Shown piece by piece: positions 1-64,000 of a DNA stretch of 64,000 bases; within the stretch, counting starts at the first letter, position 1; every line of letters starts with the position of its first letter. Origin of the DNA: Pocillopora damicornis (Eukaryota); the NCBI RefSeq assembly GCF_003704095.1, contig NW_020843392.1, positions 62,001 to 126,000 on the forward strand, written 5' to 3'. The translations under genes were made by a program, and so were the position numbers. The notes beneath the pieces are model-generated. The model made no database searches. It was not told the DNA's origin and saw only the letters and a list, made by a program, of their open reading frames with translations.

Positions 1-1060
1 GATAATTGGCCGGCTGTTTTGTGTATATTCATCATCATTCGCTGTGCTTATATCAATATTTCAGGACGAAATGATGTCCTTATGTTTGTTTTGTAGGCGA
101 AAATGCCAAAAAATCCGGAGGATAAAATGGCATTCGCAAACTTCTATTCACACTTAAAAGATCTTGATCCAAATTCTGGTGCATAAAACCAAATACAGGT
201 GAAGTATATGAAAAACAATAAAACAGAAATCTCTTAGCGACTATTGTAAAAGCTGCAAACTATTCCTGATAATATATATCATCAGTAAACGTACACTTGT
301 CAGACAGCTTTGGAAGATTCAAGCTAAAACGTTTTTAGAAGGAAATGAAATCTTTAAAAAAGTGCTCGGCAAGATTTCCGCACAGTCTTACTCTTCATTA
401 TGCATATAGTTCTAAGATAAAGAAAACAATGGCCAAAAAGATGATTGGCTTTGAGACCGCGGCTTTATGTTAGAAAAGTGTAGGGTTATACGATAATCTT
501 ATCGAGTGCTCAATATAAAATCAGGTGAACTATTCCTTTACCAAACTCGTTCCTTAAAAAAAATTTAAATTTAAATCAATTTAATATAAAACATCTTGAG
601 CAAAGAGGAAAAGATGAAAAAAAATTCTTCTATCCTGGTGCGTAAAAATTCACAAATACTTGAATAACAATGAGACGAAAATATTTTCAAACGTTTTCAA
701 CCAGCTAAAGTTTTCTTTGGTAATTGTCCTTACTGTCTGCCATACAATTTCGGAGAATTTGGCATCGGATCAACTAAAACTCTCCTCATCGCGCTTATGA
801 AACCATATCAACGCCCACGCGGTTTCTGCTTACATTAATAATAGATAGCGCCACGGTCATCTCAAAAAGTTGGATCATTTGCCGAAGAATCTCAAGATTT
901 TACAGCTTTCTTTACGAGATAGTCACGCTGCACGTTTGAAGAAAAAGCGATTTCTTTCTCAGTCGAAAGGATCGCTGCAAGAAACAACTAAATTTATTAG
1001 CTTCGCAGCACCGTTCGCAAAGAGACCGAAAGTTGTAGTCAGACAGTCCTCTTGGCCCAA

Positions 1061-1313
1061 GTCTACCTGGTCTTCCAGGAGCGCTTTAACGGGCGGTACG
1101 ACAAATATTGTGAACAGTTTCTTCTAGAGAAGAGAGGCGATCGGTTTCTGGCGCGGCTTGATATATTGGAGATTTTCCATAGCCAGTTAGTAACAAGGCG
1201 GAGACGTCGTTATCTTCGAAAAACATATCTATGGCTTTCTACCGTTCTTCTTAAAATGTCTCTATCCCAAAGGTTGCGCAAACTTGCCTTAAAACCTCGT
1301 CGTAAGTCGCTAT
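1061..1313 (-). pseudogene. Decayed RecQ-like SF2 helicase N-terminal fragment, possibly an Academ(H)-type transposon remnant
   Basis: Minus-strand translation (I)ATYDEVLRQVCATFGIETF*EER*KAIDMFFEDNDVSALLLTGYGKSPIYQAAP, then after a frameshift TIFVVPPVKALLEDQVD. These match RecQ motif I (LPTGxGKSLxYQ) and motif Ia (VVSPLxALMxDQV). Two in-frame stops, a frameshift and ATA at the likely start position. Confidence 0.75.
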
Positions 1314-1839
1314 TGTCCGTAAAGTTGACCATGAAAGCACTTTAGTCAACAGCGTAATCATTAGTATAAAAGAAAACCACCAACTCTAGCAATCACAATT
1401 CACGAATTAAAATAAGGTTAACCAATTAAAGTCATTATATATTTTCTTGCAAAAGAGTTACTTCATAGAACACGCTTCGTGGACGTTCCTTCCCTTCTGT
1501 TTCTCCTTGGGAATGGGGGGGGGAGGGAAGGGGTGAAGGGTACGGCTACACGTAAGCTACGTTCTCGCCATTTGTAACAGTTGTCTGCGATCTTTAAGAA
1601 GAAAGATTCTGACCTAGAAACGGATTTTTTATATTACACTTTACGAGGTCTATTTCGGCGGGGGTAAGATCATTCTGTTGAATGCGATCACAATAATGAT
1701 ATCTCGGGAGATCAGGGCCTAGAATTTAAAAAAATATTTGGAATTTGGGAGAGGAAGAAGCCTCTGTCATTAATATATCATTTTGACAGAAAAAAGCCTC
1801 AAGCTTTTTAACACAACATAATAGCGGCCGTGTTCAATT

Positions 1840-1853
1840 TCATGACGTCATGA
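1840..1853. promoter_or_regulatory. CRE (TGACGTCA) within a 14-bp perfect palindrome upstream of the fibulin gene
   Basis: TCATGACGTCATGA about 130 bp 5' of the fibulin ATG at 1982; canonical CREB/ATF site. Confidence 0.4.
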
Positions 1854-1981
1854 TTTTGATGCCCACTAGGCTGAGAAGAGTCACAGGTCAGTAGTTATTT
1901 ACCTCGAGCCTTGAATTGCTCGATCGCAGTTTGGCAGGCATAGCTGTCTTTACTGACTTGTGTGGAGAGCGAATTTAGAGT

Positions 1982-4900
1982 ATGGCGTTCTCGTCAAAGA
2001 TTTTACTGCTTGTGGGTATTTCTCTGGCACAGTTTTACATCGTGCAAGGTGAGTTTAGAGGCGTTTTATTTGACAGCAAGTAATGGACGTGATCGAGTTA
2101 TTTGCGTCTGTTCTAGAAACCAAATATGGATGGTTAATAGACGAAGAGTTATGTTTATGTTTACGAATGCTAGTCGCTCTTTCTTTGGCAGAAATTCGCG
2201 CTTTCTCTTAGACGTAATCAGTAGATTTAAATGTTGTATGTGTTCAAATACCAGTGCAAAATATAAACCGTACGGAATTTATTTGATACATCAGTTAAAT
2301 GTCCATGACACCAGTTTGATATAAGGCATATGTAATCCTTCATCTTCCAGTTGTCCAAACTGTGAAGTAAGTTCGATTATTAGTACCTCATAATAAGGAC
2401 AAAAGCTTCATTCGATCTGCACTCAAACATGTTATCTCCCACTCAAACATGTTATCTCCAACGTCTTGTCCTGCTCTGCTCTATTAAAAGCCATGGGTGT
2501 GATAAAAGCCCAGTGTGATAAATAGTCCTATTTCCTGTAAGGCAACCGACAAGATTGTTTGTTTTTTTGGCGATTCCCCAGCTACATCAATCTTCACTGT
2601 GCTTATCGTCTAATGACAGCCACTCCTAATTAACCAAAGGTTTCTCTAAAGGTTCCAAAGGCCAGCAGTTCGTGCGTGATGCGAAATTATCTGTACCAAG
2701 ATCAATTTGTGCGTCAACAGTTCATTTCGTTGTTTTTCAAAGGGAATGTTTCTACCACAGACGACATGTTGATTCCAGAGCTTCAAACTTTTAGTGCAAA
2801 AGAAATATTATATTAAAAGGGTAGCACCTAACTTTTGAGGTTAAATGCTCAGATTCCTAATCCGACATATATCTTTCCATTTCCACCAATCTTATCAAAC
2901 TCAGTGCAGAGTTAGAACTGGTTAAACATTGCTCCCCGACATCAAAGGGAAAAGGAATTTTAAAACTAATTCAAACTTTGTACTATTGATATTTGAGTAC
3001 ATAGAATAACGCTCAGATGGTCTAGAACAGAGTCCAGTTTGTTTTAAAGCTAGGAAAATATAAAGTTGCGGAAGTCGTAGGGGCTGTTATCAAAAAATCG
3101 ATTTAATGCGATTTACAAAGTTTTTCCGGTTTGTTTGTATTCTTATTTGTCGTTATTTTTCAATTAGTTTTGAGCAAATCAAATAAACCCTCGTACTTGC
3201 AATAGGAGACGTCTGTCACATTGGTAAAATTATTTTGTCGATGTGAGGAGTGTGACAATCATTTCAATCACGCAAACATCAGTTGGAATGCAGATTTATG
3301 TCAAGATTTTTCCGCTGACCCCTAAAGTTACCTCAGACATTTTTTTGTGTTTATTTTCCGTCAACTCCCTTCCTCTCCACATTTGTTACTAATCCAATAT
3401 TTTGCAACGATTAAGACATCCATCACAGGCCAGCGGTAATCAATAATCTTGTATGAATGATAAGATAATCAATTTGAGAAATGTTTCTAATAGGATTCAA
3501 ATATTCTTTTTTGTTCAAAACAAGGATGGATAACCATGCGTAGTGGACTCAATTTAATAGAGGTCTCACTAAGCAAACCACAAGGGCAACCAAAGGAGGG
3601 CTGTTCTCTCTCTTCCCCTTCGTGTCCGTCACGCATGGTACAACATTTGAGTTTTTTATTCGTTCGCTCTCGTCTGTAATGATCAGCGGTATTTCGTGGA
3701 TACTAAACTTTCGTATAACACAGCGGTCAAACGTCTCTGCATAAGCGAACGTTGTAATGACAGGATACCAGTGCTTGAATAGGCTTTGTGTTCGAAAATT
3801 CTCTCGAGTTTTCCTTTTCCCTTCTTTTGTTTCCAATAACAGATTTTTATGAACTCGTCAATTTTCTTTCGCACATTTTACGAGACAGCGGTTGTTTGTT
3901 ATATTTTCCTATGAAATTTCACCGGAACTGATCCCCTCGCGCATGACGTTCAACCGCTGTTTTTATTCGCATGGGGATCTTAACAGAGCCATGTTGAAAT
4001 TAAATCGACTTCTCTTGGACAGAATATTACATTGTCTTGGTTCCGACGGCTGTCTGTGAGTTCTTTTATTCACCATACCAACTTCCTAAATTCAAATTCG
4101 AGATAGGGCTTCTTTGTAATGCCGCGAGGTATGTTCTATTTATTAACGCTTTGCTGGGAGGAATGGTAAGTGTAAATGGTTAAATGTATAGTAAAGGAAG
4201 AGATTTTAGTTACCAATTTCTTTATGTGCAACTGACGCATAAGCTTTTTCACATTTCCTTTCTGACAGGTCAGAGTTACATGAACTGGGTCGGTCGATGC
4301 TGTACTAAAGGTCACCGCAAGGCCTCAAAGAATTATGACCCTTCTTCATGTAATTCGGATGATTTGGACAGGCGACGATTTAATACTAAGTTTGAACGTT
4401 GGATTTGTCGGTTGTCTGAAAGGGTATGCTGTATGAAAGAAATACAGAAGAAAAGCTGCCAGAGCGGAATTTTTGAAGCGTTGTAAGTAGTGACAGAAAG
4501 GGACGCATTAACTTTAAAAGGAATACAAAGCAGTCAAAGGATAACGATAAAAACGGATTATACGTGAAGACGAGTAACCAAATTATTTCAATATGCAAAA
4601 ACCGTTACCTAGAGGTTTATTAAGAACTAACAATTTAAGTATTAAAAGCTTTTTTAAAGCAAAGTCTAGTAATATATCTTATGTTTTTTTAGACTCGGGA
4701 ATTCCTGTGGCAGGTTCATGCCTTTTGTTGGCGGAGATGATTTCCGTGAGTGTTGCGATTGCTGTTCTCTGGGAGTCATGGCCAAAGCGAACAACGATAC
4801 CACTTGCTCAGCGGAAAGGTTCCCGGCGATGCTGCTATCCAACTCAAGCATTCAATGCATCAAAACATTTAAACAGTGTTGCAAAGGTAAGGTCAATTTC

Positions 4901-7900
4901 CCGATCATCAGAAGAGCACTTAAGGACGGCAATGTATTTGTCAAAATGTTTGGATGAAATTGCAATTTAGGAAGACCACTGAGACAGGAACGAAACCCCT
5001 TATCTATTGATTTGTTCTAACCTACTTCGAAAGGCAATGATGCTGAAATTTGATGCTCAGTTCTACCCGCAGATAATTATGTTCGGACAGAGTAAGGTCC
5101 AATTCGACCTGTAATCATCTCTTTCGCGATTATCAGAATCGAACGATGACTAAGCGGGTACTCGATTTGTTACTCACGAGTATAAATATAGAGAGAACTG
5201 GACGACATTCAGTCCCGTTACCAATAAAGTCAACTATAACAAACTTTTAGAGATAAAATACTAACCGAATTAACTTATTCATAAATGAAACATGACGTTT
5301 GAATTTTTTTTCCACGAGAAAGTGTACCACTGATCTCGATAACAGCGCGCGCAAGTGACGTGTACTGTAAAATTACACGCGCATGAGCCTTGTACTGTCC
5401 ACTAGTGGCAAAAGTGGGCAGCTCGGCTTCAGATGTCCTCTCAAGCTCGAGAATTTTGTCATTTTTTATCATTTCTACAGTCTGGATCAGAATACTTAAG
5501 ACGATTGCATGAACCAGGGATACGCCCTAGAATTCGAAGCCCAGAAAATTTCTATAGCCTCTTTTTCCTCTTCCAACTGAGTCAAGTTACAGATAACTTG
5601 GTGAACTCGGTGAGCTCGGCCTTATATTAGGTTCATATACTGACGCCAAGCGCCCTGCGCACTGTTAAGATAAGCATTGGCGATGGTGTCTGTTTATTTA
5701 TATTAAAGGCTGATGAAAAGGTGAATGTTTCCTCCTCAGGAACGATCTCTCTCCCTACGGTCCTTCCAACCGCCAGAAAGCCGAAGTGCTCCGACAATTT
5801 CTGTCAACAGGAATGCCAAGATTCACCCACACAAGGGGCACAATGTACCTGTCGAGATGGATACCTCCTGAAACCTGACAAAGTATCTTGTCAAGGCAAG
5901 GCCGCAGTCTTATTGAACTTTTATTTGGACTTTGTGTATTCTGTATCCATTCTGCAGGTGAATCTGGCTTTTGTAACTGCTGCAAGCTACACACAGGCTC
6001 CAAAAGGAGGGGCGAAAGCTTGTTCAGAACTTGTTTTCGTATTTTCAAAACATACCCATGCCTTATTTGGGCAGTTTACCTGTCATGACCACTTCGCCCC
6101 ATTAAATCTTAATGATGCAAAATAGGAACCCCCAAGTTCAAACCACTCACTGAGTATACCAACAACTTTCCTTTTCTTAAAGACATCAACGAGTGTAAGT
6201 TAAGAGGTGGTAATACATGCAGTCCTTTAGAACGGTGCATCAACACTCCTGGCAGTTATCGTTGTGAGAAGGGAACAACGGAGGCAGCGTGTAAACTGGG
6301 GGAACAACTAGTGGATGGAAGTTGTGTAGGTGAGTGTTATTTTTCTTCTGTGAAACGATAGAAGCTAGTTTTCTCTTCGCAGAGCGTACTCTCCAAGTAG
6401 TATAACGGACTTCGAGGTCACCCTGTCTTGTTTACTTGCTATCTTGTCTATTGTCTAATTTTATGTCAAACGAAACTTGCTGAAGCAGGTTCTTTGGTAG
6501 CTGAATTATTTACACAGGTTCTCTGAAGCTCCCCAGAACGGTATTTCAACTCTCTCCAAGATAACACCCTCTAGTTAAAAAGGAACTGTTTCTTTATTCC
6601 CATCGAATTTTTTTTCTACATATTATAGATATCTTAGGAGAATTTCTATGTTTAACGTGTTTGCCCCCTTCCGCAACTAAAAGATATCAGATATCCCGCA
6701 GAGAACAGTTTAATCGTTGGAAAATAACGTGTCGAGCCTCTTTTTTAACTGGGTGATATCGTTTACTTAGGTAACTTGAGAAGCAAACACCGAAGTACGT
6801 TCTGCCTTTCGCACCTGTAATGTTAAGAACTTCGTCCAAACTTCTGCCACAATTTTTAGGCGTGCATGTGAAAAGTTTCGATGTGGCGCAGTTTAGACAT
6901 CATTTTCGACTTCCTGCACATGCGTTTTTGTAAGTCATACACCAATCGTAATACTCACGAGATATCAAACCTGCTCAATTGAGATGGAAGTGTTTTTTAA
7001 CTGTATATTATTCTTTGATGGACAGATATAGACGAATGTGTGCGTGGACTTCATCGCTGTGGAGCACAGCAGACCTGTGTTAACAATGATGGATCTTACG
7101 TTTGTACCTGCAGGAATGGTTTCCAAGCTTCTGGGACATCATGCATCGGTCAGTAGTCTTAAATCAAGAAATTATAATTGAAATATGGTGGATGTGCTCA
7201 GTAATCCAGGTACTTTTGTTGAACATGGCTATAGGGCGTTCACTGGAAGCCTACTCAATTTGAAGAAGCTTAGTGAAAAACGCAGGGTAGACGAATTTTA
7301 ACGTGGTATCAGCATTTATTACTATGATTTGTATTTGATGATACGAACTCCCTCAAAACATATCGGTCAGTGATGAAAACTGACCCAATGTAACGCGAAC
7401 TGAAAGGAGTGACGCGCACGAATAGAAATGAAATAACCACGATGACATGAGGTGACAAACAATTAATGATGTGGCATGTCTGAACATAACCTCATTTGAA
7501 TTTTACCTCAAAAAGTGCCTCCATGTTACGCGAAACATTAAACCATATGAAGTGTGACCCAATGAAACTATTACGATTTATGTAAATGACACGGATTAGC
7601 CCAAAATGAAAATGGTGATATAGTAAAGAAGACTTCTCAGCGAGTTCACTCACAGCAATCAGATGTTACATGTTTCTATTAAAATCCATAGACAAGGACG
7701 AGTGCAGCACAAGAGAGGCCCGATGCCCTCAGTACTCAAGCTGTGTCAACAATCAAGGGTCTTATCGATGTCAGTGTGAAAAAGGGCGGCAATTACTCAA
7801 TAACAAGTGCGAGGGTATGATGTTCAAGTTGACATTCAGTCCCACGTTTAGCTCCTACTTCCCTTAAATTATTTAATCATTACAGAATCGTCACTTTTAC

Positions 7901-10900
7901 TTGTGTTGTGCCTTACTTCACCCAAAACTATAACTGGGTACCATTAAACAATGAACGAAACCATTCAAAATGACTAAGGGAGCGGAGCGCGATAACCTTC
8001 CTTAAAGTCTCGTACCCAGACCTTTCACGGGCAGAGTTAAACGGGAGGTCTGGATACGAAGCTACCTTTCATGGTGCAACATCCTACCAGGGGAAGAAGG
8101 TAACCCATGCTATTGGTTTGTTCATCCTCGCTGTTAAGACTGGGATAAGCTTCGTCGGTCATGCATCAATTCTCGCCTGCAGACTCGCCTCTCCTTTGCA
8201 CATTTCTATTTCTGACGATAATTTATATTTACACTTTTAGATATCGATGAATGTTCATCCAGCAAATCTCCCTGTGCCCAGGGTACGAGGTGCGAGAACA
8301 CGGACGGATCTTACAAGTGTACCAGGATCACTGTTGCATGCAGATCAGACCAAGTACTCACTGCTAACGGAACATGCAAACGTAAGCTGTAACTGTTATC
8401 ATTATTGTAAGTAAACGGTGACCCTTTTGAACAATCAGTTAAGAGGCGTTTCATATACCATAACACTCTTACTAGATAATAATATGATGTTGCCCATCTT
8501 TGTATACAGGATGTTTTCGCATTAATTACATCCTTTTTGAAATCACTGGTGATCTTTGCAAACTGATTGGCTATCATCGGTGCGATTTATTCACGAATCG
8601 CACATTTTTTTGCTCCAAATCGTATCCTTTCCCTAACCTTTATTGACAACACATCAACCAATCACATTTCAAGGCTTGTTTGAAGTAACCAATTTAAAAA
8701 AATGAAAATGAAAGACAACTTCTGCAACTTTTTACAAACCAGCTTAGCACCGGATTGACATCAAATATTTGATCAGACTTAAACAATCCTTTATTTGAGC
8801 GGCTGCATTTTGTGATTCCTAAATAGATGCAATGGAATGGTAATTGAATTTCATTTCGTGCATTTTNNNNNNNNNNNNNNNNNNNNNNNNNNNNNNNNNN
8901 NNNNNNNNNNNNNNNNNNNNNNNNNNNNNNNNNNNNNNNNNNNNNNNNNNNNNNNNNNNNNNNNNNGTGCTTATTTATTCCAAATTGCACTCGAAATCAT
9001 GTGATTACCTATACAAATAGCACTCCACTCATATCAATTACCATTAGATATGTCCTGCCAGTCAACGAGGCATCTGCAGCTTATTTGAGAGCGAATTGGA
9101 AAGCGCTATTGAAACTACTTGGAAGGAACGCTCCTTTCTGTGTTTTTAACCTTTTTTTAAACGCCATATCATGCGTCGGTGAGAAGAAACAAAAAATTTA
9201 GCACCGTAGGAAAACAGGATTAAGAGAGCCAGTCCCCCCAAAAGACATTCTGTACTAATGATCCCAATTTTCATGACATGAATTTATTAAGTTTCCTTTA
9301 TAAGTTTTCCAGCATTGTCTCTAATCTGTGGATAAATACTCTTTCTTTGATTATCGTGTTATCATCACTTTTCGTTATTACCCTATTCGAAATTATTTCC
9401 ATTTGTCTTTCTGAAATATCTATACAAACACCGAAGCGGGTTTTTAGCGCGTAATTTTGAGCTCATTTTCGCGACATTGTCCACATCAGCTCAAACCTGC
9501 AAATACATTTTTTGTGGTTTAACACTTTTTCTTTATGGACTAATAAAAACTTTCTGGTTTAAGCCAGCACGAGAACGCCTATCGAGGCATTGAAACTATT
9601 TTTATCATTGTCTTTTAATTTTAAGATTAAAGACGCTACATCATATTTTTTCAATTTCGAAATAATTAGCTTAAATATTTGAAGTTAATTATTTTCAATC
9701 TTCCCCGATCTTCGCAATCATTGTTTATCATCTTTTTTGGTATATTCTCACCTCTTAGGTTTTTATTTACAAGGATTATTTTTTAGTCTTCTTCTATGTA
9801 CACTGAATTTTCTTCATATAACAAAATCGTTCGAAAAACTGTGCTGGAGCTGCTTAAAGCAAGGAAAACTCCCTCGCCCAACTCTTGTTTCTTATGCTGT
9901 ATTTTCTGCAGTACTTTCTTCCTCTTTCTCCATTCGGTAGTGATCCCAGCAAAGGACTTTGTTGTTGTAAAAATGGAAGTTTTCTCCAACTCTGAACCTC
10001 TGTCTGCAAATCTGACAGGAGAAGCACTCGATGTGATATGCGTTTTTCGCGGCCCTCATTACAAATTCGAAGGCTGCTATTGGCTTGTTACATGCAGCGC
10101 ACACACCGGGGACACCAAACAACCTGTAGGCAGAACAATATCGGTAACTATAATTGTTAATCAGGGCCGAAAGAGTATCCTCTACGTTGTTATTTGACCC
10201 ACTAGACACAGTATGTTTCAATTTCATGTTAGGGGTGATGAAAACATGTTATGTAGTTGAGAATTCCTGTCACAATATTGAGTTAGTTTAAGGCTGTGCT
10301 AAACTGAGTTTTTTTGCAAGGCGACCTTACATTAATACTCAGCGGGTATTAAGGGAAAAAAACGAGGAAATGTTGAACCAGCGAAGAACGACTTGAAACA
10401 CAAAGTTTGAAAACTGTGGCTTCGCGCTCGGTTATGCGACCACAGTTTCTCCGAATGAAGTGACGTGTTTTTTTTGTTTGTTTTGTTTTGTTTTGCTGTT
10501 CTTCTCAAAAGAGAACTATATTAATATAAGAACCTTTCTGTTTCAGTTACAAATTGTAGCCCATTCGGCTATCGTCCTCAGTCATCGCTCTTTGTCTCAA
10601 AAATTTCACTTAAACACTAACATTTCATATGCTGGTATGAATTCTGATGTCAGAATTTAAGTAGACTTCTTTTCTTCTATAAAAACGGTTCGGTACCAGC
10701 TGAGACAGTTATTGTTTAATTTCTTCTTTTCAATAATCACTCTGTTCCCTAATATGGTAAAGGACATATCCCTAGATCCATGTTAAATTTAAGAAGTCCT
10801 ATCGGTGAGCTGACTCTTGTCTGAACAATGGTTTCAAAACGTGGTCTAAGCCCTTTACATTGCCACACCCCTGTGAGCCAACCGGCTGCGAGTGGTAGCG

Positions 10901-13900
10901 ATCTCATCTTTGATATCTGTTTTAAATAGGAGCAATCAACGTCATTCAATAAAGAACCAGGGTCATCAATGTCCTCGATTCATAGAAGTTAAGTGTTCCG
11001 GAATTTTCTCAATCGCTTTGGTTAACCTAGGCTCCATTTAGACTGAGAAAAAATATTTAGGGGAGGCTAATAAAATGCAGTTCGAAAGTTCATCTATTGG
11101 CGAGAACAGTCAAAAACAGGTTCAGGAAATAAACCGTTTAGCCACGGTTTGCCAACGCAAAAACTGTATAAAAACTAACCTGATGTTTTAGTGAAAGATT
11201 TAGGTGTCTTGGTATTAGAAAATGTTCCTTTTTCTTCATTTCTCTTTTTTTACAGTGTGTGCAACACTAATTTTTATTTGAACTAGTATTCAAGTAACAG
11301 TGTTTTGATTAACTTCGTTGGTGGTTGCGAGCGAGACCAAAACATTGCTACCAATTAAATTCATTATGAACCAAGCTGCACTTGGTTACTAGTTAATTTT
11401 GAACTTTGAAATGGAATCGTCTTTACTGACCTTAAATAGTCTCTCTTGCAGAGAATGAGGTTCGCTTTATTGTAAAGCGTCGATCCAATATCACCAAGTT
11501 TGCACTCACAGCAGTTGCATTTTAAACAACCTTCGTGCCAATAAAGTCCCAAAGCTTCCAACAAGTAGCGATCTGTAATTGGCATTTTGCAGCCGCTGCA
11601 GAGATGAGCGTTTTGCTCTGTTTTTACAAGGCTCTTGTTCTCCGTGGCTAGGTAGAGATGAAGTGAACAGAATTTTACCAAAATAATCACTCAGGTTACA
11701 TCAACGTCAAACAGCTAAAAATTTGTATGTTTTGTATGAGTGAGTGTGGTTTTTAATGCGATTGAGGATTTGTCTTTATTCGTTTTTGTTCATGCCATGC
11801 ACGGTAAATGATTTTGTGATATGTTCCTCTTCGTCTACTTTGAGACGCCAGTTATTTACGCCGTCGAGCTTAGCATTACCTCGTGTTTTTAACATTTAAT
11901 TCCTGTTACTCGATTCATTCTGTCATGTGGGATCACGTACAGAACAAACCAGGTAGATATTTGATATAAATTTAGTACATACCCATGATGTCAGGCTGTG
12001 TCAAGATTTGTCTTTCCCTTCTCTCGAACGAAAAGTGGTTTTCAACGCGCATACAACGAAGTTAATGTCGACAAGAAGTTTTCAACCAGCGATTTCTTGT
12101 AAAACCATTGTCTTCCGGTATGTCATCAACAGTGTTCATTGCTAATGATATCTGGCGGCGACCTAACAAAAACACTGTTATTTCGGCGCGTAATTACCTC
12201 TAATGACGCGACTCTTTCTATTGGCCAGAGTAGACGAAATAGAACAGGTATCCATGAGTAGGGAAAAGAAAACCATCGCAATTATCGAACGCGATAAGCA
12301 AATTGAAAAATGGAACGGTTAACCAAGCATATATTCCTGTCATTAAAATCGGCCCTGTTTCTTACTTTCAGAGGTTAATCAATATGATGGTAAAAACGAA
12401 AAAAATCAGGATATCCACATGGCTTAACGAGACTTTTAAAAGGACGTCTTAGATGCGGTTTTTAAAATCGAAAAAAAAAAACAGCACTCGCAGGATTAAT
12501 CTCTCAGGATAAGAGAATAGACACTAATTGGCCAGCTGTCCGTAGTTTGCATGCAAATTCTTAAAGGTAATTACTATCAAGTTTTGTTTTATATCGCTAA
12601 TGGCTTCTCTTTTATTTCTACGGAAAACAGTTTCAATTGCAGCAAAAAACTTGTAATTAGCCACTGCTAATTTGCCCAACACCCGGGATTGAAATTTGGC
12701 AAACAATTTCTCGATATTTCAGTTTTTGTAAACCTTTCTTCCCGGATGAAATTATGTCTGGTATTTAATCAAACATTTTCCCCTTACTCTAGAATTAATA
12801 TTTGAGAGCTTTAGGGCGGAGAAATTTTTTAGCCTCTACTTGTAATTTAGACAAGAGCGACTTATTAATTGCTCGTTCATTATGAAGAGAATAAAAAGCT
12901 TTTTAAGATGAATAAAAGCGAAACTATCCTTCGCCACAAGCTGATTTACACGGGTACCAAAATTAGAACAATGACTTAAAAAAACACCGCAAACAGAAAT
13001 GGAAAGTTTTACGTTATTTGGCAGAGTTTTTTGTTAATGTTTGTCAAGAAATCAAATATTACCTACTGCACTTTATCTTGATCAATTTCTGATTCCTAAA
13101 TAGAAGAATATCGAGAAAGAACTTTCCACTTACGAGCTTATCACCCTGTAAAAAGCTTATTTGTATTATAACTGCTTTCCTCTCAGTGTCTCAGTGACTA
13201 AATGTAATCATTAATTTATCTACAGCCTCAATCCTTATTTTATTTTTCATCCTTGTGGGCAAATATCCTGCTTGAAGTCTGAGATATCTGTGTTCAGTAC
13301 CCCTCTCGTCAGGTTCAACCTCTTTGCATTAAAACGTGTCCAACTTTATCTGACCCACTAAAAAAATTGTCTTTTGACCAACACGAATTAAGATCGAACA
13401 ACGTTCGGTCTCTGTTAAATTATGTATTGATACAAGTCTCCGATTTTCATAGCCACTCAAAGATTCATTCAGTTTACGAAAATAAACATCGGCTTTACAG
13501 GGAAAGCTGGCGGACTTAAAGCAATATTTTTTTTTATTCAGCCAATTGTGGGTCCTTTTGTACATAAGTCTAACAGAATGAGAGAGAAATTCATTGGTAC
13601 CTGTAACTCAAATACCAAACCTTTGCGACGTTCACTTATCAAGCGTTACACTGAAATTGAAATGAGTCCTCTAAAAACCGTTACGCCATTTCAAAATTCC
13701 TCATAACAACTTGGATCCAAATTTAGCGCAGAAAAAGAATCATGGTTTTTTTTAGGGATCTGTGAGCAAAAAATTGACTCAAGAAATGACTGTAAATTGT
13801 TTTGACACGCGTGCACAGGACGAAGGATATCAATTTGACCTCGTGACAAAGATTTCAATGTAAGCCATGTAGAAATAACATTAACGCTTTGCTTTCAAGT

Positions 13901-16900
13901 TACGCCGAACTTGCGCCGCGATGTTCGGTTCACAAAAGCGTTGTGAAATGTTTAAACAGAGCAAAAATAAAAAAGTTTCTAGGCCTAGTTTACTCACGAT
14001 ATAAGCACGTATTTTCAGTTTTGTTGCAATATATCAGGCATCCTGCAGACTCACTTCCTATGTACGGCAAGGATGAGAAATTTCGACAGAGTTATCTTTA
14101 TTCTTGATTAACCTCAGTCCTATTACAAATTGATACAATGCACTGATAACCTCACAGTCTGAAAATGCCTGAATCCAAGGCCGCTTTCCTTATGTTACAA
14201 TTGAGCTCTCCGTGAAATAAAATATTGCAACAAGAAGAAATGAAATAAAAGACCTGGTTCTGACCGAACTGACTGTAACGCTCCACAGATGAAGATCCAA
14301 GGTGATTTAAATCTTTCTGGCATACGGACATGCGGGAGGGCTCAACTCACACAGCCCTACCTGCAAGGAACGGACTTTTTCACCTCCTGTTTTTATTGCC
14401 GGGCAAGAACCAGTCCCTTCAGATCGGCCAGACCTAAAGGACGGTAGCGTCCTGGGATCGGGAAATCACCTTGATATGTACTTGAAGTTCCTTTCTGTCT
14501 TTAAATTCTGTTCATTTGAATGAAATAGGAATTCCACTCACAGAATGTGAAGATTAAGTGATGATCATCCATCAGTTTTTATGGCTCAGAGAAAGTCAAA
14601 ATTAACAGGTGTCCTGGATCATACAATAAGTCAAATGGCATAACTTATGAGATTAATAAACAAAATCAACCCCACTCCCCTCCCCCTTCCTCTCTCCTCT
14701 CCATAGAAAATCGGAAAAGGCAAATTCAAACCCTTTTTCGAGGGAGATTCATTCACCGCGATGTTAACTTGCTATTGCATTCTGTCATTTCTATTTGTGT
14801 ATTGCTTTGTGAAGGGGGGGAAATACCATAATTAACTTCACTATGATCATCAGTCATTTTCCAACGCAACAAGTGTGAGTCTGTATTCTGTTTTTGTCTT
14901 TCAGCCAAGGCGCTTTCTGTGTGTGAAAGAGTCCAGTGCGGGAGTGGTTTTGTTTGTAATCCTAATGCCCCAAGGCGGCCTTGCGAAGGTAAGGTCGCGA
15001 AAAGGGTCAGATGATTTCAGTCCTTTCCTTGTTGATTAGTCAGGAGAGTTCAGCGTTGTATCAAGATTCCACCGACTGGCTTACAATGATCTTTTTAAAT
15101 TTTGGTCATCTGTTTGCTGAATAATGGTAGTGTAGAGAGAAATTGAAATTTAGCCTTTTTTGCGTTGAGCCCATTGTCTTTTGAAAACGCTACTCCTCTG
15201 CAGTTTAGAGCAACATTCACTGCGAACACAAACGTCGTTATTCATCCCCATTTCCACCTTCCATTGCTCGGCGAAACTCCATTTGCATTTAGAATTTCAC
15301 GTCACTGCACAATTAGCTGAATGGAAATCAGTCAGAGGTATTTTACCCTGGAAAATGACCTATAATGGCTTTATTTTTTAGATATCGATGAATGTTCACT
15401 ATCGCCTCCCAAATGCAAAGCAGGCGAAGTATGTCTGAACTATATAGGCTCATACGAGTGTCGAGGTATGGTTAAATAAATTTCTTGTTGATAGGACTTT
15501 CCATTGTGTTTCGCATTTAGCACTCCCTTTTCTTTAAGTGAGAATTACTTGAAAAGCAAATGTGAGTTGAGAACTGAAAGTTTACAAACATTGACGGAGC
15601 AGTACGAACGTAGCCACTTTAAAGTCTGCTGTGAAGGTTACTCATCACTCCCTCTTTACTGCACATGGTTTTACGCGCGAGTTTTGCTTTGGTGTTTCTC
15701 GCGTGAGAAGTGCGCTGATTAGTGATAAATAGAGATGCAAAAGTTTTCTCACATATGGTTTTTAGCCAAAGACTAAAAAAAACTTCAGTCATTTTCACAT
15801 CTAGTGAAACTCCAGCGCTCTACAAAATATAAATTGTTTTCTGTCATTTGTAGTTTGAGTATTTCTCTTAGGAAAATATGTCATTTGCGCATGATCAAAG
15901 CCACAAGCCACTCCCTTTCCCTTTTGTCTTCCTTTTTCCCGTGCTCACGCTCAACGATTTTACAGCAGCTCAGTCAATAATCAGAATCCCTCCAGTTGCT
16001 GCAGATTTCGGAAGTTTTTAAAAGTTAAATTTTTTTCAATTCCAGATTCCTGCAGAGGTGTCGACTGTGGCAAAGGGTTGAAATGTCAGGCATCTGGGAG
16101 GTCGTATAGTTGTACGGGTAAGGAAACATTTGCATCATTAGTTCTGCGCCTTATTACCATGACATAACGCTAAGTGATGGAAAAATAGAAAGATGAGACT
16201 TTGTTACGTCTCAGTTAAGCGGCTAGGTTGTTAAGTAAGATCTAATCTGACGGTGGCCGAAGGAAAAAGCATGACCGTCTAACGTTGAGTATTGTATCGG
16301 CGAATTCTTAAAAGCTCTCTCTCACTCTCGTTTTTTCAGATATTGACGAGTGCGCTACCTTGCCAAGGAGGTGTACGGGAGATCAGGAAATTTGCGAGAA
16401 TTACTATGGAGGTTACCGATGCAAATGCCGAGATCGATTTCAGAGAAATTCCCAGACAAGGAGATGCGAGCGTAAGTTTTAATTCTGTTTCATGATGGGG
16501 GTTGGTTTGTGACTGCTACTGACTTGCCTCCTGTTGTCTTTTTACATATCAACGAGCAAATCACGCGAGAGGTGCGCGCGTTTAGACGGCAGGAAGGAGT
16601 CAGAAGTCAGTTCCTTGTTTTTCAACCCACTGGTTTTTTAGAGATTTTCACCGCGTCAGCATTGGCTGCGTTTGTTCTTTACTACGCTGATAATATTTGT
16701 ACATATGACGAAGCTAAATGAATGGCACGACAGCTTGTCTGACTCACACGCTCAGATATCCTCATTTGAATGAGTCAGGTTGACTCCTGAAGACAAAATT
16801 TTCTGATGTAATTTACTTTTCTCCTGGTCTTTTTTTATCGAACCTTGGAACAAAACCTTTTTCAGCCTTTTAAGAGGATACAAATTTTCCATCCATGATC

Positions 16901-19900
16901 TAGGGCATGCTGTAACCAGTTTTTTTTTTTTTTTTTTACAAGTAGATTTTGAAAATGCATTTTGCTTCTTTGCATCACTATTTTGTCTTACAGGTAGAAA
17001 TTCTTGTTCGTCGGTTAAATGTCCTCGGGGATACAAATGTCTGGTGATCGACGATCGCAATTATCGATGTAGAGGTAAAGGGTGATACTGTTAAAATAAA
17101 TGCCATCTATTTGGTCACATATTACTAAATTTTAGATATTTGCAAATAAAAGACTTATGGCAAAATAAATATGTTCTATTTTATCGCGTTTTACTTGCCT
17201 TAATGTAACTGAATAGGAAAGGTTCAACGGGAAACGCGCTTTGGATATCAAAAGATCCCTTTAAAGATGAAAAATAATCCTCCATTTTGGATTACATCGA
17301 AAGGCATTAACAGCGTATTTGATTTCTTAAATTCCAAATGTTTTCATCAACTTGTAAATTTCACGATACTTGAGCCACTGATGAAAAACGTTTCTAAAAA
17401 ATATTGAAACTCAACGAAAACGGAGTATAGTGGGGCTTATCCTATACAAGATCTTGATATTTTCATGTCTGTCATACTTTTTTATGATTTTTGCTGTAAG
17501 AACTGGCAGTTCAATCAAACAGTGTTCCCAGAATCATGATTGCCCCTCTCCTCATCATCTTTCTACTTGAAATGCACTAATAGTGTATGGAGAAGTTACA
17601 TAGTTGTCACTTCCGGTGATGGAAAGGGTTTAAACGTCCGAAAGTTAGATTGTTTCGCATCTGGTGTTTTCAAAATTTCAGACATAGATGAATGCAGTGA
17701 GTCACCGCCTGTATGTCTGCCAGGACAAAGATGTGTTAATTACGCTGGTGGCCATTACTGCTCGTGTCGCAACGGATATCGACTGAACAGCATAACCAAT
17801 AGATGTGAAGGTACGTGCACAGTAGACCCACTCCAGTTATTCCCGAGTTAAGCATATTGTTCATAATCACGCTTTTTACCCTTGACATCGGCCAAACCAC
17901 CAACTTTTTAGTTTGAGTTTCATCCGTAGTCATTACCTTGCACATTTAGTGGATATTTGCTTTCCTGCTGGTTACTCTATCTCATGCTGCTGCAAAGAAA
18001 TGATAAACGTTCAACTACCTGTACTCGCATGTGCACTGCTTACAGAAAATGAAGCGCGCACATTTACCACCGAATCTCAGGTTTTCAAGTGACATTTATT
18101 AGCTGGAATCAGCCATCTTGGTTTGTTACGCGACTGCTAAGCTGCTAATTGAAAAGCTGATAGAGCGATTTGCAATCGAGTGTCAAAGTAACCCAGGATG
18201 TATTTTTTTTAGCTTATCTATGCTCTGTGAATAAGGAGTTTAAAAAAACCACGACTGTAATAGCAACAGGAAAGTCACTAAACAAAAGGTTTAATAATCA
18301 GAACAATGGCTGTGCACGTGCGTTAGAAATCTTTGTAAATTTCTTTGCGTTCTTTGCAATGAAGTTTGAGTTGTCTATGGTACGTGAACGACGACATCTA
18401 ATTCTTTAAATTTATATATCTGATTTAACGCGGTGTTCCATACTCAGTTTCGAGATAGTTCTGACAGTAAGAAACAAACTAAAAGACTTTAGGGGATGGC
18501 GAGATTCGTAGGTAAAATATGAGTTCATTTTATAACAGACGTTGTCGACGGCGTTGCCGTCGTCGTTTCCTAAACTCCCTATGGGTGAGAGAGACACGCG
18601 CCGCCTTCTGCATATACTGACTGTGTCTTGCATCAGTTGTTTCTTGTGAATTATACATTTGTGTTTTCTTTGTTTGTTTGTTGGTTTGTATTGGTAATAG
18701 TTTTTTGCGTATGATCAAGCCGTTTAACTAGGCGACACACGCGGTAAGTTTTGACAGATAATGGTAAATTATGGGAATAAGTGGAAAAATACAGTCGTGA
18801 TTGGTTCTTTCACTTCTCCTCTCCCACCAGATATCGATGAATGCACTGAGAGGAGGTCTGGTTGCAGTCAAATCTGTGATAATACACCAGGATCATATGT
18901 ATGTCGCTGTAGAAGAGGTTTTAGACTGGCGGCCGATAAACGATCGTGCATAGGTAAAGTTAAGTGCAATGACCATAATCAGGAGAGATTCAGAGTAGAA
19001 GCTATTCACTGCAAATCCTAAACACGTTTGTTCTCGTTCTCTTCCAATAGATGTGAATGAGTGTCTAAATTCTCCATGTTCCGGTAGAGCTACTTGTAGA
19101 AATACATTTGGTTCTTTTGTTTGCCAGTGCAAACAAGGATACGAGCTGCTTGCCGATGGACTGACATGTAGAGGTATTGTTTGAAAATGAATGGAAATTT
19201 TTTTTATAAAATCGCGCGAAACATCGTGACGCTCAAAACTCACGCTATAACTAACTTCGATCACAATCACTCGACATTCCGCAGAGTTCAGTGGGGTGAA
19301 TTTTTTTGGGCTTTTATCATTTGACAATAACTGCCTTTGATAAGCCTGAGCCAATTCTTATTGGCTCACATACAATTTGTGCGAATCTAATCAGAGGTCT
19401 TGAATAAATTACTGAATGAACCATTTGTAATGGCATTTGTTTCACTTTTGATGGTTTACCAGACAGAAACGAATGCAACAGCGTCACTTGTCCCTACAGA
19501 TGTGTGAACACCAGAGGAGCATATTACTGTATCTGTCCAAGTGGTTATAGTAACCAGTCCCGCTATTACTGCACAGGTGAGGCGAGCAAAAAGAGAGACT
19601 ACTGGCTAGATTTTTTTTTTAATGAATAAGCATAAATTATAAAATAATTTAAATAGTTCGCGCGCTCTGATTGGCCATAAAANNNNNNNNNNNNNNNNNN
19701 NNNNNNNNNNNNNNNNNNNNNNNNNNNNNNNNNNNNNNNNNNNNNNNNNNNNNNNNNNNNNNNNNNNNNNNNNNNNNNNNNNNNNNNNNNNNNNNNNNNN
19801 NNNNNNNNNNNNNNNNNNNNNNNNNNNNNNNNNNNNNNNNNNNNNNNNNNNNNNNNNNNNNNNNNNNNNNNNNNNNNNNNNNNNNNNNNNNNNNNNNNNN

Positions 19901-21585
19901 NNNNNNNNNNNNNNNNNNNNNNNNNNNNNNNNNNNNNNNNNNNNNNNNNNNNNNNNNNNNNNNNNNNNNNNNNNNNNNNNNNNNNNNNNNNNNNNNNNNN
20001 NNNNNNNNNNNNNNNNNNNNNNNNNNNNNNNNNNNNNNNNNNNNNNNNNNNNNNNNNNNNNNNNNNNNNNNNNNNNAATAAAGTCGAATTGCCATTTTCT
20101 GCTTTTTTTTTAAGATAATGATGAATGTCAAGCTGGGAAAGACAAGTGTAAAGACGATGAATTTTGTTTCAATACTTACGGCTTTTACCAGTGTATACCA
20201 AAATTATCCTGTTCTTCAGATTACGTTCAAGTCTCTGACACGTAAGTACCAAAAGAGATTTCTTTTCACGCTCTGTTAATTATTGTTGACTGGTCGAGAT
20301 CATACACTTCAAAAAATCGTTTTATAGTTTTCAGCCAATCTTTTTAAGTTTTGAACATTTTCCATTCGTAAAGCCAATCTCGATCGTCAGATGCTCGTGT
20401 TTTCTGTTTTCAGGCGATGTGACAGAAAAAGCTGCAAAAGTGGTGACCAAGCCTGCTTTAATCAAAAGGTTCAGAAGAAGAGCCTATGGACTTTCCGGAT
20501 GCGTAACAACGAAACTTCGTCAACAATCTTCAACTATCGCATTTTTACTTATGGTAAGGACTCATGGCCCTAAGGAAAACATGGAGCTAGGTCTAGACAC
20601 TAGTTGCCCAGCAAACTTTTTCGGTATTTTTCACTGAAAAGTCGGATTGTTCCCTAGACCACGAAATTGACAGATGTCTGATATTTTTCTTTTGATAAAG
20701 ATCGAGTTCAAACAGTTTCCATCTATCTTGGTCCATCTCAGTCTATCTTTATCTGGCAGTATCTGGTCCTAGCAGTCTAGGTGACACTTATCACATGGTT
20801 GCTCAGTTAAGCAAACACCGTCAGTTTTGGGTTTAAAAGCTTGTGCGTGCCTACCGAAAAAAAAATCTGCAAAAACTTTTGTTATTTTCAGAATCTATAC
20901 TTCAAAAGCTTTACAGTGATAGGTAGTTTTTACGGTTTCTCTTAAAGAAGCGCGCGCGTGGAACGATTTTTCTTAAAAGCACCTTATTCTGTTGACAATA
21001 ACCTTAAAAATTTCTTCAATTTGGAACTACTCACCCTTCATTCCTGCCTAGCTTATTTAAGAAAATAAAGTAGGTTTCCTTAGAATTGTATTTGGAACGA
21101 TTAGAGAGATTGATTGAGTTCAGAGTTTCAATCAACAGGCGTACCTTTTAGTCAGCTAGGCCTCAATGCAGAAATAACTAAAAAGTATGATTGTAATTTT
21201 TTTTGTGATTACTTCTTCCTATAGGAGGCGTAAAAATTGTATGACATCAGTAGCTACATGAAGTCTTTGACTGTGTATTTTTTCAGGAATATGTTAGCAG
21301 TGTCTTTGTTAACGTTTCGATAACTAAATTTTTTTTACAGGCTACAAAGTTCGACCAATGGTGAAGTTCTATTTTAATCGCGGGAATGAACTGGGGTTTT
21401 TCGAAATTCAGACGCAGGATGAAAGCAATGGGGTATCTGCTTCCATCCGAAACAAAGAAGCTATTGAGGGCCGTAGGAGGTTCATCATGGAATTCTATGG
21501 AGATGTTATTGATGCTGAGAAGGGCGAACTGGTGTCACGCTTCGAGCATCTGATGTACATTTTCGTGTCACGTTACGATTATTAA
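1982..21585 (+). CDS. FBLN1/2-like: Fibulin-1/2-like extracellular matrix protein (~872 aa, 20 exons)
   Basis: Exons: 1982-2048 (signal peptide [23 protein letters not shown]); 4269-4482 and 4693-4886 (three anaphylatoxin-like modules, CCTKG..CC / [13 protein letters not shown]); 5740-5895, 6183-6329, 7026-7148, 7692-7814, 8241-8381, 14905-14988, 15382-15465, 16046-16117, 16340-16471, 16994-17074, 17682-17810, 18831-18953, 19051-19173, 19463-19576, 20115-20241 (EGF/cbEGF, DIDEC..CxNxxGSYxC, mostly phase 1-1); 20414-20553 and 21341-21585 (fibulin C-terminal module ending [10 protein letters not shown]). All junction phases are compatible and the summed length of 2619 nt is divisible by 3. Gaps at 8867-8966 and 19683-20077 could hide exons. 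Confidence 0.93.
2420..2459. repeat. 20-bp tandem duplication (CACTCAAACATGTTATCTCC x2)
   Basis: Two adjacent exact copies in fibulin intron 1. Confidence 0.85.
8520..9040. mobile_element. Interspersed repeat related to the Crypton-associated palindromic element at 26370-27380 (spans an N-gap)
   Basis: GTGCTTATTTATTCCAAATTGCACTCGAAATCATGTGATTAC at ~8967-9009 is the reverse complement of ~26404-26445. The GGTAATTGAA.. and ATTACATCC..TTTGAAATC motifs are also shared. Confidence 0.6.
9892..12052 (-). CDS. LMO1/3-like: LIM-domain-only transcriptional cofactor (rhombotin, LMO1/LMO3/Beadex type), nested in fibulin intron 8
   Basis: Exons: 12052 (or 11986)-11983 (ATG G|gtatgt); 11647-11431 ([57 protein letters not shown]); 10123-9892 ([62 protein letters not shown]...ENTA*). 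Two tandem LIM domains and nothing else. The GSTLY.KANLILC.RDYLRLFG linker is typical of LMO1/3. 150 aa from ATG 11986 or 172 aa from ATG 12052. Confidence 0.93.
14247..14475. other. Unidentified GC-rich, highly self-complementary island (candidate structured ncRNA or TE terminus)
   Basis: Five complementary segment pairs (listed in the finding); T4 run at the minus-strand 3' end; no convincing ORF or splice role. Confidence 0.35.
18232..18581. mobile_element. MITE with TA(G/A)GGAGTTTA..ACGAC-type terminal inverted repeats
   Basis: Left end TAAGGAGTTTAAAAAAACCACGAC; right end GTCGTCGTTTCCTAAACTCCCTA; non-coding interior; fibulin intron 14. Confidence 0.7.
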
Positions 21586-22954
21586 CCTGCTCCAGTATGT
21601 CACGCAAAAAAAAGTCTTGACCGTCTTTTCCCTCAGTTTAAAACTGTGCTAGATAGGTTCGAAGAGATCTGGATACGAATCAATGCGTGCAAGTTGTCAT
21701 GGGTATGATTGTGTTCGCGTAAAAGTAATAGGCTAAAAAAACCCCTTTCATATGTTTACCTTTGCTAATTTCAAAAGAGTTTTCTCGACATAGGAGAATC
21801 TGGTATAGTATAACTTTGCTGGTTAATTATGTTTAAGGTATGTTTTGTTGTCAAGGTTTCAGGAGTGAAGTTATGTGCGCTTATTTGTCGTTGTTAGATT
21901 ACATCAATATATATGCGACTTAATTGAACGAAGTTTGTAACTCAGTTATGGGCTTGCAACGTCGTTTTGGCGTAAGATAAGCTCGAAAAGTATCCCTATT
22001 ACTCGATAACATTTTATTGTATTTCAATAGTTTAGTTTTACCTCAACGTACTTTATATCCTCAAATTTCTTGGTCTATGTTGTCAGATTTCGTGTGATTT
22101 AGCGAGGGAATCGTAAATGCTTGCGTCAATTTCCCGACCTTAGTTTGAGGATTTCGATAAGACANNNNNNNNNNNNNNNNNNNNNNNNNNNNNNNNNNNN
22201 NNNNNNNNNNNNNNNNNNNNNNNNNNNNNNNNNNNNNNNNNNNNNNNNNNNNNNNNNNNNNNNNNNNNNNNNNNNNNNNNNNNNNNNNNNNNNNNNNNNN
22301 NNNNNNNNNNNNNNNNNNNNNNNNNNNNNNNNNNNNNNNNNNNNNNNNNNNNACCAAAATAAAAGAAATAACAGCGGCCAGTCAGAGGAAAGGAAAATAC
22401 CTCTACTGGGGCCGAATATAGAAGTGATCTTCGCAGTAATGAATGCTACTTCTCGTAAGCGAAGCATTGAAATTGTACCCAAAAAATAAGTAAGATATTG
22501 TTAATTAGGGAAACGTAAAATGCACTAACTGCAAGGCTATGAAGCTGCAAGTTTAAAACGAAGGCAAGAGATTTACTTAACCAGAAACATCCTGCAGTGT
22601 TACTAAATACAAGTAAACGGAGGGCAAGGTTTTCTCTCTCAACAATTTTAAATCACCTGCAAAGCTACGCGATTGTAGCAAAACAAAACAGAGCTATAAC
22701 AAACTTTAAAGAACCTGCTAATTCTTGTGCAAAATCCCCAAATTATTCGCATCAGATAGGGGAAGTATGCTCCCGAAACTAGAACATAATTTAATTGTGA
22801 GAAATCACAACTTACCGCGTGTCAAGCTGAGATTGTTAAGATACACCCAATCTTTCGAAATTTCTCTGCATAAGATCAAATTATGGACTACACATACCGT
22901 TATTTTGAAAGCAAAGGAATAAGACTTGGCCACACACGATTGAAAAAAATGGCA

Positions 22955-23170
22955 TGGTTTCTAGGAGGGAACGGAGTGGGGACAAGACATTTGCTGGGTG
23001 GGTCAGCCGTCGTCAACAGAGCATTTAGAGGGGGCTATAGGAAATTGACTGCCAATTAACTGTTCATGAGGGGAGGGGAGGGAAGGGGGTGAAGGGAAAC
23101 TTAAGAACATTACAGAGCCTCAAGTGGGTATCGAGTAAATTTTATCGTGACGCAATCAAAATCTCCCTAC
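22955..23170 (+). repeat. Dispersed G-rich repeat family (other copies at ~37050-37320 reverse, ~57040-57440, partial at ~58004-58060)
   Basis: Shared motifs CAACAGAG..TTAGAGGGGG..TTGACTGCCAATTAACTG, AAATTTTATCGTGAC..AA(T/C)CAAAAT and similar recur across the copies. Confidence 0.55.
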
Positions 23171-23692
23171 TCCTGTGCAAAATATGTATTTGTCCGACCC
23201 TATAAAAAAAATTCGTTTTTGAAGATTAAGTAACGCTTAAAATAATTGAACATAGTTCAGACTCTTAAAATATCACTGGAGAGGAGTCAGTTTTGTATAG
23301 CTTAAGTAAAAGTTTACTCAACAAGCTTAGCTGACACTGACAATGTATTCTTGCGCAATTTGCTGATGGTTACAAGTGTGATCCTCGTCTACAAAGACTT
23401 TTTAAAATACTATTTACATTATAAATTTTCTCACCCGATGCAATCGAAATCAGGTTTTTTTAAACTTCCATGTAGTACCATTTGCCGTTACTTGAGTGTG
23501 AATAAATGATTCTACCTAAATGGTATCAAACGTACCGCTAACCGAGTGTGGAAAAGGAAGAGGCGATTTTTCTGTCCAAATACCTCTCAAACAGACTATG
23601 ATACAGGGCTGGAACGAATATTCTCTACCAAATATTTAATCATCATTTAGATGTCAAGATCTGCAGCTTTTACCAAGAGAAGTAAAGTTGGA

Positions 23693-26421
23693 TTATTTTC
23701 CACAGCATTTCCATTGAGCCTTCAACTGCCAGCTGCTACTAACTTTTAACAACACTCCTTTAGCGTTTCCTAAAATATAGAATGAATAAAAGAAAGAGGT
23801 TTACTGGAATGAAAAATATAGGGTCCTGTCAATCATCCTGGTGTAGCCCTGGCGGTGTCATTGTGTCATGTTCTTAAAGAAAAAAAAGGGAAAGTTCCTC
23901 CTTCCGTCCAAGATGGGCGCTGAAAAGATGTCGGGATGTCAGAACGAAATTATATTGCTATACTGTACCCTACAGTTCACCAGAACCCCATTCTAAAGCA
24001 GTGGTAGTTCTCCTGGTCACCTAACCCTTTACACCTTAAGATCAGTACACATTTCCTAACGTGCTAACAAGGAGAATTTTGTGATTAAAAATCGAAGAGC
24101 TTGTTTAGTTGGTGATAATTTCCTTCATTCTCCTGACCTTAATGTGTGACACAGGGGTGACATTGTAAGGAGAAATCAGATGCTATTCACTCTTTGGGGT
24201 CAATGGTTCAATGCTGTAAAAACTCAGATAAACTAAGAAAGGGATGAAAAGTTCATCAACGAATTCGTTTAACTAACACGTAAAAGTAAAGGGTTATCCG
24301 CATACTGGAATTTTCCTTGTAGTCAAGTGATGTACTTAAACAACTGAAGATATTGAGACACATAGGCGATTTCTTAGAGGAAATTTTAAGTTCCCTTTTA
24401 AGTTAAGAATTGCAGCTGACTAGAATGAGTCCCCTTCGTTAATTAATTCTTCTTGGAAAGTCATTTTTTCATAAAGAATATAAATTTGAACAACACGAAC
24501 ACGAAGGTTTCGTCTTCAACATCGACATCGTCATCGTCACCGTGATATGCATCTAATATGCGATATCGTCACATGCTTTGCATGGATGAAGTGCCTTGGG
24601 GACACTACTCATTACTTACTGTGCGCAATGGACTCAACTTAAGCTCGGTTTACTCGATCTGGAACCCTTGCCACTGGTGTAGTTCAAACTAAAATATTGC
24701 GATTGTGGAAGCACAAAAATTACCTCCCCAGTTTCCCTTTATGAAGTCAGATTCAGGATCGCCAGTGTTGGTATGATTTTCCTCAATGGCCTTCTTCTCC
24801 ACCAACCCTGAATCTCTCTTAGCGCTCTTCCAAACATCTTCTTCTATTCCGTACCAGGCTCCTTCTTTGCCTTGTTTGCGCATGTACGCCCGGTTGTTGC
24901 GTGCAATGCCATACAAGTCGTTTCCAACCTGACCAATGACATATCCCACTTGTTGGTCCATAGCTAGATAGATAAATGGAAAGAAAACAATTTGGACAAA
25001 ATTAATGAATAGAGCAAGTCAAAAGAACGAGTCAAGGAACCTGGCTTACCTAAGTTTCTCTTTCAGACAAATAACAAAATATGGCATTACCCGTGTAGTA
25101 ACGTTATAAGAAAAAAATAAAAGAGGAAGAAAAGAGGAAGAAAGAGGAAATAGAGAAAAAGAGAATGGATGCCCCAAGAGGCTTTAATCAAAGCCCCAAG
25201 CACCACAAAGAGTGGAACCGTATAGTTGCAATTTTAGCGATTCACACACTTCCACTCTAATGGACTAACATCATGATCGAGTAATGCCTACAATCCGGAG
25301 TTTCAGTGGTAGCTTAAGAATACTATGACGCCATACTCTCATCCAAGCAGACCCAAAACTAAAACTTGAAGTTGCAACATCGTCTGTCTTGCGTTCTTGC
25401 CCTTCAACTTGTCTGCTTGTTTGATCTAAAGTTCCACTGGTTCACTATGATGCTAATTATCCTTTTGATAAGGCTTTTGTTGATCTTGGTCTTTCTTTAA
25501 TCTTTGGAACAATAAATGGAACAACTCTAAATTCATAACTAAACGACCTCTTAATCTCTCTCTTTCTTTACTAGAACTTTATGTAAAGGAAATTGAAGCG
25601 TATCTACTTTACCAGTCCAGGATAAACCTTGGTCGGCTGTTGAGAAGCAACTTGACTGTAACCTAAAGTAGGAAAGGAGATAACTGGAAAGCTCAGACGA
25701 CTCGTATTGACACGTATGGATTGTATAAAACGGGTTTTTCATGAAGTTTCACCCTGTGAAATAAAAGTTCTCTTCCGGCGAGTAAAACCTGAGAGTCTGT
25801 AAGTGTTTTCCTGGTATTTTTTTGTGAAGGGTAGGCACATACAATTTTTGTTTTCATCTGATGGGGTATTAACGGACAAGTGACTTATATTTAGGAATTT
25901 TCATAGCGAGAGGATAAATCTTGGAGGAAGAGGCATTTTCACAGGATGTATCGCTTGAGAGGGAAATAATTTAGAGGGCATCATAGCTGTGTTAACGTTT
26001 TTTCCACATGCTGACCCCAAAGCTTTCTTAATTGAAAGCTGTGAAATCTGATGCCGGAGATTTACCTAAAAAAACGGCAATAAAGTAAATGGATTCGGAT
26101 TAGCTAGTCACAGGATGTCTTTTGATGGCCAGGAGATGTTTAACTAATTAAGTCGTTTTTAGTCTGTGGCTGATCAAAAAGATAAGAAACAGCCTTTTCA
26201 TCAAGGACAAACTGGAGTTGGACTGAAATCTTAAACTTGTAAAGAAAATTTATTTATAACAGACAACACTGACCTCTCGTTTGATTTCTGGCACACGTAT
26301 AAGATATCATTAGTTACATCAACTAGAAATCCTCTGGTATAAATCTCTAAAATGGAAAGAGCAAACGATGGTAATTGAACTTACTGGAGTGTAATTTGTA
26401 TCGGTAATCACATGATTTCGA

Positions 26422-26457
<36 letters not shown>

Positions 26458-29400
26458 TTAAAGACTAACAAAATAGCACGAGCCCGTAGGGCGAGTGCAA
26501 TTTGTGGTCTTTGAAAAAATTAACAAGTGCTTGTTTATTCCAAATTGCACGAGAACAATCATGTGATTACGTGTTAATAATATACATGGAAAAATACGAG
26601 ATGGCTTATCATAATTAAACATAAGCACAGCGCGCGCGTCGAGTGCAAAAATAATTTATTCAAACCTTGCTTTCGGTCAAAACAACCGCGAACGATCAAA
26701 ACAATAATAAATTGTGTAATGATATCTTCACATCTTTAAGGTGCGAAAAAGGTCAAAGTCTGGCTAAACAGTTCAAGGAATTGTTTAGTCTGTGTCCGAA
26801 TCACTTTCGATAAAATGGAATCGTCATTTTTGTTTTTAATTTCGGCGTGTGATCGCTCGAGCAAAGTGTTAAGCTGGGTCGGCTCGTAATTTTCGATTTC
26901 CTCGGCAATTCCCTTCTCTAAACACCAATTTTTCCAAACTGACAACCAAAGAGCAGTGCTTTTTACAGTGTTTTCGTTGTTTAAGCCGCTTTTCAGCTGC
27001 GGTAGCGAAAGAAAGCCAACTTAAAACACCGGCCATTGTTTCGCTCGCAAATTTTCAAATTTTGTTGCGACATCCAAGGCTCGCATTTGATTGGCTATCT
27101 GTGAGTTTCTTTGATTATTGACCAATCAGAATGTCTGATTTGTTTCTTTCTTTGCACTGAATTAACCCTCTTCTGCACTGAATTAACTCTCTTCTGCACT
27201 GAATTACCTGAAAACTGCATTTATCTTAACCAATCAGAACTAAGTAATTTTTCCATGTATATTATTAAGTCTGAAATCATATGCGTGATTTGAAATCACA
27301 AGTATGATCAGACCAAAATCGCACGACACGAAATTCAATAACTACTTAATACATCCGATTTGAAATCGCAAAATTCAGTCGTTCAGATACCGTTTTTTTT
27401 ATTTTGCGCAAAAGAAAGGAGACGCACCTTCTAGGGCTGGAAGGGTCTGTTCCGGAGAACTTTCACCTGAAAAGAAGAAAACGAAATTTAAACTGACTAT
27501 CAAATTCGATTGTATCCGTGGAGCGTAAGTGATCACGCAAGCGATAGATTCCATCAGGCGCGGAAATATATATCCTCAGATAATTGATCCTCTGACAAAA
27601 GCGAACAGGATTCCGACAGCAAAGGAACTTGTGAGCTTCGTAGAGCAGATATACAGGAAAAGTATATGAGCATCTTTTCAAGCTGTATGGAGGCTCTTAA
27701 GTTTACTATCCGTTGAAGTGCGCAGAAAGCGAAAACAGCCGCCGTCTTTTCAGAACGACTTTTAGGGAAAATAATTTTTGCCTCTTTTTCTTTAGAAAAG
27801 CGAAACGCACTCTCAAATTTTATCGACTTTTAATGAAAAACTCATCACACTGGACGCAAGCTTTGAATATTAAAATATATTATTTGGGGAATATTACCCC
27901 ATATTTCAGTTTCAGTAAGTACATATTCCATGAAGTGAAGTGTTTAAACCATTAAATTTTACATTTTTGACTCGGGTCGCAGGATGTTTTTTAAATCAGA
28001 AACACCGAATTGATTAAGAGGAAACCGCGCGGACAAGGTATGGTGAAAATGCATGTGAGGTTTCATACCAAGTAGATCCTATTACTGTCTTACCTGATGA
28101 TTTGAACTTAAAAGAGACTGGTACGGGTGGAGCACCGTACACCGCCGACAGACTGTAGGGGCTGTATGTCAGCTGTATCGGCGACACAGCGTAATTTTCA
28201 CCCGGAGGCATTATTCCTTTTGGATCCAGCGTCCCTTGGACTGAGAACGACAAACGGTCCAAGAAATGCAATTTCTTGTCCAGGAACTAGACACAGAGCA
28301 TGCGAAGCAATCAATGACCTTCAACATTGGCAGATACTCATTGGGATTACCGGGAAGAAACAGATCGAGGTGCGTTAAAATACGTAGTAATCTATTGGAA
28401 AGTTTCAAGGCAGAGGGGGGCAGGGATCTGACAGGCGTATATAGATTGTGTTTTATTTGTTTGTCCGTTCGTTCACCTCTGAACTCATTTTCAGGACGAG
28501 GCCAAGTCCAAAACCCCTCTTATGAGAATAAGTTTTAACCCGTGGGCAGAATATGAACGTGTAATCTGATCGTCCGGGGGTTGCTTCTGAGAAGCACCAT
28601 TGTCGGTTAAGTGCCTGACACTTTGACAACCTGAGCGAGAGTTATTATAAGAGTCGACTGAGGAGTTGTCGTTTGTAAAGTATCATAAGTGCGGTTCGTG
28701 TAATCTGATTGGTCAGTTTAGCCGTGATACTATTGGCTATAAGACTCAACCTGCGTAAGTCAGTCGTGATTGGTCAGTTTCGATCCCGTCAGTAGTGTCA
28801 GGTTATACTGTGGGCTCGTTTGTGGTGCAAATGTTATGAATAAGTCGTTTGTAAAGTGTAACGCAAACGATTTTTCCATAACATTAACACCACAAGCCTC
28901 TCTCGCTCTAAAAGCAGAGGTTTTGCATATCTCGAAAATCTTTTATGTCAGTCCTGTCGATTGTTCGTTCTTTCAGTCAACAAACGACTCCCCTGCTCAT
29001 TGATTTTCTTTTCTTTGCAGGTTGGTCGGCTCGCCGTCTCGGTTTTTCCGTGCGCTGGGTTCTTGATTATCTTATTAATTTGGTCCTTCTGTCTGTCTGT
29101 TATTCTTTCCATAATTTCGTCCATCTAAGTGTGCGTAGGCCTTTCGTTCGGTTTATCCGTGTATCCGTCGGTCTGCACGTGTGTCTGTTTGTCCGTCCGG
29201 CCATCAGTCTGTATATCAGTTCGTTTGTCTGTCTGTCTGTCGGCTGGTCTGTGTCAATCTGTCTGTCTGTTCGTCCGCCTTTCCCTCCATTATTTCGATT
29301 TTTTATTTCACACTTTTGTGGCATCCTATTTTGTTCAATTATTTTATTTATCTTGCTACTTACGCTAAACTTGGGTCCTTGCTGAGTCTCGATGTAATTA

Positions 29401-32400
29401 ATTCCAGAGTCGTAATTCGCATCAGAATAGGTAACATAAGGTGGCAGCATCCAAAACACATTAACATTTTCTGCATATTGCTGAGAGTCTTCGTGATGAG
29501 ACACTGTTCCATTGAAATAAACTTTAGAGCTGAAAGGAATTCAGAAATTTTGAATCATATTGTCGATCCATAAGTCTGTTACATTTAAAGTCAATATGGA
29601 CCAGGGTTTGATTTTCTCTTCGAAATCACAAAGAGCGTTTGATATAGGTGAAAAGGTAGATTTTCATTTTAGAAGATACAGTATGAGCTAGAAACGAGAA
29701 CATCTTAAGGATTCATGTGAATAGTCTGAACAGCTTTGACTTTCTTGTTAAGCTAAGTTAGATTTAAAAACTTGCTAAAAATAAGAAGCTTGATAAAATT
29801 CCCCATAACAATCTTAGAGCTGGGTGAGTCTAAAGATTATATACACCTTCGTTATCAGATCAACCTGGGCGTAGGTGAACATTTACCTACGAAGCAAGTT
29901 GAACTTAAATACAGTGTACTTATTGAGTGAGACTGAAGGGCCAGACGAGAAAATATTTTGGCTCGAGGTCATGAGTTACGGCGCCGGACCGAGCGCAGCG
30001 ATCTGACTCAGTCAAGCAGCATTTCATCTTACAACTACCACTCTTCCTTTCCTCTTTCAGCCCTCATATCGTGGGGCTGCACAAGGGAAGTAGGGCTCTT
30101 CTCGGAGGCGTTTGTCCGATTCTTTTCAATAAAAGCGCGCGGGGGACCATACGGAATATATCTTATCAGACGTTCTGGTATGCAGTATCGCTGAGTATTG
30201 TTACGAGTTGTGCCGTTCGGGAACAAAATACAAACAAAGAGTGTAATCACTAAGCAATACTACACACCAAAAATTCTAATAAGTTATTTTATTATCCTCC
30301 CGTTTTTTTCTGCCAAATGATTCCCCTCATTTCTCATAAGGCGGGAAAGCAAAACGGATAGAGAAGTGTAGTGCGTGCAGCCGCCCAGTGAAACAGGTTT
30401 TTCTACAGTACAAAATAACCAAATGTATAATATCGCAGTATATGCGTACCTTATGCGCGCATTATTTTTACTCTCCTTTATGCTGTTGGAAAATAAATTT
30501 TTAGCGCATTATGCAAGCAACAAGGGACAAAAAGCTACATACTCCATAAAGACGTTAAAAAAATTTTATCTCCGAAATCAGTCATTTTAATTACCTGTTA
30601 CTCAAAGTGGTCGAATCTTTGCAAGCCAACTTTGAATCTTGCAAAAAGCAAGAAGCTTCAATCTGTAAGATTGGTCTCCTGTCTTGGGGGACGTCAGCAA
30701 TGAGCGCCACATCACCAATCCACATCATGCGTTTGCCACCCCTCACCCCAACCCCCACCCAGTGCTTGGAGCCATTTGTCACGTTGGCGTGGTCGTTCAC
30801 AACGATTTCAAACTCAATCTCGATCTTGTTTTCGGGAGCGTCCGAGTCTCCATTCTTATTCTCTACCTCACCGAAATCAATCGAACCACGATCGTGAAGT
30901 TTTGTGTCTCCAACAGTTGAGTTGAGGGTTGCCTTTACGCTGCTAAAGTCAATGCCGCTGTTGTTGACGATATTTTTCCCCACACTTTTGACTTCAAGCG
31001 AGACCAATGACATGATTGAGGTCCCGTTCACAGGAAGAATGACCTGCAACAGTGAAAGAGATTCGCTTAGCGTTGCAGTAGAGAATTGCGACTGATGAAG
31101 TGTGTCTTGGGCCAACAATACCTTGTCATTAGCTTTCCTCAAGCGAAAGAAAATGCTGACTACTTAAGGCTAGAAAGCACGAGTTTGGCTTAATAGGGAG
31201 AACCGCTTTTAAACCTAATCTACCCTGTCTCTTACCCGCTCAATAGAGAATTACATATACTTCCTTCCCTTAGTTCCACAAACCAATTTTTTGATGCGCT
31301 ACAGAAACGCGTAAATGTAAGGTAGATATAACTTTATCCCAGTGGGTTTGTGCGTGGTCAAAAATGAATGGTTTATGTGTTTGTTTAATTATGTTTTTGG
31401 ATGTTCCAGATTCCCTAGTGGATAGAATGCTGTTTAACAGCTATTTTAAAGGTTGTATTTTTTACACCCCATCTGTATCCATTCACGTCTTTAATTAGAA
31501 AGAAGGAGAAGCCCGTGTTTCCAAGAAAAAAAAAAGTAAGAGTGACTTCTGTCAATCACTGAATCCACTCTTGTACAATACAGTCTCCTAATGCTAATAT
31601 TTAGCACTAACCTGTAACATGAAGAACGTGAATTCTTGTGAGAATCTATTCTTAATCCTCTATTGAATGTGGTCAGAAAGCTGAAGGTCATTGCTTCTTA
31701 CAAAATTAAGGTGGCAAAGAATTATTCCTAGCATTTACAGCTTTATTTAAGAGTTCATTTACCTCTACTTTCAAAGTGGACTTCATTTTTCGCATCAAGA
31801 TGCTGAAATTAAATTTGGCGCGGCCACCTATGCGTATCTGATTGGATGAGCCGCTGAGTTTCAATGAGAATCCTGGAACCCCGGCCACGTAAGGCGGGGA
31901 AGGCTGGTGACTGGTATTGAGCTTCTCATCTCCTCTCATGTTCTGGTATTTAAGCTGCATGAAAATGTCTAGGGTCTCCAGAGGAGAGATTTTGTCACTG
32001 ACTTCTAGATCAAGTTTTCCAGTAATCTCCTGGCCTAAAAGATTGGGCGTAATAAGAAAGAATGAAAATCTATCAACACTACAAGTCAAGAACAAATACT
32101 ATAAGTATGCAAATTCCTTGTTATCATGGGCCGTCATGCGAGGACTGTGTTCACAAGTTGTGGAAAATGGTTGGGTTGAAATATAATTCAAAGACTTGCC
32201 AGAAGATAGTCAAATGAAAACTGTTTACAAATCTATAAAATTTATTGTTGAGTTTCATGTTGACGTGTTGCAACAATTCCTCCTTCCAGTAAATTCAATC
32301 TTTCGCATGCATGAAATAAAACCATCTTAGACTTTTCAACCTCTTTAATATACCCAATGACAACATCAACTCAACTTTCAAACTTAAGAGAAAGCTTGGT

Positions 32401-35400
32401 TGATATTTGGAATTGATTNNNNNNNNNNNNNNNNNNNNNNNNNNNNNNNNNNNNNNNNNNNNNNNNNNNNNNNNNNNNNNNNNNNNNNNNNNNNNNNNNN
32501 NNNNNNNNNNNNNNNNNNGAATAGTATTATTAAAGTTTTTATCATAGTGAAGGGCTGAAAATTAAACTAACAAGATCTCCGTTTCTAGGCTTGGCTAAAT
32601 CTGTATATTCTATCAACAAACTGTGGTTCTGAAACATTGTAACAGTCGACTAACCTTAACCTTAGTTTTTTTTTTTTACATACCTTGTGGAAGATTCGGG
32701 ACGGAGGATTCATCCGAACGAAAACCATCTATTATATTCAGGTCTTTGTTCGCGTTGCCTGACTCGTTGTAAACACCTTTCAGAATTCTGAGAGTGTTGG
32801 AATAGAATGATATTCGCACGTTTTTGGCGTCTTCATAAGACGTGTTTTCCATGTGTTTTACAACCCAGGTAACGGACACTTTGTCTCCGATCAGGTATCG
32901 ATTGCTGGCAGTGTCGTTGACGGTTGTGAATTCGGCAGTTAACGATGGCTCATGCTGCTCGTTATAAGTTACAAAGGGATAAGAGAAACGCTAGTATTTA
33001 AAACTCCTTGAGTTGGTTCGAAAAATATTTATCTTGTATTTTGTCAAAAAAAGTAAAGTAGCCACTCGTCGAGATTAACCCTTCACCAACTAATATCATA
33101 TATGACAGATAGGGTATATACGGGATATTGTTATATAGCTGGCAGCACCCGTGGGCAAGATGAAGCGAATCCTGTGTTCCGATAGACAAACTGTGCTAAT
33201 AAGAATCCACTTAAATTTTTGGTCCATAAAAACTCAAAAAAGGGAGAGAGAAAAAAGAACTCTTCCAATACCCAGCCATCTTTACCTCACGCTTGGTCAA
33301 TAACGCATACATATGACGAACTATTATGAAAAAATGCATTTTGAACTGACACACCTTGTACACAAACAGTGCCTCTTGTCCAACCCACAGCATCTGATAT
33401 CCACTGCGCATGCCTGCACCTACCCAGTGTTTTGAGTTATTAGCCAGTTTAGGATGATCTTTGATGGTCACATTGAAATCTATGACAATTTTTCTCTCGG
33501 ACTCATCGTTCCCGGTGACCTTCAGAGAGAAAATAAGTACAGCGAAGTTCAACACAATTTCAAACGTAATCCTAAGCTACAGTGGTTTTGTTTTAATACG
33601 CTTTCCGGCTTGTCGTGAAAAAAAATTGTGCTGCCTTCTTAACCAATTAAATGCAAAAGTAGAATCAATTACGACTTGATCATTCAAAATTTCTTCTTCC
33701 CCTCCCCGGAGTTCTCATTAGCTCCTTCGGTTTTTTCCCTTGGGTCTGATTAGCCGTTGTGAGTACTTTCATAATGTATATTTCGCCACTCTCGATGACA
33801 ATTTTCTCTAAACAGAAGTAAGATGTACATAAGCGCTACTTCGAGAAAGATGTTAAAAAAAAAATACTGTTGGAGCACAAGCTGAAAACGCACGATCGTC
33901 ACTGGTTTAAAGGTTCAATCGAGGTTTTAGGTAAAAAGTAAGAAAAATTCATCCCTTATTACCTCACTGTTCTCGTGGACCTAATTAGAGTGTGGGAAAT
34001 CGCGCGTATAGGAAGAGCTTAAACCAATAGTGACATTTAGCACCAGGGTTTTCAGCGGAAACCTCGAACGACAAACCGGTGGAGGTCACGTGATCAAGCC
34101 AAGAGGTAGGTTTTCACGTAAGTGATTTAGCTGAACGTTTTTTATCCTGAATTTGTTTTTATGCCACGCACAAATCAGAAAGTTTTGTAAACCAGTCTTT
34201 TTAGAACAAGTTTAGATATATTTTTTAGCGAATGAGTGAAAATAGGACTTCTTGTTGCCATTTGAAAATCAAACACTGCTGTTGTCTGGAAATTCAATAC
34301 GGCGTAAATTTGCTTGAGGTTGGAGAGGTGTAGCTAAAGCGGTAGAAGCCATAAACGTCAAACGCCAAACTCCTAACCTGAAACTGCCTTTTCAGGTTTG
34401 CTGTTAATGCGAAAACCCTGGTGCTAAATGTCTCTAATTAAAACTTTTTGAGTGAGCAGAAAATTTCAACTTTTAATTAAATGTAGTTGGTATTTGAAAC
34501 AAAATTTCAGACATGAAATTCTCCAGCTATGTATGTTATTTTAGCAATTGTTCGCCTCAGGTTCCGTGAATATTGTTGAATAATACTTGTGACGAAGTTG
34601 AGGGGATTATTGAGTAACATTCACTGACCTTGAGGCAAAAGATGTTTATCTTACAGAAAATATTTTTTACTTACAGTTAAGTTACCAAAATCCAGAACAG
34701 CGCGATCGTTGAAAGGTACTTCCTCGCTGGAGTCATACGAAGCTATAGGGGGCTGAACAATTTGTGCAGGTGCAGTTTTTATGTTGGTTCCCACTCTCTT
34801 GACCATCACATTGTGCAGTTCCATGAAAGAGAAGTCGTTGATGTTGGTTGTAATCTCAACGAGCAGGGAGAAGTCCAAGTTGGGCATGGTGATGGTCATG
34901 CTATAACCTGTCGTGTTGCCCACCCACAAGTCTGCAAGTCATTTCAAAAGAAAATATTACACTTATCTACCTATAGGTCTGTAGGTGGTATTGGAGAGAA
35001 AATTACATTAATTCATGTTCAAGACGAATAAATGGGCAAAACTTTGAGATGTGTTGTGCCACAAATCTGGAGATTCACACCAATGCTGAGTAGTAATTAC
35101 ATTAAATCAATCAGTTAAATGTATCTTATTAAAGATCTGAGGATATGTTTTAAAACAACACCAGAGCAAAATGAATATCTTTATTTAGGATACACTCGAT
35201 TGCAAAACTGTTAACAACTATAAAGCATGATCCATGAACAAAGAGACCCTACGGACTTAGCACAGGTACATAATCAATGCTTTACTTTTTCATTATTCGT
35301 GAAAATCTTTTTTCAAGATAATTCTTTTCTTTTTAAAAGTGTGGATGATTTCGATCATTTACCACATGCATCTTGGTTATCATGTACATGTGTACCCATA

Positions 35401-38400
35401 AAGCGGTTGGGTCCCACTGTTCGTTGCGTATGCTTTTTAGAATCAACGTTTTTATTTGCAACAGAGTTTATGCCTCACAACTTAATGGTGCTCTTTACGT
35501 ACGCTAATCGGCTGGCTAGGAAGTGATCGGTGATTAACAAGTACTATTCAGTTCCGAACAGCCGTAAAAAAGACAAAATCAAACTTCTTAAGTTTAATTT
35601 CTGACTATTTTTCTGTATTTTGACAGAAATAAGCTATTTTTTGGTTTGTTTCTGTGTGGCATGAACCAAAACAATTATTCACCTCAGTGTCGGTGAAAGT
35701 TATTCATCTCCACTTCTGTGAATAATTGTTAAATTAAATAGGCCATCTCGCACCGTCAATTCGCGAATCTCTAAGGGAAGTGATAACCAGTGATACTTAC
35801 ACGAATAGTCAATCCTGGACAGCGACACCGTCGGAAAAACAGCATATAGGGTTGGTTGAGAGGAAGCAGGGCCATAATGGTAATTACTACCACTGCCATC
35901 ATTACCTGTGACCAACACAGAAAAGTAGAGATTTGCCAAAGGCTGAATCGAGCTTTTAACAGTAGCGTTGAAAGCGACGTACACCGCGGCTGCACTTGCC
36001 AGGTCTGCAATCTCGAATGAAATTGCACTTGAATTGTACACAACTCCGTTGATAGCTCCGACCAGAGAGCCTTGCTCAGGTTCAAGAAACTGGGACCAAA
36101 GAACGACTTTAAGTTGCTTTACTAAGTCAGCGGATGCTGATTGGTTGTGAGTCAGATTAAGGGTGAACTGAATCTTGTCGCCAATGTTGTAGTAGGTGAT
36201 ATTATGGACCACCGGGCTTAATTCCACTTTGAGTGACTTGGACACCGTCGAAGGCTGAAAAACAGGAGTGTTGGTAAATGAAAAGTTCATCATTTGTCTC
36301 CCGATTTAGATTAATCATTTTTATTTCATAATTTATTTTGAACTTCTTAATTCTGGACTATCTCAGTGTAGATCGTTTAACTTGTGCATTTATTGATACT
36401 TCCCGATTTTTACTTGATTAATGCCAACTATACTTAGAAGGAACGTTTATTACAAACTTGTATTTGTATCAGTGAACACCTTCTTATTCAAATACATTCA
36501 GACGCCATGAGCTAATAGATGTGGCGCAATAGAAATTCTTCGTTATTACTATAGTTACTATCATCATTATTATTATTATTGTTAGAATTATTATTATTTA
36601 CATATGATATGGCCCGTCTGACAATATGATGCATATCTTCATTGCAATCTTCTTCGAAGCCGTTGCTGCAAGCTGCATCTATGAGACAAAAGACTCTGTT
36701 GAGTTCATAATTAAAAAATGCTTCTTGACGTAAGAAGAAAAGAGAAGAAAAGAAAAAACAGCTTTTTGGTAATGATTTCGTTTGCTGTCCTTGACATCCA
36801 ATGGAAGCCATAAAGAAAAAAAAGACCTGCACATCTTACAAATGGACATGCCGTTTGCCAAGTACGGACAGATGTCAAACTCTTAGGACTAAATTGTCTG
36901 AAGCGCAGATGTGTTTTCACCCTCAATCAATAGAAAAAACGAAGGTATGGTTTCACTCGCCTGAATTAGCAATTATCAAGGCAGTCCAGTTTTCTACATG
37001 GTGAGACATCCACGTGCGTGAATATAGAGACCAGTCATTATTCATGTTCTAAGGGGTGGGGGCCGAGAGGGCAGGGGGGCCGGAGGATTTTGAGGGGATC
37101 ACATGGTTTTCAGAGGGCAAGTAGTCTTCACTAATAAAGTATTTCGGGGGGACCGTACAAAGTTGACTGCTGATTGACTGCCAGTGAAGAGGATCATGAC
37201 AATATCACTAAACCTTATGGATGTGATCGGGTAAATTTCATCACAACACAACCAAAATGCTCCTAACACCCCTCCTTGTCCTCCCCCCCCCCCCAAGTGA
37301 TAAATAATAATGATCGGTCACTAAGTGGGTTCATTCAGAAACGCTTCTTGAATCAAGTTGATTCTTATTTATTAACTCCGTTTCTCCTCTTAATTTGAGA
37401 TGAAAACCATTATTTGGCAAGCACTACTGAGTCGACGAAAGAAGAATACTTTAACTGAAAGGATTACTCTTACGTACACTTTGTTTGGCTTACTTCTTTC
37501 ATTTTTATGGCAACCTAAATTGGCAGTCGACCAATAGCCGGGGTAAAGCATCTCTGACACCATAGAAAAAATGCAGCGGAAATGTTTTATACTAAAAGTG
37601 TTTGTTTGAAATCCTTTTCGGAATTAAAATCAATTGCCAAACCTTTAAAGATAACTTCTCCTAAGTGAACTGCATCCTCCTTCATCGAGGACATTTTGTC
37701 AAGAGAGCCGATTACGTTTATTCATCTTTGAAACAAAGTTTTGCCAATCGGTGCAAACATTTTCACCTACTGGGTTTATGCTCCCTCAAACGAAGTGAAA
37801 ATATTTCAAATTTACGCGCGAATTACTGAAAAATCCCCTTTGGAAAAGTTCTCTATAGCAAAAAAATATAAGCATGCAAATCTTCGTCCCTGTCTCGTTC
37901 ATATTGTATTTCAAGCTGAAGCACGGCTGCAACTGGGAAGAATTTCGGTCAGGAATAAATATCCTTTCTTCTTCTTTAAGTTAGAGTCTACAATTTTCAT
38001 CTGCTAATTAAGAGCAAAGTCTCTCCTCCCCTTTTCACCTTTTAAACAGTTTCTTGTTTCTTCACTTCAGGAAAAAAAGACAATATTTTCTTTATTGCAA
38101 GGTAAAATTAATAATGTCGGCCATCTTCTTGACGAAACGTTGTTGCGGTGCAAGAATAGCCTTGAATCTTGGTCCAAGAATAGTCTTTTTTCAGAGTTTG
38201 ATTGCACCATGTTCATTGCTCGGCCGACTTCAATTTACTTTTGAATACGGAGGATCCCTAACTACGTCTTTTAGAACTTAACTTGTTTTTATGAAAGCTG
38301 CGCCAAACCAAATATTTGTGGTGAACAAGTTATATCTGCTGAGCTCAGCTCAGAGAAGATTCGTACAACGTTATATTGAACAAACGTTCTAAACATACTG

Positions 38401-39770
38401 AACTCTTAACCTTCTCAGTTCATTCAGACGAAGTTCATCACCGATTTTGAAAGAAAACCATTCCAAAGCCTCCCGCTAAACTAACTAAGATAAACGGCAC
38501 AAAAATATCACACAAAAGATATAGCTTTACAGGAAAGGAAAGTCGCTATGAATCCCGGACATTTTCACGAACGTCTTGAGTGTTGAAGACAGCTCACCAG
38601 TTCAAATTATAATAACAATTTTGTAAACTTTACATCGCAAAACCAGTCGCAGTTATGATCTGTCAACAAAGATTTCGGATGATACTGGCTTAGAGAAGAA
38701 GAAAATGGCTTTTTCAGTTTATTTCGAGGCCTAACATCATAAAATTATGCAGAGGGAAACTTTTGTGGATATGATATGATTCCGCTCGGAAAAAAACTTA
38801 AAATCAACAATTTATTCTTTGTATTATAAAGGTGTTGCAAGGCAGTCCTCTGTTTGTATGAAAATTGCTCCATTATCTTCATAAAGCATGGATGAGATAA
38901 AAATCTTAGTATCTTCTGAATCTTTGGATTCAGTTTTAAACTGGCCTTTAGAACACCGCATAAGCTCAGCGTCTTCGGGCTTCAAATATATTACACATCA
39001 GGGGCTCTTCGCCTATCACTCGTTAATAATGTATAACAACAGAAAATTATACTAAGTCACGGCCGATTATGCAGTATTTCCCCTCTCTACGGAAATTGAA
39101 GCTGTGCGTCGACTAGGAACATCATAAAGTTCGATATAAACTTGTGCTCTTTTAGATGCGATATTTCATAAGAACAGAAGTAGCGCCTTTCGAAAGCGGG
39201 ATTCCATGCTGGCCATACATAGAATGTACCCTTTTCTTGTCAGTTAAGAAGTTAAATATTTTTCACACGTAAAATAAAAACATCTGGATTAATAATGGAA
39301 ATTCAACAAGGTTTCTTCTTGTTTCAGACTTCGGATAACGGAAAATTAAAATTTCATGTTGAATGTAAAAATTTTTCCTGGAGCTCGAGAAACTAGTTAA
39401 GATTTGATGCTGAATGTCGACTCCATGAAATATCTTAAACTCGCTTCTGTAGTATAACGTTCACCAACGGACCAAGATTTATTACATCGCAATCTTTTTC
39501 GCATTTTGTTTGACTATAATTCGTAATTTCTGGATTGTTATAGCAATAAAAACCGGCGTGAAATGGCATCTGCGGCTGTAAAATTTCGATAAATTGCGGT
39601 CAAGGATTAATGTAAAATTTCCCTAATGTCCCTCGAGGATTAAGCTTAGATACAAGAACAGAATTATCGCTTTTATACTTACGTGCGATAGGTCTTCCGG
39701 CAAAGAATAGAGTTGAAAAACAACAAAAAAGGAGATGAATTCCCCAAAACGAGAAGATACCCGCGTTCAT
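23693..39770 (-). CDS. Uncharacterised secreted glycoprotein (~956 aa, 15 exons) with alternating A/B beta-sandwich-like repeats and an Asp-box-containing C-terminal module
   Basis: Exons: 39770-39683 (signal peptide MNAGIFSFWGIHLLFCCFSTLFFAGRPIA), 36678-36602, 36254-35801, 34931-34675, 33519-33355, 32954-32684, 32034-31763, 31043-30595, 29529-29364, 28286-28094, 27466-27428, 26346-26274, 25662-25613, 24963-24724, 23769-23693 (..KAQWKCCGK*). All introns are GT-AG and phase-compatible; 2871 nt with no internal stop. Clear internal repeats (DFG..KI.I(D/E)F..DH..N.SKHWVG.G.R.G..M.W.G twice). Confidence 0.88.
24022..24208. mobile_element. MITE, TAACCCTTTA..TAAAGGGTTA family (degenerate copy)
   Basis: Starts TAACCCTTTACACCTTAAGATCAG. 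The interior is largely the reverse complement of the copy at 47210-47420. Confidence 0.65.
26370..27380 (-). mobile_element. Non-autonomous Crypton-like (DUF3504/ZMYM-KCTD1-QRICH1 type) element with palindromic end
   Basis: Minus-strand QLKSGLNNENTVKSTALWLSVWKNWCLEKGIAEEIENYEPTQLNTLLERSHAEIKNKN (~26830-27000) resembles the N-terminal NT.K.T.W..W..L...L..FYAE.K..G region of CryptonA/DUF3504 proteins and is truncated. There is a ~165-bp inverted repeat at 26404-26570 and a 21-bp tandem repeat (TGCACTGAATTAAC(C/T)CTCTTC) at ~27153-27207. Confidence 0.7.
28545..28800. repeat. Decayed Penelope-like, hammerhead-associated interspersed repeat
   Basis: CTGACACTTTGACAACCTGAGCGAGAGTTATTATAAGAGTC resembles a decayed reverse complement of a CTGAAGA-stem-GAAAC minimal hammerhead repeat recalled from cnidarian genomes. 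The catalytic core is not intact. Confidence 0.35.
29020..29285. repeat. Low-complexity GTCT/GTCC/GTCG microsatellite-like tract
   Basis: Degenerate tetranucleotide run in intron 9 of the secreted-protein gene; it generates spurious ORFs. Confidence 0.75.
34028..34436. mobile_element. MITE with ~26-bp terminal inverted repeats
   Basis: TAGTGACATTTAGCACCAGGGTTTTC at 34028 and GAAAACCCTGGTGCTAAATGTCTCTA ending at 34436 (one mismatch). Confidence 0.85.
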
Positions 39771-41872
39771 CTTTCAGTTATGCCCTGAGAAAAAGCGCTA
39801 TCAAACCATGAAGAAATTTTTCTCGAAATTTTCTTTACTTTCACCTGTTCACTGCTCTATCGGACAAATCTTCGCTTGGAGAGATGTCCAAGACTTAGGT
39901 TATAAGAAGGCTCTCTTTGGCCTCCTATTGGATGATTCTGACACTTGGCAATTTCTAGAAATTTAAATTTCAAAGGCGAGTCAACAAAAGATATGCAAAT
40001 CCCTCGGCCGTTCACGCTTGTATAAACAAACTGAAAAAAATTCGGTGATATTTAGCGAATTGTCCGGTTTCATCTCATGGTTTCAAAAGTACAACGGAAA
40101 AAATACGGATTATTTTTACAGTAGCTTTGAATGAAACTCGTGAAACGAATTCGAAGTTATACTAATACAGCTGTATAACTAGGCTCGTATCCTAATAAAA
40201 CCGAAGGTTTTGTTAACAGCTTTAGAGGGTAAATTACACAGCTAAAATTAATTGACCAATGATTGGTTACTAAGGAACGGAATGACCTGTTTTAAAATGA
40301 AACAAAAAAGCTCCCTCCTGTCCTCAAGTTAACTTAGACGCATCGGGTGGCCTCTTAGAGAAAAGTCAAGGATAAATGAATAAATCATTCAATGATCTGA
40401 CTGTGTAAAGCATTTCGGTTATAAAAAGATCGAAAATCAAATTCTGGTGTTTATCACTTTTTTGGTAAAGAACCATTTAAAGTCTAACTGAGAAAATTAT
40501 TTCTTAAAAGTTTTTTTTTATATTGAATATCGACAAAAGTTTAAGAAAAATTGGCGTCCTACATAGATAATTCATCATGTCAGATTTCTTTTAAGAAAAT
40601 GAATTGATCGGATGTTTTCATCTGATGAAGAAGAAGAAGAAGCTTGCATATGATGAAATTAACCCACCCTCTCCGGCTAACTAACCTCCCGTATGAAGCT
40701 TCCATAAAGTTCTTATGCACCTTCCATCTCTCTTTTACCATTGGAAAAATACTCACTACGTAGTGCGACAAAACAAAAAAAAAACTTGCTGTATAAAAAA
40801 GCCTCTGTCTGCTAAAAAACCCGGTTAAAGTTAAGGATCGCAGTTTGGCTTTTAAGTGATGTAGGTTTTCAACCAAAGAAAACTGGGAAACGTTTCAAGG
40901 AAAAAATGATAACTCGTAAACTTCTCTTCTCCTTAAGATTTAAATGAAACTCTCTCCNNNNNNNNNNNNNNNNNNNNNNNNNNNNNNNNNNNNNNNNNNN
41001 NNNNNNNNNCCCCCCCCCCCCCCCAACCCTTCCCTATTTGAGAGCATTCCCGTACTCGGACATTAATTTTGTTTCAAAACACCACGAGAGTTATGATGTA
41101 GATGAAACAGGGAATGTGACAAACTTACCGAACTCGAATCTCCTCGGCATCTTGTTCATAAACAGCTGGTGAACACAGATGATTTAGCTCGAAAATGGTT
41201 TACTTTGCGGCCTTGTTGACATCTGGAACAAAAAATAAAAATCTTAAAAATTCGACGACGTAACGTCTTACAATTATTGCTTTTCATGAGTTTACTAGGT
41301 CTCAAAAAACCAGCTTCCAAGTATTTCGAATAGACATACTAACACAGACTTTCAAAATAGCAAAATCTCGCTTATCTGGAAAATGTGAGGAGATAGTTTT
41401 GCAGCTTGTTTAGCGAGATTCGGCAATCAATAAGAAATATTGCGGGTGGTAATCTTTTAGAGAAGTTTTTAGGCCGTAGGCTAAGGAATGACCGTCACAA
41501 GTTGTTTATCTTGAGATCGCAGTAATGGCAAAATACTTCGAGAAACATTTTACAATTCGTCCCGTCTCCGCGACATTTGTTCTCCTTCCCCAGTTGATAC
41601 GTTCAAGCGCTGAAACGGCATCTGAAAGAGACAGTTTTGAGCCCTGATCAAGCGTGCATCTTTCTTCAAGCGTTACTTCCTAAATCTATTCGTGTTTTTT
41701 TATACTTTAATTCTTTAAATTTCAAAGTAGGTGCTTTCTGACTTGTTAATTTCTACATTTTCAAAATTTGCCGAATATGTTTGCTACGTGTTGCGGACCT
41801 ACTTAAAATTTTATGCAAGTTACGGGAGATTGGGGCGAGTATACAGTTTACAATGCATCATGGTATGCAAAT

Positions 41873-41885
41873 GTTTCCTAGCAAC
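41873..41885. promoter_or_regulatory. RFX X-box in the RIBC promoter
   Basis: GTTTCCTAGCAAC ~135 bp upstream of the ATG of a ciliary gene; X-boxes are the established RFX sites of ciliary genes. Confidence 0.65.
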
Positions 41886-42017
41886 CGTGCAAAGCAAAGG
41901 AGATGGTTACAAAAGGCAAGCAACAAGGAACTCAGTACTAATACAGGGAGAAAACATTACGAGAATCGACGTTTTAGCAGGATTGCAGTTTTTTAAAGAT
42001 CTTAAGAAAGAAGAGAA

Positions 42018-45000
42018 ATGTATAAACTCGACCTTCCCGTAGATATGAAGGAGAGCGCTGCCATAGAGAGGCGACGGAATCGAGAATTGCAGCGCCAAAG
42101 TAGGATTTTCAACGCTCGTGTTCGAACCATTGGGGTAAGTGTTTATTTCTTGTAGATGTGGATGGTAACAATGCTGATAATAAGAAAGTGAGTCAAAGAG
42201 ACAAGTTAAAATTTTGTTTTGATTTTAGTCAAGCAAGAGTAGTGTTTCCTATGACTTTGTTTTCGTATTTGTCTGAATTCTCTTGTTTTTCTGACGGAGA
42301 ACGCGAAACTGGGTTTAGAAATGAACACCTATTGAAATTGGTCTGATCTGAACCACCTGTAGAACCACATCAGCTAGACTACACACGTATGATTGCTTGT
42401 GGGCGTTTTTATATCGTTGAAACATTCTCAAGAATTTTACGTGTTTTTATTACCTTAAGATTGACTTGAATGCACTCAACGAGCAAGTGCAAGATCGTAC
42501 ACGACGCGAAGTTGAAGAGGAGAGGCGACATAATGCGTTCGGTAAGTCTCAATTTCCTGAAATGTCAGACAGTTGCAAACGAAAAACATTCCCTACACAT
42601 GGCCACGATCTTTCCTTTTTGTACTGTTAGAGGTAACAATATCAACTATTAGGTTGTCATTATAACAGCAAGGTTTCTGGCTTAGGTAACTCGGATGGCC
42701 GATTACGAATTCGCCAGTAAGCGCGGCAAGTAGACTGGCCCGTTAAATAGCAAAAACTAAATTGGTGCTTCTCAGCCAATCAAACTTTTAATCAGAGTTG
42801 ATAACTTTTTTCGGACGTTAACGTGGCTATCAGTAAATCAGCGACAGATGAACATACGAAATAGTACCTGTGTTTCTGTAGTTATTTTAGATCATGTGTG
42901 CAGTGCAGATAGGCAGGCTAATTTGATAGAAATATCTACCTGTAGTAATGTGCCATCAGGTAGCCTGGGTTGATAAGCATTTCTATCCAAAATCTTTTAA
43001 CAAGATGACAGGAGATTAAGTGGGGTGGGAGCTCAAGGACAGTGACAGCCACTAGTCAAGATGTGTGTCGAAATGTCTTTACCCTTTAACTCACAGTAGT
43101 GATTAACATGAAACTTCTCCCAATAATATCCAAACTTTATTCAGCAAACAGGTAATGAGAATATTCAAGCTTATCAGGTAGAAACAGCTATCTTGATCTA
43201 GCACCAAGTTCCCATAACTTATTTACAAGGAAATATGTAGCAGCTAGAGGGGAGAGTTAATAGTCAGATCTTGGGAGTTAAAGGGTTAAGGTGTCAACCT
43301 ACTATCAGGTCATTGAGACATGGGATAACTTCTGGGTGATTGTTGGTCGACTGCTAATTAATATACTGACCAAGGCTACTAATAGTGCACATGATGGATG
43401 CTCTACCTTGACTGAAATATGCTTCTTTGTGATGATTACAGCTGCTGACATGACAAGAAATGATAAAATCACTGTCTTGCTTCAGAAGCGTCAGGAACAT
43501 GACATGCGTGAGTTGAATAAGGCTGTGAATGAATTCCGTCAATCTTACCAGCAGCCATATGATAGACGTGAATTTGACTTGAATGATCCGGATAGTTTGA
43601 AGAAAGACAAACCTGCCAGGGTATCTGATGATGACCCTCGTTGTGGGGTGGCATCACTTCAGAAGTTTGTTGGGGAAGATTTGAATGGCAAGGCACGTGA
43701 AAAGTTACAGCAAGAACAAGCACGGTAAGGGATAATATTTAAGTAGAGAGGGTTAGTGACTTTTATTTACATTATATCAAGACTGATTTACATTAAAAGA
43801 TCAAAACAGACCAGCAAATTTCATAACAGTAAGGCAAGTTGCTCAATGTTACAGAACAATAATGTAGGGTTGTTCAGAAATTTGATGCAATAGTTGTCAT
43901 GAATCCTGTGTTTGTGACTCTTTGATAGTTAAAATTTTAATATCCCTTTCTGAATTTATAGGGAATGGATCAAGCAACAAACAAATGAGAAAGATCAAGC
44001 TTTGGCAAATCAGAAGTATGCAGACCATCTTTATGATTTAAAGGCAAGAGAAATGGACCAAAGAGCTTGTGAACTTGCCAGTGCTGAAGCAGATTGCAGG
44101 CGTGCAATAAATATGGCAACTAAAGATATGAACCAAGCTTTGGCAAGAGAAAGGAAGGCTAAAGAAGATGTAGATAAACAACAGGAACAAGATGACAACT
44201 TTACTGAAATATCAAACTCTGTGTTTGGTGACATGTTGACAGAAAATCCTGATGTGGCCCAGAGTGCCTTTGGACCTCACAGGGTGATCACTGATCGCTG
44301 GAAGGGTATGAGCCCAGCTCAACTGGCAGAGATAAGACGTATTCAACACGCGCAGGTGGAGGAGAAGGAGGTTAGTGTGATTTAGTGTACAGGAAACTTT
44401 TGATCAACATCCTTGATAAGTTCTTGGAAAATCTTAAAATTTGATTGTCAAACATCAATACTCAAAACTTGATCTTCTAAACTCACTTTGATTGTTGACA
44501 ATAGCAAATTCAAGTTTTGAGCTGAGATTGTCAATTTACAGTAGGTATTCTTTTGAGCAGTAGTTACAAGCATATCTATTATGGGCTCTCAAAGTCTAAA
44601 GATAATTAAAGTAAATTTCAGACTTACAAAGGAACTTTTTTAGACATGTTTGTTCATGACTTATGCTATCATCAGCTTAATGTGTTTATTATTGTTGTTG
44701 TCTATAGAGACTGAAACAGGAAGAGGGAGAGCAGGAAAAAGAATACAATAGATTGAGGTTGACGCAAGCTAAGGCAGGAATAATAGCAGAACGGGGAATT
44801 GAAAGAAAGAAAAAGGAGATTGAAAAGGACCAGGCAGATGAGAACAGAAGACTGGCAGCTGAACAAAGAGCCAAGTAAGTTTTCCAGTAATTCAAAAGTT
44901 CAAAGCTATAATACAAAGGCAGCCATGGTTACCCCACTTGCACCTTAACTGAGACATTTACTAGTTGTTGGCAAGACTGAAGTTTTACCACTCGGAGGTT

Positions 45001-45497
45001 GATCTTGCTATGATTAAACTTTGGTAACAGGTCCTTATTCTTTAAAACAGAGGTGGTTCTTATGTGGGTGGATTTGGTGGGAATGGCTGCGTGCACATGA
45101 TGTCTTTGTCTACTTTCCAAAGGCAGGCCACAGCTATTTTTGTTTTTACCTGTTTGGCAAGAACAGTTGCCTGTTTTGGCAAGAAGTGTGGGAACTGATA
45201 TGTGCAGAGCTTACAGCTCTAATTGCATGTGTTTTGGAGGACCATCTTGGAGAAATAAAGGTCTTTGAAAAGACTAGCTTGCTGCATTTAGTTTTCATCT
45301 TAAGTTTACAAGTACAAGTACCAAAAAAAAAAGATAAAGGCAACAGATGTTGGATAAGAGTTCTCAACAAAGTTGCCTGAAAACTGAGACTTATGTCCTT
45401 TGCTTTTCCTTACAGAATGGATTATCTTGACAAAGAAGTTTACACCAATCCCCCTACAGCAGCTTACTTTATGCAGTATAACACAACAAGTAGATGA
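42018..45497 (+). CDS. RIBC1/2: RIB43A-like with coiled coils (ciliary microtubule inner protein), ~379 aa, 6 exons
   Basis: Exons: 42018-42134 ([39 protein letters not shown]), 42460-42541, 43442-43724 ([40 protein letters not shown]), 43962-44370 ([29 protein letters not shown]), 44708-44874, 45416-45497 ([18 protein letters not shown]). These are hallmark RIB43A motifs. AATAAA at 45719. Confidence 0.95.
43079..43289. mobile_element. MITE, TAACCCTTTAAC..GTTAAAGGGTTA family
   Basis: TTACCCTTTAACTC ... GAGTTAAAGGGTTAA termini; the interior matches the copy at ~50845-51055. Confidence 0.8.
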
Positions 45498-47032
45498 GGA
45501 CCTCTCAATACTTTATGAAAAGCTGTAATGATAATGCATAAAATTATTAGGGAAACATGCACTTATTTGTAAACAACTTTTCCAGCTCCACAAAATGGAA
45601 ATGTTAAGGAGTTTTATGCAGTTGTCAAAATTTTATTGACATTTCAAATGTACTATATTTCCTTCTAACCTGTCTTGGTTGTACTGTACATTTAGTTTCT
45701 AGTATGTTAAATTCATTTAATAAAGAGAGTCTGTTATGACGTATGACACTAATAGAAATGTGATTTGTCCACCACTTATTTAAAGGGTGTACGAAAAAAT
45801 TCTTGAGTAACTTCTAAATAGATGTATAGATTCTCCTTGCATATCATCTAGTAATCTGGTGTGAAACAGAGGGAGAAGTAGATAGTGCATCAGAAGCCAG
45901 CAGAAGTATTACTCTGCACATTCTTTTACCCCCTTGAGTCCTACGAAACACATATTATTTCTTCTTACAATATCACCCCTTAATCAAACATTAAGGTCAT
46001 GATCACAAACCAAAGAAGCTTGGTGAGTATTAATGTCTTACCATTAACAACAATTTAAATGAACTTCAGGTCAACTTTATTTTAAACTCAATTTGCATGT
46101 CTGAAATTTGAGTTTCATAATCTTGAAACAAATACCTCAAAACAACAACTGAAGCTACTTTGGAAACATTCAATCATGAAACTTCCTCTAACCACAATAT
46201 CTCCACTAAACTTTTTATGTACACCATTTCATTTAACATATTCACAAAGTGAACAATAATTGGTAATAAATCAACAAAAATAATTTAATAGATTACATTA
46301 AGTTAAAAATTTTTGACACCTGAATAGTTTCTAGAAATGACTAGAGGTTAAATCAACACTGTTGATTTGACTAGAATGAGACTTTGAAATATACCTGTAA
46401 TACAATAAAATTCGTACTCATATTTACATCAAACTTATTATTTAGTCTTAGCACAAAAAGCCCAGTTCAGTGCTGCCATGAAAATATCCTGTTTACATCG
46501 AAGAGCTTGCTACTGCCTAAACTGTACAGTAACAAATCTCTGCTAAGATTTATGAACCCAGAACAAGGACCTCAAAAATGCGAACGAAAAAAAAAAAAGG
46601 GTCTATTATTTACAGAAGAGATAGAGAAAATGAGTTAGTTAATAGCAAGATATTTATCATTCATATCTCTGGATTCAAATGGAGGGGAAATATTTCATTT
46701 CAAATAACCTTTTGAATTTAGCACTGAGGCCATACAATACAATATGGCCTTCTAAATTGACTAATCATAGTGCAAATACTAACTGAGATCATGATACAAT
46801 AATAAATTTAATAAATTTCAATATCAAGTCTAAGGTCTGCCAAAATTTCTCAGGTTTCACAAGTTGATTGTTTCATCTTTAATATCCACCAAAACTTCAG
46901 TTGTAAACTTAAAATGTAGGTTAATGTTGAAGTTCCATCATGTTCAATTTTACAAGCTAATACTTCAGCAGAAGTAACATTTCACCATATGTTCACTTAA
47001 TAATTTGTGGAACGTGAACTTGTAATTCCCAA

Positions 47033-50000
47033 TTACAGATCATTCTGGAAAGTATTGTAGGTTGTTCGACTGTCACTCTTGTTTTTGTTGACCCTTGGCC
47101 CTTAGGAGAAATAAAATAAGATCTTTGGTATCAAAACTATTTTATTTTAAGTTTATATCAAGTGCCTCTTTGCCCATGAGATTGTAAGAGCCCAAACTGG
47201 AAATAGCTGTTAACCTTTAACCCCTAAGAGTGACCAGCATCTTATTTCTCCTCACAATATCACCCTTGAATCACACATAAAGGTTATGAGAATAAAAGAT
47301 ATGATCACCAACTAGGGAAGCTCTTGATTGTTCGCCAAATTCTCCTAGTCAATGCCTTAAAAAATTTACTGAGAACAGTATGGAGAATATGCACCCTGAC
47401 CTTATGGTGTAAAGGGTTAAAGGTTGAAATTTCATATGCTTGCCTGAGCATACAACAAAAATAGAACCCTTAAGGTAATACACTGTACCTTTGTGATCTT
47501 ATATCAATACTCTCAACTGAGAATCAAGTCTGCCTTTTACACTAACTAAAGGTAACAATTAAAATTTTGAATGAATATCGGAGTTACTGTTCAAAATCTA
47601 TTTAATAAGTCCAACTTAGAGGCTGAGCTAACTGTGATCTGTGATCCTGCAAGTGCCATTTTTGGGTCAATAACATTTTAATGAATTTCCCTTTACAATA
47701 TTAATACATTTTCATACAGAAAAGTGGTCACAAATACCAGTAAGGGTTATATCGACTGGGGTCAATTGCTTTATTTAATAACAATTTATGGAAGCTATAA
47801 TTGTAAGAAGCACATTACACTGTATAGAAATTTAATATTTAAATCTTGGGAGTGAAAGAGATGAAAAATTCATAACTTGCATTTTACTGTGAGAAACATA
47901 CCCGACTCAGAATAATTGCAGCTTATAAGGCCCTGTTCTTTTAAGTTCAGGATAGAGTCTGCAATAATTCTTGCAGTTCTCCTCTGCAACAAAAAAAAGA
48001 CCACATGATCATTGTTATTAGTCATTTTGCAGTGAATTTCTTTTGACCAACCTTAATCAAACAACAAAATTAAGGACAAATATAATTACAGTTAAATAGT
48101 TAGAAAGCTACTTTAACCCTAATAATTTCAATTTCAAGTAGTTATTTATTTCATGACTTGCCTGATATCCTCCAGAGGTCAACATAAAGATTGGAATGTC
48201 TCTCTTTCGAGCTTCTTGAAAAACAATTTGATCTCTCTCAATGATTCCCTACAAGGTGAAAATAGTTGTTTTCTAAATTTTTTACATGAAATGTTTATCA
48301 CTTACAGTGTATCAGCTTTGCATAACTCAGGAGCTAACAGCCAGGGTTTTGCTTCCCACCTCACCCCCCCCAATAAAGAACAATATAAGAACTGTTTTGG
48401 ATCATCATATTGAGAAAATGATTTATTGTCCATGCAACTGCACAAAGTTGGATTATAATAAAATGGTTCTTTTGTCCTGTAAAAAAAACCTGTACAACAG
48501 GTTGGCTCAATGATAAGAAAAATACACCAAGAGATATTTGTTCCCGCTCTGATACATGTAACAATGCACAACATGTATATATTGATCCATTGTTACCATT
48601 AATTCTGACTTTCAACAGAACATCTTCAAATTCACCTTTCACATACCTGAGGTGTTATTGCCAAGTTACCAAGAGGATCCCCAATAAGAATATCTGTCCC
48701 TGTAAAAGATAGAATCTACATGAACATGTTTTTAAAGAATTTCAAAAAAAGTTTAAAAATGAAATATGCTTTTTTTAACCATTGGTTTTTCTTTTGTGTT
48801 CCTAAAAGGCCACCAGCACCCCCCAATTCCCTCACCCCACCCCATTTCCCAGCATGGTCCAGTCCAAAGGTAAAAAGAAATCAACATAAAGTTAAGTTGG
48901 TCTCACACAAAATTCAGAAAAAAATTAACTCCAAATGAGCCCAGAATAATTTTTGCATAGCTTAGCCTCTTACTGATAACATTAAAAACCAACCCTTCAC
49001 TTTTTTTTCTTGTTAAAATTGGAAGTTCAAAAACTGAATTAACATGAATTAACATATTTTATTATATATTTGCTATTCAAGTTGACACTAAACAGTACCT
49101 GGTCAGGTATTGCTGCCTTAAGCTCACCTGCATTATATGCTATGACATCAGGATTAAATTCATTTAAAGCTTCTGGTATGTGCCTTGAACAAAGGATTAA
49201 AGGTGTGTGATTATTTATGAAGTCATCTATATGTTACAAGAGTGCACTTCCACACATATTTAGGCAGACTTTCGTACCCCTACAACTGCCACTATTACAT
49301 GTACTTGAAAAAAGGAAATAAATCTTTTTGATCACAAGGAGGCAAATAAGCCAAAAATTACGAAGCAGAAGTACAGTCAAGTAGTGTTGGAACCTGTAAG
49401 CATGACTAGGTGTGACTAGGCATGATGCACTGATGTACACACGCATAGCCTTATGGGCTGTGCAACCTTGTGGTTCTGTTTTTTCTTTGAAAGAAATCCT
49501 TGCTTGTGTTGTGTTTTGTAAGTACAGTCCCAAGTTGTAAGATTAAAATGTTCATATTGGAACTTTAAGTGGACCTAAAATACTTTCCAATAAGTTGAAT
49601 AAATTAAGAATGGTTCCCTTACTTCTTTAATAATGGAATGTATGTTTCATCATCTGTGTGATGTCTTAGCTCCAAATTTTTCTTTATTGCTCCTGTGGAA
49701 AAATGATTTGAAATCAACAATTAATACATGCTTCTGCATAGGGTCATCATTTTGAGCAGTTAAAATGATGCACAGAAGTTGCTCAAGGCATAACCCCAGG
49801 GCAGCTCTTCCTTCTTGGGTTTTCTTTAAACTTATCATTACCAGTGCTTTCTTCCTTGATAAAAGCATAACTAACCCATAAACAAATTGCTTTAAAGATC
49901 ATTAGCACATTATTTAACTGTTTTATCAAAAGAAATACCCTCTGCTGCACCTTAACAGGCACACATTATCATTAGACAGAGAAACTATTTAATTAATTGG

Positions 50001-53000
50001 ATTCTCAGAAACATCATTGAATTTGATTACAATGTATGCTAGTTTATTAGCAATGTTGTAATGAAAAATATACCAGTAGTAGCTTTCTCTCTAAACAAAC
50101 TCTCTATCCCCATCTTCACCTGAATTTTCTATGAGAACAGGACTCCTAACATCCCTACCCCCCAAAGGAATCTTTTTTTTCAGATACTTAAACATCTAAA
50201 GGAATATCCTGTTCTGGAATAATTGTGGTTGTAAACCCAGAGTAATTCCTTTTTTATTTCAGACGTCATCAGTACAATAACTAGACAGTGTCTTACCTTT
50301 GACTTTGGTATCCCCAGGGTAAATGTAAGCATTATAGACATCTATGATATACACCTGTTCATCTCCATCAAAATCAGCTTCATGACCATTACCCTGACAC
50401 AAACAATGATATAAACAATTCAACAACTGGTCATAGGTATTGCCAGAAGCATATAACATACCTCTAATTATAATAAACATAGTACCCTGTAACTCTTCCA
50501 TGATTGCCGCATGATTATTATTCTTTTCTATGCATGCAAGTTAGCCTTCTTGGCCTCCCTTGCCAAATTCTTTGAGGAAGTAAATACAAGTTCACTTCTT
50601 ATCTCTGTTTTCTCAGGCGTCACCATCATAACATATCAAACTTCTTACTTAAATTGATGGACTTAGAGGAATTCCATAAACTAAGAACTGTTTTTCTCCA
50701 TAAGATAAAAAAATACCTGATGGGCATCAAGATCAATGATCATGGCTTTATTTATGCTGTCCACATGCTTGAAAAGAAACTAAAACAAACAGAAAAACAA
50801 CCACTGACAATTAAATCTACATAAATATCAACCATACACATTTATAACCCTTTCACTCCCAGAAGTAATTAACAAATAACATCTCCTATTAATAGCACCC
50901 ATGCACTATCCCCAGCAAACAGGTTATGAAAATTATACTCAAATGTACCAGATAGAAGTTGGTATCTTGATCTAACACCAAATTCTCACAAATTATTTTC
51001 AAGGAAATGTGTAGCAGTGAGGAGGGAGAATTAACAATTAGATCTTGAGATTAGTGACCTTAAACGTTCTTAATGATCCTACACAATTTGCACTTGCATG
51101 TTATACTCAATCAAGTTTCAGATACATCATGTCATCTCAACATTAAATTGGCATATATATCAAGAAAAAGACAATTACTTAGTTTTAAATAATGGCATAT
51201 CATAATGGAGCTCCTATACAAGATATTAAATCATAAATTAAATAATTTGTGAGCCAGTTGGATTACCTTGATGGCTAATGTTATATCTGCATAAGCACAA
51301 AAGCCTCCTCCGCTGGACCCAGAGCAGTGATGGAATCCACCCCCTGAATATATGATAAATAGAAAAAAAACAAATCAAACATACATTTTAACACAAACAT
51401 CCTCATAACAGATCTAATAATATACATTTAAAAATCATGTGCATCTGATTGGCTGAAAACAAGTACATTTTTCATGTAACACATGTAAAAATTACAAAGA
51501 GCACTCAGTGCCAAAATTTTGTCCATCTTGCCTTTCTGTGATGCGTTTTTCAGGTAAATTATTAACAAGTAGTCTTAACACTTGAAATCATGTTGTTAAC
51601 TATTCAAAAATAAAATGTCACTGCATGTTATTTGGGATTGATGACAAACACAGATAAAAAAGGATCATACCAATATTTATTGCCCAGCCTCTTTCAACAG
51701 CGAGTTTGGCTGCCTGGTGGAATAAAAATAGAGATATACATGTGTCTAATCAATTTGAATGACACTAAATGAAAATAAAAAGAATTCAATATTTTGAAAT
51801 GTTGTGAAATAATAGACCTTGAGAGAATTTAAATGTTAAAATAATATTAATTAAATATGTTTTAGCAGCTATGCAAACAATTTAAAGTTACAGTAAATAC
51901 TGGTAGTTATAGTCCATCATTTATTTTCGTTCACATGCGATGAGCTTAAAAGCATCATGAGATCCAATATGCCCCAGCTAAAACTAAGGAATATCCTGCA
52001 AGAACTGCTATCTAGGATATATTCCCAGTGATGTTCTCCTATTTTCAAACCTCTAATCAATAAAAGGGTTTGTTTAAAAATTAATAAGATGAGGGGGCAT
52101 TTAGCTAAGTCAAACTAGAGAGTACAGTAAAGTAAACATCCAACACAGCAAATGGTATGCGCTCACATGCATCGCAAAAATACTTAAATTTGATACGATA
52201 ATATGCTTTTACATTTGTCATTAGACATAACATGTTCCTCAAAGCTCACAGTTTTCCTCGAGCTTTGCTCATAAAAACCATTTGCATCAGATTTGGAACA
52301 GACATTGTCTGAGGGCAAATGTCTGTGTGTATTTTTGCACCAAATGGGGGCTATTGTTTATTTATAAACCAAATTTACCAGTATTGATCCTCCAGTCTGA
52401 ATCCTCATTGGCCTGAGGACTTTACGTTGCACAATAAAGTTTGGCAGAAGAGCAAGGGGAGGCACTTCACATATCATAGCAACACGGGCACTCCACTGTA
52501 AGAGATGTACTGACAATTATTTTCTTATCAAAAGTTAACAGCACTAGCAATGTGCTACAGCTTAATATTCCTTAGCCACACACAGAAATTAAAACACTTA
52601 TTTAGCAAAAATCTAAGCCAGTAGTTGAAAAATAAATCAACTCATACAAGTTACACAAAATGTTTATCAAGTGAATGCTTCCAGGCCACAAGTATTGCAC
52701 AGATGTCCTTGTGAACTTGTCTATAAATGGGTACATATCATTCATTGCAAGCTCTAAGCCCAAGATGTTTAGATATTCATTCTTACCCTCAGGCTATCTA
52801 AATAGCTCTCTGTATGTACAACCAATAGATCATCACTGGTAACTTCCCTAGGTGTCACAACTGTGCTTTCATCAACCATCTTTCCATCTGAAACACAAAA
52901 TTTACCAACTTGAAATAAGGAGCCTGAGTTTAAATTTACCCACAACCACAACAATTTCAAAAACTTTTCAATAAATCATAGCACAGTCACAAAAAAAAGA

Positions 53001-54787
53001 CATTTGCTAACAAAGTCCAACAATAATGGACAGATGGCTGACAAAATCTTAATTTTTCACTACCCTTTGGTCAACATTTCTTCAATAAGTAAAGAAATTA
53101 AGTGAAGGAGAGAGAAAAAACAGCTTCTGTATAGCAACAACAGGATTATACTAGTATTTCAAAATCTACAGCAGTAATAAAAATAATAATGGTAAATTTA
53201 AAATGTCCAACCTGCATTTTTGTTTTGCCAAATCAAAATGGATCTACTAACAGTTGAATGTATATTATTTGAGGAATTTTGCAGCCTTGCATACATTAAA
53301 ACTTGTTAGAAGCAGTTTAATTCAAATCATGGTCGTCTGTACAAATAAAAAGTACAGGATTCCTCTTCCTACCTTTAAGATATTGAAAAACTTTCCCCCA
53401 TTTTCCTGAATCAAATGGATGAAGCCTTTCCAGGCCCATAAAACCAATATTATAGTCATCAGAGTACACTATGGGCCATTGATTGGTTTTTGCTTCTACA
53501 TACAAATGACATTCCTGATCACTATGACAACAAAACAGAAGACGGAAAAAGAGAGTTGACTGTTGATACAGCTCAGTGGGCAATGACATAATCCACAGCT
53601 GAATCCAGTTTCTAAAATGGGAAATTCCAACTTTGCCTCTTTAAAATCTTATCAGTCCCTTCTTTGTATCCCTAAAAGTTTTGTTATCCATGTTATTATT
53701 TATTTTCTTGCCTTTCAACGTTCTTATCACCTTTTTTTCAGTTTTCATTTGGTGTGTTTAATATCACCTAATTGACAATTATGATGTATACAAAATCCTG
53801 TTTCCCTGTACATGTAGTAAAACTATTTCTAACTAAATCATAATGCAATGGGTTTCGCTAAAATAAATCCTTAAAAATTTCAGTAACTTGAGGTCACTCA
53901 GACATGTATCATTTTTTCCTCAGAGCACATGATTGTCCATTCTATCCAAGTAGATACCCTATCGCCAGGTCAAATCCATTTCCTTTGGCCATGGTGTCCC
54001 CACACCAAAGTTTTGATTGTCTACCACAATAAATTTAACACATTTTATGGGACATGGTATTTTTCTTATAAAGCCCTGAACTTTACTAATAAACAAGGAC
54101 CCCTACCCCCTTGTAAATAAGATGTTTTGAAACAGTATCAAACAGAGCCAAAGATCCTTGTAGAAAAGAGCTCCCTGGTGTTTCCTAAAATGGCTCCATT
54201 TAAATTGAGTCAGGGGAAGAATACAACTCCACTCAAGTTGGCCTACATGAAAGATTCAACTGCATTCAGGAGGAAGTCTTAGAAGTCTAAGTAATGTATA
54301 ACAGACGAAACGACATGAAAGTAGGCTTCTCTGAAATATGTAGTTAGCCTACATCAAAGTCTTCGTTTAATCAAACATATATAGAGCGTTTGGTTTCAAC
54401 AGCAAAGAAAGTTATGAGCTGATACCTTAGAAAACGAGCGATCTCTTTGATTGATCATCTTACATTGTGAACCTGAAAACAGCTGTCAGTTCGTAGAGAG
54501 TTTCATTTACCAGAAGGAACTTGTCTCCACCCATCATGTGATAATGGCGCTCGGTAGGAGGACTTTTTCGGAAAAATCTAACTTCAGAGTACGATTTGAC
54601 TTTCAAGTCAGCTTCACAGCGAGAAGTCGCTTCAACACCCTCCCCGTATATTACAAAATGCTCTCAATTTAAAAACTCATTCATTGGATTCAGAAACTAA
54701 CTCGATCAAAGCTACCGAAAATGTTCTGTATCATGCTTACCTCGAGCTCTCATGTTCCTCTTTGGTGAATTTCTTCAGAACTGACAT
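47033..54787 (-). CDS. HDAC11: Histone deacetylase 11 (class IV), ~369 aa, 14 exons
   Basis: Exons: 54787-54741, 53521-53373 (WPIVYSDDYNIGFMGLERLHPFDSGKWGKV), 52887-52787, 52495-52379, 51713-51671 (ERGWAINIG), 51343-51267 (GGFHHCSGSSGGGFCAYADI), 50779-50717 (IIDLDAHQ), 50393-50297 (GNGHE), 49692-49623, 49183-49128, 48699-48647 (GTDILIGDPLG), 48248-48162 (TSGGYQ, GC donor), 47983-47902, 47100-47033. The last exon is the least certain. Confidence 0.94.
47210..47420. mobile_element. MITE, TAACC(C)TTTA..TAAAGGGTTA family
   Basis: TTAACCTTTAACCCCTAAGAG ... GTGTAAAGGGTTAA termini; partial relative at ~45925-46020. Confidence 0.8.
50845..51055. mobile_element. MITE related to 43079-43289
   Basis: Shared interior CAGCAAACAGGT.ATGA.AAT..TATCTTGATCTA.CACCAA..AGGAAAT.TGTAGCAG..GAGGGAGA.TTAA..A..AGATCTTG. 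Confidence 0.75.
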
Positions 54788-55599
54788 GTTACTTCTTACT
54801 TACCGGTAGAAGTTAAGACTAGAGCATTATGTGAGTAAAAACTCCATGTCGAGGAACTAACTCAAAGCGAAACATTCATATGACTTGGCCCGCCATTTTG
54901 GTTTTCTTTGTATCCAGGACCGCGCGACGTACAATTCCGAGTGTTGATTCAAATGGTGCAAGTCAGGGCCTTTCCGCACTAGCGGACGAAAGTAGAATTT
55001 TGCGACAAAATCAAAGGACAAATTTTATCATGACAAATTTATGTTTCGTCTGCTGCATCGGCATTAAAAATTCGCTTGATCTGTTTATGACCGGCCAGCA
55101 TAGTTGCCAAAGGATTCCACCTCCAATTTACAAGATTTATCCGTAAGTCGCTTTAAAATTTTAGAATGCCCGAGTTTTGCAGCAAGAGACAATTTGTGCC
55201 TCTCTAGTAAACTGATTTGAGTTAAACCGCACGCTTTTCGTAGCTTTTACGACAAATGATCGACAAGGTTATCGCGGTTTTGTTCATTTAATCGATTTTG
55301 TCCAGTTTTCACCCAGTGTCGGCGGTTTGTTTGAAGATTTGACCGCTTCGGTCAAAATTTGTCAAGTCGCGACAAACCATCCGCGCTTGTAAAATTTGAT
55401 GATGATAGGAAATTTGTCTAAATAACAACTTTTTCGCTAGTGTGGAAAGGCCTTTACTTCTTAGGAGAGCCTGGTGGGGTTTGGGCCTGATAAGGTTATG
55501 TGAGCAGAGGATTTGGGATGTTGGCTGCAGCTCAAGTCTCCCTTTAAAGGTGAGGGGCGAATAAGACCCGATGAAAGCGAGAAAAAAATGCAATGAAAA

Positions 55600-56020
55600 C
55601 GGGAAGGGAGGAAGGGAACTGACAAAGACTTTGAAGGGATGTGAAAGGATGTGAAAAACCAGAGAGAAAGAGAGACAGATAAACTTAAAAGAATAAAGTT
55701 CAAAGAGAGTAGGAAAGGTCAGAAGGTAATAAACTTATTTGAAGGCGGCGGGGAGAAAAAGAAAGGAACGAGGAATTACGCGAATGAGACCTGAGAAAAG
55801 CGAGAGGAAAAAAAGCAAGAAAACGAGAAGAGAAGAAGGGAACTAAGAGAAAAAAAAAACAAAAAAAAAGCAGGTGAGAGGATAACGAAAATCAGGGAAA
55901 GAAAGAGAGAAAGTTCAAAAATGGAGGGAAAGGTAAAAGGAAATAAGCTTAGCTGAAGGTGGCAGAGATAGAAATAAAGGAAAGAGAGTTTAGATGAAAT
56001 AAAGAGGAGGAGGATACAAA
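55600..56020. repeat. Purine-rich (G/A) low-complexity tract
   Basis: Strongly A/G-biased plus strand between the HDAC11 promoter and the FReD 3' end. Confidence 0.7.
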
Positions 56021-56122
56021 AACTGCAAGGCAGAGCAGTTTTAATACCATTACATTTTATTAGCATCGTCAGAGTTTACAATGCTTTCAATTTTTTGACA
56101 ATGTGCTCAGTGTCCTCAGATG

Positions 56123-57739
56123 TTAAAAAGTTACAGGTCTAATCTTCATTTCAGCTCTCTTGACGGAGTAGCGATGACCCCTCCAGTGATACCACTTCAG
56201 AGCTGAAGCAAGTGAGTTTGATCCATGATGATAGACACCATTCAGGTTCGAATAACTACAGTAGTTATACCACCAGGCTCCTTTTAAATCATCTGCGCAG
56301 TTTTTGCTCCAGTTGTCATTGTCCTGATCTTTGGTTGAAAAGGGGCATCCACGACTCTGATTTAAAGAATCGCCAGCAATTCCTGAGGTAAATTTGACAA
56401 ACGATGAATATCCCTAAAGAATTCATCCATTCAGTCAAACTACTGTAATCGCGTAGATTCATAAGTTCAATAGATAAGCTTACCTGAGTAAATTCCAAGA
56501 CTGAGCTGGTACTTTGTTTTCTCACTGGTGACGGCAAAGTAATCGTACGAGGCATACGCTGTCTTTCCTTTAGTGTCTTCCAAATCGACACGAAGCCTAA
56601 ACTTCGCACTGTTAGTCAGGCGGTTTATCTCGTCCAGTCCCAGCCAAAATTCTCCATTCAGATTACCAAACCCTATCTTGTAGTCGGTCCAGCCAAGGAA
56701 GAAATCAACAGAACCGTCTTGTCTCTTCTGGAACACTGTCCACCCCCCACCGGCTGTCTTTTGGTCACAGAACACATCAAAGGCACCTGAGCCATCAGGA
56801 TCGATTGTATAAACACCGCTGATTCTTTGACCGGATTTGTACAGCTCAGCACAGTTCTTGTAAACTGCGAAAAAAAATTAAAGAAGGATAATTACAGATT
56901 TACAGATTTTTTCAGGCTTGTTTGCAGATCTTAAAAATAAAATAATGAAAAAGTAAGCCAATTGTCAAAATATGAATTGTATGCAAACACATTATGCAAA
57001 TAATCAAGCAATCAAAAATCCTGAACAAGCCAACCAGTCATTGTTTATCGTCTGGGTGGGACGGTGGAGAGGGGAATTGGAATCACTTAGAGGGAAGGGA
57101 GGAGGGCTCAGTGGTTGCTAATAGAGTATAATGGGGGAGGGGGGGGGGGTGACCTAAGATCATTTCGCGTTTCTTTCAGCCCATTCACCTCCTCGTTAAA
57201 AAAAGGAACTTGCTGTTTCTGTAAATGTCAAACTTCGATCAAATTCTGTTGTATAAATTAAGAGCATTTACCAGCAAAGATTTTTGATATTGGTATTTGC
57301 GCATAACCTCTATATGGGAGGGAGATCATGAAAATTATGTTCCTATGAGAAGAGGATTATTAAAAGACTGTAGGGCGTTTTGTTGAATAATAGAAATTCT
57401 ATTGTGAGTCAACCAAAATCTTACCAACCCACCCCCTGCAATAGATAATTACCGATCCTTAACAGTCAGTAAAAAAAAAAAAAAAAATTTCAAATACTCA
57501 CCTTTTCCAATAGGTTTCGTTCCTTGTATACCGTTCACTTTCTTCTGAAGGTCAGTCAGTTGTGTTTTTATCTCCAGCAGCAGTTTCTTCATCTCCTTGT
57601 TAGGTCCCGCGTTAAACGTGTTGTAATTGTACACATTGTGGCACGACGTCGGCGAGGTAGGTTTATTACTAAGGGCAGCTGGGGTTAAGGCATATAAAGC
57701 CAAAAGTGTGGAAAGACAGCGCGAGGTAAGAGGAAGCAT
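56123..57739 (-). CDS. Secreted fibrinogen-related domain protein (ficolin/angiopoietin-like FReD), ~292 aa, 3 exons
   Basis: Exons: 57739-57502 (signal peptide plus short coiled coil EMKKLLLEIKTQLTDLQKKVN); 56864-56484 (NCAELYKSGQRISGVYTIDPDG..VFCDQKTAGGGWTVFQKRQDGSVDF..YKIGFGNLNGEFWLGLDEI); 56382-56123 (FSTKDQDND..NCA..GAWWYNYCSYSNLNGVY..EMKIRPVTF*). Confidence 0.95.
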
Positions 57740-59874
57740 ACCGTGACAGAATGTATTGAAGTGTCTTGTTCACCAGCTTGGTTTTAACACATTGCCTTTC
57801 ACATTACTATGACAGCCTTTCTAATACAACCCGATTTGTTTACATTCTTCGCTTCGCGAGACTTTTCGTGTCAGACACTTGGGAGAATTTCACTGATGAT
57901 CAATAGTGACGGTAGAGAATCAGTACAACGCTAAGCTAGTTTTAGTTGGCCGCAGGCTTTGCTTGAGAATGGTGAGACTGAAAGACAAACTAGGAAACAC
58001 TATTGGGCGTTTTGTTGGATAATAGAAATTCTGTTGTGAATCAACCAAAATCTCACCAAACTAGGAAAGATTGCCAAGCAAGCACAAACGAACGATCGGG
58101 TCAAACTTGGCAAGTCTCCGTAATACTTTGAGTGTGATTGATAAATGAGGCAAAGAGAGGGTTTACGCTCTCAATTCTGTTTCGTTGAAACCGAATTTGC
58201 TGTTTAGAAAATGGATGCTTATCGGCGACTCGGGACACACATACCGTTGCAAGTTTTGTTGAGATTTGGATGGCAGAAACGGAGAAGATTGTCACAAAGT
58301 AGCTATAAGAATTCATTCAAACCATCTTTGACTTGAACTTTATTTCAGCCAAATTTCCATTAGTTCCAACGTCGAGTTTGACAGAGTCAAGGTGATTAAT
58401 ATTCATTCGCAAATTTTTCTTGTTCTCAAGTTTACACTTACAAATAAGTCCGTCTGTATTTTATTCATAAGGCTTCACACTTTGTTACAATATAAATACT
58501 AGACTTCAATAATTAAAGTTGGCTGGATATAAAAATAAATCCGATCGCGTCTTTGAAGCTTTAGCACGAAATTCCTCTGATCAAAGCACTTGTTTTTATT
58601 ATTATTATCATCCTCTTTTTAGATTGAATTTTAATCTTCCTCTACACGCAGTTAATTTCAGTCAGTGAACAATCAGTGCCAAACAAGCGTAAAAGCGCAC
58701 CATAAACTGATTAACACAAAGTGGTGAAACTTAGAAATCAAAGTTTGTTTTGAGCAAAGAAGGGCATCCAAAGGGGAGTATCCAAACCAAATTTTCGCCC
58801 ATAAATACTTATGTTTACAGTCCTTCGAAAACTTGCTGTGTGCACTCGTATTTCTGGACCTCTTCCATGGACAAGGCCTCATTAACCTCGAAGACACTGC
58901 AACAAAAAGATACCCACCCTACAATTTCCCTCAAGTTGAGGGGACGCCTACCACAGGCTATACTTTAGCAGTACTTGTCTCAAGTCTCCTTCGTCGCATT
59001 TCTTTGAGGAGCGTGACACCCTACGGAATGTCACTTAACACCCTCCAAAGAGCAGCTGAGAAAGTTACAAGAGGTGACGGCTAACAAAGATAATTCACCC
59101 GACCAAGTGGTTGTTAAATTTGCGGTTGACAGTTAGCCCGCAAAAATGTTTTGCTGCAGTTGTTGATGTTCTGATGTCAGTTTTGCGCACACGGAAGGCT
59201 TGAAACGAAAAAAAAAAAGGACATCCGACTCGAAAAGAATTTTCCTCATTAATACACCATCAGTCAAAGCTGACCGTAGGATCTTACCCATTTTGTCCCC
59301 ATATTTATCGAACATTCCCAGTTCTATTGCTTAGTTTTCTCGAGCAAAACTCACGCAGCCTTTCTCTGTAGTTGTCTGAATGAGAGAGGGAGGCTGAAAA
59401 ATAAATCCATGCAGCTTAGGGCTGGCTCTGGACTGGACTAGTTCGAGTCAAGTCTAAATGGATTGAACCCTCTCTTTGACAGATTCGGGAATGCTCCGAT
59501 GCAGGGTTGGAGGCTGCTTGCGTTCATGGCATTTACATTTTTTTTTAGTTCACTTCACCGTAGTATTAAAATCGAATCCCAGCTCTTCTGTCTGTTATTA
59601 ACAGAACAAAAACACTCCAGGGTAGGCTCTGACTTCGCCGTTTCGAAGGTATCTTAGGAAACAGCCATCATTACTATTTACGTCGTTTTCTTTATTAAAT
59701 GAGACTGCTTTCACACATCTGGTGCTAACAAACTCAACCGAAAAAAGTTTTCAGATCTAGTACAATATTGCTAACGTCGGGCTTCTAGCCTCGTTTGGAT
59801 ACATTTCATCTAATTATCTACTGTTCTTTTTAAGTAGGCGACTGGGAACTAGATTTAGGTGTTCAGACGTGAGT

Positions 59875-60679
59875 CTACCGGAAGCGATAGCGCACATACG
59901 GGACCTCGACATCTTCTCCATCTTTATCGTTACAGCACAGCTCGAGCACCAGGGCCTTAACGTGAGGTTTAATTCGCTTCTTGGATACCTTTTCAACCGC
60001 TTCAGAAACTCTGTTCACGAGGGAAAACACGCGAGAAAAAAATATGAAAAAGTTTATCAAACTAAACAGTAAAGCGCATATATTGTTTCAGTTACAAAAC
60101 TGAATTAGGAGATTTCAAAATGTAAATAAAAAACGGAAATGCTGGAATCGTGAAATAGGCTCAGGTGATTACAAGAAAAAAATACTGCGTACTGGTGAGA
60201 ACCGAATGTTGGCGCGCGTCTTAAATGATATTGTAACTTATTTCCACATTAGAAAACAACAAAAGAAAACCAAAGGTGACATACTTAGTTTGTAGTCTTT
60301 CCTTCAATTTGGCAGGAGGCATGAAGAACGAGTAAAGCATACAAACGCCTTGTGAAAGCATCGTTACTTCGAGTTGATGCTCGTTCTGTTAAGAGTGAAA
60401 AGTAGAAAAACAATTGTTCGTCGATCAACAACGTAAAGATAACACTCATCAACGGACCATCTAGGTGGACAGTCGGTATTCCTATGAATAAAAGCTGCCC
60501 CATCGACAAACTATTTCAGAATGACAGGGTAATTTAGTGTCATTAACTGAGTTGATAACGTCACTCGCTCTGGCGATAGATTAACGCTCGAAATGTTAGC
60601 CTTTAAACTCTTTACGGTGGCCAATTCACGTAATCAATTCAGTTGATCATACCACGTTACCCTGTTATACTCTCCCACC

Positions 60680-60718
<39 letters not shown>

Positions 60719-63654
60719 ATTCACGAATGCACCCTTTTTATTCGAGGGTCTTAAAATTAAAACTAGAGTTATATTGCAAAGGAAAGTACTAGTTATGTCA
60801 TAATGAACTGAGAGAAAATCAATTTTATCAACATCAAGGGAGGGTAAACTCATGTGACTAAGTTGCAAGTTGGTATCTGATTTGGCGTGGCAGAACTAGC
60901 CTGTGGGAAGGCAATTTGACAGCTAGCAAATTGTAGAGGCAGTCACGAAGGCGATGAAACGTACATTACACTTTACTAGTGCTATTCTCCTTCGCAGCCG
61001 TTCTCTGGGATGTCACGTAACACTTCCGTAATAACGCTTCCCAATAAAACGGTGAGACTACACCTGCGCGTGCGCCGTTTCGAGCAGTAGTGCCCACTTT
61101 TCTGATCTGCGCGCCTACTACGCAAGCAATAGGACAAATGTGTCTCCGATCGGTAAATAAAAACGCGGAACACTTACTGATCAGAGCACGTTGTGAGAGT
61201 TTCAGAGCCGAGGGAATATAAAGGTAGAACTAACATAACTACTTTCCACTTATGGTCACATGAATCTGCGCGGAAAATGTTTTTGTTTGGAAGTAAAGTT
61301 CACTTTTAACTTTAGCTCAGTAGTTCATAATGAGCCATACACAGCTCTTTGATACCCAAAATACATTGCGAATTTTGAATGTCGAAAATCGTCCACTGAA
61401 AAAAACCAGACAATCAAAACGATGTTTTTGTACAGATGGGTCTTTCAAAATATACCTGGAAGAGGTCAAAAAGTTCCTGCAGGGTCATCTCACTTCCGTC
61501 TTCCTTGCGTCCGTTAACCTCAAATCGATCCCAGAGTGTAAACTCGTTTTCGTAATACTGTAAAGATAGAGTGCAAGGCTTAGAACGCTTTTCGAAAAAG
61601 CATCGTACCAAAGTAATCACCACGGCCAATAGCAAGAAAGTTAAATAAGAACTCCATGAATCAGTTCACTTGAGAACTTTGACCTCTGTTGGCAGGCGGT
61701 AAGGTTTGCTTTCTGTTACGTTTTTGCTCGTTTGTTTGTTTGTTATTTCAGAAGGGTCTTGCGTTAAACTTTCCTAGTTAATTTTTTTTTTACGTTGAGC
61801 CCGCTCAATTTGATGCTGGCGTGCATTGGTCGGAAAAAGTATAGAAGTCTTACCTTGTTTTTCGGTGCAGTGATTGGTTCCGAAAAGCCAAAGAATGGCA
61901 AAGCAAGATTGATGAATCCGTTTTTGAAGGTCTCCAGTTTCTTATTTCCCTGAACGATCTAAAATTCCAACAAAAGAAATCAATAAAGTATTTCAATTCT
62001 TATCTTGCACCAGGTTAGAGCTCAGGACAGACGAGATCTCTTACTTACCTTGAACAGCTCCAGTGAGACCAGAGCGCTGACCAAGGCAGTTGTAGTAGCA
62101 ATAGCTGGGATGATCTTACCGGCAATCAACTTACTCTGTGAAGAGGGAACAAAAGGTATGACAATTGACCTTTCCCCGTGAAATGGAGTTTCTGACGCGA
62201 CGAGACTTTGATACGCCCTGAACCACGATTTTTTATTGTTATCACGGTGAACAATAATTTCCGTAACACTCTTTTTTAACAAATCACATATTAGCGGAAG
62301 AAATGTTTACTAAAGATATCATTAGAGGGAAATTCTGTACAAGCGGTATCACGTCTCGGACACGTGTCAAATGGTTAGCGCTAAGGAAAAGAACTTCTAA
62401 CTCCAAACAAGTCTGTTGTGATAAAGTTTCTTTCTGTGAAACATGATTAGCACCACCCTTTAATCATCGTCACCGTCTGTGTGTACCTTGTGTCTGTCAG
62501 CTGGTGGGATTTCGTAGTTAGCTGCTCTCAAGTTGGATGCTGCCACAATGAAATCCATATGGAAGTTCGTGTCATCATCCTGCAAATGTCAATTTAAAAT
62601 TGAATCAGGTGACGATTTCAAACACCAATTCGCTTCAAACAGCTTCCTCGTAAACAGCAGAAGAAAGAAGCCGAAGAAGCTTACAGCAACTCTTATTTGG
62701 GAGAATAACGGCACTCGTGGAGTTGACAAGTTCTGAATCTCAAGTCGACGAAAGCCGCTTTCAATGATTTCAATAACAAATAACAAACCTTTTCAAAGTC
62801 AACAGGATTCATCTTAAAACTTGGCATCTGCTCCTTTACGGCAAGAACTGCAGCTTTTGTCACTTCAAGGATGTCTTGATCTGTGAAGAAGTGATATATG
62901 AGCGGATGAATCTTTCAGCCTCCTTTAATTCTTACTTATTAAATTATTTGCGATAGTTGGGCCCAGTTCAGCTTTCAAGCTGGTTTAAATGGGGACCTGA
63001 ATAGACAATATCAAGACTACACCACAACACCGAGAGCTACGCCCCCCACTCTTTGCGAGAAGTGCTTCGGTTCTTTAACGTCCCCTGTTAACCAAAACGG
63101 TGAAAATTCTGGGGATGGGGCCTACGGTTTACCGTCCTTATCCGAGAAGAATAGAATATCTAACCATTTGCGAACATCATAGCAAAAGCAGAATATTCTC
63201 CTCAATTATTTTAAGACTATGAGTGTTGATCTAGTGGAGAACTCGACCCTCGACTTTCCACACAGCAGTCCGGCGCTCTACAACATGAACTAACCAGGCG
63301 TGGTTACCCCATCCCGATCACGACCCATATCGAAAATTCGTCACTTGAAGTAAAAGTTTTGGCAGAAAGAAAGTATATGGTCCCAATAGCAGGGACTCAA
63401 AACTTGAAAATAAAACAAAAACAACTCACCAACAGACCCAGAGTTCTCCTGAGCTGCTTCCTCGTCAGTTACCGAAATTTTCACACCTTTCAGAAAGAAT
63501 ACGAGAGGATCACAACAAATCAGGAAAGAAAAATGAACTGACCCAAAAGTTAAAAACAAACCAACCCACCCTGAAAACTAACCTGATTTCGGTTCAAACG
63601 TTGGCACTTTGACCGTCTTAAGAGAATCAAGTACGAGTTTTTGGTCTCGTGAAC
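59875..63654 (-). CDS. UBA1: Ubiquitin-activating enzyme E1, 3' portion (5' exons lie beyond the window)
   Basis: Exons: 63654-63583, 63486-63430, 62880-62789 (..PVDFEK), 62579-62487 ([31 protein letters not shown]), 62135-62049 ([16 protein letters not shown]), 61958-61854 ([17 protein letters not shown]), 61557-61456 (TLWDRFEV), 60385-60285 ([19 protein letters not shown]), 60010-59875 ([25 protein letters not shown]). Confidence 0.96.
60525..60722. repeat. Palindromic interspersed repeat carrying a decayed minimal hammerhead-ribozyme motif (Penelope-like)
   Basis: Inverted arms GGGTAATTTAGTGTCATTAACTGAGTTGATAACGT and ACGTAATCAATTCAGTTGATCATACCACGTTACCC flank CTGGCGA-TAGATTAACGCTC-GAAA, a mutated CTGANGA..GAAA core. 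Confidence 0.55.
63000..63302 (-). mobile_element. tRNA-derived SINE
   Basis: Minus strand begins CGCCTGGTTAGTTCATGTTGTAGAGCGCCGGACTGCTGTGTGGAAAGTCGAGGGTCGAGTTC, a tRNA-like head with box A and box B remnants, followed by ~240 nt of non-tRNA body in a UBA1 intron. Confidence 0.7.
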
Positions 63655-63747
63655 CTTAAAAAACAAACGAAACGTGTTACTATCAAACGTATAAATTCAT
63701 AGTTTTGACATACAGTAACTAGACCACCTTGGAGAAGAGAAAAAAAA

Positions 63748-63836
63748 ATGCCACTCAACCTCTAGCCAAACAACGGCTATGACTACAAAAAACATGCCAC
63801 TCAACCTCTAGCCAAACAACGGCAATGACAACAAAA
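63748..63836. repeat. ~46-bp tandem duplication
   Basis: ATGCCACTCAACCTCTAGCCAAACAACGGC(T/A)ATGAC(T/A)ACAAAA occurs twice. Confidence 0.85.
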
Positions 63837-64000
63837 TTAAAAATATGAACAACAACAAACAAAAGAACTCTAACTTAAAAAAAGGAACTAAAAACAATGC
63901 ACGGTAAAGCTAAGCAAGAAACAAATAAAAAGACACACAGAAGACAGAAGAAAGAAGACAATAGGGCGACAGTTTGCAGCGATCGTGTGACTCCCAGAAA

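Follow-up and report, generated by a model that had tools for sequence, protein, structure and literature searches.

Sortase-assembled pilins carry a C-terminal sorting signal with a hydrophobic anchor. Integrin alpha chains have an N-terminal seven-blade propeller, a transmembrane helix and a tail, and alpha-2-macroglobulin and complement C3 possess a thioester motif and a ring of macroglobulin domains. CLIPPER/DUF11 domains (PF01345) form the stalks of prokaryotic fibrillar adhesins, and some members lack the isopeptide triad (PMC12617251). One survey of isopeptide domains set aside its eukaryotic hits as false or as contamination, noting that related eukaryotes had no homologues of them (PMC12617251).

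We analysed a gene on the minus strand of a 64,000-nucleotide stretch of Pocillopora damicornis DNA (the window). Its coding span runs from an ATG at 39770 to a stop codon ending at 23693, and its 15 exons, placed by coordinates (Table 1), give an open frame of 2871 nt (956 aa and stop). All 14 introns have GT..AG ends. The 15-exon model put forward in the earlier note agreed with RNA data: among the joints listed from four runs of four studies, RNA contigs directly bridged at least 13 of the 14 introns with CT..AC joints, 12 of these in all four runs and one in three of four. Intron 2 was backed by record arithmetic and by alignment to a 956-aa database protein (P0001), which was 97.6% identical to the gene model with no gaps. 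The transcript reaches at least ~39885 at the 5' side and past 23011 at the 3' side. The coral gene is real, spliced and expressed. An extra exon candidate at 37474-37553 was rejected; it breaks the reading frame, and an RNA joint (36678-39683) skips over it.

Table 1. Coding exons of the Pocillopora damicornis gene, in positions of the window.
Feature	Position	Strand	Content	Basis
Exon 1	39683..39770	-	Signal peptide, aa 1-29	Hydropathy
Exon 2	36602..36678	-	Short acidic pro-segment with two Cys; ends HHIVRR/A, a likely convertase site	
Exon 3	35801..36254	-	Module A1 (aa 58-196); B1, first strand	DUF11 E 0.02, HH-align, AlphaFold
Exon 4	34675..34931	-	B1, middle	RNA, HH-align
Exon 5	33355..33519	-	B1, last strands	Conservation
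Exon 6	32684..32954	-	A2, first part	RNA, AlphaFold
Exon 7	31763..32034	-	A2, end; B2, start	RNA, AlphaFold
Exon 8	30595..31043	-	B2, remainder; A3, first strand; possible disulfide C660-C669	RNA, AlphaFold
Exon 9	29364..29529	-	A3, middle	RNA
Exon 10	28094..28286	-	A3, end	RNA
Exon 11	27428..27466	-	13-aa linker; F5/8C or C-type lectin slot of relatives	RNA, domain scans
Exon 12	26274..26346	-	Domain C, start (RGF..D...YVC)	RNA
Exon 13	25613..25662	-	Domain C; T-x-D-x-G-x-S-W, resembling an Asp box, and C840, invariant in the family	RNA
Exon 14	24724..24963	-	Domain C, second blade and helix	RNA, predicted structures
Exon 15, coding part	23693..23769	-	Domain C, end; W-K-C-C-G-K-stop	RNA

The translation contained the motifs quoted in the earlier note and the features described there, namely a signal peptide, many sequons, few cysteines in the repeats and no transmembrane segment. 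Over the whole 956 aa, 19-residue windows with hydropathy above 1.6 occurred only in the N-terminal signal, and there were 22 N-x-S/T sequons and 10 Cys residues, two of which lie within the five modules. Judged by eye, the signal is likely cleaved after A-H-A at 31; a conserved P[IML]A.AAC pattern backs the assignment of exon 1. A dibasic site was present just ahead of the first module in all 17 hand-picked family proteins with intact N-termini, by eye in the R-x-K/R-R form in 15 of them. In Nematostella and several bilaterian relatives, EGF and cadherin domains occupy the place of the coral exon 2 segment. These sequence features suggest that the product is likely secreted by way of its signal peptide and then likely trimmed at the dibasic site after HHIVRR.

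The A-B-A-B-A order of modules reported earlier holds. An all-beta AlphaFold model of the full protein (mean pLDDT 79.6) has five sandwiches, each A module being one of them, and a sixth domain. With its pTM of 0.51, this model leaves room for a rod as well as for a compact arrangement of the modules. Self-BLAST of the 956-aa model found no internal repeat, so that profiles were needed to see the repeats. The close similarity of B1 and B2 claimed in the earlier note stood (HH-align probability 99.7, E 3.8e-26), whereas the likeness among its A modules was far weaker than that note implied (probabilities 57.5 for A1-A2, 0.2 for A1-A3 and 2.7 for A2-A3); all three A modules were recovered only when a profile started from A3 had been iterated across the family. 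Family profiles of A and B did not match significantly (probability 2.6), so any common ancestry of the two types has to be read from fold and Atlas features only. A sequence search of solved structures returned no match for the full alignment and one irrelevant match for A1 (E 0.58), NCBIfam gave nothing above cut-off for 20 proteins, and no entry of a viral fold library matched at E 0.001. The last strands of B1 are the most conserved stretch, with 22 of 30 positions invariant among 13 anthozoan proteins, and identity to Nematostella is 0.51 and 0.42 in the B modules vs 0.28 in domain C. Since the strongest conservation lies in B and not in C, the B modules may be a working surface instead of a passive stalk.

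The predicted modules fit a CnaA-like beta-sandwich of 7-9 strands, and the best fold matches came from the stalks of pilins and fibrillar adhesins and from the legs of integrins (BcpA, Z 13.2; EbpB, 12.9; CLIPPER, 12.8; RrgB, 12.8). The predicted A3 sandwich aligned to CLIPPER/DUF11 (PDB 9ifr) with an rmsd of 2.4 over 121 of 123 residues, and the two systems share tandem use after a signal peptide and the alternation of two related domain types. They differ in that the coral B modules give no match to the DUF11 HMM, and in that the coral protein is encoded by an animal gene with 14 introns, has a likely convertase site and predicted N-glycans, and lacks an anchoring domain. The DUF11/pilin-like reading of the earlier note therefore survives at the level of predicted fold, with the 9ifr match, weak DUF11 scores of A modules and Atlas neighbours all of DUF11 type, and fails at the DUF11 cut-off: coral exon 3 scored 15.7 bits and the best relative, Nematostella A2, 22.8 bits, below the Pfam gathering cut-off of 24.6. 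Only 4 of 121 family members matched DUF11 at E<=1, and no DUF11 candidate was detected in the coral's own genome. A low-sensitivity scan of prokaryote genomes gave 13 pattern matches, none of which was confirmed.

Gram-positive pilin D2-type CnaA domains (BcpA, RrgB, EbpB, LrpA, SpaD) matched A1, B2 and A3 with Z 12-13 over 120-140 residues, at 5-14% identity. A true pilin-like fibre subunit with intramolecular isopeptide bonds might be suspected from these top matches to CnaA-type isopeptide domains and from the Atlas neighbours, which fall in DUF11 and isopeptide fimbrial clusters; it is largely refuted, and we give it hardly any weight. By strand register, the triad of Lys (first strand), Asp and Asn (penultimate strand) is absent from all five modules, where the inward positions of strands one, three and the penultimate one carry hydrophobic residues throughout. 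Among 265 B and 135 A domains of the family, the same positions were mostly >=0.9 hydrophobic (lowest 0.71), at most 4% carried Lys, Asn or Asp, and the penultimate strand of B had no Asn at all. The protein also lacks a cell-wall sorting signal and a membrane anchor: there is no C-terminal hydrophobic window, and the chain ends W-K-C-C-G-K.

The motif that the earlier note took as a specific pointer to prokaryotic surface proteins did not prove specific, since two other folds tie structurally. Three consecutive sandwiches of the integrin-alpha thigh and calf aligned to A2-B2-A3 (Z 12-14, rmsd 10-16 over the multi-domain span), and the receptor-binding domain of alpha-2-macroglobulin (1ayo) to A1 (Z 12.4, rmsd 3.1, 124 aligned). 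Moreover, integrin calf-1 exons of P. damicornis carry a G..V.V.N....A.N..V..P pattern too, and three of them were in the top five of an A-profile search of 231 ORFs, none significantly (best E 0.017). Unlike integrin alpha chains, the coral protein has no N-terminal seven-blade propeller, transmembrane segment or cytoplasmic tail, and integrin Pfam families, including calf-1 (PF20805), were absent from the Pfam scan listings, one of which gave 25 of 62 families. The macroglobulin match is confined to a single-domain fold; the coral protein lacks a thioester motif (none of its 10 Cys is in a G-C-G-E-Q context) and a macroglobulin ring, and no A2M Pfam family was among the scan listings.

A sixth, C-terminal domain (domain C, aa ~811-956, ~145 aa), missed in the earlier note, is a hallmark of the family. 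Among 90 family proteins of >=400 aa, near-duplicates included, it was present in 84 and chain-terminal in 79 of these. The model of domain C from a Hydra homolog was confident (pLDDT 87.9, pTM 0.81), and a close solved structure was not found: the best fold match had Z 7.4, no chain reached Z >=8, and Foldseek gave no match at E 0.001. The predicted fold consists of about three propeller blade-like sheets and matches only parts of beta-propellers. In Asp-box and Kelch-type propellers a single chain closes into a ring of five to ten blades, and such a ring is not seen in domain C. The oligomeric lectins BambL and RSL, with two blades, matched at Z 5.1-5.2, resembling two to three blades of the prediction; this weak match is tied with many unrelated propellers, and domain C has an extra helix and strands. 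The propeller matches are middling and within the range of a chance arrangement, and the high monomer pTM would suit a self-contained domain equally well. No recognised lectin domain was found in the P. damicornis copy. A very unlikely reading takes domain C for a piece of an Asp-box glycosidase or of a propeller like that of Vps10, in a protein that would act as an oligomeric enzyme or as a ligand in sorting. One Asp-box-like motif, propellers of GH74, YCF48 and Vps10p among the weak fold matches, and weak matches of three long relatives to a glycosylhydrolase model (E 0.001-0.01) speak for such a role; however, those matches reach 15-18 bits where the cut-off is 175, the prediction shows only about three blades, and the residues that vary little or not at all are Cys, Trp and Gly, with no acid or nucleophile.

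The profile search proposed earlier for taxonomic range revealed a family far wider than corals, with 331 relatives. Among the 150 listed, the named relatives came from cnidarians, molluscs, an annelid, a brachiopod, a nemertean, hemichordates, echinoderms and amphioxus, suggesting an ancient and widespread extracellular family that predates the cnidarian-bilaterian split. All 20 relatives whose names were looked up were 'uncharacterized' or bore a domain label only, consistent with the undescribed secreted-type family suspected in the earlier note. Tapeworm 'oncosphere protein Tso22' may be linked to it. Literature searches by accession and by DUF11, coral, invertebrate and domain themes found no description of the family and nothing on its function, localisation or presence in proteomes, nor did a search on discoidin, cadherin and mucus proteome in coral find anything, and its three domain types are unnamed in Pfam and uncited in the literature searched. 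This is an undescribed family, not yet a new mechanism. Eight of nine rows (P0230-P0233, P0235-P0238) were dropped as relatives because they matched through F5/8C only, and 10 matches in the coral's own genome were likewise F5/8C matches.

The usual architecture is [EGF-cadherin]-convertase site-B(7)-A-F5/8C-C. Stalk length varies freely (ABABAC, 22; B7-A-C, 21; A-C, 18; B-A-C, 9; same 90 proteins), and recognition modules enter at the N-terminus or between A and C: among 30 scanned relatives, F5/8C in 17, cadherin in 5 and C-type lectin in 2, with SUEL lectin, TSP1 and EGF as further insertions. Our preferred reading, which we consider about evenly balanced between right and wrong, is a glycosylated, convertase-matured extracellular protein in which five predicted sandwiches would form a stalk holding out domain C, a binding and possibly self-associating tip. 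Domain C would likely bind sugars or matrix, and two copies of it may come together to complete a beta-propeller. The coral protein would probably act outside cells, in matrix or mucus, as a sticky spacer or cross-linker.

A narrower version, which we regard as rather improbable, is a secreted protein like a fibrillar adhesin, kept by animals from Hydra and corals to amphioxus, whose stalk descends from prokaryotic CLIPPER/DUF11 with loss of the bond, and whose tip, a half-propeller domain of a new type, dimerises into a lectin-like ring that cross-links matrix or mucus. Such a bacterial origin of the stalk modules, if true, would run against the view of eukaryotic cases as contamination. An intron-containing family with a predicted CLIPPER-like fold and no bond would in any case represent a genuine animal stalk module, and a test case for the kinship of integrin legs, macroglobulin domains and bacterial adhesin stalks.

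Less probable than the spacer, and the strongest of its competitors, is a soluble, agglutinin-like protein, akin to lectin-tipped or macroglobulin-domain proteins, for defence or microbe recognition in mucus or body fluids. Lectin-type domains swapped in beside domain C, the fold tie with the macroglobulin receptor-binding domain and a 15-row clade including two named Hydra proteins (SH-aLRT 99), which suggests lineage expansion, are consistent with this role; the clade comes from a quick domain-C tree in which 30 of 65 branches are open and architecture labels lose A2 through overlap. However, immune families evolve fast, unlike the coral-anemone orthologue, which by search is single-copy and strongly conserved (60-83% among corals), and the thioester motif is missing.

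In corals, the protein is a candidate component of matrix or mucus that is both conserved and expressed. Its secreted type, its probable glycosylation and its good conservation across the stony corals in which it was found could point to a part of the skeletal organic matrix dedicated to calcification, which we think unlikely: the Stylophora and Acropora accessions were absent from the full texts searched and from the supplements of two coral papers, the non-calcifying anemone Nematostella has an orthologue, and Hydra, a nemertean, hemichordates and amphioxus have relatives.

The gene is real and expressed, and the domain order of its product is established. It lies on the minus strand, with an ATG at 39770 and a stop ending at 23693, and has 15 exons encoding 956 aa; splice sites were placed by phase, and all introns had GT..AG borders. 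In RNA contigs from four runs of four studies, at least 13 of the 14 introns were present as joints among the joints listed; 12 were joined in all four runs, and one further intron in three. Removal of intron 2 is supported by an RNA contig in which exon 3 starts at record position 301, right after exon 1 (203 bases), the adaptor (20) and exon 2 (77). RNA also joined across the Ns in intron 6, and thus no hidden exon lies there. A database protein (P0001, 956 aa, from a 3502-base contig) was 97.6% identical to the gene product without gaps, and its 90% cluster contained pdam_00019095 (Pocillopora damicornis).

The earlier note had described many sequons, few cysteines in the repeats and no visible transmembrane segment, all of which held: we found 22 sequons, 10 Cys (2 of them within the five modules) and a single hydrophobic stretch, located at the N-terminus. 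The proposed A-B-A-B-A arrangement held. The B pair are clear repeats by profile comparison (probability 99.7, E 3.8e-26). The three A modules were weakly alike pairwise (probabilities 57.5, 0.2 and 2.7) but, starting from A3 and iterating through relatives, a profile picked up all three (scores being inflated once members were included). The B modules were the best-conserved part (22 of 30 positions invariant near aa 313–351). A sixth domain, C (aa ~811–956), follows after a 13-aa linker.

An initial search yielded 15 proteins, with Stylophora, Oculina, Porites, Acropora and Nematostella as named sources; coral proteins were 59–83% identical to P0001, against 38% for Nematostella. When 1.84 billion representatives were searched with a profile, 331 proteins came up at E 0.001. 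When 20 of the 150 listed were looked up, 19 carried names, from Lingula, Ptychodera, Nucella, Owenia, Lineus, Lymnaea, Sinanodonta, Haliotis, Diadema, Saccoglossus, Liolophura, Antedon, Hydra, Branchiostoma and Porites, all being "uncharacterized", "hypothetical", "unnamed" or "F5/8 type C domain-containing". Twelve family accessions were absent from all full texts searched, and the supplementary files of PMC7902050 (6) and PMC9673494 (12) lacked the six identifiers looked for in each; supplements elsewhere may hold expression or proteomic records. The coral gene belongs to an undescribed family. A quick domain-C tree placed coral and Nematostella proteins together (SH-aLRT 94). P0152, P0226 and 13 rows related to them formed a clade whose A-C proteins vary in their N-terminal domains (EGF, TSP1, SUEL lectin, trefoil); its two named members are from Hydra, which suggests a lineage expansion there.

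Among 90 family proteins of at least 400 aa (isoforms included), the orders were A-B-A-B-A-C (22), seven B-A-C (21), A-C (18) and B-A-C (9). Domain C was present in 84 and chain-terminal in 79 of those. Extra domains in 30 scanned relatives were F5/8C (17), cadherin (5) and C-type lectin (2); a second gene of this coral, whose exons encode B, A, F5/8C and C, shows that the F5/8C form is present in corals too. A giant Cys-rich crinoid protein (P0203, 3801 aa) had A modules and a terminal domain C. A dibasic site preceded the first module in 17 of 17 hand-picked proteins, in 15 as R-x-K/R-R (by eye); that of the coral protein itself is only V-R-R. Upstream of this site Nematostella has EGF and cadherin domains, which are replaced by a short two-Cys segment in 12 stony-coral proteins.

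AlphaFold (39-row alignment; mean pLDDT 79.6, pTM 0.51) predicted six beta domains, of which five are sandwiches. Compared with 48,161 representatives, the model best matched BcpA (Z 13.2, rmsd 2.6, 131 aligned), followed by SSA1632 (13.0), EbpB (12.9), TTHA1873 (12.8), the DUF11 domain CLIPPER (9ifr, 12.8) and, for B2, RrgB (12.8). By itself, B1 reached a lower score (10.5, against CppA). The alpha-2-macroglobulin receptor-binding domain (Z 12.4) tied with the pilin and CLIPPER matches, and integrin-alpha legs reached Z 12–14 among Foldseek's top chains, but with rmsd 10–16 across several domains. The DUF11/pilin-like fold proposed in the earlier note is supported by the matches to 9ifr and BcpA; that the motif on which it drew is specific to DUF11 is not supported, as it also occurs in integrin calf-1 exons of the same coral, which scored weakly on the A profile. 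Four integrin calf-1 exons form a tandem integrin-alpha cluster. DUF11 scores fell below the 24.6-bit cut-off (exon 3, 15.7; Ptychodera, 17.7; Nematostella, 22.8). The Atlas neighbours of the whole protein were DUF11-type at 0.82 (only a lead); those of B1 were DUF11-type at 0.93, with 151–163 shared features, fewer than the 170 typical of true family members on a scale uncalibrated for protein parts. Sequence evidence leans weakly toward DUF11 kinship; the calf-1 likeness tells against specificity, so that the origin may be bacterial or animal.

According to PMC12617251, the isopeptide bond takes its Lys from the first strand and its Asn from the penultimate one, with a catalytic Asp; some DUF11 domains have no such bond, and the paper judges eukaryotic isopeptide hits false or contaminant. 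By strand register, no isopeptide triad appeared in the five coral modules, whose first, third and penultimate predicted strands were hydrophobic at inward positions. The third was presumed to be the Asp strand from the DUF11 pattern. In a comparison of 265 B domains with 135 A domains included as well, the same columns were mostly at least 0.9 hydrophobic (lowest 0.71), with Lys, Asn or Asp at no more than 4%. The bond is very likely absent from A and B, which by their models belong to a known fold class.

Domain C of a Hydra homolog (35-row alignment; pLDDT 87.9, pTM 0.81) was predicted to contain two four-stranded sheets plus a helix and one more sheet. Matches to domain C were nearly all beta-propellers (best Z 7.4, none reaching 8; BambL and RSL, 5.1–5.2), and Foldseek gave no match at E 0.001; as modeled, it is unclassified by fold. 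It has an Asp-box-like motif, an invariant Cys840 and near-invariant Cys829, Trp888, Gly936 and Trp951. We hypothesize that domain C pairs up, closing a propeller. A Saccoglossus protein (P0148, 1217 aa) had two domain C copies, each adjoining a C-type lectin domain; two copies per chain would fit such pairing.

With regard to function, we infer that the 956-aa protein would be secreted and its pro-region cut off by a convertase. The modules, with their predicted folds, would form a glycosylated stalk, its length set by module number, and the constant C-terminal end, flanked in relatives by swappable lectin-type domains, would bind matrix or glycans. That B modules are most conserved counts against a purely passive stalk; they may provide a second binding surface.

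Coordinates of features in the window and elsewhere in the genome of this coral (G000; C, contig; L, locus)
Feature	Location	Strand	Remark
Intronic multi-copy elements	window about 23800-24700 and 26400-27400		many RNA contigs from other loci, high summed depth
Assembly gap of Ns	window 32419-32518		within intron 6; spanned by RNA joint
Two LIM-domain exons, LMO-like gene	window 9895-11690	minus	
EGF-domain exons	window 5631-6122 and 17540-17848	plus	flank LIM-domain exons
RIB43A-domain gene	window 43282-44385	plus	
Fibrinogen C-domain gene	window 56470-57769	minus	coiled-coil-like exon upstream
Paralog, exons for B, A, F5/8C, C	L004 9661-10000 + L005 1-5330 (G000:C4385, about 301600-307300)	plus	
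Four integrin-alpha calf-1 exons	L007-L010, G000:C3230 256556-369233		about 115 kb span

The LMO-like gene would be nested if the two sets of EGF-domain exons belong to one gene.
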